A DNA stretch of 55,756 nucleotides from Octopus sinensis. Its lineage: Eukaryota. The stretch lies in NCBI RefSeq assembly GCF_006345805.1, contig NW_021833756.1:1-55756 (forward strand). The letters are read 5' to 3'. Below the pieces are notes generated by a model, which was not told where the DNA came from, ran no database searches, and saw only the letters and a program-made list of their open reading frames with translations. Below, piece after piece: positions 1 to 55,756 of the stretch (position 1 is the first letter of the stretch; each line of letters starts with the position of its first letter). Made by a program: the position numbers and the translations under genes.

Positions 1-3000
1 CCTCGTTCACACATCATGCGTCCATACAAACGCCTCGTTCACACATCATGCGTCCATACATACAAGCCTCGTTCACCCGTCCATGCGTCCATACAAACAA
101 GCCTCGTCACACATCATGCGTCCATACAAACAAGCCTCGTTCACCCGGCATGCTGGTCCATACAAACAAGCATCATTCACACATCATGCGTCCAAACAAC
201 CAAGCCTCGTTCACACATCATGCGTCCATACAAACAAGCCTCGTTCACACATCATGCGTCATACAAACAAGCCTCATTCACCCATCATTCTCCAAACAAC
301 ACCAGCCTCGTTCACACATCATGCGTCCATCAAACAAGCCTCGTTCACACATCATGGTCCAAACAACACCTCGTTCACACACATGCGTCCATACAAACAA
401 GCCTCGTTCACACATCATGCGTCCAAACAAACAAGCCTCGTTCACACATCATGCGTCCAAACAAACAAGCCTCGTTCACACATCATGCGTCCATACAAAC
501 AAGCCTCGTTCACACATCATGCGTCCAACACAACAAGCCTCGTTCACACATCATGCGTCCATACAAACAAGCCTCGTTCACACATCCTGCGTCCATACAA
601 ACAAGCCTCTTCACACATCATGCGTCCATACAAACAAGCCTCATTCACACATCATGCGTCCATACACACAAGCCCCTTCACACATCATGCGTCCATACAA
701 ACAAGCCTCCTTCACACATCATGCGTCCATACAAACAAGCCTCGTTCACACATCATGCGTCCATACACACAAGCCTCCTTCACACATCATGCGTCCATAC
801 AAACAAGCCTCGTTCACACATCATGCGTCCATTCAAACAAGCCTCATTCACACATCATTCGTCCATTCAAACAAGCCTCGTTCACACATCATGCGTCCAT
901 ACAAACAGGCCTCGTTCACACATCATGCGTCCATACACACAGGCCCCGTTCACCCGTCATGCGTCCATACAAACAAGCCGCGGTCACACATCATGCGTCC
1001 ATACAAACAAGCCTCGTTCACCCGTCATGCGTCCATACAAACAAGCCTCGTTCACACATCATGCGTCCATTCAAACAAGCCACGTTCACACATCATGCGT
1101 CCATACAAACAAGCCTCGTTCACACATCATGCGTCCATACAAACAAGCCTCATTCACACATCATGCGTCCAAACACCAAGCCTCGTTCACACATCATGCG
1201 TCCATACAAACAAGCCTCGTTCACACATCATGCGTACAAAACCAAGCCTCGTTCACACATCATTCGTCCATACAAACAATCGTCGTTCACACATCATGCG
1301 TCCATACAAACAAGCCTCGTTCACACATCATGCGTCCATACAAACAAGCCTCATTCACACATCATGCGTCCATACAAACAAGCCTCCATTCACACATCAT
1401 GCGTCCAACAACCAGCCTCGTTCACACATCATGCGTCCATACAAACAAGCCTCGTTCACACATCATGCGTCCATACACAAGCCTCGTTCACACATCATGC
1501 GTCCATACAAACGCTCGTTACACACAAGAAGCCTCGTTCACTCAAATCATTCGTCCATACAAACAGCCTCGTTCACACATCATGCGTCCATACAACAAGC
1601 CTCGTTCACACATCATTCGTCCATACAAACAAGCCTCGTTCACACATCATTCGGTCCATACAAACAAGCCTCGTTCACACATCATGCGTCCATACAAACA
1701 AGCCTCGTTCACACATCATGCGTCCATACAAACAAGACCGTTCACACATCATGCGTCCATACAAACAAGCTTCGTTCACACATCATGCGTCCATACAAAC
1801 AGCCTTGTTCACACATCATGCGTCCATACAAACAAGCCTCGTTCACACATCATGCGTCCATACAAACAAGCCCGTTCACACACATCATGCGTCCATACAA
1901 ACAAGCCTCGTTCACACATCATGCGTCCATACACACAGCCCCGTTCACACATCATGCGTCGATAACCACAGGCCCCGTTCACACCGTCATGCGTCCATAC
2001 ACACAGCCTCGTTCACACATCATGCGTCCATACAAACAAGCCTCGTTCACACATCATTCGTCCATACAAACAAGCCTCGTTCACACATCATGTGTCCATA
2101 CACACATTCCTCGTTCACACATCATGCGTCCATACAAACAGGCCCTTCACACATCACATCTCGATACACCCACACAGGCCCCGTTCACCCTCATGCGTCC
2201 ATACAAACAAGCCTCGTTCACACATCATTCGTCCATACAAACAAGCCTCGTTCACACATCATGCGTCCATACAAACAAGCCTCGTTCACACATCATTCGT
2301 CCATACAAACAAGCCTCGTTCACACATCATGCGTCCATACAAACAAACCTCGTTCACACATCATGCGTCCATAGAAACAAGCCTCGTTCACACATCATGC
2401 GTCCATACAAACAAGCCTCGTTCACACATCATGCGTACATACAAACAAGCCTCGTTCACACATCATGCGTCCATACAAACAAGCCTCGTTCACACATCAT
2501 GCGTCCATACAAACAAGCCTCGTTCACACATCATGCGTCCATACAAACAAGCCTCGTTCACACATCATGCGTCCATACAAACAAGCCTCGTTCACACATC
2601 GTGCGTCCATACAAACAAGCCTCGTTCACACATCATGCGTCCATACAAACAAGCCTCGTTCACACATCATGCTCCATACAAACAAGCCTCGTTCACACAT
2701 CATGCGTCCATACAAACAAGCCTCGTTCACACATCATGCGTCCATAGAAACAAGCCTCGTTCACACACATCATGCGTCCATACAAACAAGCCTCGTTCAC
2801 ACATCATGCGTCCATAACAACAGCCTCGTTCACACATCATGCATCCATACAAACAAGCCTCGTTCACACATCATGCGTCCATACAAACAAGCCTCGTTCA
2901 CACATCATGCGTCCATAGAAACAAGCCTCGTTCACACATCATGCGTCCATACAAACAAGCCTCGTTCACACATCATGCGTCCATACAAACAAGCCTCGTT

Positions 3001-6000
3001 CACCCGTCATGCGTCCATACAAACAAGCCTCGTTCACCCATCATGCGTCCATACAAACAAGCCTCGTTCACACATCATTCGTCCATACAAACAAGCCTCG
3101 TTCACACATCATGCGTCCATACAAAGAAACCTCGTTCACACATCATGCGTCCATACAAACAAGCCTCGTTCACACATCATGCGTCCATACAAACAAGCCT
3201 CGTTCACACATCATGCGTCCATACAAACAAGCCTCGTTCACACATCATGCGTCCATACAAACAAGCCTCGTTCACACATCATGGGTCCATACAAACAAGC
3301 CTCGTTCACACATCATTCGTCCATACAAACAAGCCTCGTTCACACATCATGCGTCCATACAAACAAACCTCGTTCACACATCATGCGTCCATACAAACAA
3401 GCCTCGTTCACACATCATGCGTCCATACAAACAAGCCTCGTTCACACATCATGCGTCCATACAAACAAGCCTCGTTCACACATCATGCGTCCATACAACA
3501 AGCCTCGTTCACACATCATGCGTCCATACAAACAGCCTCGTTCACACATCATGCGTCCATACAAACAAGCCTCGTTCACACATCATGCGTCCATACAAAC
3601 AAGCCTCGTTCACACATCATGCGTCCATACAAACAAGCCTCGTGCACACATCATGCGTCCATACAAACAAGCCTCGTTCACCCGTCATGCGTCCATACAA
3701 ACAAGCCTCGTTCACACATCATGCGTCCATACAAACAAGCCTCGTTCACACATCATGCGTCCATACAAACAAGCCTCGTTCACCCGTCATGCGTCCATAC
3801 AAACAAGCCTCGTGCACACACCATGCGTCCATACAAACAAGCCTCGTTCACCCGTCATGCGTCCATACAAACAAGCCTCGTTCACACATCATGCGTCCAT
3901 ACAAACAAGCCTCGTTCACACATCATGCGTCCATACAAACATGCCTCGTTCACACATCATGCGTCCATACAACACCTCGTTCACCCGTCATGCGTCCATA
4001 CAAACAAGCCTCGTTCACACATCATGCGTCCATACAAACAAGCCTCGTTCACACATCATGCGTCCATACAAACAAGCCTCGTTCACACATCATGCGTCCA
4101 TACAAACAGGCCTCGTTCACACATCATGCGTCCATACAAACAAGCCTCGTTCACCCGTCATGCGTCCATACAAACAAGCCTCGTTCACACATCATGCGTC
4201 CATACAAACAAGCCTCGTTCACACATCATGCGTCCATACAAACAAGCCTCGTTCACACATCATGCGTCCATACAAACAAGCCTCGTTCACCCGTCATGCG
4301 TCCATACAAACAATCCTCGTTCACACATCATGCGTCCATACAAACAAGCCTCGTTCACACATCATGCGTCCATACAAACAAGCCTCGTTCACACATCATG
4401 CGTCCATACAAACAAGCCTCGTTCACACATCATGCGTCCATACAAACAAGCCTCGTTCACACATCATGCGTCCATACAAACAAGCCTCGTTCACACATCA
4501 TTCGTCCATACAAACAAGCCTCGTTCACACATCATGCGTCCATACAAACAAGCCTCGTTCGCACATCATGCGTCCATACAAACAAGCCTCGTTCACACAT
4601 CATGCGTCCATACACACAATCCTCGTTCACACATCATGCGTCCATACAAACAAGCCTCGTTCACACATCATGCGTCCATACAAACAAGCCTCGTTCACAC
4701 ATCATGCGTCCATACAAACAAGCCTCGTTCACACATCATGCGTCCATACTAACAAGCCTCGTTCACACATCATGCGTCCATACAAACGAGCCTCGTTCAC
4801 ACATCATGCGTCCATACAAACAAGCCTCGTTCACACATCATGCGTCCATACAAACAAGCCTCGTTCACACATCATTCGTCCATACAAACAAGCCTCGTTC
4901 ACACATCATTCGTCCATACAAACAAGCCTCGTTCACACATCATGCGTCCATACAAACAAGCCTCGTTCACACATCATGCGTCCATACAAACAAGCCTCGT
5001 TCACCCGCTCCATACAAACAACCCGTCATGCGTCCATACAACATCCTCGTTCACACATCATGAGTCCATACAAACAAGCCTCGTTCACACATCATGCGTC
5101 CATACAAACAAGCCTCGTTCACACATCATGCGTCCATACACACAATCCTCGTTCACACATCATGCGTCCATACAAACAAGCCTCGTTCACACATCATGCG
5201 TCCATACAAACAAGCCTCGTTCACACATCATGCGTCCATACAAACAAGCCTCGTTCACACATCATGCGTCCATACAAACAAGCCTCGTTCACACATCATG
5301 CGTCCATACAAACAAGCCTCGTTCACACATCATGCGTCCATACAAACAAGCCTCGTTCACACATCATGCGTCCATACAAACAAGCCTCGTTCACACATCA
5401 TGCGTCCATACAAACAAGCCTCGTTCACACATCATGCGTCCATACAAACAAGCCTCGTTCACACATCATGCGTCCATACAAACAAGCCTCGTTCACACAT
5501 CATGCGTCCATACAAACAAGCCTCGTTCACACATCATGCGTCCATGCAAACAGGCACCGTTCACAAATCATGCGTCGGTACACACAGGCCCCGTTCACCC
5601 GTCATGCGTCCATACAAACAAGCCTCGTTCACACATCATGCGTCCATACAAACAAGCCTCGTTCACACATCATGCGTCCATACAAACAAGCCTCGTTCAC
5701 ACATCATGCGTCCATACAAACAAGCCTCGTTCACACATCATGCGTCCATACACACAGGCCCCGTTCACACATCATGCGTCGATACACACAGGCCCCGTTC
5801 ACCCGTCATGCGTCCATACAAACAAGCCTCGTTCACACATCATGCGTCCATACAAACAAGCCTCGTTCACACATCATTCGTCCATACAAACAAGCATCGT
5901 TCACACATCATTCGTCCATACAAACAAGCCTCGTTCACACCTCATGCGTCCATACAAACAAGCCTCGTTCACACATCATTCGTCCATACAAACAAGCATC

Positions 6001-6811
6001 GTTCACACATCATGCGTCCATTCAAACAAGCCTCGTTCACACATCATTCGTCCATACAAACAAGCCTCGTTCACCCGTCATGCGTCCATACAAAGAAGCC
6101 TCGTTCACACATCATGCGTCCAAACAACCAAGCCTCGTTCACACATCATGCGTCCATACACACAGGCCTCGTTCACACATCATGTGTCCATACAAACAAG
6201 CCTCGTTCACACATCATGCGTCCATACAAACAAGCCTCGTTCACACATCATGCGTCCATACACACAGGCCCCGTTCACCCGTCATGCGTCCATACAAACA
6301 ACAAACAAGCCTCGTTCACACATCATGCGTCCATACAAACAAGCCTCATTCACACCTCATGCGTCCATACAAACAAGCATCGTTCACACATCATTCGTCC
6401 ATACAAACAAGCCTCGTTCACCCGTCATGCGTCCATACAAACAAGCCTCGTTCACACATCATGCGTCCAAACAACCAAGCCTCGTTCACACATCATGCGT
6501 CCATACAAACAGGCCTCGTTCACACATCATGTGTCCATACAAACAAGCCTCGTTCACACATCATGCGTCCATACAAACAAGCCTCGTTCACACATCATGT
6601 GTCCATACAAACAAGCCTCGTTCACACGTCATGCGTCCATACAAACAAGCCTCATTCACACATCATGCGTCCATACAAACAAGCCTCGTTCACACATCAT
6701 TCGTCCATACAAACAAGCCTCGTTCACACATCATTCGTCCATACAAACAAGCCTCGTTCACACATCATGCGTCCATACAAACAAGCCTCGTTCACACATC
6801 ATGCGTCCAAA
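1..6811. repeat. Tandem satellite, 34-bp unit CCTCGTTCACACATCATGCGTCCATACAAACAAG, about 200 copies, running off the left edge
   Basis: Unit read directly. Most homogeneous at ~2.2-5.5 kb, more variants and small indels on either side. No spacers between units. Confidence 0.98.
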
Positions 6812-6826
6812 CATAGATTTTCATAA

Positions 6827-7218
6827 ATTCAGGGACATTTAGTTCAGGAGCAGGTAATTAAGGGACAGGTATTCCAGGGGCAGGTAATTCAGGGGCAGGT
6901 AATTCAGGGGCATGTAATTCAAGGGCAGGTAATTCAGAGGCATGTAATTGAGGGGCAGGTAATTCAGGGGCATGTAATTGAGGGGCAAGAAACTCAGGGG
7001 CAAGAAACTCAGGGGCAGGTAATTCAGGGGCAGTTAATTATGGGGAAGGTAAATCAGAGGAATATAATTGAGGGGCAGGTAATCCAGGGTTACGTAATTC
7101 AGGGGCAGGTAATTCAAGTGCATGTAATTCAGGGTCATATAACTCGGGGGCAGGTAATTCAGGTGCATGTAACTCAGGGGCAGGTAATTCAGGTGCATGT
7201 AACTCAGGGGCAGGTAAG
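6827..7218. repeat. 15-bp minisatellite (CAGGGGCAGGTAATT)n, about 26 units
   Basis: Period-15 repeat read directly. Substitutions but no frame-breaking indels seen. Starts ~15 bp after the satellite ends. Confidence 0.95.
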
Positions 7219-7239
7219 TTTCCTTCCACTAAATCCCAT

Positions 7240-7520
7240 CACAAGGATTAGCTAGGCCCTGGGCTACAATAGTAGACAATTGCAGAAGATGACAGGCAGT
7301 GGGAATGAACCCGAAACCATGTGGTTCGTAAGCAAACTACTTACAACATAGCAATTCCTACGCCGATATATACGACGGGCTTCTTTCAGTTTCCCTCTAC
7401 AAACTCCACTCAGAATACATTGGGCGGCCCTAGGCTATAGTCGAATACACTTGCCGAAGATGCAACGCTGTTGGTTTGAACTCAGCACATTGCGGTTCGT
7501 GAGCAATCATTCTCACAGAA
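7240..7520 (-). mobile_element. Two degenerate SINE head fragments
   Basis: Reverse-complement similarity to the better-preserved SINE heads at 36260-36431 and 45316-45977. Confidence 0.65.
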
Positions 7521-7540
7521 ATGCGCGCACAAACAGACAC

Positions 7541-7735
7541 AGAATGTCACGGTTTAAAGGTCAACATGTTTAAAACAAAAATATCTACGAGTTTGCGTAT
7601 ATGCATGTCTCTATGTGCCTGGGTGCGGACGTGTGTTTCCAGAATGTCGCAGTTTTAAGGTCAACATATTTAAAACATAAATAGGTACCAGATTGCGTCT
7701 TTGCATGTATCTATATTCGTGGGTGCGGACGTGTG
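7541..7735. repeat. Two-copy tandem duplication, ~100-bp unit
   Basis: AGAATGTC..GGTCAACAT..TAAAACA..GGGTGCGGACGTGTG starts at both 7541 and 7641. Confidence 0.85.
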
Positions 7736-7904
7736 ATTGTGCGTGCGTGTGTGAGCACAGTCCACCTATACCCAAGCTGGTTGCATCGTCTCATAAGAAC
7801 CAGCCGTGAAAGTTCCGGATCACATTAATGAACTCATTTGCATACAAACAATTAGGGCTCCCCTTGAACTTGTCCGGTTAACAAACAGTAGTGTCTGAAT
7901 GGGA

Positions 7905-8044
7905 ATTAGCTTGCTTACCTAACAAATGTTTTCGAGTTCGGTCCCACTGGGTGGAATGTTGGGCAAATGTCTTCTACTATAGTCTCGGGCCGACCAAAGC
8001 CTTGTGAGTGGATTTGGGAGACGGAAACTAAAAGAAGACTGTCG

Positions 8045-8088
<44 letters not shown>

Positions 8089-8245
8089 GCAGTAAGAGTG
8101 GCTATGTAGCTTGCTTTCCAAATACGGTGTTTCTGGTTCAGTCCAACTACGTGGCCCCATGGGCAAGTGTCTTCCAATATAGCCTTAGACAGACCAACGT
8201 TTCTGAGTAGATTTGGTACACGGAAACAGAAAGTAGCCCGTGGTA
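7905..8245 (+). mobile_element. Two degenerate SINE head copies separated by (TA)n
   Basis: GGTCCCACT..GGGCAA.TGTCTTC.A.TATAG and GGAAAC..AAAG motifs shared with other SINE copies in the window. Confidence 0.75.
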
Positions 8246-8279
8246 TATAGATAGGTATATATATATATATATATATATA

Positions 8280-8360
<81 letters not shown>

Positions 8361-9043
8361 CATAGGTATATATTGACAGATATATGTATATACATATAGA
8401 TATTTAAACATATAAGGGATGGCCATAATGGGACATCCGACTCACTAGAGATGGCAGTTGAACTCCAAAAAATCCTAAAAGTCTGTCTTGTCTGAATAAT
8501 ATATTCGAGAGTTATTCCCCCTTCACATTATAATTTAATAAAAGTAATATAATTATATGTAAGAAAAGTAACTCTGGAAGATGTTATCTAGTTGTCTCCC
8601 TTCCGAGAGTTAATTTCTCTTGCATATTATTCTATTATTGTTAAATTTTAATATTTAAGGGAAGGTAACTGTAGAAGATACTCTGTAGTTATCTCCCTAA
8701 AGTATGTAGTTATTGTAATATAGACTTTGTCGCTCTTTGACTCTTTCAGTTATTTCACTGTGACCATGGTGGAGCACCGCCTTTAGTCAAGCAAATCAAC
8801 CACAGGAATTATTCTTTGTATGCCTATTTCTTAACGTATAGGTCTCTTTTGCAGATCCGATAAGTTACGGGGACGTAATGTTCGATGTACTGAATTAGTA
8901 GGTATTTATTTATTGTAAGAACTTCAATTATCATAAATTATGGGCTAGGAAAAATACAAGAAACTTTTTTGATAGACCTATTGGGGCTCCTTGTGTGTGT
9001 GGGACTGTTTTTATTTATGTGAGTGCGGGTATTTTCATTTCAG

Positions 9044-9085
<42 letters not shown>

Positions 9086-10397
9086 AGTGTTTTTATTTCT
9101 GTGTGCACGAGTGTGTGAGCGACTGAGTGTTACTATTTGTTTGTGTGTGCGAGTGTGTGAGCGACTGAGTGTTTCTATTTGTGTGTGTGCGACACTTACA
9201 ACTACAACAAACACTTTGACCACTTCTAAGATACCCACATTTGAAATCACTAACTACTAAATCAAAATAAGTTCAATTTATTGCACCTTTAGTGACTTGA
9301 GATGTTGCTCATATTTTTCCCATGTGTCGACAGTATATTAATTTCACAAGTGGATAAAAGAAATTCTCATACTGGCGTGGAGGGGGCTGATATTCTAACT
9401 GCGAGTGCAAACACCCAATGCCTCTTTACATTCTGAATAAATTGTATGTTTGTGCTAGTCACGGTTAGGGTTTTATGTGTGAGTGTGTAACTGCGTTTTC
9501 ATTTCTGTGTGTGGGTGCGTATGTTTGTGTGTGTGTGTTTGTGCGTATGTTTGTGTGTGAGAGTTTGGATGTGTTACTGTATTTTTCATTTCTATTTGTG
9601 TGTCTGTGTTTGTGCATGTGTAGGTATGTAACTGTCTTCATTTCTGTGTTTCTCCGCGTGTTTGAGTGTGTGAATATGTAGCTGTGTATTTTCATTTGTG
9701 TGTTTGTCTTTGTGCGTATGTGAGTGTTTTTGTGAGTGGGACTTTTTATATGTGTGTGTGTGTTGGTATTTTCATTTCAGTGTTTGTGTGAATGTTTTTA
9801 TTTTTGTGTGTACGTGTGTGTGAGCGACTGTGTTTTTATTCGTTTGTGTGTGTGCGACAATTACAGCTACAACAAACACTTTAAGCATCTCCAAGATACC
9901 CACTTTTGCAGATCCCTAAGTTCTAAATGAAAAGAAGTTCAATTTATTGCACCTTTAGTGACTTCAGATTTGCGAGTGTTAAGCACCCAATGCCCCCCGT
10001 ATCTACATACCTGGATTGACCATAATTGGCCTCATTCGGAGATCTCTCGGGTGTGGAATATTTATAACTATAGAAGTTAACTTGTTACAGGTTTTGTTTA
10101 TGGCTTAACTTTTGTAGATTTTGGGAAGTTCATAGATGTTACTGGCTTTGCAGTGAAATCTAGTCAAGCAATTTGTCTCCTTTTTTGTTAAATCGTGTTG
10201 GAACTGGTGGATAAGAGTAGACAGTTTGGTCATTATCTTCGAACGACTGTAGCTGTTGATGTTTTTACCGACACAGGTGTATTTTACTCCCTGTATTTTA
10301 GCGGTTCGGCAAAAGAGAACAAGTTAAAATAAATACTAGGCTTACAAAGAATATGTGCTTCGGACGATGTGATCGATTAAAGGCGGCGCTCTAGTAT

Positions 10398-10428
<31 letters not shown>

Positions 10429-10579
10429 TATATAATATATATATATACTTACAGATATACGTGTATATACCCACATACGCATATATACTATATAAAACAA
10501 AAAAGAAGCTTGATTATGTCATTATTACAAATATTACTTTATTACAGATATTACAACATGACACGTATTATATGACGTT

Positions 10580-10995
10580 AGGGAAGTAACTCTAGGAGAT
10601 ATTTTCTGCTATCTCCCCAGTGAACAGGTCATGGACTTTTCTCGTTATTTACTCTTTATACTGACGTAGATAAAAGTCCTAGTGTCGATTTGCTCAAGAA
10701 AATTATGTGCTCCAGCATGGGCGCAGTGAAATGACTAAACCAGGAAAAGAGTAAAAGTAAATGTAAGGGAAGTAAATGTGGAAGATTATCTCCCTTTCTA
10801 GAGTTACTCCCCTTGTATATATTATTAGTTATTAACTTATAATATGCAAGGAAAGTAACTCTACAAAGGAAGATAACTCCAAAATCTTCCATAGTTACTT
10901 CCCCGACATATACTGATAATTGCTAAATATACTAGGCAAGGGAAATAACTCTGGAAAGGGAGATAAGTACAAAATCTTCCAGAGTTACTTCCCTT
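10580..10995. repeat. Array of ~55-60-bp imperfect hairpin units (AAGGGAAGTAACTCT...AGAGTTACTCCCCTT). Further arrays at ~8500-8700, 14270-14310, 17320-17730, 19390-19735
   Basis: Each unit has ~15-bp inverted ends. Units occur in both orientations, separated by AT-rich spacers. Confidence 0.8.
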
Positions 10996-11029
10996 ACATG
11001 TGTTTGTGTACGTGAAACTGTTTTTATTC

Positions 11030-13695
11030 GTTAGTTAGTTAGTTAATTTGGCTCAAAAGCAAATAGCAAGGCCATGTAGGGGGACATAGAGTTAAGTACA
11101 GGGTGGTGTTCATGTAAGGAGTTCAGGCCACTTGAGGTCCAGGGAGGCTTTGAACAAAGCGGTCGTCGGCATCTTCACCATCTCGTTTGGCAGCTTGTTC
11201 CACGGATCCGCAACCCGGACGGAGAAAGCTCCTCTCCTTCGATTGAGATGAAATCGTCGCAGGTAGAGCTTTTCGGAATGACCCCGCAGCCGACGCTCCG
11301 GAGCAGGAGTGAAGAACAGCTCTTTCGAGAGGTTACACTTTCCGCTTATGATGTTGTGGGCGAGAATGAGATCACCACGGCGGCGGCGTTTTTCAAGAGA
11401 ATAAAGGTCGAGCGTCCTCAGCCTTTTTTCGTAGGACAAATTTTTGAGACCATGAACCATGCGGGTAGCCAGCCTCTGGACTCTTTCGAGGTGCTGTATG
11501 TCTTTGAGGAGATAAGGAGAAGAGGCTTGAATCCCATACTCCAATATGGGTCTCACCAGCATGACAGAGTGGCAGGAATATGGCTGCTGTGAGGATTCCG
11601 AATGACCGTCGAATCAAAAACAGAATTCCGCGTGCTTTGTTGGCAGCATGGACGCACTGGGCCGAAGGCGAAAAGGAGGAATCTATCAAGATACCCAGGT
11701 CCTTTACCTGATCGGTCCTCTCCAGCAGCAGACGACCCGGCTCGAAATCAAGTTGAGTTGCAGGAGTAGAGCCGACAGGCAGATGACCGCACTTTGACAC
11801 GTTCAGACACAGGTCCCAATCGTTAGACCACTTCCAAATTTGGTGGAGGCATCGACGAAGATCCTCTATACTACCGCGAGGAGCGACCAGTTTGATATCG
11901 TCGGCAAATAGAAGGGTGTGTTGCGTGAGGTCGTCGGGCAAGTCATTTATGAAGACTAAGAACAACAAGGGCCCAAGCACTGAACCTTGAGGCACGCCAC
12001 TGCTCGCACTGGAGACGTCGGACCGCGAACCATTAACTTGAACTTGGAAGGAGCGATCTGAGAGGAAGGCACCAACCCATCGTACAATATCCGGATGGAA
12101 ACTATATGCTTGAAGCTTGACAAGTAGTAGGCGGTTGTTTACCGAGTCAAAATCTTTGGCAAAGTCCAATAAAACGATGTCAACAGCATCACTATCATCG
12201 AGGATGCGCGTCACCAATTCTTCCATTACTAGTAAGTTGGTCAAGCATGATCTCTTCGGCACGAAGCCGTGTTGGGAATCAGTGATCGAGGCTGTGTTTA
12301 GGAGGTGGAGCATCATACTTTTCTTAAGGATGGTTTCGAACATCTTGCTGATTATTGATGTAAGGGAAACCGGTCGGTAGTTAAGCGGGTCTTCGCAGCT
12401 CCCTTTCTTGAAAATTGGGCAGATTATCGCTGTTCTCCAGTCTGCAGGTATAACACCCGTCGCCAATGACATATTGAATAGTCGTGTTAAGGGCTCGCAG
12501 ATGACCGGAGCCAACGCTTTGATAACCCGTGGGTGTATGCCGTCAGGGCCGTGACCCTTGTTGACATCGAGGCCTTGAATAACACGTTTGACTTGGTCCC
12601 GCGTGATGATCAATCGAAGCATTGGAGGTACCGATCTATCAAATGGAGGGGGTTCACGACCATCATCTTGTTTGAAAATAGTTGAAAAAGCCTCGGCAAA
12701 TAATTGACTCTGTTGATAAGGGTCCTCAATCGATACGCCTGTTGAGTCTACCAACGTTGCAATCTGGTTGTTCAAGCGGGAATTCCGCTGGACATGGGCA
12801 AAGAAGGTTTTTGGATTGCTACTGGCATTTGCCGCGATTTTGTATTCATAACTGAAGCGTTCTTTCTTTTCAATTTTCACGGCTCGGTCTCGTTGAGTTT
12901 TTTACACCTCAAAAGCTGCAGTCGAATCCAGATTTTTGAATTCAGCCCAAGCAATATCTCTGAGTCGACGTTCTCGTTTAACCTTCTTCGTCACCCAGGG
13001 CTTGTGTTTCTTCCTCTTGGGAAGTCCAATGGGAACTGCCTGGTCAGTCAAACAGATTACATATGCTTTGAGGGATGACCATAGTTCGTCAACTGAGGAC
13101 AACGTCATCAGGGAACGCCAGTCCAGAAGCGCGGAAGCCTCGGTTAGAATTTCAAGATTAATTGCAGAGAAGACTCTACGTGCCAGCGAAGTAATCGTGG
13201 GCGTGGAAAAAGTTGTGTGCATGACGAACTTCAGGACCTCATGATCACTCTTGGCAAGAGGGGCGCACACAGATACGTCTGACACTGATCTTGGATAGCG
13301 GGAGAATACCAGATCTAGCATAGATGGCTGCTGCCCAGACCGATGCCTTGTCGGATATTCAACATGTTGCGAGAGAAAACAATCTTCAGCCACGTCAAGA
13401 AGGGCCTGGCCGAACCGGGAAGATGTTGTACAAATTGATGCGGGCCAATCGATCGTGGGAGCGTTGAAGTCGCCTAGTACCAAGCAGTCATGCGAAGCTG
13501 AAACGAATCTTATCGCTTCGAGTAGATGAGCATCGTCCTGGGGGTCGGCAAGAGGCGGCCTGTAGACAGCCAACACGGGCAAGCAAAACTCAGATAGGTT
13601 CAGCTTGCAATAGACAGCATCGAATTTGGTTGTAGGTTGAGCATTTGTGGGTAGAATACCGCAGGACGGTTTGTGCTCAGACTTAACATACCCAG
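11030..13695 (-). mobile_element. 5'-truncated CR1-clade LINE (partial APE endonuclease + RT, frameshifted), (AACT)n 3' tail
   Basis: ORF pieces 12902-13582 (YRPP, LGDFNAP, LDLVF, SDH; frame open upstream to ~13690), 11393-12880 (GVPQGSVLGPLLF, FADD) and 11110-11562 (LRGHSEKL..WNKLP). The tail reads GTTAGTTAG at 11030 on the + strand. Confidence 0.95.
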
Positions 13696-14064
13696 TTGTG
13701 TGAGTGTCGGTAGTTTCATTTCAGTGTTTGTGTCTGTGTGTATGTGCCTATGTGCGTTTTTATTCGTTTGTGTGTGTGCGACATTTACAGCTACAACAAA
13801 CACTCTAAGCATCTCCAAGATACCCACATTTGCAAAATCACTAGCTGCTAAATGAAAAAAAGTTCAATTTATTGCGACTTCAGATTTGCGATTGTTAAGC
13901 ACCCAATGCTCCCTGTATCTACATACCTCGTACTGGCTTTGCAGTGAAATCTAGTCAAGCAATTTGTCTCCTTTTTTGTTAAATCGTGTTGGAACTGGTG
14001 GATAAGAGTAGACAGAATAAGTGCTGCGGACGATGTGCTCGACTAAAGGCGGCGCTCCAGTATT

Positions 14065-14142
<78 letters not shown>

Positions 14143-14329
14143 TTACATAGATATACGTGTAATATACCCACATACGCATATATACTATCTAAAACAAAAA
14201 AGAAACTTGATTATGTCATTATTACTTTATTACAGATATTATAACATGAAACGTATTATATGACGTTAGAGAAGTAACTCAAGGAGATATTTTCTGCTAC
14301 CTCCCTAGTGAACAGGTCATAGACTTTTC

Positions 14330-14560
14330 TCGTTATTTACTCTTTTACTCTCATTTACGTGTTTCAGTCATTTGACTGTGGCCATGTTGCAGCACCACCT
14401 TTAGTCGAGCATATCGACCCCATGATTTATTCTTTGTAGGCCTAGTACTTATTCTATCAGTCTCTTTCGCTGAACCTCTAAGTTATGGGGACGTAAACAG
14501 ACTAGCATCCGTTGTGTAGCAATGTTGGGGGACAAACAGACACACGCACACACGCACACA
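14330..14560 (-). mobile_element. SINE 3' half with (GTAAAAGA)n-type tail
   Basis: TTTCAGTCATTTGACTGTGGCCATG..GCACC.CCTTTAGTCGAGC block shared with the SINEs at 36030 and 53479. Confidence 0.8.
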
Positions 14561-14838
14561 TATATAAACATATATATGACTGGAGTTTTCCAGTTTCCTT
14601 CCACCAAATCCAATCACAAGGCTTTGGTCGGCTTGGGGCTATAGTAGATTTTTCCAACGATGGTGGTGTGTTTTCCTCCCTGTATTTCAGCGGCTCGGCA
14701 GAAAAGAATAAGTGCTGCTGACGATGTGTATATATATATATATATATATATATTTATAAAGATATATCAGATATATTATATATATATATTTATAAAGATA
14801 TATCAGATATATTATATATATATATATAAAGAGAGAGA

Positions 14839-14947
<109 letters not shown>

Positions 14948-15259
14948 AAACATTATATACATATAGATATATGTATATGTGTGTATGTTTCGTTGTCCCC
15001 AAAACCGCTTGACAACCAATGCCGGTGTTTTTTACACTCCATTAACTTATCCGTTCGGGAAAGGCTCGGGGCTATAGTAGATTTTTCAAACGATGCTGGT
15101 GTGTTTTCCTCCCTGTATTTCAGCGGCTCGGCAGAAAAGAATAAGTTAGAATAAATACTAGGCTTAGAAAGAATAAGTGCTGCTGACGATGTGCTCGAAG
15201 AAGATAGATTGGTATCTATATATATATATATATATTTATAAAGATATATCAGATATATA

Positions 15260-17003
15260 TAAACTTAGATAAAATTAGATATGTTTCGACCAAAGATTGG
15301 TCGAGGCCATGTCTAACTTAATAGCACCACCTGATAGGATTATTCGAATCCTGTTTAAGTCAAGTTTTGTTCAAGTAGTGAGTTCTTGTTGGGTGAGTTG
15401 TATCCAATTATGGGTGGCTTATCTGGTATTCTTTGAAGGAATCTATCCAGACTCTGTTTAAACTTGATGGGAACCTTTTCCTCTTTGATCTCTCTTGAGA
15501 CAATGTTAAATAGGGCAGGGCCTGTTGAGGAAAAGAAATTATGTTGCAGTGTACATGTATGTTGTGATCTTGTATTGGGCAGGGGACGTATAGCTCTTGG
15601 TCCAAGTCTTGGATGAACCTTGAAGCTAATGTTTAGGTCGTTTGGGCATAGTTGGCGGCATATTTTCCACATCGTACAAATGATGTACCGCTCACGGCGA
15701 CGCTGGAGGGATTAAAATTTCAAGGCTTTAAGGCGATCCCAATAATCGAGAGCAGCCAGTTTAGTGAGTGCCCTCTGGGGTGACTCAATTCTGGAGATGT
15801 TTTGTCTTGTGTGAGGAGACCACAGTGGGCAGCAGTATTCAAGGTGTGGCCGTACAAAGGAGGAAAAAAGTGGTATGATGACACCTTGATCTCTGGACCG
15901 GAAAGTTCTTAAGATCCAGGAACTCATCCTACGAGCTATATCGACCTTCTTGTTGATGTGTGCACTCCAACTGAGATCGTCATCAACAATTACACCCAGG
16001 TCTCTGATATTGTTAGAGGCTGTGAGCGGTTCCCCTGAAGGAAGAGAGTATGGCTGTTTTAGTGAGGAGTTTCTTCCAAAATGCATCAGCTCAAATTTTC
16101 CCTCGTTCAGTTGCATTTTGTTTCTGTCTGGAGTTGAGTTCTGTCTGGAGTTGAGTTCGGTCTGCTTCTTCATTGACGATTTGCTGGAGTTTGGTGTCAT
16201 CAGCAAATATTTTCACTTTGCAGTAATGTACGACACTGGAAAGGTCGTTTATGTAGATTATGAAGAGTAGCGGACCCAAGACAATCCCCTGGGGGACACC
16301 GCTGGTGACTTATGCTGGGCTTGAGTGGACTCCATCAACTACAACATGTGTTCTATTCGCCAGGAAATACTTAATCCAGTGTAGAACTTTTCCACGGATT
16401 CCAACGTTTGCCAATTTTGAGAGTAGGATGTTATGGTCTACCCTGTCGAACGCTTTACTGAAGTCAAGATATATGACGTCAGAGTTCGAACCTGTTCCCA
16501 AGGCTTTGAGTACATCTTCAATGTAGTGTAAGAGCTGTGTTAGACAGTCCCTGCCACAGCGAAAGCCATGCTGATTTGCATTTAGGAGTTTGTGGGTCTC
16601 CAGGAAGTGAGCCATCCTTGATCTTAACACTCTTTCAAACACTTTGATGATGTGGGAGGTGAGTGAGATTGGGCGATAGTTGAGTGCGAGGGATCTGTTT
16701 CCCTGTTTGAAAACCGGGATGACCGACTGGGATAGAAACTGTTTTGGTATATAACCTGCATCTAACCAATTTCTCCAGAGGTTGGTCAGAGGGACTGCAA
16801 GTTGGTGTTTACATTCCTTCAGGAGACTAGCGGGGAATCTATCAGGGCCTACAGCAGAGTAGTATTTGACCTCATTTATTGCTGCTACGATGTCAGTGGG
16901 AGTGAAGGTTATGTCTGCAATTTTGTGTTGGGAGTCAACTTCGTTCGCTTCTCTTACGTCAATATCAGTGGGAACACTAAAGACAGCAGTATTTTTTCTG
17001 CAA
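15260..17003 (-). mobile_element. 5'-truncated CR1-like LINE (RT region and 3' end), decayed
   Basis: ORF pieces with NYRPISLTSH, YLDFSKAFD, KIFADD, VRPHLEYC. The 3' tail of ~10-bp repeats runs into (TA)n. Confidence 0.92.
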
Positions 17004-17730
17004 TATATATATAGAGAGAAACATGTATATACATATAGATATTTATATATATGTATATGTGTGTATGTTTCGGTGTCCCCAAAACCGCCTGACAACCAAT
17101 GCCGATGTTCGGGAAAAGGAGACCAACAGAATTAATACTAGACTGACGTAGTCCTAGTGTCGATTTGCTCTAGAAAAGGCTGTGCTCCAGCATTGGCACA
17201 GTGAAATGACTAAACAAGGAAAAGAGTAAAAGTGTATGCGTTACGTCTGAACATTGTATTGTAGAGTTAATTAGCTTCCATAATACATTTTGATGATAGT
17301 CGTTATGTAATTAAATGTAAGTGAGGTAACTTTTGAAGATTTCTTAGTTATCTCCCTTTCCAGAGTTACTCCCCTTGAACATTACAATGTAATAATACAT
17401 AATAGTAATTTTATTATATGTAAGGGAAGTAAATCTGGAAGATTTTTTTAGTTATCTCTCTTTCTAGAGTTACCCCCATGGCATATTACTAGTAATAACA
17501 TTTAAGGTAAGTAACTCTACAAGGGAAGATAACTCCAAAATCTTCCAGAGTTACTTCCCTCACATCTAATTAAATTACTATTATGTATTATTAAATTGTA
17601 ATGTTCAAGGGGAGTAACTATAGAAAGGAGAGTAACTATAGAAAGGGTGATAACTAAAAAATCTTCAAAAGTTACCTCCCTTATAATATTTAAGGGAAGT
17701 AACTCTAGAAAGGGAAATAGGTACAAAATT
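15260..17730 (-). repeat. Left arm of a ~2.5-kb inverted duplication (LINE fragment + SINE remnant + hairpin array)
   Basis: Reverse complement of 19371-21870, with the same LINE truncation junction. Arms differ by substitutions and several independent indels. Confidence 0.95.
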
Positions 17731-17987
17731 TTAGGGTTAGGTTGGGTTTAGGGTTTGGGGTTGGGGTTAGGGTTGGGGTTAGGGTTAGAGCTTAGGGTTA
17801 GGGTTAGGGTTAAGGGTTTAGGGTTAGGGGTTAGGGTTAGGGTTGGGGTTGGGGTTAGGGTTAGGGTTAGGGTTTGGTTTAGGGTTAAGGGTTAGGGTTA
17901 GGGTTAGGGTTAGAACGGTTAGGGTTAGGGTTAGGGTTGGGTTAGGGTTAGGGTTAGGGGTTAGGGTTAGGGTTAGGGGTTAGGGTT

Positions 17988-18019
<32 letters not shown>
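17731..18019 (+). repeat. Interstitial telomeric tract (TTAGGG)n with variants, ~290 bp
   Basis: TTAGGG with TTGGGG, TTTAGGG, TTAAGGG variants. A further short telomere-like patch lies at ~18205-18238. Confidence 0.97.
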
Positions 18020-18313
18020 TCTCGGGAATTGGTGGGGTCTCGGGAATTGGTGGGGTCTCCGGAATTGGTTGGGCACAGGAAGGGGTCTCGCTTGTCACAG
18101 GGATGAGGGGCTCACATGGTCAGGGTTAGTCTCTAGAAGTGGGGTCACAGATGGGGTCTCGGGTGGTCACAGAAGTGGTCTCGGGGGTTCAGTGTTACAG
18201 AAGGGGTTCGGGTTAGGGGTTAGGGGTAGAGTTAGGGCTCAATTTCCATTGAAATACTCTTTCTTTGCTTCAAATAATTTTGAAAATAATAAAATTTTTG
18301 CTTCATTTTTCAG

Positions 18314-18423
18314 ACATCAACGAGTGTTTAAGGAATCCTTGTCGTTATGGTGCCATATGTCAGAATTACCTAGGTTCCTACCGTTGTGCGTGCAAACCAG
18401 AATTCGATTACATCGACCCCAGC
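18314..18423 (+). pseudogene. Truncated calcium-binding EGF-like exon: (D)INECLRNPCRYGAICQNYLGSYRCACKPEF
   Basis: Pyrimidine tract + CAG acceptor at 18311-18313, phase 1. Matches the D-I-N-E-C..C..C-x-N..G-S-Y-x-C-x-C cbEGF pattern. The sixth Cys is missing where SINE-like sequence (TTCGATTACATCGACCCC..GGCGGAATTTGAACTCAGAAC) begins, and the frame then stops. Confidence 0.8.
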
Positions 18424-18486
18424 ACGTAACTGGTACTTATTTAATCGACCCCGGTATGACCCCTCGGCGGAATTTGAACTCAGAAC

Positions 18487-18524
<38 letters not shown>

Positions 18525-19127
18525 GACATTGTTACCTTGATAACCTTGTACCAATATGTCTTGTTGAGAACTAATATAACACACGCACACACATATAAAC
18601 ACACGCATGACAATACATAAAGACATTCTTTCTTGTTTAATGTGTTTATATGTACATATACATAAGAATATGAACTCACTCGTGAATAGTGAATTGATTT
18701 CAATCTTTCTAAATTAGAATTCAATAAAGGAAGCCATATACGAATCAATGTATAATAAACTATTGACACTCGCACTTGTCGCCAGTATAAATATATAGAC
18801 TGTTTTTTTATTATATATACATCGACACAATACACACACGTATGAGTATACATTCTGTTTCACTTTTTTGTTTCAGGAACATAAATTTTATTTCATTTTT
18901 TCTTTGTTTTTTTAAAATCCATTATGTAATTTTACTCGGATTTATAAAGATATAAATAACAATGTCTTATAGTTTTCTTGTTTCTTAGCTATATTTTTTA
19001 TATTTCTCTCTTGAAATAGTTTCTTTGTTATGTTTATAACAACACACATCTTTTATATTATTGTTAATATTGTTAAGGTTGTTGCATTTATTTCTTATTG
19101 TTGCGTATTTCGCAGCTATTTTTTTAG

Positions 19128-19267
19128 GAGTTGATACAACTGAACTGAAAATTGATGATGAGTCTATTGACGCTGTAAAACAAGTCTACCTGATGCTTTA
19201 CGAATGGTTCAAAAATTGCGACCCAGAAACACGGACACACGCAACATTAAGTGCATCTCTTGAAGAA
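19128..19267 (+). pseudogene. Truncated Death-domain-like exon: (G)VDTTELKIDDESIDAVKQVYLMLYEWFKNCDPETRTHATLSASLEE
   Basis: TTTTTTTAG acceptor at 19126-19127, phase 1. Resembles the LG..EI......EQ.Y.ML..W......AT...L..AL helices of Death domains (judged by eye). Runs directly into CCCTAA repeats. Confidence 0.6.
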
Positions 19268-19370
19268 CCCTTAACCCCAACCCCTAACCTTAAACACTAA
19301 CCCTAACCCTAAACACTTAACCTTAAACCCTAACCCCAACCTTAACCCTAAACCTAACCCTAAACCCTAA
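19268..19370 (-). repeat. Interstitial telomeric tract (CCCTAA)n, degenerate, ~100 bp
   Basis: CCCTAA with CCCCAA, CCTTAA, CCCTAAA variants. Orientation is opposite to 17731-18019. Confidence 0.92.
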
Positions 19371-21863
19371 TTGTAACGTAATAACATGTAAGGGAAGTAA
19401 CTCTGGAAAATTTTGCACCTATTTCCCTTTCTAGAGTTACTTCCCTTGAATATTATAAGTTAATAATACGTAAAATTTTATTAGATGTAAGGGAGGTAAC
19501 TCTTGAAGATTTTTTAATTATTTCCCTTTCTAGAGTTACTCCCTCTTGCATATTATGATTAATTAAATATGCAAGGTAAGTAACTCTACGAAGGAAGATA
19601 ACTTTAAAATCTTCCAGAGTTACTTCCCTTACATCTAATTAAATTACTATTATCTATTGTTAAATTATAATATTCAAGGGGAGTAACTCTAGAAAGGGAG
19701 ATAACTAAAAATCTTCAAAAGTTACCTCCCTTACATTTAGTTACATGACAACTATCATCAAAATGTATTATGGAAGCTAATTAACTCTACAATACAATGT
19801 TCAGACGTAACGCATACACTTTTACTCTTTTCCTTGTTTAGTCATTTCACTGTGCCAATGCTGGAGCACAGCCTTTTCTAGAGCAAATCGACACTAGGAC
19901 TTTTATCTACGTCAGTCTAGTATTAATTCTGTTGGTCTTCTTTTCCCGAACGGATAAGTTAACAGAGTGTGAAAAACATCGGCATTGGTTGTCCAGCGGT
20001 TTTGGGGACACCGAAACATACACACATATACATATATATAAATATCTATATGTATATACATGTTTCTCTCTATATATATATTGCAGAAACAATACTGCTG
20101 TCTTTAGTGACTCCCAACACAAAATTGCAGACATAACCTTCACTCCCACTGGCATCGTAGCAGCAATAAATGAGGTCAAATACTACTCTGCCGTAGGCCC
20201 TGATAGATTCCCCGTTAGTCTCCTGAAGGAATGTAAACACCAACTTGCTGTCCCACTGACCAACCTATGGAGGAATTCATTAGATGCAGGTTATATACCA
20301 AAACAGTTTCTATCCCAGTCAATCATCCCGGTTTTCAAACAGGGAAACGGATCCCTCGCACTCAACTATCGCCCAATCTCACTCACCTCCCACATCATCA
20401 AAGTGTTTGAAAGAGTGTTAAGATCAAGGATGGCTGACTTCCTGGAGACCCAGAAACTACTAAATGCAAATCAGCATGGCTTTCGCTGTGGCAGGGACTG
20501 TCTAACACAGCTCTTACACCACATTGAAGATGTACTCAAAGCCTTGGGAACAGGTTCGAACTCTGATGTCATATATCTTGACTTCAGTAAAGCGTTCGAC
20601 AGGGTAGACCATAATATCCTACTCTCAAAATTGGCAAATGTTGGAATCCGTGGAAAAGTTCTACACTAGATTAAGTATTTCCTGGCGAATAGAACACATG
20701 TTGTAGTTGATGGAGTCCACTCAAGCCCAGCAAAAGTCACCAGCGGTGTCCCCCAGGGGACTGTCTTGGGTCCGCTACTCTTCATAATCAACATAAACGA
20801 CCTTTCCAATGTCGTAGATTACTGCAAAGTGAAAATATTTGCTGATGACACCAACTCCAGCAAATCGTCAATGAAGAAGCAGACCGAACTCAACTCCAGT
20901 CTGATCTATATGCTGTGAGTCAATGGGCAGACAGAAACAAAATGCAACTGAACGAGGGAAAATTTGAGCTGATGCATTTTGGAAGAAACTCCTCACTAAA
21001 ACAGCCATACTCTCTTCCTTCAGGGGAACCGCTCACAGCCTCTAACAATATCAGAGACCTGGGTGTAATTGTTGATGACGATCTCAGTTGGAGTGCACAC
21101 ATCAACAAGAAGGTCGATATAGCTCGTAGGATGAGTTCCTGGATCTTAAGAACTTTCCGGTCCAGAGAACAAGGTGTCATCATATCACTTTTTTCCTCCT
21201 TTGTACGGCCACACCTTGAATACTGCTGCCCACTGTGGTCTCCTCACACAAGACAAAACATCTCCAGAATTGAGTCACCCCAGAGGGCACTCACTAAACG
21301 CATTGAAGGCATGGCTGCTCTCGATTATTGGAATCGCCTTAAAGCCTTGAAACTTTACTCCCTCCAGCGTCGCCGTGAGCGGTACATCATTTGTACGATG
21401 TGGAAAATATACCGTCAACTTTGCCCAAACGACCTAAACATTAGCTTCAAGGTTCATCCAAGACTTGGACCACGGGCTATACGTCCCCTGCCCAATTCAA
21501 GATCACAACATACATGTACACTGCAGCACAATTTCTTTTCCTCAACAGGCCCTGCCCTATTTCACATTGTCCCGAGAGAGATCAAAGAGGAAAAGGATCC
21601 CATCAACTTTAAACAGAGTCTGGATAGATTCCTTCAAAGAATACCAGATAAGCCACCCATAATTGGATATAACTCACCCAACAAGAACTCACTACTTGAA
21701 CAAAACTGGATACAACTCACCCAACAAGAACTCACTACTTGAACAAAACTTGACTTAAACAAAACTTGACTTAAACAGGATTCGAATAATCCTATCAGGT
21801 GGTGCTATTAAGTTAGACATGGCCTGGACCAATCTTTGGTCGAAACATATCTAAGTTTATCTA

Positions 21864-21870
<7 letters not shown>
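19371..21870 (+). repeat. Right arm of the inverted duplication
   Basis: Reverse complement of 15260-17730. Confidence 0.95.
20081..21870 (+). mobile_element. 5'-truncated CR1-like LINE (RT region and 3' end), with premature stop and frameshift
   Basis: ORFs 19932-20669 and 20915-21742 (LNYRPISLTSH, YLDFSKAFD, RPHLEYC, SLQRRRERY). Tail (TCTAAGTTTA)2 then (TA)n. Confidence 0.93.
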
Positions 21871-21904
<34 letters not shown>

Positions 21905-21919
<15 letters not shown>

Positions 21920-22021
21920 CATATACAACATGAGAAAATGGAGAAATACATCTAAATCATTAATCAATTATCAGATAATACTTTATTAAACCCTGTCTCA
22001 ATTTGTATATATATACATATA

Positions 22022-22087
<66 letters not shown>

Positions 22088-23055
22088 CAGTTACGCAATG
22101 GCGTCGATATAATCGCCTTAATCCGTATGTCTGTCTTTGTTTGTCCCCTCTGTGTTTAGCCTCTTATGGGTAGTAAAGAAATAGGTATTTCGGCTGCCGC
22201 TACGCTCTGAGTTCAAATTCCGCCGAGGTCGACTTTGCCTGCTATTTCTAGCATATGGATATCCTTCTTGAAGGCCTGATCGATTTGCTTGACTAAATGC
22301 GGTGCTCCAGCATGGCCACAATTAAATGACTGAAACAAGTAAAATAAAAGAACATATATATATATATATATGTTTTGATTTTCCTTGTTTCAGTCATTTG
22401 ACTGTGGCCATGCTGGAGCACCGCATTTAGTCGAGCAAATCAATCCCAAGACATTATCTTTAAGCCTAGCCGTTCTTGTCAAGCGATGTTGGAGGGTGAG
22501 GGGAAACAGACACACACACTCACACACACATATATGTATACATTTATATACGATGGGCTTCTTTCAGTTTCCATCTACCAAATCTATTCATACATACACA
22601 CACACAAACACACACACATATGTGTGTTTTCATTTCTGTGTCTGCGTGCGCGCGAGTTTCCAGTTCATTGTTTGTGCGTGTGTGTGTGTGTGCGCGCGCT
22701 AGTGTATGCGTGTGGGCGTGCGTGTGGGCGTGTGTGTGTGAGTGTGTAACTGTGTATTTTCATTTGTGTGTGTGTGTGTTTGTCCGTATGTGTGTGTGCG
22801 TGTGTGAGTGTGAGTGTGTCTGAGTATTTTCATTTCTGTGTGTGTTTATGACTGGTTTTAATTATGTGTGCGTGTGTATTTTCGTTTCTGTGTGTGAGTG
22901 TTTCAGTGTGTAACTGTGCATTTTCAATTTTGTGCATGAATGTGTGTGAGTGTTTGTGTGTGTGTCGTTACGCACGCACGCACTGGTGTCGAAAGGCACA
23001 AACGCACACATACACACACGCAATTGAAAATACAGTCACACACGCACAGACACGC

Positions 23056-23090
<35 letters not shown>

Positions 23091-23106
23091 CAAAAACACA
23101 CACACG

Positions 23107-23140
<34 letters not shown>

Positions 23141-23348
23141 CATTTCAAAATAGAAAATTGCCCATTAACAGGTAATTTTTACATGCTAGAAATAGCAGCC
23201 AAACTTTGCCACGATCCTTCATTTTCTAGCAAATTTTCAAGTCCATGAAAAATAAAAACCTTTATCTAGTTAAATATCTTGTTAAATATATACAACTACA
23301 TATATATATACACACACACACACACACAAATATATATATACATACTTG

Positions 23349-23394
<46 letters not shown>

Positions 23395-23563
23395 AATATA
23401 TATATATATATATATATACATACTTATGGAGAAATACATCTAAATCAAATATCAATTATCAGATAATACTTTATTAAACCCTATATCAATTGTATATATA
23501 TATACATATATATATATTATATATATATTTATATTTATATATATATATATACATATATATTAT

Positions 23564-23590
<27 letters not shown>
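21905..23590. repeat. ~1.5-kb SINE/microsatellite composite unit, repeated at ~27655-28780 and partly at ~46060-46710
   Basis: Shared GGAGAAATACATCTAAATC..TCAATTATCAGATAATAC (~21937, 23427, 27677) and CACTGGTGTCGAAAGGCACAAACGCAC (22981, ~28700, ~46635). Confidence 0.88.
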
Positions 23591-23595
<5 letters not shown>

Positions 23596-26500
23596 GGGGG
23601 GCAAAGGAAAATGATTGCGTCTCTCATAGCCTCTCCTCTCCAGGTGTAATGATCGCTGCAGAACTTCTACCTGGCTGCGCCTTGTGGAAAGTTCTTGCTT
23701 ATGGCCTCTCCTGCACTACTGTGTCCACAGCAGCACCTTCACGCGGTACCCCCTGTTCTCACTGAGCCTGCTGTGTGGCGCGACCGGGTGCTTGGCGGTA
23801 TAACCGGGTGGGCAGACTGGGCTCGTTAGCCTTGGTTGACAGCCAGTCTAGGAGAAGGAAAACTCTGACTCCAAACCCTCGCTCCGCTGCCTTGCGGATG
23901 CTCTTGGGAGAGGGAAAGGCTATGGGAGTAAACCCAGACAGAAAATCCGGAGTGGAGCCCTGAAGGCGGTAGGGTGTCGAATCTCGACCCTTTTCCGGCA
24001 ACTCCTGCAGCCAACCAGACTCCAAACGTACTGCACTGCATTCCTTTGGATTATGTCTGGGGGCCCGAGAGGGAGATTCTGGTGTCTGGGCAGCCCAGTG
24101 TCTTCGTTCCTACCGCCCAGGCTTGCGCCATGGAGAAACTACTCCATCGATGGAACAAGCTGAGATGGCAGTTACGAGTTTTAAGCCAGGGTGAATTGGC
24201 GTAATCCCGGGCGCTACGGGTCTCTAACGGTGGGAGGGATCATTGAAGTCCCACTGGTCAGCTACCGCCCGCCTTAAGCTGGGCAGCCCCCGGCCAATAA
24301 TGGTGCTAAGCCGCCACAGACTGCCCGCTTCAATGGGTGCTTGGAGCTAGGACAAAATCTGAAAAGCAGACTGAAAACCCTGCACCAGCAAACAAAGGAA
24401 AAACAAATACCCAGTCTCCAGTCTTGCGACTGGCCACCTGGAATGTCAGGACCATGTGCCCTGGCATCATTGACGATCTACGACAGATGAACGACAGTAG
24501 GAAGACAGCAGTCATCAACACCGAATTGAAAAGGCTGAACATCGACATAGCGGCGCTGCAAGAGACCAGGCTCGCCGCAGACGGCATGCTACGGGAGAAG
24601 GACTACACCTTCTACTGGCAGGGGAGACCCGTCGAGGAGGCCCGCCAGCATGGCGTGGGGTTTGCCGTGAGGAACAGCTTGCTCCCCATGGCGATCCCTC
24701 CTTCAAATGGCTCAGAGCGCATCCTCACTCTTGGCCTTGCAACATCAACGGGGAAGGTAAACATAATTAGTGCTTATGCCCCAACACTCCACTCTCCTCA
24801 GAAAATAAAAGACCGGGTCTATGAGGAGCTCGGCGCCACCATCAGCCAGATACCAGGGTCGGAGCCCATCTTCCTTCTGGGCGACTTCAACGCAAGGGTG
24901 GGATGATTCGATCATGGGGCATGGCCAGACTGCCTTGGACGCTTTGGCGTGGGGAAGATGAATGAGAATGGCCAGAGACTGTTGGAGCTTTGCTCTTACC
25001 GGAAACTCTGCGTTACCAACACATTCTTCACGACTAAGCCACAACACCGGGTCTCATGGAGGCACCCAAGGTCCGGACACTGGCACCAACTGGACATGGT
25101 CATCACCCGGCGAGCCCACCTCGGCAGTGTGCTTCTCACACGCAGCTACCATGGTGCTGACTGTGATACAGACCACTCTCTGGTGTGCAGTAGGGTCCGA
25201 TTGGCCCCAAAGAAAATCCGCCGTCCCGTAGGGAAAAGCCGCCCACGCATCAACACCGCCAGGACAACCAACCCCGACCTCCGCTCGGAATTCACCAACC
25301 GCATGGAGGAGGCCCTTAAAGATCACGCAGCCACGTCATCGAGGAGAGATGGCAGCTTATTCGCGACACCACTTGCAGAATAGTCATGTCATCCCTAGGA
25401 AAGAGGGAGCGGAGAAATCAAGACTGGTTTGAGGCTCACCTGCCTGAGATGGAGCCTGTCATTGCTGCCAAGAGGGAAGCACTGGTCAACTATAAGCGCG
25501 ACCCATCAGAAAAGAACCTGGCTACTCTAAGAACAGCCAGAAGTGACGCCCAGAGGACGGCCAGACGTTGCGCCAACATCTACTGGCAGAACCTATGCCA
25601 GAACATCCAGTGCTGTGCTGACAGTGGTAACGTGAAAGGATGTACGAGGGGATGAAGAAAGCATTCAGGCCCACTGTCAGCAAGGTTGCTTTACTGAAGT
25701 CCAGGGATGGCGAGGTCATCAAGGACCAAGCGAAGCAGATAGAGAGGTGGGTCGAGCATTACCAGAACCTCTACTCCACTGAGAATGTGGTCACCAGGTC
25801 TGCCCTCGCCGGCATTCCTGCTCTGCCTGTCATGGAGGAGCTTGACCTGCCTCCAACAAAGGAAGAACTGAGCAAAGCAATTGACTCACTCGCTCGGGGC
25901 AAGGCACCAGGGCAAGACGGCATCCCCGCAGAAGTCATCCAGTGCGGGAAGCCAGCCCTTCTGGGCCATCTCCACGAGCTGCTCTGTCAGTGCTGGGAGG
26001 AGGGCTCTGTCCCTAAGGATATGCGTGACGCAAACATCATCACACTGTATAAAAACAAAGGGGACAGAAGCGACTGTAATAATTACAAGGGCATATCCCT
26101 GCTCAGCACTGTCGGTAAGGCATTTGCCAGGGTGGTCCTGAAGAGGTTGCAAATGCTTGCAGAGCGTGTGTACCCCGAGTCTCAGTCTGGCTTTAGGGCA
26201 GAGAGGTCTACAATCGACATGATCTTCTCACTCAGGCAGCTTCAAGAAAAGAGTCGAGAACAGAGACAGCCCCTATACGTGGCCTTCATCGACCTGGCTA
26301 AGGCGTTCGACTCAGTCAGCAGGGAGGGGCTGTTTGCGCTCCTGGGTAGGATATGTTGCCCTCCCAGACTGCTGAAACTCATCACCTCCTTTCACGATAC
26401 GGTATGCAGGGAACAGTGCAGTTTGACGGATTGCCCTCGGAGTCGTTCGCCATCCAGAGTGGAGTGAAACAGGATTGCGTTCTGGCGCCGACGCTCTTCG

Positions 26501-27644
26501 GAATTTTCTTCTCCCTTGTCCTGTCCTATGCCTTCAGAACGTCCGACGACGGAGTGTTCCTCCACACCAGGGCTGATGGTGGGTTGTTCAATCTTGCGCG
26601 CCTCAGAGCTAAGACCAAAGTCCGTCAGGTGCTGATCAGAGAGATCCTCTTTGCTGACGATGCCGCCCTAACATCACACAACCAGCCGGGTCTCCAGAGG
26701 CTGTTCAGCTCCCTGGCGGATGCCTGCCAAGAGTTCGGCCTTACCATCGGCCTGAAAAAGACAGAGATCATGGGCCAGGACGTCGGAGGGGTCCCCAGCA
26801 TCAGTGTCGGCGACCACAGCTTGCAGGTGGTGAACGAGTTCACTTACCTGGGATCGACGGTCTCCAGCAGCCTGTCCCTCGAGCCGGAGCTGAACAGACG
26901 GATTGGGAGGGCTGCTGCTGCCATGGCTATGCTCTCCAGGAGAGTGTGGGAAAACAACATGCTCACAATAACCACCAAGATCGCAGTGTACCGAGCCTGC
27001 GTGCTGAGCACCCTACTCTACGGCAGCGAGAGCTGGACAACATACACCCGGCAGGAATGCCGCCTCAGCGGCTTCCACATGCGGTGTCTTCGACGGATCC
27101 TTGGCATCTCCTGGAAGGACCCAGTACCAAACGGAGTCATCCTGGAACAGACTAATATGCCAAGCATGCATGCCCTCCTCGTGCGGAGACGACTGCGCTG
27201 GCTCGGACACGTCTGCCGCATGCAGGACGGTCGCATGCCTAAAGACATCCTGTACAGCAAACTCACCACGGGATCCCGACCAAGGGACGTCCACAGCTAC
27301 GATACAGGGATGTGTGCAAGCGCGACCTGAGGACTGCCAACATCTGTGTGGACACGTGGGAGGTAACAGCTGCTGACCGCTCTGCCTGGCGTCGGACAGT
27401 GAGGAAAGGCGTTTCCATGGCTGAGGAAAGGAGAGCACAGCCGTGGTCGGACAGGCGGGACAGGAGGAGGACAACTGCAGCAAAACCCCACACGTACCCA
27501 TCGATGTTCGTGTGCAGCAACTGTACCAGGGACTGCCACTCTAGAATGGACTGTTCAGTCACAGCAGACGCAGCACATCATCAAAGTAGGCCCCACACTT
27601 GGCGCAACCCATTGTCTATCAAGACAGACGGGGAGAAGAGAAGA
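23596..27644 (+). mobile_element. Near-full-length RTE-clade LINE (single APE-RT ORF, decayed), ~0.75-kb 5' UTR, (GAAGA)n-like tail
   Basis: LATWNVRT, ALQETR, LGDFNARVG*..GKMNENGQRLL (in-frame stop at 24904), FIDLAKAFD, GVKQDCVLAPTLF, LFADDAAL, RRLRWLGHVCRM and a C-terminal CSNC knuckle, spread over ORF pieces 24337-27600. Confidence 0.95.
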
Positions 27645-27744
27645 GATATATATACATACATATACAACATGAGAAAATGGAGAAATACATCTAAATCAAA
27701 TATCAATTATCAGATAATACTTTATTACACCCTATATCAATTTG

Positions 27745-27799
<55 letters not shown>

Positions 27800-29118
27800 C
27801 AGTTACGCAATGGGGTCGATATAATCGCCTTAATCCGTATGTCTGTCTTTGTTTGTCCCCTCTGTGTTTAGCCTCTTGTGGGTAGTAAAGAAATAGGTAT
27901 TTCATCTGCCGCTACGCTCTGAGTTCAAATTCCGCCGAGGTCGACTTTGCCTGCTATTTCTAGCATATGGACAGCCTTCTTGAAGGCCTGATCGATTTGC
28001 TTGACTAAATGCGGTGCTCCAGCATGGCCACAGTCAAATGACTGAAACAAGTAAAATAAAAGAACATATATATATATATATATATGTTTTGATTTTCCTT
28101 ATTTCAGTCATTTGACTGTGGCCATGCTGGAGCACCGCATTTAGTCGAGCAAATCAATCCCAAGACATTATTTTTAACCCTAGCGGTTCTTGTCAAGCGA
28201 TGTTGGAGGGGGGAGGGGGTAAACAGACACACACACACACTCACACACACATATATGTATACATTTATATACGATGGGCTTCTTTCAGTTTCCATCAACC
28301 AAATCTATTCATACATACACACACACAAACACACACACATATGTGTGTTTTCATTTCTGTGTCTGCGTGCGCGCGTGTTTCTAGTTCATTACTTGTACGT
28401 GTGTGTGTGTGTGTGTGCGCGCGCTAGTGTATGCGTGTGAGCGTGTGTGTGTGAGGGTGTAACTGTGTATTTTCCTTTTTTGTGTGTGTGTGTGTGTGGT
28501 GTTTGTCCGTATGCATGTGTGCATGTGTGAGTGTGAGTGTGTGTGAGTATTTTCATTTCAGTGTGTATGTGTGACTGTTTTTATTTATGTGTGCGTGTGT
28601 ATTTTCGTTTCTGTGTGTGAGTGTTTGAGTGTGTAACTGTGCATTTTCAATTTTGTGTGTGTATGCTTGTGGGCGTTTGTGTGTGTGTCGTTACGCACGC
28701 ACTGGTGTCGAAAGGCACAAACGCACACATACACACACACAATTGAAAATACAGTCACACACGCACACACCTTTTCCCTGAGTTGCTTAGCAACGGGTAA
28801 TAATAGAGAAGAATAGTTTTATATTGAGAGAGAGAGAAACTCATATGTTATATAGTGAGTTAAATACAGACAGACAGACAGACAGACAGAGAGAGGTAGA
28901 CAGAGAGAGAGAAGAAGGCCTTAAGTACTGATGAAATTAAATGGGGTGAATGGGGTGGGTCAGCAAAAGATACAGAAAATTCAGGTATCCTGTCAACAGA
29001 AACTTTGCATTTTCAATTCTGTCTCAGATACAATCTGACTTTACAATGGCAAACGAAATGAAATGTATATTTCAAGTCAGCGATAATCGGAAGATTTTAA
29101 AAATACACGCAGACAAAC

Positions 29119-29191
<73 letters not shown>

Positions 29192-29706
29192 CACACACAC
29201 ACACGCACACACGCACACACACACACACACTTGAAAATACAGTCACACACGCACACACCTTTTCCCTGAGTTGCTTAGCAACGGGTAATAATAGAGAAAA
29301 ATAGTTTTATATTGAGAGAGAGAGAAACTCATATGTTAGATAGTGAGTTAAATACAGACAGAGAGAGAGCGTAAAAGACAGAGAGAGAGAGAGACAGACA
29401 GACAGAGAGAAGAAGATCTTAAGTAACTTTCTGATGAAATTAAATGGAGTCGTTCAGTTTGTCTGCAAAAGATACAATCGAACGCTACAGTAGCTAAACC
29501 TCTTTCGCTTCATTTTTCGGTTACAAAACGAAATGTCTATTTCATATGTCACCAAAAATCGGAAGATTTTAAAGATACACGCACACAAACACACACACAG
29601 ACACACACACGCACACGCACGCGCACGCGCACACGCACACACACACACAGACACACACACACACACACACAACACACACACACACACACACACATACATA
29701 CATACA

Positions 29707-29737
<31 letters not shown>

Positions 29738-29950
29738 GTATATATATTTCAAAATAGAAAATTACCCTTTAACATGCAATTTTAACATGCTAGAAATAGC
29801 AGCAAAGATTGCTACGATCCATTATTTTCTGGCAAATTTTGAAGTCCATGAAAAATAAAGACCTTTATCTTTTTATATATGTATATATATATACATCTAC
29901 ATATATATATATACACACACACACATATGTATAGATATATAGATATATAG

Positions 29951-30002
<52 letters not shown>

Positions 30003-30044
30003 CATAAATATATAACTATATAAATATATATATAAATATATATA

Positions 30045-30122
<78 letters not shown>

Positions 30123-30126
30123 TATA

Positions 30127-30405
30127 GGCGCAGGAGTGGCTGTGTGGTAAGTAGCTTGTCTACCAACCACATGGTTGCGGGTTCAGTCCCACTGAGTGTG
30201 TATTTGTGTGTCTGTGTTTGTCCCCTAGCATTGCTTGACAACCGATGCTGGTGTGCTTATGTCCCCGATCGGCAAGAGAGACCGATAGAATAAGTACTGG
30301 GATTGCAAAAGAATAAGTCCCGGGGTCGACTTGCTCGACTAATGGCGGTGCTCCAGCATGGCCGCAGTCAAATGACTGAAACAAGTAAAAGAAAAGAATA
30401 AAAGA
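30127..30405 (+). mobile_element. tRNA-derived SINE, internally deleted (paralog at 52334-52612)
   Basis: Head GGCGCAGGAGTGGCTGTGTGGTAAG (A-box-like TGGCTGTGTGG), B-box-like GGTTCAGTCCC, tail AAGTAAAAGA repeats. Confidence 0.85.
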
Positions 30406-30843
30406 ATATATATATGTACCAGTTTCGCACTAGGGTCGATGTAATCGACTTAATCCCTTTGTCTGTCCTTGTTTGTCCCCTCTATGTTTAGCCCCTTGTG
30501 GGTAGTAAATATATAGATATATAGATATTTCAAAATAGAAGATTACGCTTTAACAGGTAATTTCTACATGCTAGAAGTAGCAGCAAAATCTTGGCACGAT
30601 CCATTATTTTCTGGCAAATTATGAAGTCCCGCAGAGATGTATGTATATGTGCATGTACAAGTATTAATACATACATTTTTATACTTATTTACGTGTATAT
30701 ATACACGTGTTGGCATATATGTATATCTATCTATACACACACACACACAGATATATAACTTAGAATAACTTAGAAAGGTTTTTGGCCAGTATTGGCCCAG
30801 GCCATGTCTAACTTAATAGCACCACCTGGCGAAGTCTTTCAGT

Positions 30844-33836
30844 TCAGGATTTGGGCACCAAGGCCCATTCGAGCAGAGAGTTATTGTTTGCGGAGACATA
30901 TCCGGGTGTGGGTGGTTTGTCCGGTACTGTTTGAAGGAATTTGTCCAAAGACTTCTTGAATTTTGTGTGGTCAGTTTCTTTTTTGACGTGTCCTGGTGTA
31001 ATGTTGAAGAGAGCAGGTCCAAATGAGGTGAAATAGTTGTGCCGTATTGTCGTTATGTGATGCGATTTAGATTTTTGTTGTGGACGGATGGCACGTGGTC
31101 CAAGCCTTGGATGCATTTTGAAGGTGATGCCAACATCATTCGGACAGTGCTGATGGAATATTTTCCACATCATACAGATAATGTAGCGTTCACGGCGTCG
31201 TTGGAGTGAATACAATTTCAGCTTCTCTAGTCTACCCCAGTAGTCAAGGTCTGACATGCCATCTATCTTTTTTGTGATTGACCTTTGGGGAGCTTCAATT
31301 CTCATAATATTTTGTTTTGTGTAGGGAGACCACAGTGGACAGCAGTATTCAAGGTGGGGTCGGGCAAAAGTGGAGAAGAGAAGGATAATAGCGTGGGAAT
31401 CTCTCGACTGGAAGGTTCTGAGAATCCAGGAACACATTCTGCGGGCCATGTCAACTTTGCTGCTTATATGTGTAGCCCAGCTTATGTTGTTGTCCACTGT
31501 TACTCCCAGGTCTCTGATGTTGTTGGATGCCATGAGAATTTCTCCAGAAGGAAGAGAGTATGGGAGTTTCAGAGCGTCCTCCCTTCCAAAGTGGATCAGT
31601 TCGAATTTGTCTTCATTTAGCAACATGTTATTCTTTTCCGCCCATTGGACAACAGCCAGTAGGTCTGACTGAAGGTTTATTCGGTCATCCACGCCATTGA
31701 TGACCTTCTGGAGCTTGGAATCATCAGCGAAGGTTCTGATGTTGCTGTGTTTGATGGTGTCAGTAATATCATTTATGTAGATGATGAAGAGAAGTGGGCC
31801 CAACACAGTGCCTTGTGGGACACCACTGCTGACTTTGGCTGGGCTGGATTTGACTCCCTCGACTACAACATGTTGGGTTCTGTTAGAGAGGAAGCACTTG
31901 ATCCATTGCAGTAGCTTTCCAGTGACACCAATATTGGACAGCTTTCTCAGAAGGATCTTATGATCAACCCTGTCAAAGGCCTTGCTGAAATCAAGGTAGA
32001 TGACATCAGTGTTGGAACCTCTCCCAAGGCTCTCAAAATGTCATCAAAATGATGCAGTAGCTGCGTCAGGCAATCTCTCCCATTACGGAATCCATGCTGG
32101 TTGGGGTTCAGCATATTATGACTCTCAAGGAAGTGAGTCATACGCGATCTCAGCACCCTCTCAAATACCTTGATGATATGAGAGGTGAGTGAGATTGGAC
32201 GGTAATTCACGGCAACGATTTGTTTCCTTTTTTGAAAACTGGGACAACAGACTGGGATAGAAGGTCTTCTGGTATATATCCAGCATCCAGTGAGTTCCGC
32301 CACAGATTGGCTAGAGGGGGTGCAAGTTGGTTTTGACACATCTTCAAGACACAAGCAGGGAACCTATCGGGACCTACTGCTGAATTATGCTTCATTTCCT
32401 TTATTGCTGCTAAGACATCAGGAGCGCCAAATGTTATGTCCGATAAAGTGTATTGGGGAGTAACATCACTGATACAGCCCAGATCAGTCATATCAGGATT
32501 GCTGAAAACAGAGCAATATTGTTTCTGCAATATTTCTCCCATGGTTTTGGCATTGTCTTGAAGAGTACCATTTTCATCAATCAGAGGGCCAACAGTAGAA
32601 CCAGTGACTCTGTGTTTTTTTGCAAATGAAAAGAACACTTTGGGATTGAGTTTGATCTTCTCAATGGCCCAGGCCTCTTCAGCTCTTCATGTTGTTTTGG
32701 AGTTTATGTTTTTTAATCTCTAGCGACGAGATGGCAGTCAGGTTGGTGTGTTGCTGTTGACAGTATTTCAGCATGTTGATCTTTTTGTTGATTCTTTTAA
32801 TTTTCCTTATGAGAGATTTTCTATTTCTAGGGATTCGACACTTAGATTTGTTTGCAGATCTTAATGGGGTGTGTCTTGCACATATGTTCGTGATGGTGTC
32901 TACAAGTGACTGCCAGGACTTTTTGATGTTAGTGGGTGTGTATGTGTGCGTGAAGGACCAATCGACTTGTGCAAGATCATTATTGATCGCTTCCCAGTTT
33001 GCATTGTGGAAATCCATAGTGTCAAATGGATGAACAGGAGGAATGACATTTGTTTTGCATTTTGGCCAGTGAAATCTCAGATCACAGAGAACCATGTCAT
33101 GGTCGGAGAGTAGGGTTTTCTCCACTGCAATATTGTGGATAGTATCAGTGTGATTGCTGAAAATTAAGTCTAAGACGTTTTTGTGACATCTCGTTGGTTC
33201 GAGTACCAGTTGGGACAAGAAGAAGTCATCCATGAAGTCAAGAAGCGATTCCACTGCCTCCCTGTCAGGGGTTGAGAGAGAAGAACCTGGCGGCAGACTG
33301 TTTGTAGACCAGTCAACCCCGGGAAGGTTGAAATCTCCCATCATTAAAATGTTGTCAGGTTGACACTGCTGAATGAAACACTTTATGCTGTTGAGGCATT
33401 CCTTGAAGCATGGTAGGGGCGTTTGGGGTGGTCTGTAGAGCCCAACTACTGTTAAGTTGTTGGTTTGACTGAATACAGCGACTGCTTCGCAGTATCCATT
33501 CGAAAATATGTTCATGGCTTCTGTTGAGAATGAATCATGGACATAAATGGCAGTCCCACCCTTTCTTCTGCCAACACGATCAGCACGAATGGTTTTGAAA
33601 TTTTTAACTTTCACCTCGGCTTCCAAGTGGAGGTCACTAAGATGGGTTTCAGTGAGGACGAAGAAAGGGATGTGGTTTGGATGGGCCTCGACCCAGTCCT
33701 CCAGGAAGCTTATCTTCCATTTTTGTGTATTGGTGGAAGGGCTGATGCCTTGGGCATTAAGCAGAAATGTTGAGGCGAGAGTGGATGGTTTTAATTGTTT
33801 TGGTGATTTGTTTATTTGATTGCTTTTTAATGGCAT
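30844..33836 (-). pseudogene. LINE ORF2 (APE endonuclease + reverse transcriptase), split by several frameshifts
   Basis: Pieces 32679-33836 (LTETHL, YRPP, GDFNLP, LDLIF, SDHD), 32207-32638, 31947-32354 (NYRPISLTSH) and 30844-31806 (LGPLLF, TFADD, RPHLEYC). The ATG at 33836 overlaps the ORF1 stop by 10 nt. Confidence 0.92.
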
Positions 33837-35092
33837 GTGTAGTGGGGTAATAGTGGTGGATGGCGGTGGGTGATAGCTCGGATGTTTTTTTCCAGTTCTT
33901 TTGCTAGATTCATTATAGCTAAAAAAGAGGAAGAAGAGGTGGTTTCCTGTCTAGGGAACCGCAGGTGACTGTGGCCGCGGCTATTTTTATGTGAGTGGTT
34001 ATCTTTAAATGTCCGACGAGTCCCCGGGAGATGGGTAAAGGGGCAATCCCTGTGCAAACACAATCTGTCTCGCTGGGAATAGCGGCAGATTTGGGGATTC
34101 CTTGTTTGAGATATTGGTGGTTGTGGTGATGTTGTATTATGGTGGTTGCTGTTGTAGTTTGTGGGGATAGAGCGTTTTGTTCCAGGTAAATGGGTGAATT
34201 TGCAGTCTCTATCAGTGCACAGTCTATGGCGAAGAGAATATCGGCAAATGATGGGGTTTCGAGTGGGTGTGTAGGTGCGTGTGTGTGTGTGAGCTGTGAA
34301 AGGTTTAGATGATAGTTTGTTGAAGTTTTGGCGACCTTTGTGACCTGTAGGAGGTAAATTCCTTGAGATAGCATTAGTAGTAGTAGCTGTAGTAGTAGTA
34401 GTAGTAGTAGGTAGAAGAGATGTTGACAGTGGTAATGATTGAGGAGGTCGATTCCAAGACAAAGATGTTTGTCGATATATAGTGGGAGTAGTACTAGTAG
34501 TAGTAAGCAGAGGAGATGGTGTTGACAATGATGATGATTGAGCTGCTGGGGCAGTGAAAGGAAGGGGTGGTGCTTCCTGCTGTGTGACCCTGATGACTGG
34601 GGGGTCAATCGTTTCATTTAGCAAATCGGCCATTGTAGATGAATCAAGGAGTGGTTCATCCTGTTGTTGTTGTTGAGGTTGTTGTTGTTGCCTCTGAGGT
34701 TGTTGCTGCTGAAGTTGTTGTTGTTGCTGTAGCTGTTGTTGTTGCTGTTGAGGTTGTTGTTGTTGCCTCTGAGGTTGTTGCTGCTGAAGTTGTTGTTGTT
34801 GTTGTTGAGGTTGTTGTTGTTGTTGTTGCGCCGGTGATGCGTTCGAAGAGAAAACACATCTCAGTTTATCGAAGTGTTTATTTATTAATTTAAAAGCAAC
34901 TTCGATTTGTTTTAATTTATTTTGGATCTGCTGTTCAGATCGAGTTTGCAAATGGTGAACTGTTCGTTTAGCAATTTCGTTCAGACACGAAGCACCTATG
35001 CTCTCTGTTTCGGTAAGGCCATGCCATGTGTTGATAAGAACGTCGACTTCATTATCAGACCAGTTTTTGTTGGATTTTTGGTGGCTAGCCAT
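33827..35092 (-). CDS. LINE ORF1, 421 aa: N-terminal Myb/SANT-like domain, polyQ tract, Thr/Pro-rich linker, two CCCH zinc fingers
   Basis: WSDNEVDVLINTW..EIAKR..RSEQQIQNKLKQI; a Q-rich run of ~55 aa; CRYSLRHRLCTDRDCKFTH and CRYSQRDRLCLHRDCPFTH (C-x8-C-x4-C-x3-H). The ORF is uninterrupted. Confidence 0.85.
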   Translation of the reverse strand: MASHQKSNKNWSDNEVDVLINTWHGLTETESIGASCLNEIAKRTVHHLQTRSEQQIQNKLKQIEVAFKLINKHFDKLRCVFSSNASPAQQQQQQPQQQQQQLQQQQPQRQQQQPQQQQQQLQQQQQLQQQQPQRQQQQPQQQQQDEPLLDSSTMADLLNETIDPPVIRVTQQEAPPLPFTAPAAQSSSLSTPSPLLTTTSTTPTIYRQTSLSWNRPPQSLPLSTSLLPTTTTTTTATTTNAISRNLPPTGHKGRQNFNKLSSKPFTAHTHTRTYTPTRNPIICRYSLRHRLCTDRDCKFTHLPGTKRSIPTNYNSNHHNTTSPQPPISQTRNPQICRYSQRDRLCLHRDCPFTHLPGTRRTFKDNHSHKNSRGHSHLRFPRQETTSSSSFLAIMNLAKELEKNIRAITHRHPPLLPHYTCH

Positions 35093-35927
35093 TCTGGTTG
35101 ATATGTTTTATTAAATTTTATTTTGTTCGTTCGTTTTGTTGATTACTTTTAATTATTATTATTATTATTTTTTTTTAAGGAGAAGTATGTAGAATTGATT
35201 GTACAGAATGTTTGTTGTAATACTGAGAAGTTTGTATTTGAATTATGAGCTTGTAGTTATTTTATCTTTCTTTTCTTTTCTTTTTTTTTTTCCCCTCTTT
35301 TTCTAATTTTTAATGTGTGGGTGATCCTTTAGTTATCAGAAGGTGTTTGAAAATATTTGGTCGTTTGAAAATTATGAAAATAGTTTGTGGTTAAGGAAAA
35401 GTCTACTCACGAGTTTGGAAAAAGCGTGGTTTCAAATATACAGGAATATATGTGATGTATATATATATATATATATGTGATGTTATATATATATTATATA
35501 TAATATATATATATATATAATATGTGTGTGTGTGTGTGTGAGTCTGTATATATGTATGAATGTGTGTATGTATGCATGTATCTATCTATCTAACTATCTA
35601 TCAATCTATCCATATATATATATATGCGGATATATTGTACGTGCATGTACAATATGTGTGTAAGCATATATCTATGCACATATATATATATACATTTATA
35701 CATACATACAAACATATATACATGCATACATACATATGTGCATACACATACACATACACACACACACATATATGTTTATAATACACACACATGTATAAAT
35801 GCACATTTAGAAACACATTCATACACACGGCGTATGTAGATGTATGTATGAATGTATGTATTCTTAGAAATATGTTACATATACACACACGTTTATATAT
35901 ATGTACACACATACGTACATACATATC

Positions 35928-35996
<69 letters not shown>

Positions 35997-36029
35997 TACG
36001 TAAATACATATCTATATGTATGTATATAT

Positions 36030-36431
36030 TACTCTTTTACTCTTTTACTTGTTTCAGTCATTTGACTACGGCCAAGCTGGAGCACCGCCTTTAGTCGAGC
36101 AACTCGACCCCGGGACTTATTCTTTGTAAGCTTAGTACTTATTCTATCGGTATCTTTTGCCGAACCGCTAAGTGACGGACGTAAACACACCAGCATCGGT
36201 CGTCGAGCAATGTTAGGGGACAAACACAGACACAACACACACACACACCACATATATATACATATATACGACAGGCTTCTTTCAGTTTCCGTCTACCAAA
36301 TCCACTCACAAGGCATTGGTCGGCCCGGGGCTATAGCAGAAGACACTTGCCCAAGATGCCACGCAGTGGGACTGAACCCGGAGCCATGTGGCTGGTTAGC
36401 AAGCTACTTACCACAGAGCCACTCCTGCGAC
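36030..36431 (-). mobile_element. Full-length ~400-bp tRNA-derived SINE (paralog at 53479-53871; 3'-half copy at ~36850-37070)
   Basis: Head with A/B-box-like motifs at ~36360-36431, internal (CA)/(TA) microsatellite, body, and (GTAAAAGA)n tail at 36030. Confidence 0.88.
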
Positions 36432-36571
36432 TATATTCATTTTTCTGCATTGAACACAGCTGAGACGCCGTACACTCACACATGTATGTGCATGTATACA
36501 CATAAATATATATGTTTATATATGCAATAGAAATATGCACGCATATGTATGTATAAGTTTATATATATATA

Positions 36572-36615
<44 letters not shown>

Positions 36616-36646
36616 CAAATATACATACATATAGATATGTATTTAC

Positions 36647-36692
<46 letters not shown>

Positions 36693-37058
36693 ATATATGT
36701 AGATGTATGTATGAATGTATCTATTCTTAGAAATATGTTACATATACACACACGTTTATATATATGTACACACATACGTTCATACATATCTATATGTATA
36801 TATATAATATACACACACATACGTAAATACATATCTATATGTATGTATATATTACTCTTTTACTCTTTTACTTGTTTCAGTCATTTTGACTGCGGCCATG
36901 CTGGAGCACCGCCTTTAGTCGATCAAATCGACCCCGGGACTTATTCTTTGTAAGCTTAGTAGTCATTCTATCGGTCTACTTTGCCGAACCGCTAAGTGAC
37001 GTAAACACACTAGCATCGGTTGTCAAGCAATGCTAGGGGGACAAACACAGACACACAA

Positions 37059-37091
<33 letters not shown>

Positions 37092-37213
37092 CTAGCAGCA
37101 TAGCCCGGCGTTGCCCGGGTATGTAAGAGCCCCTAATAGGCAACGACTAATCCCAATGTAGTCCTTTCCCTCCAGGGAACGAAGGTGCATGTGGACGTTG
37201 CAATGTCTTGTCT

Positions 37214-39427
37214 TCACTGGAATACTTCTGTATATACGATGTTCCTAGCTGTCCGTTTGGGCGAAAACATGAAAACATCATTGCGCCTCCCAACGCGTGA
37301 ACAGCCCACGTAGAGTTGACCGTGGGCGAAGCACTGTTCGCCCAAATGTAACCCAGCGACTTGTAGCGTTTGGCCTTGGGATTTATTGATGGACATTGCG
37401 AAGCAGAGTTTAACAGGAAACTGAGAACGCCTGAAGTGGATTGAAGGTGCATTCCCACAACCGGTAAGTATTGTGGCCGTTATTAAATGTGGTGCCAAAT
37501 GTTTCACAACCAAACGTGTGCCGTTGCACTGTTTAGGTGGAACCAAATTCCTGATGAGTATAATGGGCGCACCGACTTTTAACTTCAGGATGTGTGGTGG
37601 CAGGCCTGGCGGTTCAAGTGAATTCAGGAATTCAACAGGATAATCGGCAAGCTGGGCGGGGTCTGCTGTCCTATCTATAGATTTGTAGACGTGGACATCA
37701 CCAGGAATAGCTTCAAGTAGCTGGACATTGATGGAGTTGACGGTTGTATTTTTGGGTGCGAGAATAGCTCTGCCTGCCAGCCATTTTAGGTCGCGTAAAT
37801 TGTTTTGTAGGTCGTGGAAGACAGCGTCCCGGAGGCTAACAGGGGTGTCGACAATGGTGCAAAGTGAGTCCAATTGAACGTAGCCATCCGCATCAGACAG
37901 CATCCTATTTTCACCGAGCGATAAGAGGTCCCTGGAGAATGCAGCGGATCCGCTGTCACCAATTAACTGCGCGCGCATGTTAGTTTGGAGGTGCAAGGGC
38001 CGCACATGTGCCCAAAGAGCTGACGACTTAAGGCACGCGCACACGGCATCGGCACGGGTTCCTTTTGGAATAACAGTTAGAGTCTGCCTGAAGTCTCCTG
38101 AAAGAAGTAAAGTTAATCCTCCCATGGGGGCCGTAGAGTCTCTGATGTCTTGCAGGGACCTGTCCAGTGCCTCAAGGGCGCCTTTGTGTGCCATAGTGCA
38201 CTCGTCCCATACGATGAGTTTGCATCTGCGCAGAATGTCAGCCTGTTCTGAGTTCTTGGCGATGTTGCAGATAGGTGACTCGGACTTTGCCAGATCGAGC
38301 GGGAGTCTGAAGGCAGAGTGGGCGGTTCTGCCACCCGGAAGCAACGTGGCCGCGATACCAGAGGAAGCTACAGCCAGGGCAATGTCCGTGTTGCGTCTGA
38401 CCTCTGCCAGAATTAGTTTAGTGACGAAGGTTTTGCCAGTGCCGCCGGGTGCATCAAGGAAGAAAATCCCTCCACGTTGCTGTCTGACAGAGTCTACGAT
38501 GGTGTTGTAGGCTATGCGCTGGTCTGGAAGCAGCCGTGGTTCATTATCTTGGACGTACTGGTGCAGTTCCTCAATGCAGTAGGAAGTTTCGCGTAACAAT
38601 TCAGCAGACATAACATTGGCGTGTTCACGTGTGGGTGGTGGAAGGCCGTACTCTGTTAAAGCAGACCCACCCATATCGATGACAGCGTCTTCGAGTTGAA
38701 TGAGCGCAAAATTGTAAATGAAGTTGGTGAACGTGATCTCGGCGGAAGGGCAGTGTTGCTGAGCCGTACGTAAGAAGTCGTGCGACATGTCATCCCTGTA
38801 TTTCATCCAGAGACTTAGTGGATCACTAAGCTGACATTTTTGAAGAAGGATTGCGAAAATGTCGTAGGGCCGAATGCGTTTGCAGTAAAGCGCCCTCTGC
38901 CATCGTGGCGTCCCACTGGGAGTCATCCTCTAGAAGGTCAAGTCTCATACATGCTTCCCTGAAGGTGTCGCACAGAACCCCATTGATGGTACGTATATTG
39001 GCGAAACCTGTTGGACCATTGACCTCATGTAGAAGGAGACGGAGGTAGAAGCATTCTTGCTGGTTTGGCGGGATGTTGTAAACTCGACCCAGGCAAAAGT
39101 CAAACTTGACGCCTGGGAAGCCTTCGACGTTTTTTTTGCCGGATTCCGTCGAACCCAGGTTTTTTTAGACCACACGAAGTACGATGGGACCTGTGGGTAC
39201 AAAAGCGTTCGAGCGAAGTCATCACGTTGGCATAATTTGAAGAAACCAGTCAACGTTGTGTCTTTAGGGCTGGTGGCTATCTGCACAGCACTTTGCTCTG
39301 TGAAGTAAATCCGCTGTCCATTTTCCAAGTTTACAGCAAGCTGCACCACAGCCGGGTGTCTCTGATGGAGCGGGAAGCCGTAAATGCGCCAAAACGCTTC
39401 GTTGCTGCTGAGGTACCGGTCAGCCAA
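37214..39427 (-). pseudogene. Helitron RepHel C-terminal part: PIF1-family SF1B helicase
   Basis: RYLSSNEAFWRI, FLDAPGGTGKTF, GGRTAHS, LIVWDEC, LSGDFRQ, FAMSINKSQGQT, HGQLYVGCSRV. Frameshift near 38930. A segment appears to be missing before RRSQFP. Confidence 0.93.
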
Positions 39428-39428
39428 G

Positions 39429-39466
<38 letters not shown>

Positions 39467-41111
39467 ATTTGGCTCAAAAGCAAATAGCAAGGCCATGTAG
39501 GGGGACATGGAGTTAAGTACAGGGTGGTGTTCATGTAAAGAGTTCAGGCCACTTGAGGTCCAGGGAGGCTCTGAACAAAGCGGTCGTCGGCATCTTCACC
39601 ATCTCGTCTGGCAGCTTGTTCCACGGATCCGCAACCCGGACGGAGAAAGCTCCTCTCCTTCGATTGAGATGAAATCGTCGCAGGTAGAGCTTTTCGGAAT
39701 GACCCCGCAGCCGACGCTCCGGAGCAGGAGTGAAGAACAGCTCTTTCGAGAGGTTACACTTCCCGCTTATGATGTTGTGGGCGAGAATGAGATCACCACG
39801 GCGGCGGCGTTTTTCAAGAGAATAAAGGTCGAGCGTCCTCCTCAGCCTTTCTTCGTAGGACAAATTTTTGAGACCATGAACCATGCGGGTAGCCAGCCTC
39901 TGGACTCTTTCGAGATGCTGTATGTCTTTGAGAAGATAAGGAGAAGAGGCTTGAATCCCATACTCCAATATGGGTCTCACCAGCGTGACATAGAGTGGCA
40001 GGAATATGGCTGCTGTGAGCATTCCGAATGACCGTCGAATCAAAAACAGAATTCCGCGCGCTTTGTTGGCAGCATGGAAGGCACTGGGCCGAAGGCGATA
40101 AGGAGGAATCCACCAAGATACCCAGGTCCTTTACCTGATCGGTCCTCTCCAGCAGCAGACGACCCGGCTCGAAATCAAGTTGAGTTGCAGGAGTAGAGCC
40201 GACAGGCAGATGACAGCACTTTGACACGTTCAGACACAGGTCCCAATCGTTAGACCACTTCCAAATTGGTGGAGGCATCGACGAAGATCCTCTATACTAC
40301 CCCGCGAGGAGCGACCAGTTTGATATCGTCGGCAAATAGAAGGGTGTGTTGCGTGAGGTCGTCGGGCAAGTCATTTATGAAGACTAAGAACAACAAGAGC
40401 CCAAGCACTGAACCTTGAGGCACGCCACTGCTCGCACTGGAGACGTCGGACCGCGAACCATTAACTTGAACTTGGAAGGAGTGATCTGAGAGGAAGGCAC
40501 CAACCCATCGTACAATATCCGATGGAAACTATATGCTTGAAGCTTGACAAGTAGTAGGCGGTGGTTTACCGAGTCAAAAGCTTTGGCAAAGTCCAATAAA
40601 ACGATGTCAACAGCATCACTATCATCGAGGATGCACGTCACCAATTCTTCCATTACTAGTAAGTTGGTCAAGCATGATCTCTTCGGCACGAAGCCGTGTT
40701 GGGAATCAGTGATCGAGGCTGTGTTTAGGAGGTGGAGCATCATACTTTTCTTAAGGATGGTTTCGAACATCTTGCTGATTATTGATGTAAGGGAAACCGG
40801 TCGGTAGTTAAGCGGGTCTTCGCGGCTCCCTTTCTTGAAAATTGGGCAGATTATCGCTGTTCTCCAGTCTGCAGGTATAACACCCGTCGCCAATGACATA
40901 TTGAATAGTCGTGTTAAGAGCTCGCAGATGACCGGAGCCAACGCTTTGATAACCCGTGGGTGTATGCCATCAGGGCCGTGACCCTTGTTGACATCGATGC
41001 CTTGGATAACACGTTTGACTTCGTCCCGCGTGATGATCAATCGAAGCATTGGAGGTACCGATCTATCAAATGGAGGGGGTTCACGACCATCATCTTGTTT
41101 GAAAATAGTTG
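39429..41111 (-). mobile_element. 5'-truncated CR1-clade LINE (same family as 11030-13695) inserted inside Helitron RepHel
   Basis: Nearly identical to ~11030-12680, with an (AACT)n tail. The Helitron frame RDEVSNY|LADRYLSSNEA is split at this point. Confidence 0.95.
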
Positions 41112-43714
41112 GACACTTCGTCGCGACTGGTGGTCCTCTGGATGCTGAACATGGCAACATCGCTGCCTTTGTTGATATATTTGCAGACATATTGTATTGA
41201 CCTGATGGAGCTGCAGAACTCAACGTTGACGTGGGCTTTGAATATCTTCGACAGGAGAGGACAGTAGGGGACAATGTAGCTGTTGTCCACTTGATGTCGC
41301 CCAACCGTAATCGTGCGGCCTCCATTGGCTCGACTCCTTCGTTTGTACAGCGGATACCCATCGCCGCCTGTTTGAGTCTCCAAAGTGAACCGTTTAGGGA
41401 ATCCCTTTGAGCAGGCTAATCCGTTTTTGTAGCATGGTGTGTTGGCGTAATTTGGTCCACAGGGCCCGTGTACCATGGTAGTGCGGACAATTTCGTAGAG
41501 TCCGGGGTCCTCATCGGGGTCAGGAATCTCGGCGGAAATGAATTGTCAATGTCATTAGTCTCGATTTTATGAGTGAGCCAAATTAAGACGTGAGCATGTG
41601 GCAAGCCCCTCTTTTGCCACTCGACCGAAAACGTGGCACCTGACATGCCCGAAAATCTGACCCTTAACTATCAAATCCTTAATTTTGCCCAAATTCAGAC
41701 GGAAAACCCTAGCAACGATGTCGTGTCGATGGGTGTGAGATTGACCCGGGAGGAGTTCGCGACTGATTTCGTCGCAGCTGGGATTGCACGTGTAGGTGAT
41801 AAAGAGGTCCGGCCGGCCGTAAATGCGCACGTAGGTCAAGGCGTCTTGGGTCCTTTCACGCATATATCGCGGTCCTCCCGTGAAGGTGGAGGGTAGAATG
41901 CATGGCTTGCCGATGTTGCGAGGGTCATTTTCTTGTTGCAAACCGTCACGGAGATGAAAGTAGGAGTCGGAGCGAAGTTTGGTCTGATTAAGTTTAATGT
42001 ATAGCAGCCTTTCCGATTCCATTTTTGCGGCCATGTCGACGGCGAACTGGTTGAATAGCTGACGACAACGGGGCAATAAGCTGAACTCACCCTCCTGACC
42101 ATGAACCGATATGAGTAGAACGCCCTGCAGGAAACCGTCTTTGATGCCGCAGTAGTTTGATTGGAGGGCTGCCGTAAAGGAATTCCGAAGTGGTAGCCGT
42201 CTTCCCCATAAGGGAAAAGCAATGGATACTGAAGCGCGTCATAAGATCTGTGAGTCTCGCTGATCCTGTGTAGGTTGTTACCACGGGAGGAGATGATTAT
42301 GTCACGGCTGTTTGTGTCGCTCTCCGTGTATGACTGCGGCAATTTCGTTGCACGCAGGTGCGTTGAAACGGCGTTCGTGCTCCCCGTGGGGTCGTTTATC
42401 AGCATCAATAACAACGGTGAAGTTTGGAGATGGAGCACTGTCCAAGACATATCTGAAGCTGCAGACGTAGCTGTTGATATCATGAAGCATGGTTTGGAGA
42501 CGGAGAAGAATGTCTTTGCGGGAACATAGCTTGTACCCGGTATTATTCCAAGGCGTGCATCAACCTGGTGGTTGTAGTCGGCAATGAAGTATATTTGGAG
42601 GAAAGAAGACTGCTGAATCTCGTCTGGCAGAAGTGACCCAATAAGATGGTAGACCTGTCCCTGCACTTTGAAAGTAGGCATCCAGCCTTCTCTGAGGAAT
42701 TTTGGCCCCGAAAGAGGTCATTTGGAATGAGCAGTTGTACTTTCGAATTATTTCAAGGAATTGTGACGATTCGGGGGTTAAACCCGCCGCGAGATCCTTC
42801 AGTGGTTGAGGTGGTTCCCGTAGGGGTGGCAGGTCCACTTTGCCACCAGAGCAGCAGCACAAACCAGGTGGCTCTCCGGGCCATTTCTTGGCTTTGCAAA
42901 ACTGGCATACAATTCTCATTGACCCTATCTTGATGTCGTCACGCAAGGAGAAGTTAATTGTGGCGTCGTAGTTGAATGCTATAGTGACAACCAGAAAGCG
43001 GGGGAAGGGGTACGTACACCAAGAATGATATCCCGACGTTTGTTGATACTCTCAAGTCGAGTGCACCGTGCCTCAGCAGATTCAGATGCACGTGCGACAG
43101 CGGTAGCAGTGGCATCCCTTGAAAGCCTTTCAGCTCTCGCCTCAGCACCCTCTGAAGCCCTAGCAGAAGCAGTGTTAATGGCCTGTCTGGATGTCCGAAT
43201 ATTTCGTTGGTGTGGAGTTTCGGCAGATCGAGCCCTGGCTGTTGTTTGCGGCGTTAGCAGCTTGGCGAGCTCTCCTCTGTTGAGGTGTTTCGGCAGCTTG
43301 GGCTATGGCTTTGTTTGCGGCGTCAGCATCTTGGCGAGTTCTCCTCTGCTGTGAGGTTTCGACAGATCGTGTCCTGGCGGTGCTAGTGGCGTTAGCCGCA
43401 TTCCGAATGGCCCTTTGTTCGGGGTTCTCGCGAGCTCTGCGGATGGAAGCACAGTAAGAAGCCCGCATGTTTTGGCTGGACTGTTGCTCTTTCGTCAACC
43501 TCGAGCGGAGGGAAGATCTGTACGCTGCGACCCTTGCAAGTCGGGTAGAACGGTCGCTAGTAGTTTCAGATGCCTGAGCAGCGGCATAACGGGAAGCTGT
43601 TTGCGAGAAGCGCAAGGCGGTTTCCTCGTGGGTCTCGCGTGCCCTTTTAGCCCTAGCAGCCGATGCCTTGGCCGTCCGAGGGCTGAGGAGGGTCCTTCTC
43701 TTCTTGGGTGGCAT
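41112..43714 (-). pseudogene. Helitron RepHel N-terminal part: basic repeat region, Zn-binding motif, HUH Rep domain
   Basis: MPPKKRR start at 43714; CQFCKAKKWPGEPPGLCC; FKVQGQVYH; ETHRSYDALQYPL; TGGPRYM, PDLFITYTCNP; EWQKRGLPHAH (HUH); YVCKYINKG (two Tyr). Multiple frameshifts. Confidence 0.92.
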
Positions 43715-44802
43715 TTTGGTGGATAGCAATGTGTTTGGCAAAGGTGTAATAAAAAGGAACACGTGGGGTAAGTATCCGAAAATGTATAAAAATGTACAAA
43801 AACGGCCAAAAAGCGGGTAGCAATGTGAGTGACAACAACGAAAAAGTCAAAAGTGATCAAACTGAACAAACGAAAGGAAAAGTTTTTTTGATGCACACGA
43901 CAAAAGTGGTTTATAATAAACCAAGAGTTTGCAAGTAGCGTCCGAGGACCGTTAGGGTACGTCAAAAATTGAAGGTAAAACGTTTGGGGTGGTAGTTATA
44001 AAGAAAGTTTAAACAAAAAAAGTATTCGAATAACTTGCGGCTGCAGCAGCTATTAGCAGAAGTGGCGGTGTTGGGGGTAAAGTCTCGAATGTAATTTCTT
44101 CCTGGTAGGAATTGGTTGGATCGAATTATCGATAGCTAAAAAGGTCAAGTTGCGTCCCTAGGCAGTCTGGTTTGTGTTTAATACACAAATTTGTTTGCTA
44201 TGTGTGCCACATATGATTAAATTAACCGATTTTTTCCAATAATGTATCCTATTGGAATAAAAAGGGCTATATAGCTCCTTGGAGCAGACATGATGCTCGT
44301 TGTGAAAAAAAAAAAAAATTCCTGCCAATTTGTGAAAGATATTGTCGAAAATATGTCATCTTGAATTTGAACGCGATTTCCCAAAATGGCATGATTTTAT
44401 CGACTGTTTCTGATGGTAAGGTATTGCATGGAAAACTAACTTCAGAATTGAGTTTCTTAGGGTAACATTAAGCTTCACCATGAGTTTGGTGAAAATCGAT
44501 TGCAAGTTGTGAAAACTACCATAGATAATGCGTTGCATAAAAAAAGCTTAGATTCTCGAGTTGCGTCCCCTAGATAGTCTGTGGTTCGTGTTTCTGATTC
44601 TCGACCCCATGTCGAATTTATCAATTTTTTTCAGAACTGGGGGAACTTTTCAAAATTTTCGCTGCGTTAGTTTTGAATTATGACATTGGGCTATGTGTGT
44701 GTCAAGTTTCATCAGAATCGGTTGAAAGCCGTGGTCAGAGTGAGGGTACTAGAAAACAGACACACAGAAACACGCACAGACAAACTGCCGTTTATATATA
44801 TA

Positions 44803-45186
44803 CTAGCAGTATCGCCCGGCGTTGCTCAGGTTTGTAAGGGAAATAACTATAAAGCATTTTTAGAGAGTTATAGCCAAAAAATAGCAAAAAAATGGAAAAA
44901 AAATGATGGTAAATTTTTTTTGAGAGTTAAAAAAGGTGGAGTTGCGTCCCCTAGACGGTCTGTGGTTTGGTTTCTGATTCTCGACCCCATGTCGAATTTA
45001 TCGATTTTTTTTCAGAACTGGGGGAACTTTTCAAAATTTTCGCTGCGTTAGTTTTGAATTATGACATTGGGCTATGTGTGTGTCAAGTTTCATCAGAATC
45101 GGTTGAAAGCCGTGGTCAGAGTGAGGGTACGAGAAAACAGACACACAGAAAACGCACAGACAAACTGCCGTTTATATATAGAGAGA
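44803..45186 (-). mobile_element. Non-autonomous mini-Helitron, ~385 bp
   Basis: 5' TC after A at ~45186, 3' CTAG at 44803-44806 with an imperfect hairpin. Its 5' ~250 bp nearly match 44550-44800 of the large Helitron. Confidence 0.85.
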
Positions 45187-45203
45187 TATATATATTATAT
45201 ATA

Positions 45204-45262
<59 letters not shown>

Positions 45263-45265
45263 ATA

Positions 45266-45306
<41 letters not shown>

Positions 45307-45315
45307 TATACATAT

Positions 45316-45977
45316 AAGTAGCTTGCTAACCAACCACTTGGCTCCGGGTTCAGTCCCACTGCGTGGCATCTTGGGCAAGTGTTTTCTGCTATAGCCCCGG
45401 GCCGACCAATGCCTTGTGAGTGGATTTGGTGGACGGAAACTGAAAGAAGCCTGTCGTATATATGTATATAGACTTAGGGGTGGCTGTGTGGTAAGTAGTT
45501 TGCTAACCAACCACATGGCTCCGGTTCAGTCCCACTGCGTGGCATCTTGGGCAAGTGTCTTCTGCTATAGCCAGGGCCGACCAATGCCTTGTGAGTGGAT
45601 TTGGTAGACTGAAACTGAAAGAAGCCTGTCGTATATACGACAGGCTTCTTTCAGTTTCAGTCTACCAAATCCACTCACAAGGCATTGGTCGGCCCTGGGC
45701 TATAGCAGAAGACACTTGCCCAAGATGCCACGCAGTGGGACTGAACCCGGAGCCATGTGGTTGGTTAGCAAACTACTTACCACACAGCCACCCCTAAGTC
45801 TATATACATATATACGACAGGCTTCTTTCAGTTTCCGTCCACCAAATCCACTCACAAGGCATTGGTCGGCCCGGGGCTATAGCAGAAAACACTTGCCCAA
45901 GATGCCACGCAGTGGGACTGAACACGGAGCCAAGTGGTTGGTTAGCAAGCTACTTACCACACAGCCACTCCTGCGCC
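45316..45977. repeat. Spacerless palindrome of four SINE heads (two +, two -), centred at 45634/45635
   Basis: ...GAAGCCTGTCGTAT|ATACGACAGGCTTC... Arms of ~320 bp mirror copy-specific variants. Confidence 0.93.
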
Positions 45978-47068
45978 TATATATATATACATATATATAT
46001 ATACGTAAACATATACATATATATACATAAACATATACATATATATATATATATATATATATTGTTTTTATTTTCCTTGTTTCAGTCATCTGACTGTGGC
46101 CATGCTGGAGCACCGCCTTTAGTCGAGCAAATCGATCCCAAGACTTATTCTTTTCAAGCCTAGCGTTTCTTACCAAGCGGCTAATTGACGGGGATGTAAA
46201 CACCCCAGCATCGGTTGTCAAGCGATGTTGAAGGGTACAAACACACACACACATATATGTATACATTTATATACGATGGGCTTCTTTCAGTTTCCATCTA
46301 CAAAATCTATTCATACATACACACACACACACACATATGTGTGCTTTCATTTCTGTGTCTGCGTGCGCGCGTTCCCAGTTCATTGCTTGTGCGTGTGCGT
46401 GTGTGTGTGCGCTCTAGTGTGTGCGTGTGTGTGTGCGTGTGAGTGTGTAACTGAGTATTTTCATTTTTGTGTGTGTGTGTGGTGTTTGTCCGTATGTATG
46501 TGTGCGTGTGTGAGTGTGAGTGTGCGTGTGTATTTTCATTTCTGTGTGCGAGTGTTTGAGTGTGTAACTGTGTTTTTTCAATTTTGTGCCTTTATGTTTG
46601 TGGAGGTTTGTGTGTGTATCGTTACGCACGCACGCACTGGTGTCGAAAGGCACAAACGCACACATACACACACACAATTGAAAACACAATCACACACGCA
46701 CACACCTTTTCCCTGAGTTGCTTAGCAACGGGTAATAATAGAGAAGAATAGTTTTATATTGAGAGAGAGAGAAAAACCTATATGTTATATAGTGAGTTAA
46801 ATACAGACAGACAGACAGACAGACAGAGAGAGGTAGACAGAGAGAGAGGGGTACACAGAGAGAGAGAAGAAGGCCTTAAGTACTGATGAAATTAAATGGG
46901 GTGAATGGGGTGGGTCAGCAAAAGATACAGAAAATTCAGGTATCCTGTCAACAGAAACTTTGCATTTTCAATTCTGTCTCAGATACAATCTGACTTTACA
47001 ATGGCAAACGAAATGAAATGTATATTTCAAGTCAGCGATAATCGGAAGATTTTAAAAATACACGCAGA

Positions 47069-47129
<61 letters not shown>

Positions 47130-47374
47130 CACACACACACACACCACCCGCACACACACGCACACACACACACACACACACTTGACTTAATACAGTCACA
47201 CACGCACACCTTTTCCCTGAGTTGCTTAGCAACGGGTAATAATAGAGAAAAATAGTTTTATATTGAGAGAGAGAGAAACTATATGTTAGATAGTGAGTTA
47301 AATACAGACAGAGAGAGAGCGTAAAAGACAGAGAGAGAGAGAGAGACATACATATGTACAATCATATATATATA

Positions 47375-47435
<61 letters not shown>

Positions 47436-47465
47436 TATCTATATATTTATTTATTATATAGAAGG

Positions 47466-47516
47466 AGCTTCTACAGGACTAGTACTGTTTCATTCAAGAG
47501 AAATCTTCAGGAAGCT
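47466..47516 (-). ncRNA. Predicted type I hammerhead ribozyme (left copy)
   Basis: Reverse complement of 51746-51796. Predicted cleavage between 47472 and 47471. Confidence 0.75.
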
Positions 47517-47863
47517 ATTTAACAAGAATTGTATTAGCATTTATACATTTAGGCAGGTTTAAAGGAGTGGTGGTGGGGACTTTTGGGGGTAGGCATAGGC
47601 AAAATATCATACTTGGGGGAGTGGTCAAGGAGTCAGTGGTAAGTTAGGTGAAAGAATAGATAAATAAAAAGATAAAAAATAAAAAATAAAAAATAAAAAA
47701 TAAAAAATAAAAATAAAAATAAAAAATAAAAAATAAAAAAAATAAAAAATAAAAAATAAAAAATAAAAAATAAAAGTGTGCACATACATACATAAACACA
47801 TATACATACACACACACACATACGTACACATGTGTGCCTATACATACCTACACATACACACAT

Positions 47864-47940
<77 letters not shown>

Positions 47941-48413
47941 TACACATCCAATACAGGCCCATTCCCTAATTTTAATTTTATTATCTTCATTTATTACTTT
48001 TGTTATCTTTGATCGCTAGAGCTAAGGATCCTGGCGATGGCAGCATGTCCAAATTGTCTGTCTACTAGAAGGCAAGTACTCGTTCCCGCACGCACACTCA
48101 TTAGCACGTACTACACCCATTCGTACACTCATACACATACACGTACGCACGCGTTATATATTCATACAACAAACATCTACATACGTTCACGTATATACAC
48201 ATACGTACTCGTACCTACAGATTCATGTCTACACTTTAGGAGGCTAGTCTATATATATACACCAATAAATATACATATATATATATATACATATATACAT
48301 ATATATATACATATATATACACATATACACATACACACACACACACACATATATATACTCCTACATACAGATACATACCTATATATATATATATATATAT
48401 ACCCACACATACA

Positions 48414-48444
<31 letters not shown>

Positions 48445-48452
48445 TACATACA

Positions 48453-48486
<34 letters not shown>

Positions 48487-48742
48487 CATACATACATACA
48501 TACACACACACCCATATATATACACACACATACATACACATATATATACAAACACAAACATATATACACACATATATATATATATATACATATATACACA
48601 CATACATACACACACCTACATACATATACACACAAACACATACATACGTAAACATACATACATACATCCATACATCCATACTTACATGCACTTATACGCA
48701 TACACACACCCCCATCTATATATATATACATATATATTATAT

Positions 48743-48781
<39 letters not shown>

Positions 48782-49318
48782 TCACACATACATATACAAT
48801 ATACGCCCCACATACATACATACATACACGTATACGCATACACGCACATACACATATACATGCGTACCATACACGTGCCCACACGCACATGCATCCATAT
48901 GTATAACACACACACACATAATACACGTGTGCAAGCATACATACATACTCATACACGCACACATACTTACATATACATAATATGCACACACTTACACACA
49001 TATATACATACACATATACATGCATACATACATATATGCATACATACACATAACACGCACATACACATATACACATGCGTACCCATACACGTGCACGCAC
49101 GCACGCGCATCCATATATATACACACGCACACATATATATACACGTGTGCAAGCATACATACATACTCATACACGCGCACATACTTACATATACATATAT
49201 GCACACACTTCCACACATATATACATACACATATACATGCATACATACATATATGCATACATACACACACGCGCACTCATATATACATATATATATACAC
49301 ACATACACATATATACAT

Positions 49319-49389
<71 letters not shown>

Positions 49390-49661
49390 TACACACATAT
49401 ACATACACATACACATACATATATATACACATATACACATACACATACATGCACACATACGCACACATACACATACACATACATACATATATATATATAT
49501 ATACACATATATACACACACATACACATATACACATACATATATACACACATACATACATATACATACACACACACATACATATATACACGGATACACAT
49601 ACCCATACATATATATATATATATATATAATATATATACACACACACACACATATATATAG

Positions 49662-49716
<55 letters not shown>

Positions 49717-49944
49717 GTATGGGTATGTGTATCCGTGTATATATGTATGTGTGTGTGTATGTATATGTATGTATGTGTGTATATATGTATGTGTATATGT
49801 GTATGTGTGTGTATATATGTGTATATATATATATATATGTATGTATGTGTATGTGTATGTGTGCGTATGTGTGCATGTATGTGTATGTGTATATGTGTAT
49901 ATATGTATGTTATGTGTATGTATATGTGTGTATGTGTATATGTG

Positions 49945-50006
<62 letters not shown>

Positions 50007-50826
50007 ATGTATATATGTGTATGTGTGTGTATATATATATATATATGAGTGCGCGTGTGTGTATGTATGCAATATGTATGTATGCATGTATATGTGTATG
50101 TATATATAGTTGTGGAAGTGTGTGCATATATGTATATGTAAGTATGTGCGCGTGTATGAGTATGTATGTATGCTTGCACACGTGTATATATATGTGTGCG
50201 TGTGTATATATATGGATGCGCGTGCGTGCGTGCACGTGTATGGGTACGCATGTGTATATGTGTATGTACGTGTATGTGTATGTATGCATATATGTATGTA
50301 TGCATGTATATGTGTATGTATATATTGTGTGTAAGTGTGTGCATATATGTATATGTAAGTATGTGTGCGTGTATGAGTATGTTGTATGCTTGCACACGTG
50401 TATATATGTGTGTGTGTGTTACATATGGATGCATGTGCGTGTGGGCACGTGTATGGGTACGCATGTATATGTGTATGTGCGTGTATGCGTATACGTGTAT
50501 GTATGTTGTATGTGTGGGCGTATATTGTATATGTATGTGTGAGTGTGTATATATATATATATATATATAATATAATATATATATATGTATATATATATAG
50601 ATGGGGGGTGTGGTGTATGCGTATAAGTGCATGAAGTATGGATGTATGGATGTATGTATGTATGTTTACGTATGTATGTGTTTGTGTGTAATGTATGTAG
50701 TGTGTGTATGTATGTGTGTATATATGTATATATATATATATGTGTGTATATATGTTTGTGTTTGTATATATATGTGTATGTATGTGTGTGTATATATATG
50801 GGTGTGTGTGTATGTATGTATGTATG

Positions 50827-50859
<33 letters not shown>

Positions 50860-50860
50860 G

Positions 50861-50898
<38 letters not shown>

Positions 50899-51370
50899 TG
50901 TATGTGTGGGTATATATATATATATATATATAGGTATGTATCTGTATGTAGGAGTATATATATGTGTGTGTGTGTGTGTATGTGTATATGTATATATATG
51001 TATATATATATGTATATATGTATATATATATATATGTATATTTATTGGTGTATATATATAGACTAGCCTCCTAAAGTGTAGACATGAATCTGTAGGTACG
51101 AGTACGTATGTGTATATACGTGAACGTATGTAGATGTTTGTATGTATGAATATAACGCGTGCGTACGTGTATGTGTATGAGTGTACGAATGGGTGTATGT
51201 ACGTGCTAATGAGTGTGCGTGCGGGAACGAGTACTTGCCTTCTAGTAGACAGACAATTTGGACATGCTGCCATCGCCAGGATCCTTAGCTCTAGCGATCA
51301 AAGATACAAAAGTAATAAATGAAGATAATAAAATTAAAATTAGGAATGGGCCTGTATTGGATTGTGTATA

Positions 51371-51420
<50 letters not shown>

Positions 51421-51745
51421 TGTATGTGTATGTGTACGTGTAGGTATGTATAGGCACACATGTGTACGTATGTGTGTGTGTATGTATATGTTTATTTATG
51501 TATGTGCACACATTTTATTTTTTTATTTTTTTATTTTTTTATTTTTTTATTTTTATTTTTATTTTTTTTTTTATTTTTTATTTTTATCTTTTTATTTATC
51601 TATTCTTTCACCTAACTGTTACCACTGACTCCTTGACCACTCCCCCAAGTATGATATTTTGCCCTATGCCTACCCCCAAAAAGTCCCCCACCACCACTCC
51701 TTAAACCTGCCTAAATGTATAATGCTAATACAATTCTTGTTAAAT

Positions 51746-51796
51746 AGCTTCCTGAAGATTTCTCTTGAATGAAACAGTACTAGTCCTGTAGAAGCT
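51746..51796 (+). ncRNA. Predicted type I hammerhead ribozyme (right copy)
   Basis: AGCTTC-CTGAAGA-T[TTC tctt GAA]T-GAA-[ACAG tactagtc CTGT]-A-GAAGCT: stem I 6 bp, CUGANGA core, stem II 3 bp, GAAA, stem III 4 bp, GUA cleavage triplet (after 51790). Confidence 0.78.
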
Positions 51797-52155
51797 CCTT
51801 CTATATAATAAATTAATTTTACTCTGCTATGTATTGAGTACCTTACTTACTGTGGTTAACCCCGGATCAACCCGGGACCTACATATTTATCTATATATAT
51901 ATTTATATATAGATATATATATATAGATATATATATATATATTTCAAAATAGAAAATTACCCTTTAACAGGCAATTTTTACATGCTAGAAATAGCAGCAA
52001 AGATTGCTACGATCCATTATTTTCTGGCAAATTTTGAAGTACATGAAAAATAAAGACCTTTATCTTTTATATATGTTATATATATATACTCTACATATAT
52101 ATATATACAACACACACACATATGTATAGATATATAGATATATGATATATAAATT

Positions 52156-52208
<53 letters not shown>

Positions 52209-52226
52209 ATATACATAAATATATAA

Positions 52227-52328
<102 letters not shown>

Positions 52329-52964
52329 ATATAGGCGTAGGAGTGGCTGTGTGGTAAGTAGCTTGTCTACCAACCACATGGTTGCGGGTTCAGTCCCACT
52401 GAGTGTGTATCTGTGTGTCTGTGTTTGTCCCCTAGCATTGCTTGACAACCGATACTGGTGTGCTTATGTCCCCGATCGGCAAGAGAGACCGATAGAATAA
52501 GTACTGGGATTGCAAAAGAATAAGTCCCGGGGTCGAGTTGCTCGACTAATGGCGGTGCTCCAGCATGGCCGCAGTCAAATGACTGAAACAAGTAAAAGAA
52601 AAGAATAAAAGAATATATATATGTACCAGTTTCGCACTAGGGTCGATGTAATCGACTTAATGCCTTTGTCTGTCCTTGTTTGTCCCCTCTATGTTTAGCC
52701 CCTTGTGGGTAGTAAATATATAGATATATAGATATTTCAAAATAGAAAATTACGCTTTAACAGGTAATTTCTACATGCTAGAAGTAGCAGCAAAATCTTG
52801 GCACGATCCATTATTTTCTGGCAAATTATGAAGTCCCGCAGAGATGTATGTATATGTGCATGTACAAGTATTAATACATACATTTTTATACTTATTTACG
52901 TGTATATATACACGTGTTAGCATATATGTATATCTATCTATACACACACACACACACACACACC

Positions 52965-53015
<51 letters not shown>

Positions 53016-53390
53016 AGTCTGTATATATGTATGAATGTGTGTATGTATGCATGTATCTATCTATCTAACTATCTATCAATCTATCCATATATATATACAT
53101 ACATACATACACATATACGCGCACATACACACACACAAATATATATATATACATTTATACATACATACAAACATATATACATGCATACATACATATGTGC
53201 ATACACATACACATACGCACACACACATATATATTTATAATACACACACATGTATAAATGCACATTTAGAAACACATTCATACACACGGCGTATGTAGAT
53301 GTATGTATGAATGTATGTATTCTTAGAAATATGTTACATATACACACACGTTTATATATATGTACACACATACGTACATACATATCTATA

Positions 53391-53439
<49 letters not shown>

Positions 53440-53478
53440 ACACACATACGTAAATACATATCTATATGTATGTAATAT

Positions 53479-53871
53479 TACTCTTTTACTTGTTTCAGTC
53501 ATTTGACTACGGCCAAGCTGGAGCACCGCCTTAGTCGAGCAACTCGACCCGGGACTTATTCTTTGTAAGCTTAGTACTTATTCTATCGGTATCTTTTGCC
53601 GAACCGCTAAGTGACGGGGACGTAAACACACTAGCATCGGTCGTCGAGCAATGTTAGGGGGACAAACACAGACACAAACACACCAACACACATATTATAA
53701 ATATATACGACAGGCTTCTTTCAGTTTCCGTCTACCAAATCCACTCACAAGGCATTGGTGGGCCCGGGGCTATAGCAGAAGGACACTTGCCCAAGATGCC
53801 ACGCAGTGGGACTGAACCCGGAGCCATGTGGCTGGTTAGCAAGCTACTTACCACACAGCCACTCCTGCGAC
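53479..53871 (-). mobile_element. Full-length tRNA-derived SINE (paralog of 36030-36431)
   Basis: Same head, body and tail as 36030-36431. Confidence 0.87.
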
Positions 53872-53996
53872 TATATTCATTTTTTGCATGAACACAGCTG
53901 AGACGCCGTACACTCACACATGTATGTGCATATATACACATAAATATATATGTTATATATGCAATAGAATATGCACGCATATGTATGTATAAGTTT

Positions 53997-54028
<32 letters not shown>

Positions 54029-54130
54029 ATTAATCAATATGGGTGGCAAAAAAATTTTGTAGAATTTTTTTGCCACCAGCGGCCTAGTTGGAAAAAATTA
54101 AATAGTCATAGACCATTTTTAAGTTCAACC

Positions 54131-54358
54131 ATCACAATCAAGGAACGGCCATAATAGGCCATTCACCCACTAGAAATAACAGCCAAAGCTTCAACCGCAA
54201 ATAAACATCAATTCCGTAAACCAGGAGAAAATTTTAAAAAAATTACAGGGTAAAGTTTTTTAATTCTCCTGGTTTACGGAATTGATGTTTATTTGCGTTG
54301 AAGCTTGGCTGTTATTTCTAGTGGGTGAATGGCCTATTATGGCCGTTCCTTGATTGTG

Positions 54359-54360
<2 letters not shown>
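54131..54360. repeat. Inverted repeat, ~100-bp arms, ~20-30-bp spacer
   Basis: ATCACAATCAAGGAACGGCCATAATAGGCC.. at 54131 and its reverse complement ending at 54360. Confidence 0.9.
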
Positions 54361-54429
<69 letters not shown>

Positions 54430-54535
54430 GATGTATGAAACGTATGTGTGTACATATATATAAACGTGTGTGTATATGTAACATATTTCTAAGAATAGAT
54501 ACATTCATACATACATCTACATATATATATATATG

Positions 54536-55756
54536 TAGACGGAGACCCGGGGAAGAGGTTAGAGGGAGGAAGAAGAACTAAAAGAAGGATGTGAAAGAGC
54601 TAAAGGAAGAGCTCAGCGGACCAAAGGGTGAAAACAACCAGGAATGGAATGGAACTGCAAAGGATGGAAAACAAACAGCGCACACGGGTGTGTAGGTTCT
54701 ACCTGAGAGGTACCTGCTGGCATGGAAAGGAAGGTGCAGGCTGCCGCTTTGCACATCGGGGACCCTGCCCGCAGAGACACGAGGCAGATGGACAAGCCAT
54801 CAACACAAGGGAAAAGGAAGGTCCACGCACCACATGCCTCAAGCGGAGGGTACGCAGATGTTGTGCGTGCCACAAACCGCAAACATGATGTTGTTAAAAA
54901 GGCAGCTGCTGAGCAGCAATCTTTTTTGTGCATGGCACAAAAGATTGTACAGCAGCTGACCTGGCTTCATCAAACCCAAGCCCGCAGGTGGGACTACCCA
55001 CTATATACAAGACCACCACAGGCAAACAGACCCAGGATGGACACCGCCGGGCAACAACATACACCTCACCTCGATTATCCTACTGAACATCAGAGGGCTG
55101 CAAACACTCAGTAACAGGACAAAGATCCCGTTCTTGAGAGACTTTGTTGCATGCAATCAAAGCCTTATGCATAGCCACTTACAGAAACGCACCCTGAAAC
55201 CGGACATAGCAGATGCGGAGTTACACATACCACAGTATGTTGTACTAGGACCGACAGAAAAGAAAGGAGTCATGGAGGGAGGAGTTGCTATGTACATCCG
55301 TGAGGACCCACACCCCAGGTCATCTTGTCATACTCAAACTCGGTGTGTGGACACACTAATTGTACATATAAGGCAACTTGATGTAGTTGTGTGTGCTACA
55401 TATCGCCTCCAGATGCCCCAAGCCATGTGGGCAAGTTTGAAGACTGCCTTATAAAAATAGAAGAAGTTCTAATCACATCCTAGAACAACACATAAGTGTA
55501 CTTCTTATGGCGGGAGGACTTCAATCTACCCAAGTCAGATGGGGCCCGCGGGGCCTTTCTCTCCCAGGAATGACAAGATGTGAACGAGGACAGGCGAGGT
55601 CCCTCCTGAACCTCATCACCCGCACCCTGTACATGGAGCAAGTAATACCTCCAACCAACCAGGGCAGGTAAGGTAACACTGGATCTCTACTTCACAAATA
55701 ATATGGATCTCATCCATAATGTGAAAGTGACACCGACACTACTCTCGGATCACAAC
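54536..55756 (+). mobile_element. 5' portion of a second CR1-like LINE (ORF1 remnant with CCCH finger + APE endonuclease), decayed, running off the right edge
   Basis: CRFYLRGTCWHGKEGAGCRFAH; then LLNIRGLQTLSNRTKIPFLRD, GGVAMYIRE, GDFNLP-like, TLDLYFTNN..LLSDHN. It begins right after (TA)n. Confidence 0.88.

What the first reader, a model, noticed from the sequence alone, without database searches (positions are those of the whole stretch)
15260..21870. Head-to-head telomere junction inside a 2.5-kb inverted duplication: candidate fossil end-to-end chromosome fusion
Seen: arm-(TTAGGG)n-1.25-kb spacer-(CCCTAA)n-inverted arm. Each telomeric tract is oriented as a chromosome end for its own arm. 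The arms share the same LINE truncation and SINE junction but have independent indels (left keeps ~40 bp at ~16935-16976; right keeps segments near 19955-19975 and 21300), so this is not a simple read foldback. Established: inverted telomere tracts with mirrored subtelomeric DNA are the signature of telomere fusions, and fusions often capture filler DNA. Inference: two related chromosome ends fused here, trapping a gene fragment.
Basis: partly seen in the sequence, partly recalled or inferred. Interest (0 to 1): 0.8.

Follow-up and report, generated by a model that had tools for sequence, protein, structure and literature searches.

The report
Inverted duplication around facing telomere-like repeats
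A 6.6-kb mirror-image duplication with telomere-type repeats facing each other is really in the sequence, but what can be tested here points to a local DNA-repair accident in a transposon-rich region rather than a proven fusion of two chromosome ends.

Summary
The anatomy is confirmed. Left arm 15253-17730, a degenerate (TTAGGG)n tract 17731-18019, a 1.25-kb spacer, a degenerate (CCCTAA)n tract 19266-19370 and the inverted right arm 19371-21876. Outside an internal hairpin element the arms differ by about 3% substitutions. Each arm has its own derived indels, polarised with an outgroup LINE, so this is not a raw-read foldback.

The arms are ordinary interspersed repeats: a 5'-truncated LINE, a SINE part and a foldback MITE-like element that also occurs at 10735-11000 without telomere repeats. 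The left LINE sits in its native context. The right arm's homology stops exactly at the LINE 3' tail, inside a (TA)n that belongs to an unrelated repeated block. No mirror homology extends beyond 2.5 kb.

The most economical reading is one local template-switch or fold-back repair event. It copied the left arm and part of its interstitial telomeric tract in inverted orientation, with junctions at AACCC/GGGTT and in (TA)n.

A true end-to-end fusion is not excluded, because the two tracts share no variant order and start 36 nt apart. It needs at least two events, though, and no synteny or read data were reachable. Interest is modest.

The parts
15213..15261 (.). (TA)n with the motif TTTATAAAGATATATCAGATATAT, the native target of the left LINE insertion and outer flank of the left arm
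   Evidence: TRF. The same motif occurs twice in the paralogous unit at 14754-14813. The empty-site join is colinear with 14729-15062.
15253..16995 (-). Left arm, part 1: 5'-truncated non-LTR (LINE) element ending in the 3' tail (ATCTAAGTTT)2. Reading frame broken.
   Evidence: Pfam RVT_1 E 1.5e-15; ORFs; same tail in the related full-length LINE at 30844-35092.
16996..17309 (+). Left arm, part 2: TA/TG microsatellite plus the 3' part of a SINE-like repeat (to about 17232), then 80 nt of unique sequence
   Evidence: 88-91% match to the SINE-like copy at 14942-15062; alignment.
17310..17730 (.). Left arm, part 3: foldback MITE-like element made of ~50-nt hairpin units, cut 22 nt short of its end by the telomere-like tract
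   Evidence: DNA fold -120 kcal/mol, z -18.8; unit map ><><><>><>; third family copy at 10735-11000.
17731..18019 (+). Left telomere-like tract, degenerate (TTAGGG)n, G strand pointing right
   Evidence: 46.7 copies, 84% matches. Variants TTGGGG, TTTAGGG, TTAGGGG, TTAAGGG.
18019..18240 (+). G-rich minisatellite (units GTCTCGGGAATTGGTGGG and GGTCACAGAAGGGGTCTCGGGT) ending in three TTAGGGG-like units
   Evidence: TRF; sequence.
18241..18403 (+). Intron-like polypyrimidine tract with AG acceptor, then a truncated calcium-binding EGF exon (18312-18403). The only EGF exon in the window.
   Evidence: Pfam EGF_CA E 6.7e-9; six-frame motif scan.
18404..18523 (-). 85-nt internal fragment of a second SINE type lacking both ends, followed by a perfect (TAA)12
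   Evidence: Sequence; TRF. Assignment to a SINE rests on comparison with the copies at 22085-22200 and 27797-27900.
18524..19265 (.). AT-rich unique sequence. The last 125 nt are an open frame after an AG, but no protein family or homologue supports it as an exon.
   Evidence: No self-match in the window; no homologue; no Pfam hit.
19266..19370 (-). Right telomere-like tract, more degenerate, G strand pointing left. The junction with the spacer reads GAAGAACCC|TTAACCCC, so AACCC is shared by both sides.
   Evidence: (74% matches).
19371..19741 (.). Right arm, inner part: 14 nt (TTGTAACGTAATAA) plus a complete foldback element ending CATGTAAGGGAAGTAACTCTGG
   Evidence: Three-way alignment with the copy at 10735-11000 shows the element's true end; unit map ><><><><.
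19742..21876 (+). Right arm, outer part: unique 80 nt, SINE part, microsatellite, the same 5'-truncated LINE, ending at the LINE 3' tail
   Evidence: Pfam RVT_1 E 4.1e-13.
21868..21925 (.). (TA)29 outer junction of the right arm. It is the microsatellite that natively precedes the repeated block starting at 21907 (copies at 23396 and 27646).
   Evidence: TRF; BLAST 21907-23048 ~ 27646-28767 at 90% and 23396-23546 ~ 27646-27795.
14729..15062 (+). Paralogous uninterrupted unit (TA-rich motif, (GA)n, microsatellite, SINE 3' part). It shows what the left LINE's insertion site looked like before insertion.
10735..11000 (+). Third copy of the foldback element, next to a SINE 3' end and with no telomere repeats

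Best explanation
This is a local inverted duplication made by one break-repair event, not two chromosome ends. The ancestral locus read: left flank, LINE/SINE/foldback element, an interstitial telomere-like tract, G-rich minisatellite, a decayed gene fragment, and further right a (TA)n followed by the repeated block that now starts at 21907. A break occurred between the gene fragment and that (TA)n. The 3' end on the (TA)n side annealed to the self-complementary (TA)n beside the left LINE's 3' tail, about 4-6 kb away on the same molecule. It copied the left arm inwards as far as the telomere-like tract. The new strand, ending ...GGGTT, then paired with the AACCC at the other broken end (19261-19265) and the break was sealed. 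The equivalent event could have run the other way as a fold-back primed in the tract. The result is arm, (TTAGGG)n, spacer, (CCCTAA)n, inverted arm. Afterwards both copies diverged by about 3% and gained their own indels. The hairpin units of the foldback element exchanged sequence, and the left tract junction lost 36 nt. SHOWN: the anatomy; that both copies evolved independently; that the left arm is native and the right arm is derived; that the right boundary falls at the LINE tail/(TA)n; that the arms are ordinary repeats. INFERRED: the break site, the order of template switches, the use of microhomology, and that the left tract was already interstitial.
For: (1) The left LINE is in native context. 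The TA-rich motif on its 3' side (15213-15261) and the (GA)n/microsatellite/SINE part on its 5' side (from 16996) are contiguous in the neighbouring paralogous unit 14729-15062. (2) The right arm's homology ends within about 10 nt of the LINE 3' tail. The left-flank motif is absent there. What follows is (TA)29 plus a block whose other copies (23396, 27646) are also preceded by an AT microsatellite or a LINE 3' end. (3) Both junctions lie in sequence able to give microhomology: the palindromic (TA)n, and AACCC/GGGTT at 19261-19270. (4) Proximity, inverted orientation and a unique spacer are the hallmarks of fold-back or template-switch duplications (PMC7467729 abstract, PMC4689423 abstract). 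(5) There is a precedent for head-to-head telomeric stretches with inverted duplications arising locally at a repaired break (PMC7215372, section 2.5 and Fig. 4a legend). (6) No inverted homology between the flanks beyond the arms, apart from dispersed repeats. (7) Arm homology runs up to the left tract: the last 41 nt (17690-17730) match 19447-19408 with one mismatch. The left junction is then explained by a 36-nt deletion with TT microhomology. (8) Outgroup polarity shows derived changes in both arms. Right: a 39-bp deletion and a 59-bp duplication. Left: a 12-bp deletion and a 14/17-bp replacement. The structure is therefore old and real.
Against: If the right tract were a copy of the proximal left tract made when the arms were copied, the two should share their order of variant repeats. 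They do not beyond chance: unit-shuffle nulls reach the observed alignment score in 120/2000 and 1467/2000 trials. The tracts begin at different positions relative to the arm, 36 nt apart, which also fits two independent telomere additions. Both tracts are far more degenerate (16-26% off consensus) than the 3% arm divergence. The ancestral empty site has not been seen, so break site and microhomology use are untested. The exact coincidence of the right boundary with a LINE 3' end fits an RNA-mediated copy at least as well.
Confidence: 0.5

Rival explanations
1. True fossil end-to-end fusion. The 2.5-kb terminal block of one chromosome end was first copied onto a second, broken end by break-induced replication started in (TA)n ('telomere capture'). 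Later the two ends, each with a short variant-rich telomere, joined head to head and captured about 1 kb of filler.
For: Each tract is oriented as a terminus of its own arm. The tracts show no shared variant order and start at different points, one inside the foldback element and one 14 nt beyond its end, as expected for independently added or maintained telomeres. Degenerate head-to-head arrays are what the human 2q13 site shows (PMC7215372, PMC9413910). The spacer is a patchwork of short unrelated pieces (EGF exon piece, internal SINE fragment, (TAA)12), as filler often is. The window is rich in satellites and duplicated blocks, like a subtelomere.
Against: It needs at least two rare events plus filler capture, where one local event suffices. 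The arms are ordinary dispersed repeats, and the foldback element occurs elsewhere without telomere repeats. Mirror homology stops at 2.5 kb. Arm identity of 97% implies a recent event, while reported octopod karyotypes are uniform at 2n=60 (PMC5646656 abstract); the organism itself was not identified by any tool. No synteny, chromosome position or reads could be examined.
Confidence: 0.2
2. RNA-mediated copy. A read-through transcript of the minus strand began in or beyond the left telomere-like tract and ended at the LINE's own 3' end. LINE machinery reverse-transcribed it into the nearby (TA)n (5' transduction). This gave the right arm, 5'-truncated within the CCCTAA run.
For: The right arm ends exactly at the LINE 3' tail. 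All LINE 3' ends examined in the window abut TA-rich microsatellites, so (TA)n looks like the preferred target. AACCC microhomology at the 5' junction is typical of LINE 5' joins (established knowledge of L1 junctions, not tested here).
Against: No target-site duplication is recognisable. Landing 1.3 kb from the source in inverted orientation would be a coincidence. The template RNA would contain a 380-nt near-perfect hairpin. The tract mismatch problem of the best explanation applies here as well.
Confidence: 0.1
3. Assembly artefact: a misjoin or chimeric path in a long-read assembly created the inverted arrangement.
For: The window also holds a spacer-less 4.4-kb palindrome (47445-51817) and a smaller one (45216-46062), and many 1-bp indels between repeat copies. 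Both outer and inner junctions lie in low-complexity sequence. No reads could be checked.
Against: The arms differ by 117 substitutions and only four 1-bp indels, and each has derived indels by outgroup polarity. They are therefore two real, separately evolving copies. A 1.25-kb unique spacer and unequal tracts do not fit a read foldback. The junction repeats (105 bp, 58 bp) are too short to mislead long-read overlap. The tracts are degenerate, not a present-day terminal array.
Confidence: 0.12
4. A composite, telomere-repeat-bearing mobile element with 2.5-kb terminal inverted repeats.
For: Long inverted termini with an inner region carrying a captured gene fragment resemble foldback or Pack-type elements. 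A hairpin-unit element forms the inner part of each arm.
Against: The arms are nested fragments of three unrelated elements. No transposase is present and the reverse transcriptase is broken. No second copy of the unit occurs in 55 kb. No target duplication is visible. The telomere repeats are internal rather than terminal.
Confidence: 0.03

Closest known systems
Human 2q13 'fusion' interstitial telomeric sequence
   Same: Head-to-head degenerate (TTAGGG)n/(CCCTAA)n with inverted paralogous DNA on both sides (PMC7215372, PMC9413910).
   Different: At 2q13 the arrays abut (my recollection of Ijdo et al. 1991, not checked here). The flanks are subtelomeric duplicons shared with present chromosome ends, and ape synteny shows two chromosomes. 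Here a 1.25-kb spacer separates the tracts, the arms are a strict 2.5-kb mirror of ordinary transposon fragments, and neither synteny nor paralogy to real ends could be tested.
ITS loci formed at repaired breaks with inversions and inverted duplications (horse/human survey, PMC7215372 Fig. 4a)
   Same: A local event produced two head-to-head telomeric stretches together with inverted duplications of flanking sequence.
   Different: Those duplications were 38 and 53 bp around a 286-bp inverted segment. Here the arms are 2.5 kb, the spacer is not shown to be inverted, and no ITS-less orthologue is available.
Foldback inversions and replication-based inverted duplications (yeast foldback GCRs, PMC7467729; ODIRA, PMC4689423)
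   Same: Inverted arms around a unique spacer; junctions at short inverted or palindromic sequence.
   Different: Those are experimental or somatic events, usually followed by further rearrangement or triplication. Here the event is germline-fixed, duplicated only once, and returns to unrelated sequence after 2.5 kb.
Telomere-ITS primed DNA synthesis before fusion in C. elegans telomerase mutants (bioRxiv 10.1101/2022.09.04.506531)
   Same: Telomere-like tracts serve as priming sites for copying adjacent DNA, with template shifts at 1-2 nt of homology, irrespective of ITS orientation.
   Different: That process starts from a critically short real telomere and ends in a chromosome fusion. Nothing here shows that a real telomere took part.
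Subtelomeric-type ITS
   Same: [quoted passage not shown] The window also has a 6.8-kb satellite and repeated blocks.
   Different: The position next to a real telomere is unknown, and no terminal array is in the window.

Membership tests
Fusion-type ITS (ancestral telomere-telomere fusion) | Two telomeric arrays in head-to-head orientation | tested here: met
Fusion-type ITS (ancestral telomere-telomere fusion) | Arrays abut or are separated by a short junction only | tested here: not met
   1246 nt lie between the tracts (18020-19265), including about 1 kb of non-telomeric DNA.
Fusion-type ITS (ancestral telomere-telomere fusion) | Flanks are subtelomeric DNA paralogous to present chromosome ends | not testable with these tools
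   No genome of this or a close species was reachable. The best protein hit to the arm LINE is 70% identical, the exact look-up was empty, and two metagenome scans were empty. What was seen: the arms are common transposon fragments.
Fusion-type ITS (ancestral telomere-telomere fusion) | The two flanks map to the ends of two chromosomes in relatives | not testable with these tools
   No synteny data.
Fold-back / template-switch inverted duplication | Two highly similar arms in inverted orientation around a unique spacer | tested here: met
   The spacer has no other match in the window.
Fold-back / template-switch inverted duplication | One arm in native context, the other bounded by novel junctions | tested here: met
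   Left LINE flanks are contiguous in the paralogous unit 14729-15062. The right arm is bounded by the (TA)n of an unrelated block and by the spacer.
Fold-back / template-switch inverted duplication | Microhomology at the novel junctions relative to the ancestral sequence | tested here: inconclusive
   AACCC/GGGTT and (TA)n are present at the junctions, but the ancestral sequence is unknown.
Fold-back / template-switch inverted duplication | The copied segment is colinear with the source right up to the junction, telomere-like tract included | tested here: inconclusive
   The arm is colinear to the last 41 nt (1 mismatch). The order of tract variants is not shared beyond chance.
Short ITS inserted by telomerase at a repaired break | An ITS-less orthologous locus in a related species | not testable with these tools
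   No related genome.
Subtelomeric-type ITS | Degenerate units mixed with other tandem and interspersed repeats | tested here: met
Subtelomeric-type ITS | Location next to a real terminal array | not testable with these tools
   No terminal array in the window. The window starts in a satellite and ends in a LINE.
LINE 5'-transduction retrocopy | Copy ends at the LINE's own 3' tail next to a target-type sequence | tested here: met
LINE 5'-transduction retrocopy | Target-site duplication flanking the copy | tested here: not met
   The flanks ...CTTGAAGAACCC and (TA)29 CATACATATAC share nothing. A duplication hidden inside (TA)n cannot be excluded.
Telomere-repeat-bearing transposon | Telomeric repeats at the element's outer termini; several copies with target duplications | tested here: not met
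   The repeats are internal. There is one copy in 55 kb and no duplication at 15253/21876. Genome-wide copy number is not testable.
Long-read foldback chimera | Near-identical arms, no spacer, differences of the sequencing-error type | tested here: not met
   117 substitutions against four 1-bp indels; derived indels in both arms; a 1.25-kb spacer.

The most novel reading that the evidence does not exclude
The locus is the scar of a real germline telomere crisis. Two chromosome ends, or sister ends, carried the same 2.5-kb terminal block, each capped by its own short variant-rich telomere. They joined head to head with captured filler. This would mark a recent chromosome-end fusion or a breakage-fusion-bridge remnant in what looks, from my memory of its SINE families, like a cephalopod genome, a group whose karyotypes are considered stable.
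Probability: 0.2. Interest if true: 0.65.

Novelty: new member of a known kind. Interest (0 to 1): 0.3.

Why it matters
If it is local, as argued, it is a large and cleanly resolved natural example of an inverted duplication whose two junctions sit in a telomere-like tract and in a (TA)n microsatellite. That makes it useful as an illustration. It also shows that 'head-to-head telomere repeats plus mirrored flanks' is not by itself proof of chromosome fusion, which matters for automated screens of new chromosome-scale assemblies. If it were a real fusion scar, it would date and place a karyotype change and would be worth cytogenetic follow-up.

Tried and rejected
(1) I tested whether the right tract is a recognisable copy of the proximal left tract, using local alignment against nulls made by shuffling repeat units. 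The result is not significant either way. A ~95-nt higher-order period in the left tract is only marginally better than the 6-nt period, so I did not use it.

(2) Two-stage history (old inner inverted repeat, younger outer extension), suggested by the identity drop at about 17340. Rejected. The drop is confined to the hairpin units. Left 17504-17619 matches right 19573-19688 in direct orientation at 92%, which indicates exchange among subrepeats. The last 41 nt before the left tract are again 97.5% identical.

(3) My guess that 19141-19265 is a death-domain exon. No homologue and no Pfam hit even at E<=10. Dropped.

(4) More exons of an EGF gene in the flanks: none.

(5) Finding other genomic copies or the organism. 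The protein search with the arm ORF gave a best hit of 70% identity on a 934-bp contig of GCA_024449705.1. An exact look-up of the helicase ORF found nothing. Two metagenome pattern scans found nothing. These negatives say nothing about copy number in the source genome.

(6) Rfam scan of the window: no family.

(7) Inserted linear DNA with telomeres, or a Tel-1/TBE1-like element: the repeat polarity is the opposite of what that needs.

Full report
OBSERVATION.

- The 12-mer TTAGGGTTAGGG occurs 17 times in the window, against none in 100 shuffles. Sixteen occurrences lie on the + strand in 17792-18015 and one on the - strand at 19301.
- Tandem Repeats Finder gives a 6-bp array at 17731-18019 (46.7 copies, 84% matches) and a more degenerate C-strand array at 19266-19370 (74% matches).
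- In both tracts the G-rich strand runs 5'->3' towards the centre.
- The inverted arms are 15253-17730 and 19371-21876.
- The differences between the arms are 65 transitions, 52 transversions and only four single-base indels.
- I used the related full-length LINE at 30844-35092 as an outgroup. By that polarity the right arm has a derived 39-bp deletion and a derived 59-bp tandem duplication. The left arm has a derived 12-bp deletion and a derived 14/17-bp replacement.

The two arms are therefore separate copies that have evolved independently. They are not the two strands of one read.

WHAT THE ARMS ARE. Read from the outside in, each arm has four parts.

- A 5'-truncated non-LTR retrotransposon. 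It has a reverse-transcriptase domain (Pfam RVT_1, E 1e-13 to 1e-15), broken frames and a 3' tail (ATCTAAGTTT)2. The related full-length element has the same kind of tail.
- A TA/TG microsatellite and the 3' part of a SINE-like repeat. Other copies lie at 14942-15062 and 10650-10760.
- 80 nt of unique sequence.
- A ~380-nt foldback, MITE-like element built of ~50-nt hairpin units (folding energy -120 kcal/mol, z = -18.8).

A third copy of the foldback element lies at 10735-11000, with no telomere repeats next to it. It defines the element's true end...CCAGAGTTACTTCCCTTACATG. So the arms are ordinary interspersed repeats. Nothing marks them as subtelomeric.

THE IDENTITY PROFILE. Identity is 97-100% from 15253 to about 17340 and falls to 74-91% inside the foldback element. 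I first considered an older inner inverted repeat with a younger outer extension. Two results argue against it. The inner half of the left element (17504-17619) matches the outer half of the right element (19573-19688) in direct orientation at 92%, better than its positional counterpart at 82%. And the last 41 nt before the left tract (17690-17730) match 19447-19408 with one mismatch. The low identity is best explained by sequence exchange among the hairpin units plus an extra unit in the left copy. Arm homology at the usual ~97% therefore reaches the left tract.

The left tract follows ...AAAATT directly. The right arm continues for 36 nt (the end of the element plus TTATTACGTTACAA) before its tract starts. 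This fits either a 36-nt deletion with TT microhomology in the left copy, or two independent additions of telomere repeats.

WHICH ARM IS THE ORIGINAL. The left flank is a short tandem array of units of the form [TA-rich stretch with TTTATAAAGATATATCAGATATAT] - (GA)n - microsatellite - SINE 3' part. The left LINE interrupts the third unit. The TA-rich motif is on its 3' side (15213-15261), and the (GA)n/microsatellite/SINE part is on its 5' side (from 16996). Joining those two flanks gives a sequence colinear with the uninterrupted neighbouring unit 14729-15062. The left arm is therefore in the place where its LINE originally inserted.

The right arm is different. Its homology stops within about 10 nt of the LINE tail and the left-flank motif is absent. 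What follows is (TA)29 and a block (21907-23048) that recurs at 27646-28767 (90%), with its start also at 23396-23546. In those other copies the block is preceded by an AT microsatellite or by the 3' end of an unrelated LINE. So the right arm is a derived copy placed against the microsatellite of an unrelated block. Beyond the 2.5-kb arms the flanks share nothing in inverted orientation except dispersed repeats.

THE CENTRE. After the left tract come the following pieces.

- About 185 nt of G-rich minisatellite and three more TTAGGGG-like units, ending at 18240.
- A polypyrimidine tract, an AG and a truncated calcium-binding EGF exon (EGF_CA, E 6.7e-9). It is the only EGF exon in the window.
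- An 85-nt internal fragment of another SINE type that lacks both ends, joined directly to the exon.
- A perfect (TAA)12, then about 600 nt of AT-rich unique sequence.
- A 125-nt open frame with no homologue or family.

The junction with the right tract reads GAAGAACCC|TTAACCCC, so AACCC can be assigned to either side.

MOST LIKELY MECHANISM (inference). One break-repair event accounts for all the boundaries.

- A break occurred between the gene fragment and the (TA)n of the block at 21907.
- The (TA)n 3' end is self-complementary. It annealed to the (TA)n beside the left LINE tail and copied the left arm inwards into the telomere-like tract.
- The nascent ...GGGTT end paired with AACCC on the other broken end and the gap was sealed.
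- The same product arises if the AACCC end folded back into the tract and the strand returned through (TA)n.

This is the known class of fold-back or template-switch inverted duplications (PMC7467729, PMC4689423). A survey of horse and human ITS loci documented a local event that created head-to-head telomeric stretches together with inverted duplications (PMC7215372, section 2.5 and Fig. 4a). In C. elegans, telomere-like tracts act as priming sites for copying adjacent DNA, with template shifts at 1-2 nt of homology (bioRxiv 10.1101/2022.09.04.506531). I give this reading about 0.5.

WHAT SPEAKS AGAINST IT, AND THE RIVALS. The main difficulty is that the two tracts do not look like copies of one another. 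Their order of variant units is no more similar than in unit-shuffled controls. Both are also much more degenerate than the arms are divergent. Fast turnover of tandem repeats, or repeated template slippage during the copying, could explain this. Two independently maintained telomeres could explain it too.

A real fusion therefore remains possible (about 0.2). It requires a prior transfer of the 2.5-kb block to a second chromosome end, for example telomere capture started in (TA)n. It then requires the fusion itself and then the capture of about 1 kb of filler. None of its defining tests could be run: paralogy to present ends, synteny in relatives, chromosomal position.

An RNA-mediated copy, meaning 5' transduction by the LINE whose 3' end bounds the arm, explains the exact outer boundary well. 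It does not explain the proximity or the inverted orientation, and no target duplication is visible (about 0.1).

A misassembly cannot be excluded without reads. The window contains another, spacer-less 4.4-kb palindrome. However, the independent derived indels, the unique spacer and the short junction repeats argue against it (about 0.12).

A composite transposon is unlikely (about 0.03).

COMPARISON WITH WHAT IS KNOWN. By sequence organisation the tracts fit the 'subtelomeric' or 'short' ITS classes of PMC7215372. They fit the 'fusion' class only in orientation. TTAGGG is the one experimentally determined cephalopod telomere motif (Adachi et al. 2014, as cited in PMC13218726 and PMC6160780). 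My impression that the SINE families are octopus-like comes from memory, and no tool tested it.

The kind of structure is known. This is a new, unusually large and well-resolved instance.

LIMITS. No genome of this or a closely related species could be reached.

- The best protein match to the arm's LINE is 70% identical.
- The exact look-up of a window ORF returned nothing.
- The two metagenome pattern scans returned nothing.

Copy number of the arm, chromosomal position, synteny and read support are all untested, and they are what would decide the matter.

VERDICT. The fusion interpretation is only partly supported and is less economical than a local inverted duplication. Interest is modest (0.3). 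The fusion reading, if later shown, would deserve about 0.65.

Noticed in passing
window 1-6813: A 34-bp satellite (CCTCGTTCACACATCATGCGTCCATACAAACAAG, about 200 copies, 90-94% matches) that runs off the start of the window. It is followed at 6826-7217 by a 15-bp G-rich minisatellite (AATTCAGGGGCAGGT x26).
   Followed up: no
window 47445-51817: A second inverted duplication: a spacer-less 4.4-kb palindrome centred near 49660 in CA/TA low-complexity sequence. The arms differ by 3.5% substitutions plus 22 single-base indels. It is either a natural palindrome or a long-read artefact.
   Followed up: partly
window 45216-46062 (also 36255-36440, 53696-53880, 7886-8061): A family of ~178-bp units arranged in short direct and inverted arrays. 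One array forms an 850-bp palindrome.
   Followed up: no
window 37214-39427 and 41567-42681 (- strand): An intact 570-aa PIF1-like helicase ORF (Pfam PF05970, E 1.5e-62) with further ORFs upstream, Helitron-like. It is split by a LINE copy (39444-41111) that is 97.7% identical to the LINE at 11024-12684.
   Followed up: partly
window 30844-35092 (- strand): An apparently full-length LINE of the same family as the arm LINE (about 72% nucleotide identity). It has an AP-endonuclease domain and a glutamine-rich first ORF, and served here as outgroup.
   Followed up: partly
window 23396-27795: A different LINE (24337-27640, + strand) flanked by a 150-bp direct repeat (23396-23546 and 27646-27795, 90%). 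That is far longer than a usual target duplication.
   Followed up: no
window 21907-23557; 27646-30749; 46237-47344 with 51893-54028: A block of about 1-3 kb present three times in direct orientation (80-96% identity), differently interrupted by a LINE and by the 4.4-kb palindrome. The right half of the window is thus a decayed large tandem duplication.
   Followed up: partly
window 15253, 27640, 30790: The LINE 3' ends examined all abut TA-rich microsatellites. This suggests a target preference of these elements for (TA)n.
   Followed up: no
window 14560-15262: The left flank is a short tandem array of [TA-rich motif, (GA)n, microsatellite, SINE 3' part] units, that is, a SINE-derived local tandem repeat.
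   Followed up: partly
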